From contig OZ320314.1 of assembly GCA_976226885.1 (NCBI GenBank), positions 119,908,001 through 119,972,000 on the forward strand: a DNA stretch of 64,000 nucleotides. The letters run 5' to 3'. The translations under genes and the position numbers were made by a program. Below, one piece after another: positions 1 to 64,000 of this stretch; the stretch's first letter is position 1; every line of letters starts with the position of its first letter. The DNA is from Iphione sp. A-MEVVRFRX5. Lineage: Eukaryota. Below the pieces are notes generated by a model. That model was not told where the DNA came from and made no database searches. It was given only the letters and a program-made list of their open reading frames with translations.

Positions 1-96
1 TCTCGCACGCTACTGTCATGGACGGGCTAGGTCGGTCCACTGGGCAGCTACCCTTGCCATAGAAAAACACTGCAAACAGACACTTTCATTCACGTG

Positions 97-632
97 AACG
101 TGACAAAATGTGAGATGAGTACAGAAGACATGTGTAAGAAATGACTGTGACAATTACAGGTGGAAAAAAAAATTCTACATGTCTGTGCGAGTAAAAACGT
201 CACGGCCCATACGCAACTGTCAGCACCCACCACCGGGACCGCTGTCACAACCTCCACCTCGCCTTCGAAAACCCTCCCGAAAAGAGACTTCCAGACATGC
301 AAACGTGACAAAATGTGAGATGAGTACAGAAGACATGTGTAAGAAATGACTGTGACAATTACAGGTGGAAAAAAAAATTCTACATGTCTGTGCGAGTAAA
401 AACATCACGGCCCATATGCAACTGTCCGCACCCACCACCGGGACTGCTGTCACAACCTCCACCTCGCCCTCGAAAACCCTCCCAAAAAGAGACTTCCAGA
501 CATGCAAACGTGACAAAATGTGAGATGAGTACAGAAGACATGTGTAAGAAATGACTGTGACAATTACAGGTGACAAAAAAATTTCTACATGTCTGTGCGA
601 GTAAAAACGTCACGGCCCACACGCAACTGTCA
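97..632. repeat. Tandem repeat, ~2.6 copies of a 205-bp unit
   Basis: AACGTGACAAAATGTGAGATGAG recurs at 97, 302 and 507; the overlapping near-identical minus-strand ORFs in the track are products of this repeat. Confidence 0.9.
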
Positions 633-739
633 CCGATTCGCTGAGGCGGTCCTCAAAAAGGGCACGATAGAAACATATCTACACATGCAAACTTGATGAG
701 ACCTGACATGAGTGGACTAAATATGGAGAAGGTACTTAC

Positions 740-1312
740 TCAGCCATTTTCCTCTTCTTCTGAGGAGGAGGTGGCGCAGTACGGGGTTTGGGGGCCTTCC
801 TCGCCGGCCTCAGTCTGGGCCTGTCCTCCCCAGCTGGCAGGGGGTCAGGGTACTGAGGAGTAGGCCCATGACCACCAACAAAATGCTGAAATAAGACAAA
901 CTGTCCATTAAAAATAAATTCTCAATTATTATCCTTTTCTTTTCAATGATTTCTCTCACACATCTACCTAGCATGACATAGATGACCTTCAAACTTGTCA
1001 CAATGACAGTACTGACAGGGAGGATATCATGACTCCCACAGACAACACAAATCACACTTTTACCTTCATCATATCTCTAAATTTGTTTGAAATAAACTCC
1101 ACAGACATACTGACCTTAGAACAGACATATCTGTTGGCCTTGATCTTGTTAACATTGAGTTGGTGGTGAGGCCGGCCACAGAGCTTGATCCACCTCCTGC
1201 ACTTCTCAAGCTCTGTGTGGGGTTTTGGGAAGGCCACCCAAAAAACCCCCTCCATCCTCTCAGGGTACCTGCTGTCAGTCTTGCAGGTACCCCAGCAGCA
1301 GCGAACAACCAT
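740..1312 (-). CDS. THAP zinc-finger domain protein, exons 1-2 (gene continues leftwards)
   Basis: Exon 1 1312-1115 (ATG; MVVRCCWGTCKTDSRYPERMEGVFWVAFPKP..KCRRWIKLCGRP..YVCSK, donor GTCAGT) splices in phase 0 to exon 2 885-740 (acceptor TTATTTCAG; HFVGGHGPTPQYPDPLPA..KKRKMA, donor GTAAGT). This rebuilds the THAP C2CH signature with the conserved W, CSKHF and terminal PT/P motifs. Confidence 0.85.
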
Positions 1313-1379
1313 TTTGCTTTGAGTTTAACAATTTCTGGACAAATAAATATGACAAAACCATCTCTGACGATGCGATCGC

Positions 1380-1560
1380 GTGTCACTGTCAGCGCACTGT
1401 CACGGACGAGAAGGGCTTTGTTTGTCTATAGCGCAAGCACGTGTACCGATTTCGAAATTGGCACGCTAAACTAGGTCACACGCGCTGATTGGCCGAGACG
1501 CCTGTCACTCATGGAAAAGCGATCGGTGAATACTTGCGACCACCACTTGGTTCCCAGCTG
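1380..1560 (-). promoter_or_regulatory. Probable promoter of the THAP gene
   Basis: CpG-rich patch just upstream of the THAP ATG, with minus-strand CCAAT boxes at ~1457-1461 and 1487-1492. Confidence 0.35.
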
Positions 1561-2671
1561 AAGTGGGCGCATTGCTAAATTTGGTCATAAATAGATAATT
1601 GTTAACTATAGAGAACAATACTTTGGTTCCCAATTCAAATGGTCATAAATAGGGTTTGGTCGTAAAATTGATGCAGTCATAAATAGAGTTTCGACTGTAT
1701 GGACTGCAGGAAGTAACCAGCTATTATACAAATTGAGGCATGCCACACAGGTAGGTACACAAAGTAATGTGAATTTGCATCATCAGGATCCTTTATGTGG
1801 AAAATTGGTTACCCCCAAATTTTAAATTGTAAAAAAATCACTGATTTATAATAGGTATTTCGTTTGGAACAAATTAGATGAAATGTACAAAAACTCAGAG
1901 ACCTATAATGAGCTCTGCAATGCTTATCAATTTCTTTCGCTACGTAATCACAAAGATTGATGATACTTAACTTTATGTCTATTCTTTAAATTAAAACATG
2001 AAAAGTTTTATCTTTTTTGATAGAGAATTTCTACGAAATTGCTGTCACTCTACTTCATTATCATATCACTCATAATATATTTCCACACAATGAAAAACGC
2101 CTTTATGAGGTGAACGGTTGGAAATAGAATTCATTGTTATCTTACCTTCTCTTATATCTGCTTCACTGCAGAGAAAGACCGTGAGAACCGATCCGTCGTC
2201 GAGCAGTTAAAGATATAATACAATGCCATTTGTTAATTAGTTTTCGACTAGGTCACACAATTATGAATTCTGTTTAGTTGAGAGTCCATTATGATCTCAG
2301 AAAAGGCAAAACATACCGCATTGCAGCCGATGGGCGATGGGTCCCTTATGTGTATGGATTACTGCAATTAGGGAATGATATCTGTTATATTCATGTTATT
2401 CACACAGTACAGAAAGCTTATAGAAGTTCGTGCTTTTTCATATTGTAAATATATACATCTTGCAAAATGTATAATTCATACCCAACCAATGTGGCACAGC
2501 CATATCGTTCGTGACCTTTGGTGGGGTTGAGAGAATGGGTAGTGACGTTGGGTTAAAGTGTTTTGGATGAGGTCATCATTTTCACCACAGTTGCTAGTGG
2601 GAAAGTGCTGAGTCATCACATTTTCCTTATAATTGCTACTGGAAATGGGCTGAGGCCATAACTATTACTTA

Positions 2672-2938
2672 GGCCTAAAAAATGTTCTGTGTTTCCGGTA
2701 ACAAGCTGAATATCTAGAGGGTCTGTAGGTCGGTGGTATGGTTTTCTAATTTTTGCTTTTATAAATGTTAATCCATGATCAAAGCTACAAATATGCATGG
2801 TAACATAGATAATACTATTTTAATGAAACATATACTAAATAAAAGCTAATAATTTACAAAAAAAAATGAAATGCTCCATTTGGACTAAAATATGAGTCAG
2901 TAGGGTTACCGGAAACACAGATAATGTTTTACTAGGCC
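2672..2938. mobile_element. PIF/Harbinger-type MITE
   Basis: Termini GGCCTA...TAGGCC, subterminal inverted CTGTGTTTCCGGTAAC, 3-bp TTA duplication at 2669-2671 and 2939-2941. Confidence 0.8.
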
Positions 2939-2954
2939 TTATACTGTTTGTACA

Positions 2955-4110
2955 AAGTAGGCAGCATGTCTATAACGATGAGCCACATGTGTATGCCAGT
3001 AGATTGACAGCACATCTATGACAACGAGCCATACATGTATACCAGTAGATAGGCAGTATGTGTATGATAATGAGCCATACATGTATACGAGTAGATAGGC
3101 AGCATGTGTATAACTACGAGCCATATGTGTATACCAGTAGACAGGCAGCACATGGATGACAATGAGCTATACATGTATACCAGTAGATAGGCAGCATGTG
3201 TATAACTAAGAGCCATACATGTATCCCAGTAGATTGACAGCACATCTATGACAATGAGCTATACATGTATGCCAGTAGATAGGTAGCACGTGTATAACTA
3301 CGAGCCATACATGTATATGAGTAGATTGACAGCACATCTATGACAATGCACTATACATGTATATCAGTAGATTGACAGCACATCTATGACAATGAGCTAT
3401 ACATGTATACCAGTATATAGGCAGCATGTGTATGACAATGAGCCATACATGTATAGCAGTAGATAGGCAGCACTTGTATAACTACGAGCCATATGTGTAT
3501 ACCAGTAGACAGGCAGCACATGTATGACAACGAGCCATACATTTATACCAGTAGATAGGCAGCATGTGTATGACAATGAGCCATACATGTATACCAGTAG
3601 ATAGGCAGCACGTGTATGACAACGAGTTATACATGTATAGCAGTAGATAGGCAGTATGTGTATGACAATGAGCCATACATGTATACCAGTAGATAGGTAG
3701 CACATGTATAACTACGAGCAATACGTGTATACCAGTAGACAGTTAGCACATGTATGACAATGAGCTATACATGTATACCAGTAGATAGGCAGCACGTGTA
3801 TAACTATGAGCCATACATGTATACGAGTAGATTGACAGCACATCTATGACAATGTGCTATACATGTATACCAGTATATAGGCAGGTTGTGTATGACAACG
3901 AGCCATACGTGTATACCAGTAGATAGGCATCACATGTATAACAACAAGCCATACATGTATACAAGTAGATTAACAGCATGTGTATAACTATGAGCCATAC
4001 ATGTTTACCAGTAGATAGGCAGCACATGTATAACTACTAGCCATATGTGTCTACCAGTAGACAGGCAGCACATGTATGACAACGAGCCATACATATATAC
4101 CAATAGATTG
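2955..4110. repeat. 46-bp minisatellite, about 25 copies
   Basis: Unit GAGCCATACATGTATACCAGTAGATAGGCAGCATGTGTATGACAAT; period checked at 3548 and 3594. Confidence 0.92.
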
Positions 4111-5135
4111 ACAATCTTCACAGAAAATAAAATCATTTTAGTTGCTGGTTAGGTCCGTCAGGTCAGAATTTCCCTCACGGCAAATCTTGTCGACACGTGT
4201 GTTCTAGCGTGTTTGAGACGAGAACACTAGCCATCGGCCGCAGTGGACACACTCGTTGTACTTTTCAAAGGACAGAGCACGAGACAAACACTCCCACCGC
4301 CTCGAAGATCAACAACCCAAATGATCGTTTTCAGGCTGATCAGAGTGTTTGACATTCCTTCGATCAACCTTAACTCGTTTCGGGTTAACAACCATCGGCA
4401 AACATTTGTTATGTTGTACGTACTCTCTTGTGACATGCTCTTTCTTAAACTCATCATATTGATGAGCTCCTGGTCGGAAAGTTTCGTCCTTTTGGCAGGA
4501 AAGAATCCGGTTTACAGTGATTAAAAGAACTCTCTAAACTAAGACGTGTATTGACTACTGGTTATCCCTATCCTGAAAGACTGTCCTTTTGCCACACGTC
4601 AATGGTATCCGGAATATCTTTAAAAGCTTTCTTTGAACTTTACTTTTTACTTAACAGACAAATATTCTCCATCATTTAAAGTGTTAGTCAAAGGTCTTTC
4701 AGGTGCACTATCTGTAGCAGGTAAAATACCTAGAATTTAACACAAATGAATGAATCATTATTACAGCAGGATCCTAGGCCCTCAGTGGCTATGCATTTAT
4801 TGACCACTTGTATTTTTCTATAGACACCATTAACATGCTGAAAATGTGATGGATGATTATCGACATGTTAATCCATTCATTGTTTAACACTTACATCTCT
4901 TAATTTTTAATAACACATTATTGTGTATAGAAATTGCTAGGACGTTTTTTTTGAAATTGTCATTGTATCTTTAGCCAGGAACTAGATATTCAGCCGTCGT
5001 TTTAGCTGTTCTTCCTCAGCCTCTTGGGGTAGTATACTACCATCTACTATTGACAATTTTAGAGATCAGAATCCCCAGGGTGCGGCACCCTACTATATTT
5101 TTAAAGGGAAACACTTATATTTACAGTATTGGTAA

Positions 5136-5472
5136 GGCCTAAACAAAATATACCTGTGTTTCCGGTAACCCGACCGACCCTGCTTTTGATCCAAATGGAA
5201 TATTTTATTTTATTGTGTTTTTATTAATATCTTTGGAATGAATAATGATAGAGACATATGCAACACACCATTTTGAAGCCTACATCACAAGCTCTCATTT
5301 GGTATAACTTTGATAAAGATCTTAGCAAGAGAACTTATGTTACCATATACATTTGTAACTTTAAGTAATATTTAACATTGAAAACATAATGAAAAAACAA
5401 AAAATAACCACCGACCTTCCGACCCTCTGTATTTTGAGCATGTTACCAGAAACATAGAACTTTTTTTAGGCC
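5136..5472. mobile_element. PIF/Harbinger-type MITE (same family)
   Basis: GGCCTAAA...TTTAGGCC termini, TAA duplication at 5133-5135 and 5473-5475. Confidence 0.8.
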
Positions 5473-5786
5473 TAAAGCATCAGAACAAAGTCAAAAGGTA
5501 AGATTTTTTACTCTCTTGAAGGAAAATTCCCTAGTTTAGGTGACTGTCATGGACCTTGGCACACATCAGACCATCGCATGTTTGCTCTCTGCAATGTTCT
5601 CATTTTCTCCAGTGTTGAAAGAGTGATACTGTTGCATCAGAGTACATATCATTATTAAGACTGGTATTCCATGGATGTGATTTTGAAGCGTGTGTGGGAA
5701 GTGTCCAGGCAAGCTTGTCATCTGTGCACCTGTTCCCCAACATGCACTCCCACATGGGACTATTCTATAGTTGCATACACTTTCTC

Positions 5787-5890
5787 TTTCCCTCTCTCTC
5801 TCTCCTCTCCCTCTCTCTCCCTCCTCTCTCTCTGTCTCTCTCTCTCTTCCCTCTCCCTCCTCTCTCTCTGTTTCCTTCCCTCTCTCCATT
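5787..5890. repeat. (CT)n-rich microsatellite
   Basis: Imperfect CT dinucleotide run; explains the low-complexity ORFs 5566-6124. Confidence 0.9.
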
Positions 5891-6276
5891 CTTATCTCAC
5901 TCCTTCCATCTCTTATTAGAAGAAATCCTGTGGTAATCAAACCAACTATGCAAATTGTGCTTCCTTTGTGCAAGTATTTAAGCCACCCTCAAACGTCCCT
6001 GCATGTCCCTCTACCCTGGTTTTCTATGCTAATGGTGTGCGTAGTTTTTGTGTGCACGCATGAACCTATGGACGTAGCCTGTTTGCGACATTACATGCAC
6101 ACATGCACCAGACTCTCAGAATAGCCCTAATGCTTCCTCATAAAAACTGAAAATCCACATACATTCACCCCCATAATTATAGTAAGATAGAAATAGTTTA
6201 GTTATGCATGAAATAACTCCATTGTAATTACATGTAAACAAACATGATGTTGTTCCGGCTAAAAGTGTTCCAAGTG

Positions 6277-6615
6277 CAGGCCTGTAGCCAGGAGATTTTG
6301 TGGGGGGTATCTGAAATTACAGAGGTGGAACTCTAACCTAGAGAGGGTGGAACTCCTGGTTACAGAGGTGGAACTCCTGGTGACCAATCAACATATTTTC
6401 TTCTATTTTCATCACTTTTCCTCACTTCTGTTCACCAGATTTTGCATATTATACAGTGTGACCCCTCTACTAAGGACACCCTCTATAAAGGACACCTCCC
6501 TCTATGGATAGACTGGAAACAGAACCAAATCCATGTATTTTTCTCTGGGTGGAACTAATGGCTCCTCTGGGGGGTATCGGACGATACCCCCTATACCCCC
6601 TTGGCTACGGGCCTG
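6277..6615. mobile_element. MITE with CAGGCC(C/T)GTAGCCA TIR and 5-bp TSD, with internal Tc1-like fragment
   Basis: CAGGCCTGTAGCCA ... TGGCTACGGGCCTG; AAGTG at 6272-6276 and 6616-6620; TACAGTGTGACCCCTC arm at ~6451. Confidence 0.7.
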
Positions 6616-7564
6616 AAGTGTAATTATAAAGGTGTCGCTTGTTTTGGATGCCCCTACTTGTGAGGTTCTACTGCATATGCAATGTAATATTGTTAATATT
6701 ACTCTACTAACATCTCCCCTCAACCTGCTTTCTGTCCATGATACGCCCAGAATAGTTACAGTTCAATGTAATTGAGTGAAGTGACTGTAGAAAGGCAATT
6801 TATACGCACCGAAAGGCGCTTCGACGCAATATTCATGCAGTTGCGTAGGGAAGATGGCGTGTTTGAACTCTCTCAGTTTCAACTACGTCGTTGTATTTTA
6901 TGCGCGTGACGTATATTTTGGCATCGGTTGCACCACGGGCACGCAGAGGCGTGAGATAGATTTGAAATCAAGCTGTATGATTATTGATACCTCTTATTCC
7001 CCGAAAGAAACCCGCAAGCATGGTATGCCTATTTTGATAAGACATCTATAGATGCATAGTTCTTCGTCTGCTTGGTTTTCGTCGGTACAATAACAAACTA
7101 CAAAGTCTAAGACCTGTGGTTTACATGTGAGGTACTCTCGGGGCACCCTGTGTGATTTACACACCCATTCAAACCAGAAGAATTCAACAACAGCGTTCCT
7201 CCTTCCACGTCCGATGTTAATGTATCCCCCCAACAGTCTCCACCTTGTCCTCCTCCCCCCCCGCCGCCCCCACCCCTGTTCTCTCCTATTCGCCGCGTAG
7301 TTGTTTTTGGCGACGCTAGAAGGTGCTAAACAAAGAGACTGTTCAATAAAAGAGAACTTCTAAAATGCGCCAGTAAGCGAAAATGACTCGTGATAAAGCT
7401 ATACATATGCATACGTCACGCTTGCGTATATAAATATTTATGGTTGTATTGGATACACCGGACTAGGTCTCCCTTTCCTTGTTTTTCCTCGGACATTTCG
7501 GAATAAGCTAGTTCGAGCAGATCACTAGTACTTCTCACTGGTGATATTCATTTTTCGGAACTTA

Positions 7565-7900
7565 GGCCTAAAAAAAAAGTTCTGTGTTTCTGGTAGTAAG
7601 CCAAAAAAGAGAGGGTCGGTTTGTAGGTGGTGTTTTATTTATTATTCTTTTTTTACAATGTTAACCTGATACTGAAAGTCACAAATGCACATGGTAACAC
7701 CACTTCCCCTGCTTGGATCTCAATGAAATTGATATCAAATGAAAGCTGAGGTTATAAGGAGGAAAATGGTGTAAAGAACACATCTCTATCCCTATTCAAT
7801 CTCGAGGTATTCACAAAACCAGAAAAAATAAAATGTCACAATTGACTCTAATGTAGGGTCGGTCGGGTTACTGGAAACACAGAACATTTTTCATTAGGCC
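7565..7900. mobile_element. PIF/Harbinger-type MITE (same family)
   Basis: GGCCTAAA...ATTAGGCC termini, TTA duplication at 7562-7564 and 7901-7903. Confidence 0.8.
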
Positions 7901-8699
7901 TTATTGTTCAGTATAGAAGTATAGGGGCAATATAAAGAAGGAAATTTATGATAGAACTCGAGTTCCATGCATCTCAATGGAACAAGGAACAAGACTTCTC
8001 CGTGAGTTGAGGGCGGGCCGGGGGGGGGGGGGTCGGAGGAGCCCCCCCTATCAACCTACCTGTAGCTAGGCAGGTATGTATGTATATTTGTATGTATATC
8101 TCATCCGTGAGCAAATATATCGAACGAATACACTGCATTACCTCTGCTTTGGAAGAAATTATTACCCACAACAACAGGCAATCAAGACATAAGAACCTGC
8201 TGCATCGATTGTGCAAATGAGTGTAGGTGTATTATTTCCCTTCCCCACCCCACGCCCCCACCCCCGCCCGGCCCCTCTGGAAGGCAGTTATTGAGGGAAA
8301 CCTCCCCTATACCAACATGTATGGTGATGACGTCACCATGGCTGTAGGAAAGGTGATCCCCAGCTCCCATTAATGGCCATGCTGTCACCATGGTTGTACT
8401 AAAGGCTGGTTATGAGTAATGGTATACTGGGGTCAGGGGGGTCATAAAGGAGGTGGGGCGGAAGGGCGGTCAATGATTACGTGTAGTATGACGTTAACAT
8501 AACATAATTAATGTCAGGTGAATGAGGAAATGGAAGTAAACACGCCAACAGAGTCATGGCTTTTGGGGGTGAGTGTAACTTACCGAACCTTGTGTGCTTT
8601 AGCCAGAGTACATATTTTTCGCAGCAACTGAGAGGACTTTTGAAGGGGAGGGTGACTATGAATGTTGCAAGTCATCATGAGAACGGGCTTCGTTTTAAG

Positions 8700-9256
8700 A
8701 AAGGAGGCTGACACTTGTATCGCTTCTAAAACCTCTCTTTTCTTCTTCACTCTTAAATGGTCCCCCTACACATATAATGACTTCCTGAAACCAAGCAAGA
8801 CAGCGTTTTATATATAGAGAATACAGAAATATAGGAATCTTCATATGACAAAGCAGCTTGTGTGAATTCATTTAAGGGCTCACTGCTTCACAACGGTGGG
8901 ATTATTTTTCACCCATAATGTTCAGGAATATGATCTCTTTACAGCAATGCTATGTGCACTGAGATGGTAGGACCAGAGCTGGAGTTGCTCCTGAATTATT
9001 ACTGCCAAGAGCCAAGAACAGAGCAGTTCAGAAGAAGCTTAAAGTATCAAGGAGGCAGACATTTGAAAAACCTCCAGTATTCTGAAAGAACTGGACCTGC
9101 GTGCATTTAAATATATTATCCACCGGCTCATTGTTTTCTAGACCATGAAATAAAATGTTCGGGTTAGTCTTAGGTAGTTCATGAGCTATGTTCGAAGGAA
9201 CATCCTGAGGGTTGACAACATTATTGCTCAATAAAAATGAATTGAATTGAATTGAA
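8700..9256 (+). mobile_element. Degenerate 3' end of a CR1/L2-type LINE
   Basis: Frameshifted ..LLLPRA(R)TEQFRRSLKYQGG.. resembles the LINE ORF2 C-terminus (compare RIPKAKSQRFITSLRYG in the 60-kb LINE); ends in AATAAA followed by (ATTGA)n. Left boundary approximate. Confidence 0.5.
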
Positions 9257-11423
9257 ACTAGTGTCATCTCTCCACATATGTGCCACTGCAGTATCACCGG
9301 AAATATTAGTAACCTTATTTCGACTCAACCCTCTCGTCAATGTCCTTTCTACTCAAGTCTCTACTGGAAAAATACATATTTCCTATCTAACTAGACTTGA
9401 TTTCACTGAAATAAATCACATCTGTTCCATCATTCTGAGTGCAAATCATCTCAGACTATATAGAAAAACCATAGTCGGTGCACATTTTATTCTGGACTAT
9501 GATAAATGCTTGTGCGCTCGCTGAAATATTTGGGGAGGAATTTGGGAAGGACCCTATTTAGTATTAAGACTTGTCACTCTATATTTTCACAATTTTCTTT
9601 CCAGTCTACACCGTTTAGTCCCGTGCAGTCCTCAGGTGTCCTCTCCACCCCCACCCCCCACCCCCAGATCTTTGTTTGAACATCTTGCAGTGCTAATTTT
9701 TTTTCAAGGGTTGCCATTAATCAACCCGGTTTGGAAATAAAGATGAATTTGTCGAACGAAATATATGGCATTCATTCGTAGTGACTGATAGGCGTATCTG
9801 ACCTTGACTCTCAGGAGTCTTGGCTCTGAGGAGTTCTCCCAGACATTTTATAGGACAACTTCATGCGAAGCCAGCAAGCCAAGCAGAGTTTAGCAGATAC
9901 AAGTGCAGGGATCATAAAGTAAACATACATATATATAAAACAGGAGACTTGTTGTTGAGAGACGAACATCAGAACTTGTTGAGGGATGAATATCGTCGTC
10001 GTCAGGTCTGTGCATAGCCGAGGTGTGTGTGTTTGTGTGCGTGTGTGTGTGTCACGTTATGGCAGACGCAATTGCCCAGGGATGCAACTCGGAAAGTAGG
10101 TCTGCTCACTGAATTAGCTCTTCTTTGTACAAAGAGAATGTCTGTGATGTTGGAACAGACAGAACCATGGGAAAGAAAGGAGTCAAGGAGTCCAAGGTTA
10201 TCATCATGAATAAGATGCCGTTTTCATTTAGGGGTGCGAGTGGGGGTGGGGCGCAGGGGGTGTGGTCGAGGGAAATGGAGATGAGAATGATGGGTGGGGT
10301 CGAGGGACATGAAGGTGAGAATGATTCTACCAAAACTGGTTAATTTTTGCTAGCCCTGTCTACTACTTGTACTTGCTGAAGGGTGGCATGTGCAGTGTGA
10401 GAGGTAGAACATCGGTAGGTTATCACTTAGTCCTCCTCCTCTTAATGTTCATTTAAAGGTGGGTGACAAGTCTTTTGATATCGAACTTGCGGACAAGCGG
10501 ATAAAAAGGGTTCTCTCATACACCTTCCTCAACGTCACACACAGATGGTATCACCATCATCATGATCCGATTCTGAAGTAGGTCTGGTCTCCTCTGTAAT
10601 CTAATCCTTATCTGATAGATTACTGTACATAATTTTTAACTTTATAAGGTTCTCTTATAACCAACCATGTTGGTGTAACTCTGAGTGTATCCTTTATCCT
10701 GGGACGTTCCCAGTATGTATTTGAAGCACCCTCTTAACAGAAATAAAAGTATTCACAGTACAAAGGCAATTGAAAACAGTAACAGAGCAAGTCAATAGAT
10801 ATACAAGTGAGACCTGCACAGGAGACCAAGCTTGGGACTGGCCAATGTTGGTCTCTCCCATGGTTTGGTCTCATTAGACATAATCTCTAAAGGAGGAAAC
10901 TGAATGATTTGGCCTTAAAAATCTTGGTCTCTCCCCTCCCCCGCCCCCAAATTTGATCTCCCTTGTGATCTGGTCTTTGAGTCTCTGCCGTATAGTTATA
11001 CAATGTACATATTCTCAGCCCGGGTGGAGGGGCGTGGGAGACCCCGGTCGTAGTGAAGGACACACATGATTTGTCAACACGCTAATCTACGACTACTCTT
11101 TTGTCATTGGTGTCCACTTTTCGAGGGAGGGGGGGGGGGGTGCAGTGGAATGGTGTACTTTCGTGCTGTGGTGTGAGAGCATGCCTAAGAGTTACCCAGG
11201 CCAAACAAACCTTGACCAATTCACTGGTAGAATGCCAGCACTCTATGGGGAGTGCAAATAATTACTCAAACGTCAGCAGGCCAAGGGAACAAACGCGGCA
11301 GACGCGGGCGGTGCTCGAACAGACGCGCACGGAACGCTGGAGAGTGAGGAGGAGGACAATGTCGGATCAAAAGTTACCCTGACTCTCAGTAACGATATCT
11401 TATCTTAAGAAAAAAGAAGCAAG

Positions 11424-14400
11424 ATGGACAAGGAAAAAGCTCGTTTATTATGCATGGCTTTCGTGATTGCCAACATGTGCGGCCAAGCAGGTGAGTTACA
11501 TGGTTAAAGAGTTTGGATCTGGGTGCTGGAGGGGGGGGGGGCGGAGGAGGCGGGAGTGGAGCATTAGAACATTGAAAAAAATGACAGTAATCAGTGCATC
11601 ACCTTTGATTGAAGAATATCTGTGTTTCGCCAGTCTTGTTTTATTTCACCATTCTTCCATGTTGGCTCATTCCTTCTTGTCTTGGAGAAAAGACGGAGGT
11701 GTGTTTGAAGAGGTAGTGACTATATATTGTTCACATTTCAGCAATCGCGCAGGCCGTCAATGCTCGCACGCCGATCTCTATAGTCTTTGTTATTGAGATT
11801 GCAAGCAGAATCACCACCCCCTCTGCATCGACGTTTGTTTTTACTGATCATGTAGGAGACATAATTTTTTGATGCAGTCCAATGTTAGAGGAAAATCCAT
11901 TCTAAACTTAAAGATTAAAAGGCTGATACCATGAGATCCTTAGCCCCACCCCGCCCCCCCCTCCAAACACACACACGGCAACTTTGTAGGCTTTGAAGTC
12001 CGGCTTCGGTGATTTTTTCTCATCTGAATTAGCCACTTTGTGAATATCTATTGTTCTGATCATCTAATCACTGGTAATTCGGTACACTTAATGAGCCAGA
12101 ATGTATTAACCTTAAAATCTAGATTTTGTAGTTTCATTTTTAGAGGAGCCGTAAATCGAGGTATATCAAAGGCCAACATTTTTTTAAATCAAACCACTTA
12201 TTTATCCTGAAAGTATCATTTAAGTGTTCTTATTTTCCTATAAGTATGTTAATTTCTTTTAATACATACAGATCTTAATAATTATTCACACATCACCTTG
12301 TAAAACAAGTGTTAGTTTTTAAACACTTGTTTTTGCTGTAGGTGAACTTTTCAAGCCTGCTGCACCAAAGCCTTTGCTAAGTTAGCCCCCCCCCCCTTGA
12401 AGCAAGAGGGTATAATATTACAATGTAATAATAAAAACCTTTTTCTAGTCTATTGCCCTAGGGAGAGAGCTTTTTATACCATCGAATCATACACCAATAT
12501 ATTGTCATGTTGTAGTTAAGCAAGTGATAAAAAAAACTCCGGAGCTCTGCGCAGGGGAACAACAGAAAATACAACATACTATAATACCTTCACCACAGAC
12601 CAAAGGGTGGCAAAAAATACTGTCATGAGCATTTCGAGAATTAATATGTCTGTTTGTATGTACATGTCCATTGTTTCCTCTGATGCAGTGAGGATTTCTT
12701 TAGAATTGGATATCTTGCATTGCACACATTTCTAAACGAAAATCTCGCAACAAACCTTTTATGAATTCTGCCTTTGAGCTTGTTGGCTACAACTTTTCAG
12801 CTTGCATTTGACCAGACAGTGACATTGCCACCTTCAAGTTCTGTTTTAGGCTTAATATCCATGTACACATGTTTTCGCAACTGTGTGTTTTCATGGTAGA
12901 TTTTGGTTACACGGGATAACTGTGTTTCTATGCAAGATTTAGCATGTCCCATGTAGCCTGTTCATGTGTACCCTATTCTAAAAATGGCACAAGTGTCCCA
13001 ATCTGTCAGTTTTATGGCTGTGAAGGATATTTTAATGGGTAATTATGTTAATTGAATGAGGTATATGCACACATGGAAATCGAGCCTTGTTATTGATGGT
13101 TATGCCAATAACCAACCACCACCGACTGTAACGCACAGTGACTTAAACCACCAGACATTAGTACAAGGTTAAGAAGCCACTATGCATTCTCTTAGTTATC
13201 AGATTATGAATTCATTCCTTTTTAAATACAAACTAGATCAAGTAAATATAACAAGAGTTTGAGACTATTTTTGTGATTTTTCTCTAAGAACATTTCCATT
13301 TATTCTCTTTTCTTCGTCTGACTCTCTGAACTGAGAAGGGTCCATGAACCAGTGAAACCACGAGTTGGAAATTCATGATAGCTATTTAGGTTAAGCAGTG
13401 TCCTTTCTTTGGATTTGTCACAACACGTACACTCATGAAAATTAACGGTTATCATTCATAATCTTGTTATTGGCTTTCACGTTATGAAAACGGTCCGATG
13501 GGACGATAATTGGACGAAATAAAAAGCAGTCATCATTATCATTATTATTATCATTCTTATTATTATTATCATTATTATCATTATCATTATTATTATTATC
13601 TTGTTGAACAGTCTCCTACAACTCGGAGGCGGCCGTGCACGCGTATATCCTCGATGGTTACAACACCGACGCCCGCCCCGGACTCAACTACACCTATCCC
13701 CTCTGGGTGGGCACCGAATTCGTGCCGATGCGACTCAAGGAAGTGGTGAGTGAGGGGATTCCGTTTACTACTACGTTCTGGGATACTTACAGTAGAACCC
13801 CTGTCAAGGACAACCTCAAAATGGGGTCAAACTTTTGTTTAAAAAAATAGGACCAGATTTTCAAAGAAGCAAAGCATTTTCCTCTATTTTTTATGTTTCA
13901 TCAAGTCTCAATAGAGGGACAACCTTCTAACAGGGACCACCTCACATTGGACAACTTGTTACTAGATCATAAAGTCTCACAAATAGGACAACTTGTAGAC
14001 AATTGCAGGTGAAATAATCCTCAAAGAGGTCTAGAAGTATGGGGTTAAGCAGGCGGTTAACCACTGGTGGACATTGAATAGGTGTAATAGTGATAATGCA
14101 GGATTTACAATATTGGGTAAATTCATATGTTAACATAGGTACGATAGGAGATGTGATGTGTCAAGGGAGGTGTGAACTATCAAAGTTAAAATGGCCCACC
14201 ACATATCACCTTGAAACTATAGTCACTATTCTCTTTTTCTGTACTAAGGTTAATATAATCTCTGCTAATCAATTATTAACTAAATATATTATCTCTTACA
14301 TTTAGAATTGAAATATGAATACACGTACATGGCAATCATACTGTGCAAAGTTTGAGCAGCGAATCTGGCAGCCTTTACTTGAGAAAACAGGGGCTATTTG

Positions 14401-17400
14401 GTAAAAAGGATGCAAAAACAGAGGATGCATGGCAAAACAGAGAGGATTTATGGTAAAAACAGAGGTTGTGTGGCAAAAATGGAGGGATGTATGGTAAAAA
14501 AAAGATTGTATGGCGAAAATGAGGAGATGTATAGGACAACAGAGGGATGCATGGCAAAAAAGGGAATGTATGGCAAAACAGAGGGATGTATGGCAAAAAT
14601 AGAGAGATGTATGACAAATATTGCACAATTTGGAAATGAAGAATACAGTCAAATGCAATAGCCCGCATTGTGGTCCACCCATACTGTGGCCTTTGATTGT
14701 ACAGGTATATCTCTAACAAAGTAGATGTGTTCTATGAACTCCCTTAATTCGTATTGAGAACCTTCAATATGGGAAGCATGCCATTCCAGTAATAACTGTC
14801 CATATTTAAAACTTGATATTTGTAAGGTATGCATGTAGCCTCATTTAATAATGAGGCTGTGTTGCTCCTATTTTTTTCTGACACTATTTCAAAAAAGCTT
14901 ATGGCAAAAGAATTGCCTGAGGCCATAAAATCTCTAGGAACATCGCACCTTAATATTAAGATGTTTCACTCTTCAAGGGTTTGTTAACCCTTTCAGGACT
15001 GGGACAGGTTGGATATGTAATCACTATGTATCTAGAATACAGGAGTTTTGATCCTGCTACCGGATGGACATTTTAAGTAATGGCACCCATTAAATGCATA
15101 CAATATAAAACATTTTAAATCAATATGTATTTCTGATATGCATAATGAAAACTTATACTATTACTACTGTTTCAAATGTGTTCTTTATGGGGGAATAATC
15201 ACCTAATTTAGGGAAAATGCTATGATAAAATGTGCCCCAAACAATGCCTGCAGGCATCTTCGGATCACTTCTGGGGAGCAGCTGCAGGCATCTTCAGGAC
15301 CGAAGCAGGGAGTGCCTGTAGGCATCTCCAGTCAATATCATCATTACGAGTGGGAATACAAATAAAATCCGGATCTATGCACAGTCAATTCTCACATAGG
15401 AGACTACCACTGGGACTAAATAAATTTAATCTTTGTTGCTATGTGGCCTTGCCTTGCTTCCATATTTGAACATATGTGTTTGGTACAGTTAAGATCTGGT
15501 CTCTGCGGTGGTCTTGTCTTGCCTGGAGATCTGCTCTTCAAATGGTAGTTGACTGCGCTATAATGTAAAGCCCTTTCCGGATGGTAAAATGGAGCTATGA
15601 TGACTACAATGATGCAACCATGTGAAGACCAGGAATCGAAATGATTACTGTGCTGACATCCTCGCTGACATGACATCATGGGATGGTTGGTATTGTAATG
15701 TATGTTGCTCTATTGTGAGGTCAGTGATGTTGTTACACCACGGATACACCATGTTCAATTTTCACAGAACCATTTGCAGATCTGATAGGCCTACCTGGTG
15801 CTGGCCTAGTCTCTTTGTGCATCTTAAGTACAGTAGACCACATCATTTTGCAACCATTCCCTATTTCAGACCAGCTGAGATGGGTACCAAACTGGTTATT
15901 TCTATACATTTTATACTCTATTTACGACCAAATTCCTCAATAAGACCATTTGAGCTTCGTCCCAAGTGGTGGTCGTAAATAGAGACTCTACTGTACCAGG
16001 TATAGCTAAGCTGTACGGGCCTCTGTGGTCCGTGACCACTTCAGAACGCCTGGGGTGATTCCCCTCGATGTTTGTAATGATACTACGAACAAATTAATCC
16101 ACTGGCTCTGTTCAACAGTGAGATCTTTCTCCATCTCATGGTAGGATTCTTTCTTCGCTAGTCGGGAAGGTGCCTCCGCTACACAATCCTCACAACTGAG
16201 GATTACAATTTTTACCCCTTGATGCACCGGTTTTATTACAATGCCTCCTGCTTTAGGTAAGACTTTCAGGCCCACTTTGGCTTGGACAGGTTTTGTATGC
16301 GGGGTCCCATACATACAATTTCCAGAAACGGGGTAGTCCGTCATTTGAGTGAAAGATTCAAGTGAAGAAGGACCTGGTGGTGGTTGCCAGGGTTTGTCAG
16401 GTTTAAGGACTTTAGATTGATGTACTTTGTCTTCCCGTGATATGGGTATTGCGGGGGGGGGGGGTTACATCATCCGTCAACAGACAATAGGCAGCATGGA
16501 TCTATTGTACGAGTCACAACTTCATCGAAGAAGACCTGAATTCTCAAATTCCCACTGAACTTATATAAGTCATGTTTCTTGTCTACAGGGTGTGGTTTGG
16601 GTTGAACAATTTTATTCATAAACTCTGACACAGGCAAAACTGGTATATCACATGTTTGATATCATTGCGGAGTTATTGGTATTACAGAAGTGGGTTATGA
16701 CTTTCTAAAGGCCAGATCTTTGCTTATTTCGGTGGTGGGTGACTACCTCTCCAAAGACCACTCACATGCTCTTGGGTTTGGTGAGGGCTTTGCTGCGACC
16801 CTGCATGATCACTAACTCCCGTTCAGTAACGGAATTGCCCTGAGATGGGCGTTCCCTTTGCAGATTCGCTTCTTGTGTATTGGGCCTCTGTAATTCCTTG
16901 GAAACTCGGGTGCAGTCTTCCTCGTCCACTGTGAGATTCCCTGGCCCAGCGGTTTGGGAGCTCTGAAAAGGGGCTTGGGGTTCATTTCGGTTTTTTGCCC
17001 TTTGCTTGCTTTGAGAAGGGGGGGGGGTGATTTTAGGGCAGAGGGTTCGGAGGTGCACTGCTCTCGCTACTTAATCCAACCTCCTGGGTACCTTCAGGAG
17101 GGGTTAGAGTCAGACTGGACTTTGGAGTTCAGAGCTTTTGGACTCTGAGTTTTCTGTTTATGAAAGAAACTTAGTTCTGGCTGGTTGTAAGTCAGGAAGA
17201 CTGTCTAAAGTTAGGAGCTAAGGTTCAAAGTTTGTAGAACCCCACACGTTGCGTGAGGGATCATACAAGTATATCAAGCACCTTTCATATGCTTTTCCGA
17301 TCAGTATAAGCCTCCCTCACTAGGCGTTCTGCCACTGCCATCTTGATCGACAGTGATGCCAGTCAGCGGATGAGGCTATTCTTCCTCCATAAGGCTTCAT

Positions 17401-20400
17401 ATCCATGTATGTGTGTCTTCAGCGGCTTGGTGCCATAGCCGTGATGACATGCCGCTGTGTTTACGGTGCATACGAGTAATAAAAGTAGTAGTACTTCCTG
17501 GTGCATGGGGGGCTGTGCTGCCATATTTTGTGGCATGTCACCATGTTTTGGGGATGGGACATGTCCCATTTTTCATAGTGAGGTCGCCATGTTTTTGTCC
17601 AAGATTTGTCATCACATATTACTCAGGAAACTCCCCCCACCACCTTGTCGTCCACATGGGTAGATGACAGGAGTGACAGGTGCCACTCACTCGTGGCACT
17701 CAATCATGTCATGATAATGTGGCATCAGTGGATGCCCTCCTACTCCCCAAATGTGTATAAAAATAAAGGACAAGATGTGGTCATATACACTTCTCATTGG
17801 CGTGCCCTTGCTGTGGTGTAAAGGGGTGGCTTTTTTTCAATTTAAGATAAAGAATTATTCTGGAAATCGTACACACAGTAGATTGGGTACATAACATCCA
17901 GTTGGTGATAGGGGGATGAGATGACACAATCGGTTTGAGGTATAAAGTTTGATACTATTACAAGAATGACTTAGGATGAACTGCACGGTACTCATTAGTT
18001 CCGATATACCAATCACTGGTTGTTGGAGTTGCCAGGCAATGTTACCACAAAGACAGTACCTCGTAACATCTAACTTATCTGGACGGAGTTTGATATTGAT
18101 GATAACACCTTACATACAAATTATTCAAGTTATTACCAAGGTTGAGGGCCTTATCTCCCTAAGGCCTAATAAAAAAAGTTCTGTGTTTCCAGTAACCCGA
18201 CCTACCCTATATTAGAGTCAATTGTGACATTTTATTTTTTTCTTGTTTTGTGAATATCTCCAGCATTCATTTGAGTACTAGAAGTGGTGTTTGCAATGTG
18301 CATTTGTGACTTTCAGTATCAGGTAACATTGTAAAAAAAGAAAAATAAATAAAACACCACCTACCGACCGACCTTCTATTTTTTTGGCTTGTTACCGGCA
18401 ACACAGAACTTATTTTTAGGTAGAATCAATTGACTAACAAATGTCTCTAGGTCAATGACCTGTGACTCATAATCTTGTTTAAATACCCCACCATGTATTG
18501 GCCTATGTCCCTGTCCAGTAATACACGCTATCCGACCACACAGATCTATATAGATCAATGTGGGCTTATTAATGCCACTCCCATCTAGGCATGTATTTAT
18601 TACCCATAGTGAGTGCCTTCTCCTCCTTAAGTACTGTATGAAGGCATGATATCCATAATAAGATACCTCCAGCGGTACACCGAGCCATAATGTATGAACA
18701 CAATAATAGGTTGTCTTCTTAAATTTGTCTGATTTTTGTCTCGCAATTGCAATTCTTCTTCTCCTGTTATGTCTAACATATTTAGTACTAGTAGATTCTT
18801 CCTCTTAATTTTCACATTTGTAAAGTGTTCTTAGTAATGCAACATCACAGTTTGTTTCAATTTCAGCACATACTTTCAGCCTTGTAACCACAGCTTTATC
18901 CATGAATAAACAGTACAACCTTCTCCGTAGTGTTATCAATCACTCTTTATGCCTGGAAGATAAACTATGGGTCATAAAGGAACCGTGATCCATCACTGGA
19001 AGGGCCATTGTTAGAACCAATCGTTTCATAATATGGTTAGTAATAAATTTCTTTACATAGGAAAGTACCTGTAATTCATGGTAACCCTTCTGCAGAGTAT
19101 CATTCATGTAGGGGCCCCAATTTAATTTATTATCTAACAGAATACCAAGATATTGCATTCACTGTAGCATAGAGGAGCATGCGTCTGTTTTGCTGCTGAC
19201 AATCACGACATCCCTAACCTTCCTTCACACATCCATTGCCGTGTCAGGCATACCGAATCTGGGCTTGGAGTGAGGATGTCCTCTGAGTTAAGTGTCAGAA
19301 CCAATTCAGAGCATACGTCTGTTTTGCTGCTGACAATCACGACATCCCTAGCCTTCCTCCACACATCCATTGCCGTGTCAGGCATACCAAATCTGGCCTA
19401 GGAGTGAGGATGTCCTCTGAGTTAAATCCCAGAACCCATTTGGAGCATACGTCTGTTTTCCTGCTGACAACCAATGCACCCCTTGCCTTCCTCCACACAT
19501 CCATTGCCATGTCAGGCATACCGAGTCTGGCCTTGGAGTGAGGATCTCCTCGGAGTTAAGTGTCAGAACCCATTCAGAGCATACGTCTGCTTTGCTGCTG
19601 ACAATAACGACACCCCTAGCCTTCTGCCATACATCCACTGCCATGTCAGGTAGGTCGGGTCCAGCCTCAATTGCCTGTCTAGCAAAAGGAATGACAATCT
19701 GTGGTGTCTCCAAAACGATATTGTTGGTTTGCTGAGCCGATGCTAACTTTCCTGGCCTCAGGAGCCCAGAGTGTAGCCTCTGCTATGGCAACTAGCGAAT
19801 GTTCGTGATTTGTGTGTAATGTTCAATGTAAAGTGGTGATACAGTTTGTGCCGCCATCCACAACTTCCATCCCTTCTGGCCACATGGTGATTCACCGCTG
19901 ACTTTCAGTGGAAGAATTCACTCTGGTTCTTTTTTTCCCAAATACTGCACCATGGAAATAACAATTTTACTTGAGTTATCATGAGCCATGATGAGTAAAT
20001 TCACAAAAGTGTCTAGTAGGATTATTGTTGAAATCGCCAGGTTTTACAATCAAAGCAATGTCTGATCTACTAACCAAAGGTGAGCAGAAAATTTCACTTG
20101 TTTCTTAAAACGAACTAACAAACATTCATTTCCAAATAGTATTCACTCGTGTTCGGAGTCACAGTGGTTTTGTTCATAGAACAAGCGCTTTCATCGCATG
20201 CGCTTTCTTACTCTAAAAAAGGTTGCTTACTAATACAGTGCAAGGCATATCAGCATCATTCATATGGATACTATTGCTCACTCACATTGTTCATTCTATC
20301 CTTACTATCACTTGATGTATATAATCCAGCGCTATGTTGATCATGTCATGTATTGCTGTTTCATTAACCTTAATTCACCATGTGTTGCACATTGTGTAGA

Positions 20401-23400
20401 TACAGTAGAACCTCAGAACTGAGGGACTCCTGGGATATCCCTCAGCCTAGGAGACTTTTAGCTGACACAGCTTATTTGGGCTATATATGGTACTGCCCAG
20501 GACAGGGACATCCACTAAATGTGGATATTTTCATTTGGAATCAAGAGTGTCCCCAGTTCTGAGGTTCTACTGTACTTTCCTCCGTATATAGAACTTATTA
20601 CAGTGAAATGTTCTTGCATTTATGCCCTGTCACCATTTGGATTGCCAGGTAAAATAAAAGTAAAAAAAAAATTACCAAGCTCAGGTGATCCCCACCCTCC
20701 CCCCTCCCACCTATCCTGCTGCCAGGGGACAGTGGGGGGGGGTTGCTGGGGGAGGAGTAGGATAGCCCTGATACAACTGTCTCACTAGAGGAGGGATGGT
20801 TGCGGTTGGGGGTGAAAGTGAGGGCCCTGGCCAGGAGGAAGTGGCCGGACCGGCTGAGCTCAGGTAGTGAGCACCCTCCCACCCTGCCGCCCACCCTGTA
20901 GCAGGGCTGAAGCAGCCCAAAAAAGCTGAGCTTGGGTCATGACCCCCCTCCCACCCTGCCACCTGTTCTGTATCAGGGAGGTAGTGGCCGAACTGGCTAA
21001 GCTCGGGTAATCCGCCTTCCACCCTGAGGCCCACCCCACCACCCCTCTCAGCATGGTGATACACCTCTTACCAATTCATTTTCGGGCATCATGGGCGCAG
21101 GAGATGGCATGTCTGCACTAGCACTCACTAAGCTCACTAATGTCCATTTGGTGGTGGCATCCACTGCTGTTGAACTATTTTGGTCGTTGGTTTCTACCCT
21201 GAGTGTATGAAACAACAGTCGTTGTTGGTTTTGGTGTATCATATTGACAAGCCATCCAAGAAAGAAAATGATAAAATGAAGCAGTGGCACCTACAATGAT
21301 GCAACCAAGGGAAGACCAGGAATTGAAATGATAACTGTGATGACATCATCAGTGACATGATATCATCGGAGGATTGGCATGGCAGTGCATGTGGCTCCTA
21401 TTGTGAGGTCAGTGATGTTGTTACACCATAGGTACCTCTATGTTCAATTTTCACTGGGGTCAAATTGTGATAATCTGCACAAATATGACTTCTGTCTCTT
21501 CAGGCACTGACAAAATTGTGTGCCCATAGTAGGTTAGACACCTTTTCTTAGTTTCAGAGCTTCTTATATGTGTAAATAAGATTGTCTGAATTTTATGAAG
21601 GAGGTCCAAGGTCCTCAAGGTCCAATTTTTTATTTATATGAGAGACGTGACCTTCGGTAGGTCGAAAGGTGACACTGATGACCTTACTTAGACACTAGGA
21701 GTTATGGTCGGTACCAAAAACAAAGAAAGAAAATGGCAACCACTTTCTTGTGTACAGTGGAATCTCATCAATATGTACGGCATTTGGACTGGAAGGAAAC
21801 TGTCCATAAAAGGGGGTATCTTGAAAAGCAGGAATACCAAAGCACCCATTTGCAGTATTGAATCTGTAACGCGAAGGTTGTCCAGAATGAGGGATTCTAT
21901 GGTAAATAGTTTTTCCACTGATGCCAGTCACCAAGTATATTATGCAAGCTGACCACAACAGTAACAATACAACCTCTCAGGAAAGAAGCTTTTCTTGTCA
22001 ATTATAAGTAAGTACAAGTTGGCAAAATGTCAATAGATGTCTCTCTTCTTGTCAGTAGATGTCTCTCTTCAAACTAGTTGCTTGGAAATAGCTCCCAGAA
22101 TAACAATTGACCTATCACTGTCATCAATTTTGCCAATTATGACATCATAATAGAGCTCCACAATAAGAGTAAACCAACAAAGTGGCAGATATCTCCCTCC
22201 ATTCAGAAATTTGAACACCAGTATCTCAATAATTTCTGAATAGATTCTTTTTTAACTTAGTGGACATACAGTTATAGATGTTGGCTATTACTCAATAGAT
22301 CCTAGCATTATTTCAATGGGTAGAAGAATTAAAAATATAACTGTTTGTGAGGTTTACATAGTCTAATCAGCAGTGACCTCTAGCGTTTAATGTCATTGTT
22401 ATACTGCCATCTAGTGTCATCTAAAACAACTCAGCAATCAGTCAATTGGTATTTTTCTCCTTTAAGAATGAGAGGGAACAATCCGTGACAATGACGGGTT
22501 TATTTGCTATTGTAAGTACGTCTTTTTATATATCAGTACATGCATTCCAAACCTTCAGTCGCACCATAATTCATGTTTATTGTAATCATTGTAAAATGGC
22601 TTGGAAACCTATGAAAGTAGCACTGCCATTTGACCCCATTGGTTGTTTATTACTCATAAAATGTTTTTACACCTAATATAGTTTCACATCAATTATCGCA
22701 CGATAATATTGCATTAATTGAGAGAGCCCATGTGTTTGCAGTGTTACAAGAATCCCTTCTGCTACTCCTTGTACTATGTAAACAATAAATATTTGTATAC
22801 TCTGAGCATGTGCCAAATACACTGAGTGGATATGAGATGATGTTGATTAGAGAGTAGTGGGAGATTTAATTGTATGTTGCCTGGGATACCTGACCTGGCT
22901 TCCACCAGAATAGCCAATAGTGCAACAACAGTTTTGAATTTTCACCTGGAAGTTATGTTTTATGCGTATTGATTCCATTCTTCTACACATCATCATATCA
23001 ATGAAAGGTTGCAAGTTCTATGTAGAGCTTAACAGAATTAGCTTTTTATGGAGAACATTCTCTTTCCCCAAAAAGGCTTGGCAGGATCCTAAACTAAGTT
23101 GGAATCCAGCTGAATTTGATAATGTATATGAGATTACAATGGACCCTAAACGACATTGGAAGCCTGCAATTGGAATATACAACAGGTAATTATCTGAAGA
23201 CAATATATTACTCTAATATCTTTATGAGCACTTGTCTAACATATAAATGTATACATGTGCATATTCATCTTAGCAATTAAGTATGGCTTCACATGAAAGA
23301 TGTTGTAGATTAATCATGATCAAAAGGACACAGTCCTTTTCTGAGGTGAGAGTGTTTACCAACCTTTGACCAGAATATATAAGGTAGATTTGACATGATT

Positions 23401-26400
23401 TTTTTCATTATAATTCAGTTGAAACAATGATTTGAATGGTTTTTGTTGTTTCAACAATACACAACCTAGTTTGGTAGATGAAGACATGACAATGTTTATT
23501 TTCTTCTGGTTTAGTGAGTGTGTGTAGTGTGTAGAAATTTTGTTCACTATCAGTCTCTGAGTCAATGAATTATTTCTTATTATTAGTTAATTCTTTGAAT
23601 GTCTTTATAATGTATCTAACATGCATATGCTCCATTTGTTCTATTTGGTTGCTTTTGTACTCCCAATACTATGTTTCATTCCTTATTTCAATGTTGAAAA
23701 AGTGTAAATGACACTTGTCTGCTATTTACTTTTTTTGTAAAATCAAACAAACAATTGACTTGTTCCTATCTAGTAGAAATTAGGAATTTGCCATGATCTC
23801 TCGTCTGACCTTTCATGGTGATATACTGAAGAAAATACAGATGTTTCACTCTCCATAATGTTAGAATATTATTTAAAATGAAACAATTTTGGGGCACTGA
23901 AAACATACAAACAACAATAGACAGACATATAAATCATAAATGAAGATTATTCATAGTATACTAATTGCTGAAGCTGAGGAATGTTGGAGTATCTTCCTCC
24001 TATGATTTGATTTCTTGTGCAGTGTAAATTTATTACTTATTATGGCTTTCATTGCCGGGACTTGATACTTGAAGCCTTGTGATGATTAAACGTTCTGAAC
24101 ATGCATGCAGGAATCATCCAGTGTCCCCACAGATTCTGTTACTGCTGTCATGAGGTTCTAATAAAGCCTACACTGTACATGTATGTGTCAATAAGTGGTC
24201 ATCAAATATACAATACTATGTCTTCATGTTCCCAGTGCCGATGATTACTTCAATCCGGATCATATGAATGGTTTCTACAGCCGAATCAATTATCTTGGTC
24301 AGATTACCTGGTTTCTTGTTGGAGAGTATACCATCAGTTGCAATATGGACACTACCAACTTTCCCTTTGATATCCAGACTTGCTACATACAAGTTTCCAG
24401 CTGGAGTATGAACCGGAACAGGTTAATAATGTACACATGGGTAAGAGCTTCTGGTTTTTTTTTACACCAACACTACCGGATAAGTGCTGACTATGAAGAC
24501 TACTGATGGGTTATCATATACAAGTGGAATATAGAACCAAATAGAAGGAAAAGGAGGGTGAGAAACGATAAGAGTACATGTAAGAAAATACAGTGAATTG
24601 CATAGCATTAGTTTTGCTAAATCAAAATTGTACCTGTGATAAAAATATACACATATAGAAACTTTATTTACTACGATCTCTTACCTCTTTGCAGAACACA
24701 ATCAATTCTACCGTACTTCAATTGCACTTGGAACTTTCTATCTCTGTCTATATCTATCTATTTTTTTTTCTCTCTTCCTACTTCTCTCTCTACAGAAACT
24801 TCATACTTTAATGTGTTCCATCAAATCAAAAGGCTTTACTTTACTCTGTTTTCATAACTCCACTACTTACATGTGACAATTCATCCAGCAAACTTAAGGT
24901 AGGAAATTGCATACACAATGTGAATATGTGTTAGTACATGCAAGGTGCTACATGTATTTGTGAGAGAAAATGTGTACCCAAGAGTGTTTGAATGAGATTT
25001 GACATCACAGCAGCATTGCTAAAATTTCAACAGCAGAATCTCACTAACATATGCCCAATCAGTCAATTATATTATTTTTGAAAATGCATATTGTATGTGT
25101 CACATTTTGCCAAGCTATGGGAGGGGAGATCTCCCCACACTTGAACTTCAAGGCTTTGATTCTGTCTCCATCTCTTTCCTGTTCTCTTTTTCCTACTCTC
25201 TTTCACCTTTACTGTGTCTCTCTATCTCTTTCTTGCTTGTTATCCTCCTTTAAGGCAATGTTGTTCTGCCTGAAGAGCATTTAAATATTGATTTTCAATT
25301 TTTAAGCTGAATTTCCTTCATAATACCTCTATGGGAAAAAATTATCTGCTAGTGATATTTCTGATATGTCTGCTAGTGATATTTCTGATATGTCACTGGC
25401 AGATTGTATTATTTCTCATTTTCTTCTTCTTCCTCTGCCTTTTTTCTCATATTGAAAGTCTTCTGTCAGTCATCATGTACATTTTTTTTTAGTATTTTCT
25501 CAAAAGCAGAAAAAGTTAGTAAATAGAAGTAGTATCTGCCTGTCCCTACTGCAACAGATGTATCATACACTTAAATATTCTGTTTATTTCATAGGTTACA
25601 GGTGCTCTCAACTTCGAATTATTCGTACCAAACGGTCAATGGGAAATCACCAATTCATCAGCAGCAGTTCAAACATTTGAACCCCAAAGTGCTCCTGGCC
25701 AGCAGTTTGATTCAGTTGCTTTCTATTTAGTCATGAAGAGGAAGCACACCTTCCACCTCCTCAATACCATTGTCCCAATGGTGCTGGTAAGGCAGTGCTA
25801 AATTAATCCAATTTATAACATTAATATTGACCAATATAATTGACCCATCCCCTATGTACATGACAAGTATGCATGGAGACATGAAACAATGATATAGCCC
25901 AGCTATAGCAGAATCAAATTTGCAAGATGCTCAAAAGTGAAAAGACATGATATCCTTTAGGACATAAGGTGGTGATCAGTCAATTAGTGTTGGTTGAGAT
26001 AATATCTCAGATATTGATACAAATATATAAGGGTCAGTATTATGTGCTCAAATAGAATATGAAATGTTGTCTGTTTGGGTCTAAGTTTTATCAGTTAGTC
26101 TACATCAGTATACATACATGCATACATATCCACATCAACCACCATTTTCTCATTGGCAAGTATTGAGATAGTTATAGTGAGAAAACATTTCAGTGAAATT
26201 ACATCTTTTTCTATATTGGTGTACATATGGATAGGTTCCCATGTGTACATATCCACATCTGCATCCATGTACACTTCAGATGGACCATGAAGCCACCATG
26301 TACAGGTGTAGATATGTAACTGTGGATAACATATTTTTAGTCAGTTGTTCTTTATTTTCATAGCCCCATTTGTCTGTACATTTATCCACATCCTCACTAT

Positions 26401-29400
26401 GAATTATACATGGATACAGATACAGATGTAGATACAGACACACAGGTGAGGCATCTATATGTACAAGTACATTTTTTATTTTACCAACAGACAATCCTCT
26501 TGGTTCCTACCCTGTTCTTGTTACCTGCTGATTCAGGAGAAAAACTGGGACTTGGAGTAACTATTCTCCTGGCCTTATCTGTTTTCCTTATTACACTATC
26601 AGAAACCACCCCTAAAAGTTCTGACTACGTCCCAATCCTCAGTAAGTAGTGGGAAAATGTATGTCAGATGACTATATAATACACTGAGTTAGAATTTGTA
26701 TGATAATGGAAGATTTCTATAAATATATTATAAAATAGAACAGCAGCTTTGTTAAAGCAGATATACATGTATGATATTGTATACATGTATGCATACAACT
26801 GTTTAATTAATGAAGACCTATTTCTCAATATGCAACTGCCCTTTTTGATTAAACCCAAAGTACTTTTCCATAAGTTAAAATGTCAAATTATATGTCTGAA
26901 TGAACAAATATATCTATTTTTCACTTTACTTACAGCCATATTTGTGACCTTCCAAATGACTATCACGGCAATATCTGTCATAGCGACGACCCTCATCCTA
27001 CGTATGCATTTCAATACATCCCCAACGCGGCCTGCCCGTTGGCTTAGAACCCTTATTCTACGTTACTTCGCCATTGGTTTGTGCATGGGTGATCAGAGAA
27101 AAGAGGTATTTATAACTTGAATATCATATAGTAGTAAGTCACTATTGGGAAATCCTCTGTTCTTAATAGAAATGTGTCCCTATTAGGCAAAAAAATATCT
27201 GTTTCTGGCAATAACTGAAAAAATAGGGTTTGTAGGTAGGTAGCTTTCTTTCCTCTGTCAATGGAAGCTAAAAGCAAAAATTATGTGCTTTCAAGGAGGC
27301 ACTTTTACTGCCTTAGTCTTAATGATACTTCTACTGTCTGAAAACTGATGATGTAAGGAATAAAATTATGTATATTATACATCTGTAGTGTCATTCAGCA
27401 GCAAGATATTGACTAAGTAATTATTTGACAAACTGCAATACTCCCAAAATTTGGGTTGGTCAGTTTATGACAAACATGCACTTCACACACATGTTTCACA
27501 TGCAAACCCATGGGGAAAAAGCTTCTATAACAATCAAAGCATGAGGTGTACTGAACCTTGCCTTCTGGGTTTTAATCAGTTCATCAGTTCAATGGCTTTA
27601 GTTCTACTATTGTTCACTAGTTATCCTCCTGAGATGGAGGTGCTACCCCAACCAAGCAAAGTACAATCCCTCAGCTAGCTCAAGTGAACCTATTATCATA
27701 ATTGTTCATGGGATTGCATTAGGCATAGCTGGCTTGCCAATTTATGATAACTGCCTTGCATTATCCTCAAGCAGATTATTTTAGTTGCATTTTTTAAACA
27801 TTTTTTCTACAAAATGCCAGTTTGAACATCACAAAACCAGCATGCTGCCTGGTTATAATAATGGGTCCCTACTACATCAGTTATCTCCCTTTATCAGACT
27901 GTTTGTCCCTGTCCTTGCCAAGCAATGTCTATCAGATTCTTGTTGCATCCCAGGTAACAACATTCTATACATTTTTTAAATGTTGCAGCTTGGTTTGGTA
28001 AAAGCTGTGAAATAATCTTAATAAAATGTAAGGTGAACTTTGTAAACATTTATAAAATGTTGCAGTTTGAAGCCCTAGGAAAAACCTTCACAAAACTTAC
28101 TCAGCTGTCCAACTGTGGGATTTGAACCCACTTTTTCTAAATCAATACCTAACACCCAATCCACTGTACAATCTTGACTTATTTTACATCATGTTAAAAA
28201 ACCTTATTTATTGTCCAATGGAACTAAGCTACAATGTTCTAAAGACATTAATAATCAAACTACAGTAATTCACAAATATATAGTAATGTGAATTCATTTT
28301 CACATTTTGTGAATTAGTTTTCTTACCTAACCAAACCACTATGTTTCTTGTAATTTTACTTGCTTGTGATCATTAAGCATTTATATCATGTCGTGTGAAG
28401 GTGTTTTATTTGTTTAGAGGTGTTTCATTTGATCTAAACAACTACAGCGTTCTCTAAACTTTTCATTCTCTTATTACCTGAATGTTATGTTTTAAGAGTT
28501 ATACAACATTGTAAGAAGGTTGTTCTCTAACCTAACCAAACAACAATATTCTAAAGCATTTCGTAACACCATTTGTTACCTTGGGAGTATGGCGACACAT
28601 TCAGCATGCAGCACATTGACCCCACTTGTACTTTGTTTTTGACATTTTATATAATGATCAATTTCTTTTTGCAGCTCTCTTGATGGAAAATTAGTGGCAC
28701 AAAACATATTCAGGTATGATTGATTACACAAGTATTTTTTTAATGATATACAGGTGAAGGATGAACAAGAAGATACCTGGTCCTCGAAAAAGGCAGGTAT
28801 CAGGGAGAGCTTGGTTTCATTAAAGGAAAAAGCACAAACTGATGATGAGTATGCTAAGATGAGTCGAGGAAACCAAAAACTACTTGACTGTTTGCAGGTC
28901 ATTGTGGAAAAGATCAGAGGTAATATGTCTATTTCAATATATTTACTGAAGCATTCTATATGTAAAATAGTGTGTGTGTTCAATGGCTTCTAGTTGCATC
29001 CTATGCAAAGCACCTATAACCACATTTTTGTCAACTGGAAAGCATCTAGTTACATGTACACCAAAATTTGAAAGTTCATAAAGCCTTAGGAATTTTAGAA
29101 AAATTTGTATTTCTGGTAACCTAACCAACCTTAATTGGGGGCCAATTGTAAATACTTATTTTTCATTGTTTTGTTAAATAGCTTTAAAACAGAAAATGTT
29201 GGAGAATTATACTATAGAGCATCTTCTTCCTTCAATTTCACATGATACCAGTTTCATGAAAATCTAAGGAGTAGAGGTGATACTGCTGTATACATTTATT
29301 GCTTTCAGTAATGGTTAACATTGCAAAAAAAAGATTTTAAAAAATACCACCTATATACTGCCCCTACATTCTTTCAGCCTGTTACTTGAAACACAGATAA

Positions 29401-29615
29401 CTTTTTTTAAACTTCATTATAGATAGAATGCAAAGTATGTAAATGGTTCTGGTGGAAACTTGTATTTTAAAGATGATGAGGCGGCGAATGAAGTCTCAGA
29501 TGAATGGAAGAGGATTGCATTTGTACTGGACCGGTTCTTCTTTTGGATTTTTTCTGTCACAATTTTCATTGCAACTGTGTACATCTTTGCATCTGGGGCT
29601 GCAGCTCAGGTTTAA
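11424..29615 (+). CDS. Nicotinic acetylcholine receptor-like Cys-loop cation channel subunit (non-alpha), 460 aa; exons 1-2 plus cassette A
   Basis: Exons 11424-11490, 13612-13745, 22467-22511, 23076-23185, 24236-24440, 25595-25786, 26491-26641, 26936-27105, 28754-28919, 29473-29615. All GT-AG, phases consistent, 1383 nt in total. Signal peptide MDKEKARLLCMAFVIANMCGQA; YNTDARP; WQDPKLSWNP; Cys-loop CNMDTTNFPFDIQTC; M2 GEKLGLGVTILLALSVF; M4 EWKRIAFVLDRFFFW; nAChR-typical 45- and 110-nt exons; no vicinal CC in loop C. Confidence 0.93.
13531..13600. repeat. (TAT/CAT)n trinucleotide microsatellite
   Basis: Directly abuts the exon 2 acceptor TTGTTGAACAG. Confidence 0.9.
13790..14000 (+). mobile_element. 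Tc1/mariner-type MITE left arm
   Basis: TA then CAGTAGAACCCCT.., with repeated GGACAACC/GGACCACC motifs; no matching right TIR found nearby, so the right boundary is approximate. Confidence 0.55.
14410..14612. repeat. Degenerate ~20-bp tandem repeat
   Basis: Recurring ATGGCAAAACAGAGGGATGT-like units. Confidence 0.65.
16006..17350 (-). mobile_element. Penelope-like element (PLE) ORF remnant, N-terminal/RT start
   Basis: Minus strand ..KPWQPPPGPSSLESF.. then IVIKPVHQGVKIVILSCEDCVAEAPSRLAKKESYHEMEKDLT, matching the PLE motif IVIKPADKGGxxVIxxxxDYxxEAxRQLxxxxxYxxLxxDPT; decayed. Boundaries approximate. Confidence 0.65.
18163..18420. mobile_element. PIF/Harbinger-type MITE (reverse orientation, right terminus damaged)
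   Basis: TAA then GGCCTAAT..CTGTGTTTCCAGTAACCCGAC; inverted GTTACCGGCAACACAG..TTTAGG at the other end. Confidence 0.7.
18560..19170 (-). mobile_element. CR1/L2-type LINE RT C-terminal fragment
   Basis: QYLGILLDNKLNW...LSYVKKFI...LVLTMALPVMDHGS matches the post-RT LINE motif YLGxxLDxxLxW. Confidence 0.7.
19178..19650. repeat. 134-bp tandem repeat, ~3.5 copies
   Basis: CAT(A/G)CGTCTG recurs at 19178, 19312, 19446 and 19580. Confidence 0.9.
20403..20572. mobile_element. Tc1/mariner-type MITE
   Basis: Perfect 19-bp TIR CAGTAGAACCTCAGAACTG, TA duplication on both sides. Confidence 0.85.
21755..21902. mobile_element. Degenerate Tc1/mariner-type MITE containing the start of the duplicated unit
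   Basis: TA-CAGTGGAATCTC ... GAGGGATTCTATGG-TA; its right part recurs at ~32060-32185 and ~57090-57198. Confidence 0.55.
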
Positions 29616-30439
29616 TAATAACCATTCTGCATGCTACTAGAATGGATAAGAGGAATAAATAGCACCCATCATCACCCATCATAAAAATGTAACTAAAAAA
29701 TGAAAAAGTTTAAAATCTGATGAATATGGATTTTCACAGTGTTTTTGTCTTACATAATATATCTTATGTGCTGTCTATACGTTTAGGAAAAATATTTCTG
29801 AATAATTGTTTTCTTTCAAATCATGAAGGTTTTATTATACCCAAGAATAGAATAATTGATATCAACATAAATTTTGTTTCATGCAAAGTTTTGTTTTGTT
29901 TCATAGAACTTACATTATTCTTCTTACTTGTGTTCTTGCACTAAGTATGTAGTTATCATTATTACGAATATTTTTCATACACTGTAAATAGGAAGAGTTT
30001 TGACTGTGATTTCCTGGAATATAAGCAATTTTAATAATCTCATACGGAATTCAAACCACAACCAGAATTGGTTCTATCTTTAAGGTTCACACAAAGATTT
30101 CAGGATCTTTTGGAAACCTCATTGAAATAAGTATGGGTATAATTCTTTCATTTCTCTTTCACGATCACTTGCCCCCGCCTTATTAAATCCTGTAAAATCT
30201 GTTTTACCTGTCAGTCTGTATGTTTATTTCCATTTGATATATCTACCAGATATTTTCTTTGATGGAGGTGTGTTTACCCATAGAGACAATAAACCACACC
30301 TTTTCCAGAGTAGTAATTTAAAAGAGTGCTAGAAGGAGGCAGCCTATTAATGGACTGTGATGTGTATCACATACATATACTGTACATGTACAGTGTATTT
30401 CACATATATTTTTTAGTAAAATTTTATTCTCCTTATTGG

Positions 30440-30445
30440 AATAAA
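30440..30445 (+). terminator. Poly(A) signal of cassette A
   Basis: AATAAA within TTCTCCTTATTG(G/C)AATAAAGTGAATCTCTATCTT, conserved at the equivalent position after cassette B. Confidence 0.6.
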
Positions 30446-32373
30446 GTGAATCTCTATCTTGCTTTTGGGCCAATTGTTTTCTTTATGACAACCTAGTAAC
30501 AACAAAGACACCTGTAGGTTCAATTTTCAGCCTTTATTTCTGGAACAGCAGTACAGCATCTCAATGGTTGGCAGAGGACAAGTTTGTTGAGGGGGTCATA
30601 ACAATCTCATTATATACTCAAATTACCTGATAAACACTGCACACAAACATCACGTGGTATGTTTAACCATTAATTGCATGTCGGATGAACAGTACTTGAT
30701 TATCTTTCTTTCCGACGATTAAGACAATTGTTACTCCTAACATAATTATTGCTACATGAAGTGTTCTCTCACTCTGGCATAACGTTATACCACTATCACA
30801 TAACGCTATCTGCCTCACACCTAAGGCACTGTGTTACAGCCTAACACTGATATTTACAATGCCCGATCATTTTTCAAACATACACTAAATTCAGCATTGT
30901 ATTAGCAATACTGATTTAGGAACCATTGGAGAGTCTATTACAAGATTCAAAGCCTTAGTCTGATATTGCTCTTTAAAGGGTTTCTAAGATGTCCCATCCC
31001 ATTGTTGTTGCCCTGATATAAGTAAGTATTTTTGTGAATTACATATCAATTTATATAAAAATACAGACATATATCCACATCTAGAAAAGAAACATGTCCA
31101 TATTTACATACTAGCGTGTATCAAACGTGTTAGACAAAAAGTATTTAAACTAAACACTTCTTTCACAGTGAATAACACTTTTATTTTTATATATGAAAAG
31201 AAGTTTTCAATGGGGAGATATCCAGGGCAGAAAAGGACACATTGGAAAAGTACCAAGGGTATCCGGATTAGAGACTTTACACTGTCTGTATAATATATAC
31301 ACTTCAAAACATTGAACATGGCAGCCCTGGAGAACAGGCCCCGAGAGTGACCAGCACCCAACTGAAGAGCTACAGCAGAAACTAAACACCAGAGGAAAGA
31401 TTAGAGGACATCACCATGGTGTACTGAAAGGTTATGTGAGATATGAATTAACAGTAAAACTCCATTTTAACCCACTTTACCTGTTGAGAGTACGAGTTGG
31501 GAAAGTATGAAGAATAGTCATTAATAGTGTTTTGAAGAAATAATCATCATAAAACTTGTCATCCTACTTTCTAGTTCTATTTAATGAAATTCTTGGACAA
31601 GTTCCTTTTGTTTATAGATCACTTATTATGATTTTGCTTCTGGGCAAGATGTGATTTTGCTTCTGGACAGGATTATTTTTCAGAGGAAAAATGCCATTTA
31701 TCTATAGTAACCTATAAACATGGAAAAGATAAAGATAAACACAACTGGCAAAATGAGCAAAACTATCCACTTAGTACCAAATTACAATCTGACCAAAAGG
31801 ATGAAATGACCACTCAGTGAGCAACAGTCAAACAAACAAAAGACACAAAACGACTAAAAGTTGTCAGTTAAATTCACCATTGAAAGGACCAAATGGATTC
31901 TCTTTTTGGGGTGCAGGGATTAAAAATATGCTGTCCTAATGCCACAAAACATGATATGGATGAAAAAGAGGGGTATGAGAATAAGAGCAATGGCTGAAAG
32001 GGGGTAAATAACCAAAGATTCCTGTTATATATGTGGTGCTTAATAGTTGAAAGTCATGAGAAAGTGTTATCTTGAAGATCAGGAATTATTCAAACATGCA
32101 TTTATAGGCTTGCTTCTGTCCATGGTCTATACGTAATGTGAGGTGTTCCGATTAGAAGGTTGTCCAGAATGAGGGGTTCTACAGTCAATAGTTTTTCAAA
32201 ACTATGCCACTCACCAAGTTTACCATGCAAGCTGACCACAACAGCAACATAACAACCTCTTCTGAAAAGCTTTTTCTTTCAATTATAAGTACATGTTGGC
32301 TGGATGTCCTTAACTTAATCTAGTTGCTTAGAAGTAGCTCCAGTGTAATAATTAGATATTTCTTTCCTTTAAG

Positions 32374-35300
32374 AATGAGAGGGAACAGTCTGTGACCATA
32401 ACAGCTTATTTTGGTTTGGTAAGTATGTTTTTTAAATATTCATTGATTCCAAACTTCCTGTTTTATCATGCTTTATGTCTATTGTAATCATTGTAGATAG
32501 GTTTGAAAATCTATGAAATTTTGCATTGCCATTCATTGTTTATTGTGTATAAAACGTTTTTACAGCCAATATAATTTCATGATCAATAATCTTATAACAA
32601 TATTGTAGAAATTAAGAAAGCATACATGGTGCTTTCAGTGCTTCAAGAGTCCCTTCAACAACTCCATGTACTATGTTCAATGAGCAAGTGCCATATATCC
32701 TGAATTGATGTGAGATAATGTAGATTAATGACTAATATGAGATCTAATTGAATATTGCCTGATACACCTGACCTGGTATTTAGTGGAAAAGCAAGTAGTG
32801 CAACCATAGTTTCAAATTTCACCTGGAAGTTATGTTTTATAATGTCCATAATGATTCCGATTAAAGAATGATATTTTTATAGAGAACATTCTTTTTCCCT
32901 AAAAGTCTTGGAATGATCCTAAATTAAGTTGGAATCCAGCTGAATTTGATAATGTAGTGGAAATCACCATGGACCCCAAACGACATTGGAGGCCTGCAGT
33001 TGGAATATACAACAGGTAATTATGCACAGACAAAGTATTACTCAAATACTTTTATGAGCTTTCATCTAACATACATATTTATATGTACATGTTCATCTTA
33101 GACTTTAAGTATGGTTTCAAGTGAAAGATGTTGTAGATTCATCATGACCAAGGGAAAGAACAAAGTACCTTCCTGAGGTCAAAGTGATAAATTTACCAAC
33201 TTTTAACAATAATACATACTTAAAAAGAGTTTTCCATGATAATTTAGTTTGGATAGTACCTGTTTGAATGGTTTTGGTTGTTCTGTTTTGGCAATATGCT
33301 ATCTGTTACGTTTTATGATGGCCTGACAATGTTTAGTGAGTATGCCTAGTGCATCCAAACATTTTTCAGTTCTTGTCTGTGAGTTAATGAATTATTAAGT
33401 TAACTGTTAGGATGTCTTTATAATGCCCCTAACATGCATGAATATTGTAACACAGTAGAGGTTGACGGTTATTATGATGGGACTGAATGGGAAAAGGGAA
33501 AACAGTAGTTATGATAGGGATACGAGACTGCTGTATGTATAGTGTACAGATATACGTAATTGTAAGTAGGGCCACTTGTGGAGCCATGTCGCTTTGGCTA
33601 AAACATTTTCGTGTAAATAGGATGTGATCTTTCGCGAGCTCCGCAGTTCTTCGTAATCAGCAGTAACGGTAATAGGACCTTACGGTCATTCAGAGACTCC
33701 TTGTTTCGCACTGCGCAAAACAAGATAAGAGATATTTGGTACCAAGCGCTACCCTGGAAACGAGGTGTTAGTGACGTCAATCCGGTAGAATAATTAACGA
33801 CTCATTGTATCCGAATGTAAGTTGGACATCTGACGAACGGCATCTTCCGGTCCGTTTGAGTATATAAGATTAGCGGTCCGAGTAGTTGGTCGGACTCGCC
33901 CCAGTTGCTGTACATCGTTGATGCTGTGTTGCTGAACCTTGAAGAATAAAGGCTGAATCGAACCTGACTTGCGGTGTTGCAATTTGTGCTACACCCATCT
34001 TTTGGTGCCGTGACCAGGATCAGCTGAATAACATCGAACTTCATGTGGGCGTTAACACAACAACCCTTCGTTAGCGAGGTCGCGGAAGAGGCAAATCGGC
34101 ACGTCGTCTACTCATCCTACTTCGTCAAGGGACGAAGACCGCTTCATTCACGGTTCAGAGGGCGACGGAGCCGGCTGAAGATTATTACGGGCGTGTTGGG
34201 TCGACCTGCGCGTTCCCTGTACATCATCCGAGAACCCAGGTTACCCCGACGCGTCACGGAGTGGGACCTGCCGAGAGGGGTGCGCTGACTTGGTGACGAA
34301 CAGCCACTGGATTTGTCAGGGTTATCCCTGAAGGAACGAACACCGAGTCCGAGGGCAACGACGGTAATTAAGGGCACCAGGCGAGTGTCCCCCGATCCAC
34401 ATCGGGATCGGTTAGCAGTGTCGGCAACCGTTCGGGAACTCGGAGGGCCGGGTTGCCTGCAGCTACCCCCTGCCAAGGCAAGCAGGACGTCGGACCCGTC
34501 GCCGGAGCTGAGTCCCCAGGACCTGAGGCACACCATCACGAGGCAACGGGCGGAGAAGGCCGAGGACGCTCTACAGCAGACGCGGCGAATTTTGCGATCT
34601 ATGAACATTGGCGAGATCGCACAAGACGAGGCCTTCGTGCTGTGGGTTGCGAATCGGGGATGAGGACGACCGGCGGGGAATCCGGCGACCGTGCGACCGG
34701 GTCGATCAACGAGTGCCTGAGAACGGACTGAAAACGAGAACGAGATGGAGCTGAGGCTGAAAGGTGAGCGGGAGTTTGTAAACTCTCTGCCAAGATTTTA
34801 GGTGGGAAAAAGGGTCCCGAGGGCAGGGCCTTTTAAAATTCGTTGTGGGTAAAAAGTACCCCGGGTGACATGGATTTGACCACTTTGCAGTTTGACTCCC
34901 GATCTGTCGGATATATTATAATTATGCTCCTCCTTGCCGCTGTACTAATGGGGGTCCTGGGATATCTGACATGTAGACTGGTCCCTGGGTGTGGCGCCCC
35001 AGAACTTGTGTTGGTGGGAAAGGAACCTGAACCGTACGCACTACCCTAGGCCTATGTAAGTTTCATTGATGGCGGAGCCCGTAGGCCCCGCTCCTATGGA
35101 AGTAGGGCCCGACTTGCAGCGTTGCTTTAGAGGAATCAACCAGCATTTGGCTAAGGTAACTGAGAATTTGAGTATCCAGGGAGCGAAGCAGTCAGTGCCT
35201 AGCTTTGATGGGAAACCTAAGAGTTTCAAACCCTGGCTAAAAGCTATTGAGCATGCCACTATTGGTTACGTTGTTCAGCCAGACGGGGCTGTACGCTTCA

Positions 35301-38300
35301 AACAGCGCTTGGCTCAGCTGACCGCTGAAGGGCTGGTGGCAGATTACATCATACGCTACATTGAAGAACAAGACAATAGGCTACGGGGGGATGATCCACA
35401 GGTGGGGGAACCACCCTTGACTGTGGTAGAGTGGGAACAATTTAGAGAACAGCTGTCACGACGGTTTGGGGAAGTAATTGACCCAGTTCACGCAAAGGGG
35501 TTGTTGAGGAAATGTAAGCAACGTTCGGATGAGACAATCTATGTCTACTCCGAGCGGCTGCTTGACCTGGCTAGAGATGCCTTTACTGCCGAAGAGATGC
35601 GGCAGGCTGCCGTGCAACAGCAGTTAGTGGAATTCTTCACGGATGGCGTTAAGAATCCAAAGGTTGCCAGGATGATTATTAGAGAGGGTCCAGTGGATTT
35701 TGTGGCCGCAGTGGCGTGTGCCGGAGGAGAAACCGAAGTTCTGAGACATATTTCCCTGCGGGGAAGGGATGATCACACTCCTATGGAGGTGGATGCTATC
35801 GATGCCAATCGGAAGCGGTTTCAGGGCACGTGTCACTGTTGCGGGAAGCAGGGGCATATGGCAAAGAATTGCTTTGCGGCCAAAACTAAGCTGAAGGGAC
35901 AAAAGGAGGGTGCGCCCCAGCAGCCGTTGCAAAAGGTGATTAAAAAGGTCCAGTGTTACGCATGCAAGAAATTTGGACATTACCAGTCTCAATGCCCGAA
36001 TAAAACCTCAGCCACAGCTACATAATTAATTTGCCGACCAAATTGTGCAAAATGGATAGGCCAACGATAAAGATCAAGGTAGGCCCATACGGGTTTCGCG
36101 CTCTGCTAGATACTGGGGCAGACGTATCAGTAGTGAGGGAGGATATCTACCGCAGTCTGGAAAAGAGACAGCTAGCTACCCCTGTGGGGCCTCCGCCTAC
36201 GGCAGTTCGAGGTGTGGATGGGGGAGAATTACGGCAGGAAGGGACAACTGTTGTCGGGTTTTCTATATTGGGAAAACACTTCTCCACGGAGTTCCGGATT
36301 ATGAGTAGTACTCGTCACACGTTCATTCTGGGATGGGATTGGTTAAGCCAACACCCCATGCAGCTCTTACCAGAGGAGGGCATGGTGCGATGTGGGTCAC
36401 TGCTGGTTCCCATGATTGGGGAGCAGCAGATTGACGCCATCGTGCGCGCCGAAGCAGACACAGTGCTGCCGCCGGGCACTGCGGTGCTGGCGTTCGGGAA
36501 TCGTAGACGAAAGGGGACCCTGGGAGAAGATACCGCTGCCATGATAGTCCGTGGCTCCAAACAGAGCTACTTAACGGAAGAACCGGGCGTCCTGGTGGCG
36601 AATTGTCTGACAACGATAAAGTCGGAAAGGGTGCCGGTGCTCATTGTTAACACTACCACCCGTACTCTTATGGTGAGAGCGGGAAATGTGATCGCAGAAG
36701 TGGAAGCTGTGACGGATGGGAATTATGTGGAGCTGGGATTAGTACAAGCAGATGCCTCGCCCGCTCCTAGGGAATTGAAGACGGCAGCAGCTTCGTTAGA
36801 GGAATTGTTGACAAATAATGAGGACCTGTTTGCGGCCTCAGATATGGAGTTAGGATGCACCCATCTCGTCACAATGGAAATTGACACCGGAGAACATGAG
36901 CCAATAGCACAAAGACCGTATCATACCCCGTTATCCAGACAAGCCGTGGTGGAAGAAAAGATTCAAGGCATGTTGGATGCCGGAATCATCCGCACTAGTC
37001 GCAGTCCATGGGCCTCACCAATAGTGTTGGTGGAGAAAAAGGACCGCACTATGCGGTTTTGCGTCGATTATCGACGAGTTAATGATGTGACGGTTAAGTT
37101 CAATTGGCCGTTGCCCCGCATTGATGACATCCTAGCCAAACTGGGAGGTAGTACGTGCTTCTCGACGTTAGATCTGCGGAGTGGCTACCATCAAGTACCG
37201 ATGGAGGAAACCTCGTGGCCCAAGACTGCGTTTGCTTGTCACGCTGGCTTGTTTGAGTTTATGGCATGCCGTTCGGCTTATGTAATGCGCCGAGCGTCTT
37301 TTGCGAGTTAATGGCTAAGGTACTGGATGGAATTAATGGAACTTTCACCACTGCATATATCGATGACATATTGGTCTGGTCCCCGGACCAGGCCACTCAT
37401 CTCTGCCATTTGCAGATGGTGTTTGACAGATTGCGGGATGCTGGACTGAAGTTGAAGCGAAGTAAGTGTGACTTCTTCTGCCCTCAGCTGCAATATCTGG
37501 GCCATGTAATTACACCAATGGGGGTGCGGCCTGATGAGGGTAAAGTTGCCAGCATCTCTGAACTGGAGCCGCCTGAAGACGTGAAGGGAGTAAGATCCTT
37601 CATTGGGATGGCGAGCTTTTATAGAAGGTATGTGCCATCATTTGCCCAGATTGCCGAGCCATTGATCGCTATGACACGGAAGCGAGCCGAGTTCCAATGG
37701 ACTCCGGAGTGTCAATGCGCCTTTGACACCCTTAAGGAGAAACTGACCAATCCTCCTCTGCTGGCCTTTCCTGTCTTCGACAGGGAGTTCATTTTGTACA
37801 CCGATGCTAGCGACGCCTGCATCGGAGCTGTGTTGGTACAAGAATTTGACGACGGGGAAAAACCGATCCAGTATATGTCGCACCACCTGAGTGAGACTCA
37901 ACAGAGATGGCCTGTAATTGAAAAAGAGGGGTTTGCTATTGTCTCTGCCATACGCAAGTTCCGCGCTTTTCTCTATGGACACAAATTTGTTGTCCGAACT
38001 GATCACAAACCTTTGAAGTTCCTATTTAAGTCAGAACAAAAGAATGCGAAGGTCCAGCGATGGGCTATGCAGCTTTCTGAGTATGACTGTGAAATTCAAT
38101 ATATTCCTGGTAGGGAGAATATCCCAGCCGATGCTTTAAGTCGGTTGTGGTCCGGTCGGACGGACCCACAGGTGGAAGCCCCCACTCCGGAGGGTGAGGT
38201 GGCTCCGCTCGACCGAACCGCGTCGGATGCGGGGTCGGGGCCCCTTGAAGACTCCGCACCCGAACCGCACGCGCAAAGTACAGACGGTAATGCCCCCAGT

Positions 38301-41300
38301 ACCGACTCGGAGGGGGCAGATGTGCTTCAGACTCAGGAGCTTGCGTATCCAGAAGGCATTGAGACAGCACAGACCTTGGATCCGGAGTGTCAAAGACTCC
38401 GGAAAGGGCCGAAATACATGAAGGTGGAGCAATTGTGGTACTATGTAAGCGAGCGTCCGGAAGCTTGCTTGCGGTTAGTAGTACCCAAGGTATACCGTAG
38501 TGCAGTGCTGGATCAGCAACACGATCAGATGGGGCATTTGGGAATCGATAAAACGTACGACCGAGTGCGAGCACTGTACTACTGGAAGAATTTATTTAAG
38601 GACGTCGTCGCTCATGTACGTGCTTGTGTAATATGTAACACACGTAATCTGAAGAGGCAATTAAGGCCACTTCAGGAGATGGAGAGTATTACCTTTCCAT
38701 TTCAGAAATTGGCGGTCGACACCTGTGGACCGTACCAGGAATCCGAAGCCGGGTACGTGTATTTGCTGACCCTTATTGACGTCTATTCCGGGTGGCCTGA
38801 GATGTTCCCCATGAAAAACAAACAGGCCCAGACGGTCGCGACAATTTTCCTGAATGAGGTGATCCCTCGACACGGATGTCCCGTAGTACTGTTATCCGAC
38901 AATGGGACGGAATTCGTGAATGAAATAGTGAAGGAGCTTTGTCGACAACTCGTGGTAGCCCGTATCACCACTAGTCCGTATCATCCTGCGGGAAACGGTA
39001 AGGTTGAGCGGATGCACCGAGTTTGGAATGACGTCGTGGCGAAATTGACCCAGGGGGACATGGCACATTGGGAGAAGGTTGTGCCCTCTGCTCTGTTGGC
39101 TCTGAGGATGAGTACTAACGAGTCAACTAAGTATACTCCCTTCTACCTCCTCCACGCGAGGGACCCAATATTGCCATTGGACACGTTGCTCCAGCCGCGC
39201 GTGAGATACTACGGGGAGGAGCATCATAAGCTCGCCTTACAGCGTCACCATCAGGCTATGACGGTGGTTCGTCGAAACGTCGCTGCAGCGCAACAACGCA
39301 TGAAACGATATCATGACCAGCGAGCCGCCGACGTGTCCTTTGAAGTGGGAGATCCTGTGTTTGTGCAGAACCCACTCCGTCGCCATAAGTTAGATGTACG
39401 GTGGCAACCTTATGGGCGAATCGTTGAGAAACTCACCCCAGTCAATTTCATTGTTAAGGATCAGGTAACGGGGAAGTTGTCGAAGGTCCATAGTGATCGC
39501 TTGCGGATGGCAAACCTGGACTGGCGGGTGCCAAAGCAACGGGATGGACGACCGCGGCGGCGTGTTGCATTAGCCGCTGATGGGGCAACCTCCGGTTCGG
39601 AAGGGGGCTCGTCCTCGCCATCGGATGGATCCGATGGGTTCTCTTCCGCTGATGAGATTCCCTTAGCCCAGTTGTTTGGGAGAGAACGGCAGCACGAACT
39701 TCGTGATCTGCAGAATGACCCTGATCTTCAACAGGAAGAAGGACAGGTCGAGGTGGAGGGCCCTGTCGGTGCTGACGTTAATCCACCTGATCAGGTGCAC
39801 GGACCTGATGTGGTTGAACCCGATCCGGCGGCCGAGGATCATGGTGAAGGGTTAGAAGTGTTGCGCGACCAGCAGGTCGCCCGTGCAGTAGAGCAGCACG
39901 AGGCTGGGAAGGAGGCCGTCGCCCCAGTCGACCCGCCTGCAGCTCCTCCTATGGACGCAGGAAATAGGGAAGAAGGTGCAGTGGGAGGTCGGGAGCCGAC
40001 TCCGCCGCGAGCACCTGAGACCGACGGTCAGCCAGCCGTGGGGCCGGAGGACCGTAGGCCACACCGATATCGCACAAGGGCAGCCGTAAAACGAGAGCAA
40101 ACGCTGCCGACCGAATTGCCACCAATGTATAAACGTCCACGTCAATTTTGGACACGAGGACCATGGTATAAGAGGGATAGGGCCGAGCCTGGAGAAGAAT
40201 CTCGTAACAAGAAAGCTAAACATTTAGAATTGTTAACTCATGAGCCTGTTGCACATTTAACTGAAGCCTTAAAAGATCTGCAGACTGTAACTTCCATTTT
40301 ACGTAATCTTGCAATGACAGGGAAGAGTGCGCCTGACATTTAATGAGACGCTCTTTCCTCTGTTGCAGGGTACGTATGGGTGATGATGGGATTGGTCCTT
40401 ATTCGGTTGGTCGCCAGTGGGACGCTTGAAAACATGATCTTCAAAAAACGGCTAGGCGTGAAGTCGGTCTTGTCGTCCTGGCAATTGGATTTGATCTCCG
40501 AATATGACCGCTACAAGCGAGTGGGGAGTGAGTTGGCTGATGAGCTCAACCGTACTCGGTACGGATTGCTGAAAACCACGTATAGTCTCATTCCCCCTTG
40601 GCAGATCTATGGCAGCCGGCCTCGTGAGGAACCAGTGGCGCGGCTGATTATGAAATCGCAATTAGATCGAGCGGCGATTTTACAAGCTCGAATCCAGCAG
40701 GGTATTGGACGAATTGACAATATAGCTAAGCTTGGCACGGAAGAACGCGCAAGACGCTTCCAGGAGGAACGCGTGGAGCGCCTGGATATATTCGGATACC
40801 GTAATCGATCCCGAGCGAAGCGTCGCCCGGCTGTGTTATTGGCCGCGGTAGGAGGTGTAGTATTGGTAGCCGGAACTGCTACTGGGTTTGGGGTTGTTGG
40901 AAACGAAATCCACGTGATCAAACAACGAGTTCATCAACTGGAAGCTCAACAATTAGAGACCTTAACCATTATGAAGGACATGATGACCGTAATTAATCAG
41001 ACGCGAGTGGACGCTCGGAGAAATCGTCAGCACATCAATGACGTGCTGAAGACATTGAAGGTAGTGGAAGTTGATCTGTGGCAAGCTATTCATGTTATGA
41101 GTAATATCACCACCCGAGAGATATGGCATATCCACGGTATTCTGAATGCAGAACGATTCTATTCACGATATGAATACCGTTTGGAGGCTTGGGAAACATC
41201 GATTGCGCGACTGGAGGCTCGTATTGACTATCTCTTAGGAGGCCGACTGACACCCGAGGTGTTGCCCGCCACCGAATTGCAAGGAATCTTACTGACTATC

Positions 41301-44300
41301 GAGCATCAGTTGCCAACCCAACTCAAACTCCCGTATCAGGTCTCGGACATGTGGAGCTATTACAGCGCTCTACCGGCCACTACTGTCATTTTCGAAGGGC
41401 GAATCATCACTTCGATCATGATTCCCCTAGTTGATCCTTTGGCGTCTTATACTATCTACGAGGCAGTGAATATTCCTGTCCCTATGGCCGATGGACGAGC
41501 CATCAAGTTTGACTTAGAGTTTAAGTATTTCGGTATTACCCATGACAGGCGACGTTATGCCATCGTTACCCCAGAAGAACTCATTCACTGTCGGTTGCAG
41601 GAAGACTCCTGTTTGGTATCATCTCCGGTATATGAGTTAAACTTACACTCCTATTGCGTTCTGGCCATTTATCGACAAGAGGTCAAGAGGGTGCCTACGT
41701 TGTGCACGCGGAGCATTCTAACTGGGCTTACTATGCCACAAGCCAAGTATTTAGATCAAGGAAGTTGGGTAGTGACTACACCTGTCACCCTGTCGATGCG
41801 TATCCAGTGTGTTAACGGTAGCACTTATCGTCATAATGTGCCGGCCCTGTTCGCTTTAGTTAAGCTACCCAATGGCTGTGGAGCCATGGGAGATGATATG
41901 TCATTGCCAACATATTATTATCAGCGTAATGAGTACGAGGTCGAGCGGGATCCTATTGAACTTCCCGCCAAACTCTTGGTTACTGAGTTATTGGTATGGG
42001 TTCCGGAGCTCCCTCCAGCTCCGAACCATTCCGGTTCTCTGCAGCCCCTGCCGGATTTTTCAGAAACGGATATTGAAGGTATTGTCCAGCGTATCAATGC
42101 GCTTCATGATAAGGTCGCTCGAAATCCCTTGATGCCGGGTACCTCACCTCTCTCAACAGTGATGTGGGTCATTGGGGGGTTGAGCTCTGCCCTGACACTA
42201 TGTGGTTGTTGCTATTGCTGTTTTTGCAGCAAGGGACGTTGGAGACGGTTTTTAGCCACCCGAAGGTCCGATAGCCCTAGTCCGGTTCAGACACGGCGTC
42301 CCAGGGATCTTCCCCTATCACCATTAATCTGGGAGGTGGTTCCAATTCTCCAACCCATTCATCGGCGAGCGCCGGAGAAACCCTGTCCCTGCGAGCCCTG
42401 CCTTCCCCAAGTGCACCCGAGCCTGCCCGTATCGTGCCCGAGTGTGCCATGAAATTCAAACAAGGTCCTAAGGAATTTGAGATCTATCGTCCTACTAATT
42501 CAAAGACCCCCACGGAATTGTATGCTCCTAATGAGCGCCCCTTCTCTGTGTTCCGTTAGGAATCGAGTTGATAGTCACAGTCTTGGCAGAAGAGAAAGAA
42601 ACTCTTGCTCAAACCTGTGAATTTGTGTGTATTCATGAATACTATGTATCTGTCCAATAAAAGTGTCAATGTGTATGTACCTGCAGGAATTATATTCAAC
42701 TCTGTATTGCAATGTCCAATGTGAGAAATTACTGCTTGTGTAATCATTGTTCAGTTAAGCACAAGGGTTTGGACACGGGTACCCCAATATTCTTGTATAT
42801 AATGTTAAGATCGGTGTTAACCAGCATCCAGGGTGTGAAATATATAGGACATTATGCTGTACATATTCGTTCCCAGAAAGTGTCACTCATGGTGTTGGCC
42901 GTTATGAGGTTGCCTTTCAACAAGAGGTGCTTGCTTGGAAGGACACCTCATAAAAATTGGAAGATTATGAAATCATTCCTTTCTTCCTCTTCCCTTTTGG
43001 CAGCTTTCATGTCATTTGTGGCCACAGCAATAGACTCTGAAGCTCGTCCTTTTCCACATCCTGGGAGGCCAGAAGGTCAGGTTGGAGAGTGAAAATTCTC
43101 CAGTTTGATTGCCGTCCTAGGAGCTCGAGAGAGTAGGTGCTCTCTGGGCTGGGATGATCCGTGACAGTAGGACCACAACAGTCCGTAAGCCACATTGCCG
43201 ACATAATAATTGTTGGAGAGTCAAGGCTTAGGCTGTTGTCGGTGTGTCTTAATTGCTGAGTTCGCGAAAAGCCGGTCTTAATGGGTGCTGTATAGTTAGC
43301 TTTTTGAAACGGGAGTGGGAAAATTTTGATGATGTCCCTTAAACCTCTTGATGTATAGGTCCTTCTTGCCGATGGGGTAGATTTCTCCATCGGGTTGATG
43401 GGTTTGACCGTCCTCTTCATCCCTCTTCTCAGTCTCGTTAACCACAGTGATATATTTCAATGTGCCACTGATTGGTTTTCTATCCTCATCTTCTGTGAAA
43501 GTAACCAGGCTCTCATGTGAGGGTTATCCAGCCACGTCTCTATCGTCTCTGTGTAAGAGGCGCTGCCTGCTACCTGGTAGTACCACTCGTGGTTGGTGGG
43601 TGCGTGTCATTCCTGTTGAACTTGTCATACTAAACATGTTTGTTGAATCAGTTTCCTGTATCTTTAACCATAATGCGAGCCAGGTATTTTAAAGTGGACA
43701 TCTGGATCTTGTTGATGTCCATCGCCAGGTGTCGTAACAACAATGCTGTGCATTGTTTCCTAAGGAGGGGAGGGATGTAACACAGTAGAGGTTGACGGTT
43801 ATTATGATGGGACTGAATGGGAAAAGGGAAAACAGTAGTTATGATAGGGATACGAGACTGCTGTATGTATAGTGTACAGATATACGTAATTGTAAGTAGG
43901 GCCACTTGTGGAGCCATGTCGCTTTGGCTAAAAAATTTTCGTGTAAATAGGATGTGATCTTTCGTGAGCTCCGCAGTTCTTCGTAATCAGCAGTAACGGT
44001 AATAGGACCTTACGGTCATTCAGAGACTCCTTGTTTCGCACTGCGCAAAACAAGATAAGAGATATTTGGTACCAAGCGCTACCCTGGAAACGAGGTGTTA
44101 GTGACGTCAATCCGGTAGAATAATTAACGACTCATTGTATCTGAATGTAAGTTGGACATCTGACGAACGGCATCTTCTGGTCCATTTGAGTATATAAGAT
44201 TAGCAGTCCGAGTAGTTGGTCAGACTCGCCCCGGTTGCTGTACATCGTTGATGCTGTGTTGCTGAACCTTGAAGAATAAAGGCTGAATCGAACCTGACTT

Positions 44301-47300
44301 GCGGTGTTGCAATTTGTGCTACAATATGATCAATTTAATGTACTTAGTTCTTTTTGTTCTCTCAAAACCACTTTTTATTCCTTCCTTATTTCCATGTGGA
44401 AAAATTCTAATTGACACTTATCTACCATTTTGGTTTTCATAAAACTGAATGAAAAAATGACTTGTAGCTAACTTATGGAAAATCAGGAATTTGTCATGAT
44501 CTCTCCTCTGCACCTTTTGGTGATAAACTCACAAAAATATAAACGTTTCACTGCCCATCATGTTAGAACATTCCTAAGAATAAAACAGTGTAGGGAAAAT
44601 ATGCAAACAACAAGAGACAGGCATAACAATCTTTCATAAAGATTATTCATAGTTCACTGATTGCTGAAGCTAAGGAATGTGGGAGTATGTTCCTCCTATT
44701 ATTTCATTAATTTTAAGTGCTTAATCCTACTAACAAATTATCTGTCTTTCTAGTAACCCAGCTGACCTTGATTTCGGTGCCAATTGAGGATTTTTTCGTT
44801 TTTTTGTAATTATATTAGCAGTGAGTAAGGATCAAGACTTGCATTTCATGCCATAGTATTCCCCACACTTTTACCTTTGGTTTGGTATAAGCTTTATTAA
44901 GATATAAGTAGTGCAACTGAAATGGCCATATGTTTTATTTATAGGACATGTTACTGGAAACTGGATGTTTTTATGTCTTAGGGAGTGGAAAATTTGCAGT
45001 ATACGTGTACATGTATATCTTATTAGGACTTTCATTGCCAAGATTCATACCTAAAGCTTTATGATGATTATTTTTTCTGAGTGTTTTGAAATTCTCTATT
45101 GTATTGGGGACATGGCTAGATCCTTTCCCTTTAAAATGCTACCGAGTTCTGTGGAGCCTAAGGTTTGTTTATTCCTGAAGTCAGTGTGTCTGGGGTACCT
45201 ATTGGTCAGTTCAGTTTGACCAATGGGAGTCCTTGGGACTCCAGGTGGTGGTGGGCCCCCCAAAAAAGGGGTGGGGTGGATCAATTTACACCAAAAGAGA
45301 GGCCCCAGACTCATGTGCTAGTGCTATGCATAACTTCAGGATGGCACAGAGGGTTATCCCGGTTTCGACTGCTGTCTCATCAGGCATATATGGTGGGAGT
45401 GTATGTGCAGATTACTGGGAGTAGAAAAAAAATTTTTTTGTTGAAATTCTCTATATAACTACTTTATCATCATGAGGTTCTAATGAAGCCTACATTGTAT
45501 ACATATATGCCAATAAGTGGTCATCAAATACTTAATATTATGTTCTCATGTTTCCAGTGCCAATGATTACTTCAATCCGGATCATATGAATGGTTTATAC
45601 AGTCGAATCTTTGCTGATGGTACTGTCATGTGGTTTTTTTCTGGAGAGTATACCGTCAGTTGCCCCATGGACACCACCAACTTTCCTTTTGATATCCAGA
45701 CTTGCTATGTACAAGTTTCCAGCTGGAGTATGAACCGGAACAGGTTAATAATGTACACGTGGGTAAGAACTTTTATTTTTCCTTGAAAACCCTAAAAAGA
45801 TTAATACTGCCTCTAGGCACTCCTACACTAAAGTCTGATGATATCTGAAGACTCCTAACTCCTGAAAAGGGCAAGTGATCCCTGAAGGCATCATGGAACA
45901 ACAGTAGGTTTTAAATGGGTTTATTGATTTTTTTTTGCCTTCCTATGAAAAGGAAACATGCAAAACCATTACAATGGTCTCGTTTTTCCTAACCCATGGC
46001 AGAGATCCATACCATTTTAGATATTGTGTGTCTTTAAAACAGTTTCTTAGTTAAAGACCTTTGCCCTTTAGGAGTATATATACTTTTGGCAGGGGACATT
46101 TAGAGTCAAATAGAGAATTAGATAGAGGGCTGAATGTGGATTTAACAGAGGCTGAGGGTGGAGGGAATTTATTCTCAGAGGGATTCTGTTCTTGGAGGGG
46201 TTGCTGTTGACGTAGGGGTTTTTGTGCTGTTTGTTATGTGCATCTGTGTGTCTTTGTGGAGTGCCCACCAGTTGCCAACTATACCTGTGTTCTGTAATAA
46301 ATGTTTCATCTTGAACTCGACCTGGTCTGGATTCCTCATTCATATCAGCCGTGAGATTCAGCAGTAGGGTGGACAGCCAGCTATTCCAGCTCCCCTGGCC
46401 ATCAAGCAACCAGGGCTGGAAGTCCCAGCTACATAAGAAGTGTCAAGTCAGAGGATTAGCAGGAATGGCAGATGAGTACAGGAAAGGATTACCCCTGCAG
46501 GGCAGCATGAGTCGGAGTGGGGAGGTGAGGGGTGGGGGGCTGACCCCCACCCCCAGGACAGCCACTTGAGCCAAGGGCTGAGGAAGCACCCTGCATGGGG
46601 GAGCCCCAGGAGGTGGGGGACCCTGCGGACACATTTACATCAGTGGATGGGACTGTTGACATTAGTCAATCAGGAAATTGAGAAGGATGATACGCCAGCA
46701 GAGGATATTGAGACTCCCATGGAGAGGATGGCCACTCCTAAAGTAGGTAGGTGTCCATCAGTTAAACCTGAGCCCTTTGGTGGTACCCAGGGCCTGAGGG
46801 ATTGCCTCCACCACTTCCACTTGATAGTGATGCCCAATAACTAGAGTGAAAAGGAGAAGTCTGTGAAACTGGGGTTGTGTCTGAGGGGACACATGAGGAC
46901 CACTATGAGAAATGCACAGATGGCCTACCAGGAATTCATCAAGGCATTAGCAGACTGTTTCAATCTCCAGATCAGATTGTCCTATTGAAGCAACTCCAAA
47001 CGTACAGGCAGAGGACAGGAGAGGATCTGCCTCAGCTAGCAGATGAGATAGTGCGACTGGTGTAAAGGGCCTATCCTAGCATAAAAGGGTGGTGGGCAGA
47101 TGACCTCTGCCAGGAGAGGTTCATTCAGGCCATGTGTTACGTTGATGAGGCCATGAGGTCAACCTCTAGCCCTTGGCTAGTGGGATTTCCCCTCTAGCTC
47201 TGATGGTTAGGTGTTGACCTCTCATGCTAAAGGTCTGGGGTTCAGTTCCCTGTTGGTGCTCGCTCTCCAAGACAGGAAAAGTCTTGTTAAACTAAAAAAT

Positions 47301-50300
47301 GCAGGAGAGAGTAATGAAGTAGATTATGCAGAGGTGCATGAATGGGTTCTGGGGCATGGTGTCAGAGGCAGCATTCATGGAGGCTTACTACAAAGGTTGG
47401 GATGAATGGAACACCATAGGGCAAGAAGGCGGAGGGACCTGGACCAGCTGTCATATGGCGGTCCACTGACCTTGTGGGGACAATGGACCCTTGGATGAGA
47501 AGGCTGACCCTGGATGGAAAGACTGATGGGTTGAAGGTCACCTGGCTGGTGGATACAGGGGGCCTCCTTAACCATTCTGGTCACTCTCCCCGCATCCAGC
47601 AAGGAAGAAGAATGATTTGCTCACTATGAAGTTTACGTTGGGTACGTTCGTATGTAGTTTTTCAATCAATTTGTCTAATTCTTCTTCGATAATGTCACCA
47701 TATGATGAGAGTAGACTTGGTTATAGTGGGTGGTTGTACACATATTTCTCTTCCAAATTGCTCATGAGCAGGTTCGCATATGAGGGAGCTACTCTTGTGA
47801 CCATGGCTGTTTTGCTATCTGAATGTACTCTCTGCCATTGATAATTCTGTTTCTCTGCTGCTGGGTGTAGGAACTGATCTACATAGGCTGAAAAATTTTT
47901 GGTGCAGCAGCCATTTGCAGATATAACTGGTCTGCTGTCTGGTGACCTCTGCGTCTTATGTACACGTACATGGTAAAAGATATAGTTCTAGGGTCCTAGA
48001 TGTTTTTTTAAATAAGAAGCCCTCAGATTGAATGAGTCATCTATGATTATTTCAGCATCATTATGCTAACAACAGAACATCACTAAGATATGCAGAATAA
48101 GTCAATTATGTTCTTCATGATACATTATATTGTATCAGGCCCGTAGCCAAGAAGTTTTTTGCGGGTATCAGATGATACCCCAAGTACCCCAGTGGTGGAA
48201 CATCAGACAACCATCTCTATGTATGGCTATAGGCTTAAACTCTTGTGAGGGGTATTGGACGATACCCCGAATACCCCCCTGGCTGCGGGCCTATGTATGT
48301 CTCACGTTTTGCTAAGCCATGGGATATCACATATCCCACACTTGAAGTGTGTCTTTCTCTCTCACCTTCTTGCTCTTGCTTTCTCCTTCCATTTTCCTTT
48401 CAGCACATTTCTCCATCTCTTTCTTGCTCATTTCAGTCCCTTAAGTTACTGCTCTTCTGCACACAGAGCATCCTATAATTTATAAGTTTTAAGTTGAATT
48501 ACCATTCATAATACTGCAGTGGGAACAAAATTCAATTTACTATTACTACATAGCTAAAAATATAAATTTGATTTCTCATGGATTTTTTTATTCCTCTTAT
48601 TCTTCATTTTTTCCAATTGATTTTTTTCTGATTGTCTCATGTCTCATGAGTTATTTCACAGTCAGAGAAGAATAGTTCTTTTTGATATTTTCTCAAAAAC
48701 ATAACAGATCAGGAAATATAATTAGTATTTGCCTGTCCCTTCTGCTTCAGATGTATCAAGTCATTACAAATATTCTGTTTGTTTGGAAAGGTTACAGGTA
48801 CTCTCAACTTTGAACTTTATGTACCAAATGGTCAATGGGAAATCAAAAATTCATCGGCAGCAGTACAAACATTTGAACCAAGAAGTATCCCTGGCCAGCA
48901 GTTTGATTCAGTCGTCTTTACTTTGGTCATGAAGAGGAAACACACCTTCCACCTCCTCAATACAATTGTCCCAATGGTGCTGGTAGGGCAATGCTACATT
49001 AATCCAGTCTATGACATAGATATTTACCAATGAAATTGACTGATCTATTTACATGGCAAGTATTCCTAGAGATATGAAACAATGACATAGTCCACCTATG
49101 GCAATGTTTACATCTTTATAAAATGTTTAATAATTGAAAAGACATCATACACATTATGACATAAGGTGGCGATCAGTCAATCAGTGTTGGTTTAGATATC
49201 CTAGACATAGACAGAAATATATAAGGGCCAGTGTTATTTGGTCAATAAGAATATGAAATATTGTTTGATTGGATTCAAAATTAATCCATTAATCTGCATC
49301 TGCATATACTTGTATACATTAATCACCATTTTCTAATTGCCAAGTATTGAATAATAATAAAAAATACTTGTGCAGAATTAGATATTTAGATGTAGATACC
49401 TGAATATTTTAAACCATTATTATCTATTGCCATATGGGTGAGGCATCTACATGTTGAAGCATGCTTTTTGTTTTACCAACAGACAATCGTCTTGGTTCCT
49501 ACCCTGTTCCTGTTACCTGCTGATTCAGGAGAAAAACTGGGACTTGGAGTAACTATTCTCCTGGCCTTATCTGTTTTCCTTATTACACTATCAGAAACCA
49601 CCCCTAAAAGTTCTGACTACGTCCCACTCCTCAGTAAGTCATGAGAAAAAGGTACATCATGTAATTGTCTGATACATTCAGCTAGAATTTGTATGATAAT
49701 GGAAGATTTGCATAAATAACAAAACTACAAATTTGTTTAAGCAGATACATATGTATGATATTGCATACATGTATGCATACACCTGTCTAACTGAAACCCA
49801 TTTCTCAATATGGTTGATTAAACCTAAAAATATTCTCATCAGCCATATTGTTACAGTACATGCCTGAATCAACAAATACATGTTTTACACTTTACTTACA
49901 GCCATATTTGTGACCTTCCAAATGTCTGTTACGGCAATATCTGTCATAGCAACGACCCTTATCTTACGCATGCATTTCAATACATCTCCAAAACGGCCTG
50001 CCCGTTGGTTGAGGATGCTTATTCTGCGTTATTTTGCCATCGGTCTGTGCATGGGTGATCAGAGGAAAGAGGTACTCATAACTTGAATATTATACAATAA
50101 AAAGCCATTAATAGGGAAACGCTCTGTTGTCTTTCCCTAGCTAAGATTAGACTCCATTAGGCCTGAAAAATATCTGTATTTCTGATAATGGGCTGAAAAA
50201 ATATTGGATAGGTTTTTTTCCCCTGTTAATGATATCTAAAGTTAACTATTGTGTGATTAAATCTGGTAAATACCACTTTTAATGCTTTGATCTTAATGAT

Positions 50301-52553
50301 AATTATACCATATGAAAGCTAATGATGTAAGGAACATCATTCATTATCAAGATATTGACTAAAATATATTAAACAAATTGCAATATCCTTAAAGTTAGAG
50401 TCAGTCAAGTTACTCTATACATCCATCCCACACAAATGTATCACACCCAAATCCATGGCAAAAAGCTTGAGGTATACCTGAATCCTGCCTCCTGAGTTTT
50501 AATCAGTTCATAAGTATAAGGGCTTTAATTCAATGGTTGTACACTAGGGGTTCTCCTGAGATACAGGCACTGCTCCAGCCAAGTCAACCAAATTGCTTAG
50601 CTAGCCTGAGTGGACCTCCTATCATAGTTACTCATGGGACTGCATCAGGTTTAACTAACCAGCCAGGTTCAAATTTATGACAACTGACTTGCATTATTCT
50701 GAAGTAGATTATTTCACATTAGCTACATTTCTCAACCATTTTCAACAAAATTCTAGATTGAATTTTTACAAAGTTTTAGATTGAATGTCACACAACTTGC
50801 AAGCTGTCTGCTTATAAGAAGGAATTATTCCAATATTAGTTATGTACCTTTCATCAGTCCATTTGACTAAGTCCCTGTCCTTGTCAAGAAACTCTATATC
50901 ATATTCATGTCCCAGGTAACACTGTTCTATGCATGTTATATAAATGTTGCAGTTTGGTTTGGTAAACAAAGTAACTTTTTTAAACATTTATGGAATGTTG
51001 CAATGCAGCATTAGGAAAATCCTTCTCAAAACGTACCTGGAAAAAGTTCAGCCTTGTAACTGTGGGATTGGAACCCACTATATATGAATCCATATCTAAC
51101 ACCTAAGCCACTATACGATCTTGACTTCTTTTTACATTATGTTGAAAAAAAAATTATCTATTGTCTGATGGAACTAAATGAGAATGTTCTAGAAACATTA
51201 CTAATCAAACAACAGCACTTCAGGAACATATTTTATTGTAACCTTGTTTACATACTCTGTGAATTTCCTTTCTTACCTAACTGAACCACAATCTTCTGGA
51301 AATGTTTTCCTCCAATGTTACCTGAATGCTATGATAGAACATTTTATATAATGTTGTGTGAGGGTTTTTTCCAGCTTAAGCAAACTAAAGCATTCTATAA
51401 ATAACTCATTCTCATATTACCTGAATATTATGATTTAATATATTTACAATGTTGTGTGAAGGTTTTTCTCAAATCTAACTAAACCCCAATGTTCTTTAAA
51501 CACTTCTTCATACTATGTGTTAGCTGGGGAGTATATTGACACATTTAGTACATAACACATTGACTCCACTTAAACATGGTTTTGACATTTTACATAATGT
51601 TTGACATCCTTTTCAAGCTCTGTTGAAGGGACATTAAGTAGGACAAAATATATCAGGTTATAATTATACATGTACTTTTCTTTGTGATTTATAGGTAAAG
51701 GAAGAACAAGAAGACACCTGGGCCACAAAAAAGGCTGGTATCAGGGATAGCTTGGTTTCATTAAAGGAAAAGGCACAAGCTGACAATGAGTATGCTAAGA
51801 TGAGTCGAGGAAACAGAAAAATGCTTGACTGTTTAGAGGTCATTGTGGAAAAGATCAGAGGTAATAGGTCCATTTCAAAATCTGGATTGAAGTGTTTGAT
51901 ATATAAATTAATGTGTGTTATCACTGGCTTCAGGTTACATCCTATACAAGGCATCTACAATAACTTTATTTTGTTAAAACTCAAAGACATTTAGTAATAT
52001 GTATATTGAACTTTCTGATTTGATAAAGCCTTAGGCCTATAAAAAATATGTGTTTCTGGTAACCTAACCAACCCTATTATAGGGGCAATTACAACTTTTT
52101 ATTTTTATTGTTTGTGGATATCTTGAAAATGAATATTGTAAGAGGTTTATACTGTGCCCCAGCTTCTTCCTTAGCTTTGCCATGATACCAGTTTCATTAT
52201 AATTTCAGCAGTGCAAGTGATACTACCATATGCATGTATTGCTTTTAGTATCAATTAACATTGAAAAAAAAAGACAATTAAAGAAATGACATCTACCAAC
52301 TGAATTTTTTTTTTTTTCAACTTCTTACCAGAAACCCAGATTTTGTTAAACCTAATTATAGCTATAATGCAAAGAATATGAATAATTCTGGTGTGAATTT
52401 TGTTTTTAAGATGATGAGGTGGCAAATGAAGTCTCAGATGAATGGAAGAGGATTGCATTTGTTCTGGACCGCTTCTTCTTCTGGGCTTTTTCTATCGCTA
52501 TTCTCATTGCAACTGTGTACATCTTTGCATCTGGGGGAGCATCCAAGGGTTAA
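32374..52553 (+). CDS. nAChR-like cassette B (exons 3-10, no own exons 1-2)
   Basis: Exons 32374-32418, 32906-33015, 45558-45762, 48791-48982, 49483-49633, 49902-50071, 51695-51860, 52411-52553. Same lengths (45/110/205/192/151/170/166/143) and phases as cassette A, GT-AG, no stops or frameshifts; Cys-loop CPMDTTNFPFDIQTC; ends ..ASGGASKG*. Confidence 0.88.
33446..33993 (+). repeat. 5' LTR (548 bp)
   Basis: TGTAAC...GCTACA; TATATAA at 33861-33867, AATAAA at 33945-33950; 8 differences from the 3' LTR. Confidence 0.95.
34003..34020 (+). promoter_or_regulatory. Primer-binding site, tRNA-His
   Basis: TGGTGCCGTGACCAGGAT is complementary to the invertebrate tRNA-His 3' end ATCCTGGTCACGGCA-CCA (recalled sequence). 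Confidence 0.85.
34043..34663 (+). pseudogene. Accessory ORF0 upstream of gag (206 codons, one in-frame TGA)
   Basis: Track ORFs 34043-34288 and 34313-34663 are the same frame, separated only by TGA 34286-34288; Arg-rich segment, PLDLS, C-terminal helix. Confidence 0.55.
34870..35049 (+). CDS. Small single-pass membrane protein ORF (59 aa) upstream of gag
   Basis: MDLTTLQFDSRS-VGYIIIMLLLAAVLMGVLGYLTC-RLVPGCGAPELVLVGKEPEPYALP*. Confidence 0.5.
   Translation: MDLTTLQFDSRSVGYIIIMLLLAAVLMGVLGYLTCRLVPGCGAPELVLVGKEPEPYALP
35069..36025 (+). CDS. gag: Gag polyprotein
   Basis: Capsid-like region (VPSFDG..FKPWL..KQRSDETI..F..GV) and two CCHC knuckles, CHCCGKQGHMAKNC and CYACKKFGHYQSQC. Confidence 0.92.
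   Translation: MAEPVGPAPMEVGPDLQRCFRGINQHLAKVTENLSIQGAKQSVPSFDGKPKSFKPWLKAIEHATIGYVVQPDGAVRFKQRLAQLTAEGLVADYIIRYIEEQDNRLRGDDPQVGEPPLTVVEWEQFREQLSRRFGEVIDPVHAKGLLRKCKQRSDETIYVYSERLLDLARDAFTAEEMRQAAVQQQLVEFFTDGVKNPKVARMIIREGPVDFVAAVACAGGETEVLRHISLRGRDDHTPMEVDAIDANRKRFQGTCHCCGKQGHMAKNCFAAKTKLKGQKEGAPQQPLQKVIKKVQCYACKKFGHYQSQCPNKTSATAT
36004..40343 (+). pseudogene. pol: Pol polyprotein (PR-RT-RNaseH-INT) with one frameshift at ~37264
   Basis: LLDTGAD protease; RT PWASP, MRFCVDYR, MPFGL, YIDD; RNase H LYTDAS; integrase HHCC (H..GHLG..C..C), D-D-E core (VDTCGP, SDNGTEF, KVER). A 1-nt deletion in TTT ATG GC ATG CCG splits it into ORFs 36031-37311 and 37266-40343. Confidence 0.93.
40369..42452 (+). 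CDS. env: Envelope class I (F-type) fusion glycoprotein, main exon; predicted leader exon 34745-34763
   Basis: Acceptor CTCTTTCCTCTGTTGCAG at 40368; signal h-region YVWVMMGLVLIRLVASG; furin site RSRAKR(R) (RAKR at 40812-40823); hydrophobic fusion peptide, heptad repeats, Cys-rich region, several N-x-S/T sites, C-terminal TM with CGCCYCCFC cluster. Confidence 0.88.
43762..43775 (+). promoter_or_regulatory. Polypurine tract
   Basis: AAGGAGGGGAGGGA directly before the 3' LTR. Confidence 0.9.
43776..44323 (+). repeat. 3' LTR (548 bp)
   Basis: Copy of 33446-33993 with 8 substitutions. Confidence 0.95.
46020..47590 (+). mobile_element. Decayed, 3'-truncated Gypsy element (LTR-gag-protease)
   Basis: LTR-like block with AATAAA at 46296 ending ..GCTACA at 46433; gag remnants KPEPFGG..HFHL..EKEK..RQRTGEDLPQLADEIVRLV*RAYP..FIQAM; protease WLVDTG at ~47543-47560. 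Left boundary approximate. Confidence 0.72.
47187..47260 (+). mobile_element. tRNA-derived SINE head or pseudo-tRNA
   Basis: A-box-like TAGCTCTGATGG at 47195-47206, CAT anticodon-like loop, B-box-like GGTTCAGTTCC at 47239-47249. Confidence 0.4.
47610..48000 (-). mobile_element. Penelope-like RT core fragment
   Basis: FYHVRVHK..SRPVISANGCCT..SAYVDQFL and TAMVTRVAPSYANLLMSNLEE..SYGDI..EELDKLIEKL match PLE RT motifs RPIIS, GTAMGTxxAPSYANLFM and YIDD. Confidence 0.75.
48136..48293. mobile_element. MITE with CAGGCCCGTAGCCA TIR and 5-bp TSD
   Basis: CAGGCCCGTAGCCA ... TGGCTGCGGGCCTA; TGTAT at 48131-48135 and 48294-48298; same family as 6277-6615. Confidence 0.72.
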
Positions 52554-53000
52554 TTAGCAAGCATTCTTCATACTGTAAACATGAAAAAGATTTATAGGGT
52601 TTAAACAACATATGTCAGGATCTTTTAGCAACCCGTCATGCAAATAAGTATGGGTATTATTCTTGATACATATTCTTTGATCCTGTGAGACTTTTTCTTA
52701 GTCATTTGCACATGTTATTCTTAATGCATATCATTTGACCCTGTGAGATCTATATTCAGTTATTTGTCTGTGTGTGTACTTCCATTAGATATACCTATCA
52801 GGTTTTCTCTTTGGTGCTGGTTTATTTGCCTATTCTGAGAATATATCTCACCTATTTCAGAGCAGTATTTAGAAAGGGTGTTAGAAGAGGCAGGATACTA
52901 ATGAATTGTAATGTGTGTCATATCCATACGATATACATGTGTAGTGTTTCACATATTCCTGTCCATATACTTTGGAGTGAAATTCTGTTCTCCTTATTGC

Positions 53001-53006
53001 AATAAA
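53001..53006 (+). terminator. Poly(A) signal of cassette B
   Basis: AATAAA in the same conserved context as 30440. Confidence 0.6.
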
Positions 53007-53624
53007 GTGAATCTCTATCTTGTTTTTGAGACAATTGTTACCTTATCTTGACAACCTAAGACTAACATTTACAACATGCATTTCCAGTAATAGAGAAATA
53101 ATTAGCATCCCTAATTGCCCAATCATATTTCAAACATACACTATGTTACTGATACTGATTTATTAAACATTGACAGATTTATTACACAACTCAAAGCCTC
53201 AGCCTGATACTAAATTTTAAAGGGTGTCCCATAATGTTATTGTTGTTACTCTGGTATAATTAAGTTTTCGTGTAAATCATATATGAATTTGTATGATAAT
53301 ATATCCATATATCTTATACATACATCAAACCATGCAGGAGAAGGCCAACTTTGAAACACATCTCCACTAGGAACATGGCCCTAATGTAGACACTTACTGA
53401 TACACCATACAAATCATTATGTTTTATTATGTTAACGGGTAGATACAGAATATAGATGTTAAATAAATAACACTTTCAATTAACAGCTGTACATAAACCT
53501 ATACTCCTGGATATAAAAAGTCATTAACTTATTTTTGTAAACACCAATATAGTGTTTGAATAGTGTAAGAAGCCTACATACAGATCTAGTAATACATTTT
53601 ATAATTTGAATTTGTTTGTTTGAA

Positions 53625-54650
53625 CAGGGTGATGTTGGTGAGCCTCTCTGATGATCTGTGACTCCCAGCATTATCACACAGGGAGAATGTAGTGATGACC
53701 CTGTGCTTTAGCCCTGTTGTGCATCATCGGCAAGAAATCTCCCCGCAGGAGGGAAGTCATCCAGGCCTTTGTGTTGTGCTTTTCATACACATACATTCCA
53801 CAGTCAAATGTCTTCCTGAAGCATTTCCAATCAGGAAAGGCCTTAGCTTTTCGGTCCCAGTACCATTACACCATAGAGCAACTGTACTTTCTTTCCACCT
53901 CTTCTCTCCCTTAACTGGCACAGTTGTGAGGCTAGCTGTTGACTTGAGCTTATAGAAAAGCCCTGTCTCATTGCTATTGTATATATCTTTTGGGTCTCAA
54001 CCCTAGAGTTTGTCTTTGATTGAAGAGCAGCCATCAGAGACAACAGAGGGGTCAACTGACATAGCTTCTCCATGTTGTCTGTATGGTTTTATGTTACTGG
54101 CAATACTTGAACTGACTCTGCCACCCATGACTGTAGGAGAATGCTTGGAGATTGAGCTGTTCCCTGAGTTGCTTGGCCTTCTCATTGAGCACCTCATCAC
54201 TTAGAACTACTCCTCTGCTGTACATATAATGAGCCGATCACGAGCAATGGATGAAGCGGGTAGTGCAGACGTAATTTTTACTAATTGTTATGTCACAGTG
54301 GGAATTGACCAATCAAATGGCTTCAAATTGCAACAATGTCACAGTTACATAAAAATTGCAGCTGCACTACCCAATTCTTCCACTGCTGGCGATCGGCTCA
54401 TTGACCCAAATCAATAGGACATGCTCCAGTTTAGCCTAAATCAGACATCTGGAATGACAGAGGTTGCCCTCCTCAGTTGAGAGAGACAGCCAGTGCTCAG
54501 ATCTCTTGAGGATGTCAGACGTGGTTGACTCTGGCAGTGAAAAACCCTCCTTGGAGGAGAAGGTCTGCCTCAAGGTGCGCTGCAAACATCTTGGATAGGC
54601 CACCGTGTACTTGCATAGTTCTCTCTTCTGGATGTTAGTAATGCAGATTG
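53625..54650 (-). pseudogene. pogo/Tigger (CENP-B-like) transposase remnant
   Basis: ELCKY...STTSDILK (HTH), LSDEVLNEKAKQL...YSHGW (CENP-B HTH), DIYNSNETGLFYK, CNGTGTEKL, KAWMTS, DNAGSH; multiple stops and frameshifts. Confidence 0.8.
54231..54399. mobile_element. MITE inserted in the pogo remnant
   Basis: Imperfect ~38-bp TIR: GAGCCGATC..AGCAATGGA..GGGTAGTGCAG versus CTGCACTACCC..TCCACTGCT..GATCGGCTC. Confidence 0.65.
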
Positions 54651-55399
54651 GGCAACACTTGCTTGATGCTTGAGAAATATCAAATGTTGTGCTGTGAATC
54701 ATGCAGATCTTTCTCCTGCCTTCCCACCGCCTCTCTGTGTTGGCCCAAGCACTATCCGTTTGATTACCAGATGCAGAGAGACCCGCTATCACCAGCTGTC
54801 CCCCTCTATTGGCTAAATGCTTAAGAAGTCACAGCTGACTGTAGCTAATGCCTGCTTATTAAATAGATATTCCCTTGCCTATTGGATGCCCTGCTTTACG
54901 CACCTACATAATATTCCCACTATCTCCCTGCCTGCCAACTTTGTTATTATGCCACGTCCAGTAAAAAACCATCATTTCTATCATAGTTTAGTTTAGAATG
55001 CACTGAAATCTAGTCCAGTTATGGGTAATAATCAGTACAAAATTTAACAAAAATAAATTCATACCTTCAGGTCTAGGGCCAGTTGATGTGGTATTCAAGT
55101 TGATGGGGATTTGGATGGCAACATACAACTGTAAATGGAAATATGACATATACGTTTGCCATGTATATACTAAATGGAAATATTTATACAGGAAGGTCTA
55201 CTACATCAGGATATACTCAGCTAGGAATCTGCATTGGACAAAACATTTAACAGGGGTAGTAAAATCTAAATGTGACACATCACATCATGGGAATTAAATT
55301 GAGAAGGCTACCTTTACTTATAGGAGTAAGACTAAAGTTATACCTTCAGACAAAACACATTGTTGATGTTGATATTACAATTTTGGATTATGTCACATT

Positions 55400-55820
55400 A
55401 CAAGAATAATGGAAACCGGGTTGCCTGTAGCTCCTTCTACCTGAATACATTACGTTATCAACCCATGGAATCCCCAGCTTGTCTGGCAGTACTCAGACAG
55501 GTAGATATGGCCCAGTTTGCAATTCCACATGACAACATTGGTTTACCATCATCTGAAGACTGACTTTTATCAGTTGCCAACACACCAAACAGGACTGCTA
55601 CATAGTAGAACAGGTGGGTCAGAACAAGAGTTCTAAAGAGTACAAGCCTCATATGCAATTGAAGAAAGCCTTTCACCCTGCTTATTCTGAGGGAGGTCTA
55701 CTGCGCTGCTTATTCTGAGGGAGGTCCACCATAGTATCTGTGAGAGATGTTTTATGGGCTTTTTCATTATGAGTTTGCTGTGTATAGTGTGACCCAACAG
55801 CTTGTAGCAGTTCACAAGTG
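55400..55820 (-). mobile_element. CR1/L2-type LINE fragment related to the 60-kb LINE
   Basis: YKLLGHTIHSKL and LHMRLVLFRTLVLTHLFYYVAVLFG resemble LDVRARLFKALVLPHLQYGAAVLYG of the 60474 ORF. Confidence 0.65.
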
Positions 55821-57388
55821 ACAGTTTTCTATTTGCAATTTCAAGGCTGAGACCAAACCCAATTGCTTTTTACTATATGTAGAAGTTAATTATTATTAAC
55901 AAAATGTCTTAGAAAAAAATGTGTTGAAACTGAACACTTCTTTTACAGTGAATACGCCTTTTATTGTCAATGAAATAAAAAAGTATAGGAAGATATCCAG
56001 GATAGGAATGGACCACAGGAAAAGAACCAAGGGTGTCTGGATTAGGAACCTTATACTGTAACATGATATATGGAGTATGCAACATGTTTATAGTGTATGT
56101 GTATTATAGAGAATGTTTCTATACAATTACCCAAAATTCACCTTTATCCCTCCAAAGCAGAAAGTTATTAGCCTTATAATTCCTTATTTAAACATAGCCA
56201 TTGATGATGATACTAAAGACTTAGATTTCTCTGGTTTTACCTAGAGAATATTGGGATCTTGTTAGTGTGTGGTGTTAGAGGATTGTTATAAGATATGTAT
56301 TACAGTTGCCTCCGCCTAAAGTGACCACCTAAGGGACTGAGGAAAAGTGGTCGCCTAAGGCGACTGGTCTCCTAAGCCATTGGTTATTCCTCCTACTTAA
56401 TATCATTTGTTCTTTGAAATACTGGTCACACTGGCTGACTGGTCGCCCTAGCCAACTGGTCGCAGGGTGAGAGTCATCTGTATTAGATGTCATGTTAGAT
56501 ATTTTTGCTTGAAGAACATTTGTTATGAATTTGTCTCTCGATAAGTGTACATGTAGATAAATCAGGAAGGATATTTGCTATGCTGTTCATTGGTTAGCCC
56601 ATTGGGCAGACAATATCATATTTCAGGGGTGAACTGCCATTTATCTACAGTTGCCTGTAAACACAGGAAAAATAAAGATAGAGACAACTGACTAAATGAG
56701 GAAAACTGTCTACTTAGTACCCAATAAATTGAAATTACAAATCTGACTCAAGTTATGTTGTACATCAAAATGTCCACTCAGTGGGAAGCAGTCAAAAGGA
56801 ATTTTTAAATGACTGAACAGTAGGCTGTATATGAAAATGAGAGAAAACAGAAAGACACAAAAAGGCTAAAAACCATCAGTTAACTTCACCAATGAAAGGT
56901 CCAAATGTCAAATGGTTCCTCTTTGGGGGAAATAAAAGATATTCTCTCCTAGAGTCAGAAAAATGCTGTACGGAAGAGAGAGGTGTGAGAAAACAGCAGA
57001 TGGTAATAAGCAAAAGATACTCTCTATACATACAGTAGTTAATGGTTGAAAATTAAAAAATAATACACAAAAAAAATTAAAAGAAAAGAGAGACATCTTG
57101 AAAATTTAACCATGAATTTATAGCCTTTGTTCTGTCCTTCATACATATATAATGTGAGGTGTTATTAGAAGGTTGTCCAGAATGAGGGGTTCTACCATAA
57201 ATAAATTTTCAAATGTCAGTCACCATTATTATATAGGCTGACCACAGCAGCAGGATAACAACCTCTCTTGAAAAAGCTTTTCTGGTCAATTCTATGGACA
57301 AGTTGTCTAAATGTCAATAATTACCTCTCTTCATGTAATTGCTTGGAAATAGCCCCAGTGTAACAACAGTTTATTTTTTTCCTTTAAG

Positions 57389-58020
57389 AATGAGAGGGAA
57401 CAGTCTGTGACTATGGCGGGTACTTTTGCTTTTGTAAGTATGCTTTTTTAATGTACACGCATTCCAAATTTTTTGCTTCACTATACTTTATATTTAGTGT
57501 AATTATTGTAAAGTAGTTTGAAAAGAGAGAGCTGCATAGTGCTTGCATTGCTTTAAGAGTGCCTACCACAGCTCTATGTACTATGTAAAGAATAAATGAT
57601 TCATACTATGAGCATATACCATATACACAGAGTTTATGTGAGATGATGTTAATTAGTGAGGAGTGGGAGATCTAGTGGGATTAGTGGGAGATCTATTTAC
57701 ATGTTTCCTGATACACCTTACCTGACCTTCACTGTAAAAGGCAGTAATGCAAAAACGGTTTCAAATTTCCCTAGTGTATGGATTCTATGCTTCTACACAT
57801 CATATTATGGCTGAACAATTGCAAGTCCGATATTCAGATTAATGATAACAAGTTCTATGTTTGATTAACAGAATTAAGTTTATTATGGAGTACATTCTCT
57901 TCCACAAAAGGTTTGGAATGATCCTAAACTAAGTTGGAATCCAGCTGAATTTGATAATGTAGCTAAGATCACCATGGATCCTAAACGACATTGGAAGCCT
58001 GCAGTCGGAATATACAACAG
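57389..58020 (+). CDS. nAChR-like cassette C, exons 3-4 (rest presumably beyond the window)
   Basis: Exon 57389-57433 (NEREQSVTMAGTFAF, 45 nt) and exon 57911-58020 (VWNDPKLSWNPAEFDNVAKITMDPKRHWKPAVGIYN, 110 nt); GT-AG, intact. Confidence 0.85.
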
Positions 58021-58084
58021 GTAATTATGAGTAGACAAAGTATTACTCTCATATTTATATGAACACTCACTCATCTATCATCTA

Positions 58085-58710
58085 CAGTGTGACGTCCGTT
58101 CATGGACACGTCTGGGATGTGGACATGTCCCAAATGCAGATGATTTGAAAAAGAACCAAACTGTTTCCTACAGTTAAGCATTGTAAGGGCACATCTATAA
58201 TCAGGGCACCCATTTTAGGGAAGTGGCCCCCTACAGACACTGTTGTCATGCTAATTTGGGGCCTCCCAGACCCCCTGACACCCTCAAAGAGTAGGATTTC
58301 ACGGAAATTTGGGGCTCCAGGGAGACTCCAGAAGTCATTTTCAAAGAAAAAGATGAATAAACTATGTGGATGAGGTGTTGTCGCGCGAATTTGGGGCTCC
58401 AGAGGCAGCAGAGAGGTCTCAGAAGTCATTTTCAAAGCCCCCCTGTATTCAGTACTTTTAGGACTCTTAATCGTCAAATTCAGTACTGTTAGGACTCTTA
58501 CTCGTCAAATTCAGCACTTTTAGGACTCTTACTCATCAAATTCAGCACTTTTTGTGCTTATTTTGCCTATTTATGCCATAATATATGTTCTCTATTGATT
58601 GACATTACCCCCAAGTTATATCCTACTACCAGAACTACAAAGTGGCCACGTCTGAAATGCGGATGATTTGAGGCAGATCCTATAGTGTCCAGAATCGGGA
58701 CGTCACACTG
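58085..58710. mobile_element. Tc1/mariner-type MITE with internal tandem repeats
   Basis: TIR CAGTGTGACGTCC...GGACGTCACACTG, TA duplications, internal 31-bp repeats at ~58450-58550. Confidence 0.8.
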
Positions 58711-60263
58711 TATACTGTAAAGGAGTTGGTATGGTAGTGCTACTAGAAGAAGTAGTACACTTGTACTTCCAGGGGAGGTCATTGGGTGCACAACTGTAGC
58801 ACCATGGGCACCTCTTCCATCTTGTTACAAAGTATCAAGTTTGGGGTCGACCAGGTGCAAGACTGTGGCACCACTACAGAAGGGCTCTTCCATATAAGGT
58901 CTGGCAATGTCCATAAAAGGGAGGTATCCCCAGAGTTGTGGCACCACTGTCACCCATGGTTGAGATAATGTTACTATATGTCCTACCTCCTAGCTCCTTC
59001 TGATTAATCATGGCAGTGGCACCACTTTGTATTGGTTTGAGAGAGTATGATCGGTCAAAACTGTGGGTACTTGGATACACTGTATCTAAAACATTCTATT
59101 CTGGAGTTAAATGGTTACAATGTGACAAATATGTGGGATACTGATTGGACACATTTGTTTTTGGTCATGCAACCACAGTTCTGCTATATCCAATAAAACA
59201 GACTTGAAACTGGGACTCAAGAGTCATTGTGCTTTATAGAACTCACTTAAAACTACAATATTCATATGTACATGTTTATCTCAGGCTTTAAATATGGTTT
59301 CAAGTGGAGGGTGTTGTAGATTAATCATGATGACCAAGGGAAAGGACAAAGTCCTTTCCTGAGGTCAGAGTGAATAATTTACCAACCTTAACAAAATACA
59401 TATTTAAATGGAGTTTTTCATGATAATTTAGTTAGGAAAGTACCTGTTTGAATGACTTGAGTTGTTCTATTTTAGCTCTATGCTATCTGTTATGCTGTAT
59501 GATGACATGAAAATGGGTATTTTGTTACTTCCAGCTTAGTCAGTATGCATAGGCCATACAACCTTTTCAAAGTTCATTCTAATAATTATTTTCATGAGCT
59601 ACTTGTCTAAGATATATACAGTTAACAGTCACATGAAGACCAATCCACAGGGGAGACCAATTCAGGAGAGAGTCCATAATCATCTAGTCCCATACTGTAT
59701 TTCTATACTAGTAATCAACTCACAGGGAGACCAACTCAGGGAAGAGACTAAAATTATGCAGTCCCAGGCTTAGTCTCCTACCTGAGTTTCAACTGTGTAT
59801 GTACATGTTTATCTTAGCATTTATGTATGGTTCCTAGTGAAAGGTGTGGTAGATTAATCATGATGACCAAGGGAAAAAACAAAGTCCTATCCTGACGTAA
59901 AAGTAATTGAATTACTTAACCATTTGCAGGAATACATACTCAAATGTCGCTCTCACATGGTTTTTCATGATAATTTAGTTAAAATAAAATCGTTTGAGTT
60001 TGCAAATTGGATGATTGTGACTTCCAGTTTAGTATGCATATTGTAATATTTTGTAATATTGCGAGATAATTATTGTTAATCATTACTGTAAAAAAAGGTG
60101 TTCAAGATGGGGGCCAGAGTGCCCAGAGTGTAATATGTACAGTGATATGGTGGGGATAGCATTTCCCAGTATTTCCATGGTGTTCCTCAGGTATTGCGGA
60201 GGAGTAATGTTGACTATAAATAGAGCTGAGTTGTTTTTGTTGTTGCCATTTGTCTGTTAGCTG

Positions 60264-62435
60264 TTGATCAATGAGTTCCTGAGCGATCATCTACCGGTGG
60301 TTCTGAAGTTTAAGAAAGGCGCCCCAAAAATCATTGCCACCAAGGTTAAAACCAGGAAGTGGGATGCTGCCATGCTGGATACTCTGCACCAGAGGCTACG
60401 TGATGAAGGCTTGCCAAACATAGGGGAGGATCCGAATGAGGCCTAGGTCGAACTTGAAGACAAGATAAGGCGGTTGCTGGATGAGGTATGCCCAGAACGC
60501 TGGCACACCGCGAGACAACCGAGCAATGGTCCTGCATTGGACGCAGCAACCTTGGAGCTGATAGAAGACCGTCATTACTTCTACAGCCAATGGAAGTGTG
60601 ATGGCAATGAGGACTCCAAACGAATGTTCAAGTTCCTCGACAAGAGGGTGAAGAGGGCTATTGACTCCAACCACAGAAGATACTGGACGAATGAAGTGAG
60701 TCGCGCTGGTGCCAACTCTGCCAAACTATGGGGAGTACTCAACACCGTGCTGGGTCGCAACCGGGGAGAGCAGACGTTACCCAACGAAGATGAAGAGGAA
60801 CATGATGGGGGTGAAGGATCGCTGGCATGCAGATTCAACGACTATTTCATCGACGAAGTCATATGCCTGGCCAAGCCCCCAGCTATCCCAGATTGGACGG
60901 TGACTGGCAGAAGAGAGGTGTTTGATGTGGGCACTCCAGGGCCCATCACGCTGAGGCCGCACATCCAAAAACAACGCGTCTCGAAGGCATCGGGCGTGGA
61001 GGGAATTCTGACCCGGGTGCTTAAGCCGCTTCTGCTGCTATTGCTTGACTTCCTCTCTGACCTATTCAGCTCTGTCATGGAAAATGGCCAATACCCTGAT
61101 GCCTGGAAAGATGCGCGAGTGACGCCGATCTTCAAGAAAGGGGAACGTGATCAGCTAGCAAATTACCACCCGGTATCCATTCTGCCTATGCCCGGGAAAA
61201 TCTTTGAATCCTGGTTTGTACCCAGCTTAATGGATCAGATGGAAAAAGCCAACTTCATCAGCCCTCAACAGCATAGGTTCAGAGCCAGAAGAAGCACAGA
61301 AACGGCTATTGTCAGCCTAGTGATGAAAGCACAGGAACAACTGAATGCCAGGAACTACTGCAGCCTACTGGCTTTTGACCTAAAGAAAGCCTTTGATCTC
61401 ATGCCACGCCAGGGTGTGCTGTGTCACTTGGAGCTGGCGGGAGCGAGAGCCACGCTAAGAAAACTTGTCAACAGCTACTTTGAAAACAGGAAGCAATACA
61501 TTCGCTGTCGAGGACAGGATTCACCCCTACGAGAGGTCAAACACGGTGTCCCCCAGGGTTCGGTGTTTGGCCCCAGTGCGTTCTCCCTAGTGATAGACGA
61601 AGTCATCGATCTTCTCCCGCGCCACAGTGAGGCGACACTGTATGCAGACGATCTTTCTGTGATTGTAACAGCTACCGATCTGCTGAGGTTGCGTGCATCG
61701 TCTCAACACACCATTGACACCATCTCTAGCTGGTGTGAGAGAACAGGCCTGAGACTCAGCGAAGGAAAATATTGCTATATGGTTATGGGTAAGGCTGCTA
61801 ATACTCCACTCGATCTATACATCGGTGAGAGCAAGATGGAACTGGTGAAGAAGACCAAGCTACTGGGGTACATGGTAGACTCAGGACTGAAATTCAAGGA
61901 GCAAATCAGTGATATCAAGTCAAAGATGTGGATAGCTTCCCTTAAACTAGGACGCGTGAAACATCTTCTTCCACTTGATGTTAGGGCAAGACTATTCAAA
62001 GCACTCGTCCTCCCACATCTCCAGTATGGGGCGGCAGTGCTTTATGGCACCATAGGCTCAGACAAGAGAAAACTCCAGATCCACTTCAACAGGTGCCTAA
62101 GAGTATGTCTACAGCGGCACAAGCAGTCGTTGACGAGGCAGCTAGCAGGCAAGTTCTCTATTGACAGAGTTTCTACAACAGTAGACATTAGGGCAATCTC
62201 TGCCATCCATCGATTGGCGCACCTAAGACTTCTCCCACTAGCAGTGAGGTCGTGCACTAGAGATGGGGAGTCTACGAGAGTACGCATCCCAAAGGCTAAA
62301 TCACAAAGATTCATCACCAGCCTGCGATATGGAGCGTCCTCAACTTGGAACTCCCTGCCAATGGACCTAAGGGAGTCAACAAAGCCGAAAGTGAAGGGAT
62401 GGGTGAGGGGGAGGGATATTACAGATCAAGGCTAG
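60264..62435 (+). pseudogene. LINE ORF2 (RT) with one in-frame TAG at 60444-60446
   Basis: YHPVSIL, DLKKAFD, GVPQGSVFGP, YADD, WNSLP; the two track ORFs share one frame. Confidence 0.88.
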
Positions 62436-63387
62436 GCAGCAAGTAAGGGCGGGCATGGCACCCTCTGTTACATATGAGCAAATGGCATGGAACAAGCCCC
62501 CAGTCAAAGCTTACAGGGTAAGAGCAAGGTGGTGGCAAGGTGGTGTGTGTCCAGCTGAAACACACCCCATGCCACTCCAATCTAGTAGTCAGTGCAGTCC
62601 AAGTGTATATTGAGTGTATTTGCTCAGCTAGGGTCTGTGTAAGATCCGTGTAAGATCAGTTCCACATAACAAAACATAAGCCGTCACACTGAGTGAATAT
62701 GTGTTTGCGCATGAATGTCTAGTTTTAGTGAAATTCTGCACGCCAGCACCAAAACTCCAGTAGGTCAATGCCAGCATGGTCAGCACCCCTGGGTATGATT
62801 GACACTGATTTAGTCTATTACACAACCTAAAAGATTTGCTTAGGTAACATGATGTGTTTGAGTCAAGGGAAGCTGTAACACCTGACTCTCTGAGGAGGGT
62901 AGTACCAGCATCGCCAGCACCGATGGGTAGGACAGACACTAACTTGGACAAACTTATTAATGTAACTTTTCACTCGGGCATTATTGGGGTATATTTTTCT
63001 AGGAAAGCTGCAACGTCTGTGGTGTTGCCAGCATGTACCATCGAATGTGATGTTGTGCATTATATGTGATGTCCTGTGTGATGCATGTAAATATGGTGTC
63101 CTGTGACTGTTGAACTGTCTCATTCTGTGATGTTGGTGCAGTTGTAACTATGTGCTGTTGTAATTGTTAATCACATGTTTATATGGTTTCCTGTGACTGT
63201 ACAACTGTCTTGTTCTGTATTGTTGGTGTTGTTGTAAATATGTGCTACTGTAACTGTTGGAACTGCGCTGTTCATGTAACGCTACTCACTTTGAAGGATG
63301 AAATCATCACACATGTTTTTGTTAACCAGGAGAACTTTGTACGGACTATGAAGATTGGTTAATAAAAGTTTATTCAATTCAATTCAA
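60264..63387 (+). mobile_element. 5'-truncated CR1/L2-type LINE
   Basis: Starts at the APE endonuclease end (SDHLPV); RT region; ~950-bp 3' UTR ending AATAAAA..(TTCAA)n. Confidence 0.88.
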
Positions 63388-64000
63388 TAAGCATCAAACC
63401 CAGATTTACTTGTGGACCTTGTTTATTCAGCAATGCTTCAACAGAGTACACGAAACATTAGTGGCGGCAGTGGGATCTCTGATGAACCTTCCACTAAGCA
63501 TGATACCACTGTTGACATTGTCAAGGAAACCATGTCAACCACTCAGGAACCCCACAATGCCAAGGTGTGCGGAGGAGCCAATTTACCCAGGGAGGGCCTG
63601 GGCAGTGCAGATGCCCCAGAGGAGGAGAGTGGCAGTGTCAGAGTCCCTCTGACCCTGGTGGCAAACCCCTGTGGAGGTCACCTTTATGATTCATCACTGG
63701 GGAAGCAGACAACAGTGCAGATGATTCCTCCAGTGGGGAGTCTGAGGAAGACTCTGATGGATACAGCACAGCAACCCCCACAGACACAGAGGTTGAGGAA
63801 CTGCAGAGTGGTGCCAAGAGTTGGCAGCCATGTTCAAGCAGCTAACCCACAAGCAATCTACTCATGTTACCCCAGAGACTTATGATGGAAGCACCCTGTG
63901 GGCTGACTATGAACATCATTTTGTCCTGGCAGCGAGGGTTGGACCACCTTGGAGAAAGCAGTACAGTTGGGCATGTCCCTGCTTAGCTCTGTGTGACTGG

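Follow-up and report, generated by a model that had tools for sequence, protein, structure and literature searches.

Env-carrying gypsy elements outside insects have by now been catalogued by the hundreds: Chary and Hayashi (PMC13524379) describe "ancient errantiviruses" with an F-type env in annelids, molluscs and barnacles. In the accessible part of this 2026 survey, 73 of the 74 annelid rows are F-type, and of the 17 rows whose primer-binding site (PBS) is purely His_GUG, 16 belong to F-type elements from annelids, molluscs or barnacles. Neither the route by which env is expressed nor its ability to fuse membranes is addressed in that part of the survey, and the word stem "splic" does not occur in its main text. 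For Drosophila, the accessible text of Senti et al. (10.1101/2023.08.03.551782) reports that in the subclades of ZAM and Beagle splicing links the main env ORF with a short peptide that has its codons upstream of gag and completes the signal peptide. Our literature search, in which subscription papers were thinly covered, found no prior report of env splicing in annelid elements.

The element analysed here lies in a 64,000-nt stretch of the genome of Iphione sp. A-MEVVRFRX5 (contig OZ320314.1, 119,908,001-119,972,000, forward strand), hereafter the window, to which all coordinates refer (Table 1). It is a recently inserted, full-length Ty3/gypsy retrotransposon (33446-44323) with an unbroken env, and all structural marks of the Ty3/gypsy group (Metaviridae) are present: LTRs, PBS, polypurine tract and target-site duplication. 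A recount of the LTR pair gave the 8 mismatches over 548 bp stated in the initial annotation, gap-free and with 7 of the 8 being CpG transitions. The empty site, with a single ATAT, is found near 23618-23621 in a paralogous host gene; searched against the PDB, one host channel exon matched generic Cys-loop receptors only. The description of a young env-carrying element with a pol frameshift and intact gag and env is thus borne out by the LTRs, the target duplication, the PBS, the gag-pol-env order and the ORF check. Downstream of env, a further gene was considered and rejected, the two ORFs there being of 143 and 149 codons and devoid of Pfam matches.

Table 1. Features of the Iphione element and its flanks (window coordinates).
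Feature	Position	Strand	Remarks
Target-site duplication	33442-33445 (left), 44324-44327 (right)		ATAT, 4 bp
5' LTR	33446-33993	+	548 bp, TG...CA; TATA-like box 33861, AATAAA 33945
Primer-binding site	34004-34021	+	Identity over its first 12 nt to the tRNA-His(GUG) PBS in the accessible part of PMC13524379
ORF0	34043-34663	+	206 codons, in-frame stop 34286-34288; basic Arg-rich stretch; candidate accessory gene
Coding end of first env exon (predicted)	34745-34763	+	ATG, five further codons and one base, then donor
59-aa small ORF	34870-35049	+	12-residue N-terminal part, one strong transmembrane segment (residues 13-33)
Second donor-like site	35053-35061	+	TAT|GTAAGT, 13 nt before gag ATG; overlaps ATG-TAA start-stop; out of env phase
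gag	35069-36025	+	318 aa, unbroken; capsid-like domain, two CCHC knuckles
pol	36004-40343	+	Protease, RT, RNase H, integrase in Ty3/gypsy order; two frames
Branch-like site, pyrimidine tract, env acceptor	40333-40368	+	CTGAC at 40333; 14/18 pyrimidines; AG ends 40368
env	40369-42452	+	Predicted class I fusogen of the F type, with a signal h-region, heptads, six conserved Cys and six N-glycosylation sequons
env furin site	40812-40823	+	RAKR, ORF residues 156-159
env fusion peptide	about 40830-40892	+	Hydrophobic
env Cys-rich TM	about 42159-42227	+	
Post-env region	42453-43763	+	1.3 kb; no recognised gene; 42600-43000 AT-rich, CpG-poor
Polypurine tract	43762-43775	+	
3' LTR	43776-44323	+	548 bp

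The pol gene is of gypsy type: Pfam recognises RT_RNaseH (E 7e-37), Integrase_H2C2 (E 2e-17) and rve, and both the RNase H and the integrase zinc domains are those of gypsy elements. It is read in the -1 frame relative to gag, and the gag/pol overlap contains no slippery heptamer of canonical form. The continuous RT-integrase ORF that marks intact copies in the accessible part of the survey (PMC13524379) is interrupted near 37260, where the frame changes within RT, a defect of this copy and not of the family; full Pol being impossible from the broken copy, its Gag and Env could serve sister copies only. A scan of viral contigs with the RT of the element as sole query returned no relative. In a 56-row tree, which includes no Drosophila element, the window falls in a supported clade of 26 rows (99/96) together with the env-carrying relatives L010 and L002 and a Mytilus edulis protein.

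With an F-type fusogen ORF beside a Ty3/gypsy pol, the element is an errantivirus in the operational sense of the survey (F- or gB-type fusogen; PMC13524379, accessible part), and it shares with the ancient errantiviruses the gag-pol-env order, the furin site and fusion peptide of an F-type env and the 12-nt His(GUG) PBS; it differs in a fusion peptide lacking the [LIVM]FG motif and in its broken pol, and none of the four annelid His-PBS rows in that part equals it in LTR length and spacing. Insect errantiviruses, by contrast, use Ser, Lys or Leu primers (10.1101/2023.08.03.551782, accessible text). Because the window element has a His primer and no pseudo-RNase H-sized insert, we tentatively place it outside the insect clade, so that an arrangement like that of ZAM and Beagle would be convergent. 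Lokiretroviruses (PMC7947760, accessible part) likewise have an Env that is related to Mononegavirales F and bears an RXKR site; they are elements of vertebrates that form the sister group of retroviruses and carry a tether domain plus RNase H, whereas here RT_RNaseH directly follows RT. In the ancient errantivirus group a "mini" domain, and not a pseudo-RNase H, comes after RNase H. The bridge at this place in the window element (about 110 aa, mostly low-complexity, with some 45 residues that look ordered from the sequence) appears too short for a second RNase H fold. A lokiretrovirus was rejected as there is no tether and second RNase H in the window pol.

The env ORF (40347-42452) runs for 701 codons with no interruption, and its product is, by sequence and structure model, an F-type class I fusogen whose fusion activity is predicted. 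The furin site, fusion peptide, heptads and Cys-rich TM of the initial annotation were all located, and the class I fold that it proposed was returned by profile and structure searches alike. Pfam gave Baculo_F (PF12259, E 9e-6) and left Fusion_gly (PF00523) unmatched; the two families, baculovirus F and paramyxo/pneumovirus F respectively, have the fold, furin site, fusion peptide, heptads and C-terminal TM in common with env. A full HMMER search collected 1,137 relatives, unlike a word-index search, which found no match, and annotated phages gave no match either. A profile of env matched the "fusion protein" 9w4d in the PDB (E 4e-27), which, like 9w4c, we guess to be a baculovirus F, the identity of both having been sought in papers and not found; a single-sequence search of the PDB gave chance matches only. 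The structure model reached a pLDDT of 79 (36 when folded from the single sequence), with the fusion-peptide region below 50. Among the matches listed, all PDB folds similar to the model were paramyxo- or pneumovirus F, while in BFVD baculovirus F stood near the top of the ranking; E values were 1e-19 against baculovirus F models and 2e-6 against the best paramyxovirus F, in structural alignments whose sequence identity to either group is only 8-16%.

The closeness to paramyxovirus F that the initial annotation saw by eye in the fusion peptide holds, by eye, for that part only. This segment is Ala/Gly/Val-rich, atypical for the Baculo_F family, and is devoid of the [LIVM]FG motif that 71 of 94 relatives carry; the six Cys, for their part, are kept in 108-110 of 110. 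Overall, the modelled and aligned protein is nearer baculovirus F, with the fusion peptide alone atypical, and a paramyxovirus-specific origin was rejected on the Baculo_F Pfam match and the E values of the models.

How such a protein acquires its start could be answered by splicing. The initial annotation paired a phase-1 donor in the leader with a strong phase-1 acceptor before env, and both motifs were located with matching phases. The donor (AAG|GTGAGC, exon end 34763) ranks first for U1 pairing among 72 GT sites upstream of gag and is the sole donor-like site 5' of gag that both lies in env phase and has an ATG in frame; the ATG at 34745 has G at -3 and at +4. The acceptor is joint second in pyrimidine content of 255 YAG sites in the element, and behind it phase 1 stays open for 693 codons, as against 4 and 19 in the other phases. 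Splice sites were scored by simple consensus and U1 pairing, with no trained models. Of 2000 dinucleotide shuffles of the leader, 85 produced a donor of at least 8/9 consensus that had a phase-1 ATG no more than 15 codons away, the thresholds having been set after the site had been seen. The codons between the acceptor and the first internal Met read YVWV, all hydrophobic or aromatic, which fits translation into the h-region; in the relative L010, which has its own Met, the matching stretch is polar. The start-to-mature-domain distance has a median of 27 aa among 79 relatives with a hydrophobic signal; here it would be 30 aa in the spliced form and 19 aa from the internal Met, and only 3 of the 79 are so short. 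An acceptor likewise lies 5' of the third ORF in both relatives whose DNA covers that stretch (L010 and L001). We therefore consider it probable, on these motifs, that env is expressed from an RNA spliced 34763->40369, in which six leader codons would give the start and the charged front of the signal peptide. In ZAM and Beagle the junctions were mapped experimentally (10.1101/2023.08.03.551782, accessible text), whereas this one is predicted, with motifs and phase that fit. Four ATGs (33921, 34043, 34601 and 34660) precede 34745 in the predicted first exon, so that initiation there would need reinitiation, shunting or internal entry.

Splicing with a short coding leader exon is the most likely route; the claim that env needs this exon is overstated, because the ORF is not strictly startless: two in-frame Mets (40383 and 40386) precede the predicted cleavage site and would allow a short signal of 12-13 residues. 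Env could thus be spliced and still start at its own Met, behind a leader that does not code for env and may end at 35055|35056, the weak out-of-frame ATGs being bypassed by leaky scanning, an account that we regard as possible and rather unlikely. An own-Met start after the acceptor is the rule among relatives, as in L010, L001 and P0371: most of them, including the closest full-length one (P0371), have their own Met and signal after it. The clade therefore does not as a rule use a coding leader exon, and no relative's DNA confirmed one. In P0227, P0260 and P0230 the own Met gives a signal of 14-15 residues, close to the 12-13 that are possible in the window element. The context of ATG 40386 is optimal (A at -3, G at +4), that of the out-of-frame ATG 40376 has C at -3, and a GTRAGT donor-like site just 5' of gag is present in the window, in L001 and in L002 (35 and 27 nt before gag in the latter two, matching the second donor's position). 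This site, 13 nt 5' of gag in the window, may be the main donor of the lineage. Yet it pairs with U1 less well than 34764, falling outside the best 12 of 122, and since its exon ends in AT the junction would make an out-of-frame ATG opening a 20-codon frame over the env Mets. An N-terminus as short as this is, moreover, the exception among relatives, and the hydrophobic stretch YVWV, like the leader's in-phase ATG and donor, would become a coincidence.

Two other accounts dispense with the leader peptide. A donor lying within gag could fuse env to a Gag peptide, an arrangement for which the Drosophila idefix subclade is a precedent and for which GT sites in env phase exist at 35514 (7/9) and 35910 (6/9); both are weaker than 34764 and would place 148 or 280 Gag residues before the h-region, which is no cleavable signal, making this very improbable. 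It is also improbable, if a little less so, that silencing keeps this copy from producing any env RNA, its open frame being kept by very young age and the donor match being chance: the CpG transitions between the LTRs point to host methylation, pol is broken, ORF0 is stopped, and the donor shuffle test reaches the 4% level only. Silencing would nevertheless concern the copy and not the family, whose progenitor needs an expression route for its acceptor, h-region, furin site and Cys pattern. A TM-anchored env made through a donor in the 59-aa ORF was rejected, no in-phase donor of at least 6/9 being found there.

Two leader ORFs, ORF0 and the 59-aa transmembrane ORF, were absent from the initial annotation. 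The length of ORF0 was reached in 24 of 2000 shuffles, and an equivalent of the 59-aa ORF in 0 of 2000. Neither has a Pfam match or a tblastn match among 87 loci; the leader DNA of six loci, several of these leaders being partial, contained no strongly hydrophobic ORF, and Atlas matches to the 59-aa ORF scored at most 0.77. The arrangement resembles sORF1 and sORF2 of the Drosophila MDG1 group (Voichek et al., 10.1101/2025.03.14.642691, accessible text): two pre-gag ORFs, a basic soluble one followed by a short single-pass membrane one, with a Tyr at the TM edge. The MDG1 group has no env, unlike the window element. The criteria given there for sORF2 are an MGxxxS/T motif, at least 3 K/R within 15 residues after the TM and a length of 60-210 aa. 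The 59-aa protein is a single-TM short ORF upstream of gag, as FAST-like sORF2 proteins are; it fails the sORF2/FAST-like definition because it has 59 aa, no MGxxxS/T N-myristoylation motif and a single K/R in the 15 residues after the TM (a polybasic tail is likewise absent), and membership was rejected on motif, K/R count and length. Tentatively, and with more doubt than confidence, one may picture a complex non-insect gypsy lineage of retrovirus-like make-up with two cell-exit tools: an F-type env whose own start has been lost and which takes one from a leader exon, and an MDG1-like leader module in which ORF0 is a basic regulator and the second ORF a small membrane protein with a single pass. 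The choice between the membrane-peptide and the envelope message would then fall to two alternative donors.

In the favoured spliced-leader reading, transcription would start in the 5' LTR near 33890, and removal of the intron 34764-40368 would take out the small membrane ORF, gag and pol; the six leader codons would supply the start and charged n-region, and the product would enter the ER, be cut at RAKR and, as a trimeric class I fusogen, be anchored by its Cys-rich TM. With this Env, particles or cells would be able to fuse with target cells, as happens with gypsy-type elements in flies.

As far as the accessible sources go, both the class (74 annelid entries, PMC13524379) and the mechanism (ZAM and Beagle, 10.1101/2023.08.03.551782) are already published; the element is mostly an ordinary addition to a large known family, and current understanding is not overturned by it. 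Its less expected feature is that a small membrane ORF accompanies an intact env. Annotation from ORFs only can misplace env N-termini. The element offers one exact junction (34763->40369) for testing, and it suggests a renewed origin, in a distant lineage, of the leader-peptide solution known from ZAM and Beagle.

The Ty3/gypsy element is real, well formed and of an already known kind, and its env is likely to be expressed by splicing, judging from the sequence. Its placement comes from an RT-RNase H tree of 56 rows (10 of 87 loci and 45 of 120 proteins, taken because they were close or carried a name). There the element groups with the env-carrying locus L010 and a Mytilus protein inside a supported clade of 26 rows, and the row closest to it is 62% identical. 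Over 12 nt the primer site is identical to the tRNA-His(GUG) site in Chary and Hayashi's table, and the combination of a His primer with an F-type env fits annelids and molluscs. Of ten env relatives looked up, a single one is named, and it is from the abalone Haliotis cracherodii. Pol has the Ty3/gypsy order of protease, RT, RNase H and integrase. As the initial annotation held, pol is broken (a frame change near 37260 falls within RT, at a point that intact relatives read straight through) while gag and env are open. No canonical -1 slippery heptamer was found in the gag-pol overlap (36004-36025), although four of five related loci checked have one; an in-frame Met stands at 36049, 5' of the protease. 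In L085, a locus of a more distant gypsy clade, one 2,387-codon ORF (948-8108) spans gag-like, pol and env-like regions, the last matching env at E 4e-17.

Features of the element and its surroundings (window positions)
Feature	Position	Remarks
5' LTR	33446-33993	548 bp
Primer site	34004	tRNA-His(GUG)
ORF0	34043-34663	206 codons, one stop; as long in 24/2000 shuffles
Leader ORF		23 codons, overlapping ORF0 stop
Leader ORF		18 codons, containing donor 34764
Leader ORF		59 codons, strong transmembrane segment; 0/2000 shuffles
ATG-TAA		between 59-codon ORF and gag
gag	35069-36025	open
env ORF	40347-42452	
3' LTR	43776-44323	548 bp
Channel gene, copy 1	22450-29635	Cys-loop (nicotinic-like), ligand-gated
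Channel gene, copy 2	32357-52574	tandem paralogue of copy 1
Channel gene, third copy	57168-59987	partial
Non-LTR (LINE-type) reverse transcriptase ORF	60447-62432	662 codons, Pfam RVT_1
THAP-domain fragment	1055-1324 (-)	under Pfam cut-off
Tandem repeats	52-632, 2958-4113, 19174-19650	

The LTRs bounding the element differ, as first counted, at 8 positions, with no gaps. Seven of the eight are CpG transitions, the 3' LTR being the side without the CpG in six of them; most of the 1.5% divergence therefore probably stems from host methylation, not long neutral drift, and the insertion is very young. CpG observed/expected is ~0.2 in the host gene region versus 0.8-0.9 in the element. A polypurine tract lies directly 5' of the 3' LTR, and ATAT, a 4-bp duplication, flanks the element on both sides; the other copy of the tandemly duplicated host gene lines up across the insertion site and has ATAT there just once. 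The second channel gene copy carries the element within an intron and on the gene's own strand (the surrounding exons lie near 32960-33070 and 45510-45770), so the element's acceptors and poly(A) signal could cut that copy's transcript short. The tandem copies are ~70-85% alike, introns included. Between env and the 3' LTR, a 1.3-kb region (42453-43763) that includes an AT-rich, CpG-poor stretch contains no recognised gene; two strong acceptor-like tracts at 43003 and 43432 have phase-1 open lengths of 28 and 85 codons.

Env belongs to the class I F-type proteins and lies closer to baculovirus F, because the ORF matches Pfam Baculo_F above cut-off (E 9e-6), a 118-sequence env profile scores E 4e-27 against 9w4d, a PDB 'fusion protein' (paramyxovirus F fragments reach only E 0.3), and the env model matches baculovirus F among predicted viral structures at E 1e-19, against 2e-6 for the best paramyxovirus F. 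In a full HMMER search, 1,137 relatives score E <=0.001 (82 at E <=1e-30); a Pfam scan of 21 gave Baculo_F in 14 and Fusion_gly in none, and six ectodomain cysteines are kept in 108-110 of 110 full-length relatives (from 150 listed of the 1,137). The Atlas ranking puts Baculo_F-bearing clusters first and second and a Fusion_gly cluster third, at a low recognition score that makes it a lead only. The alignment-based model (mean pLDDT 79, <50 across furin site and fusion peptide) matched, among the PDB matches listed, pneumo- or paramyxovirus F throughout (best E 2e-9, TM ~0.3). The proposed structural comparison with Baculo_F and paramyxovirus F returned class I F-type matches. The suggested closeness to paramyxovirus-type F holds, by eye, for the fusion peptide, not the whole protein. 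The peptide lacks the [LIVM]FG motif, which 71 relatives carry out of 94 whose furin site is recognisable (112 were examined); the motif is also absent from the three closest relatives that have the region. The structures most similar to env also include that of an uncharacterised abalone herpesvirus protein (A0A145VUZ2, BFVD; E 1e-17).

How env is started is a matter of probabilities. We favour, with some reservation, a message beginning with a predicted coding leader exon (six codons counting ATG 34745, exon end 34763) joined to the acceptor ending at 40368; avian leukosis virus Env likewise receives six codons from its first exon. Among the 72 GT sites 5' of gag, donor 34764 pairs best with U1, and no other good site in that set has an ATG in phase with env; such a combination arose in 85 of 2000 shuffled leaders. 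The acceptor ranks joint second by pyrimidine count among the element's 255 YAG sites; a branch-like CTGAC lies 35 nt before it, and the sequence behind it is open in phase 1 only. Initiation at env's own Met (40383 or 40386) would be a distinctly less probable route, and other routes seem unlikelier still. Several points count against the coding exon: 40386 has strong Kozak context, most relatives, including L010 and the closest full-length one (P0371), have their own Met after the acceptor, and the predicted first exon holds four upstream ATGs. In favour of the exon, the four codons between the acceptor and the first in-frame Met are all hydrophobic, and the distance to a conserved mature-domain anchor is 19 residues from the internal Met but 30 with the leader codons, against a median of 27 in relatives, where <=19 occurs in only 3 of 79 (110 sampled, 98 anchorable, 79 with hydrophobic signal; gene-caller starts). 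A second donor-like site at 35056, out of env phase, also counts against the coding exon and is placed like those of the related loci L001 and L002, with only a 6-of-9 site comparably placed in L008. After pol, L001 has an acceptor, then an ATG and a 50-aa signal-bearing frame without detected env similarity (6163-6320).

Upstream of gag, the ORFs of the 1.07-kb leader follow one another with almost no overlap, an arrangement that suggests translation via reinitiation. The layout resembles sORF1/sORF2 of MDG1 elements, although the 59-codon product falls outside the published FAST-like criteria. Neither Pfam nor tblastn against the 87 loci found relatives of it or of ORF0, nor did Atlas for the 59-codon ORF. 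This small membrane ORF is the part of the element most worth following.
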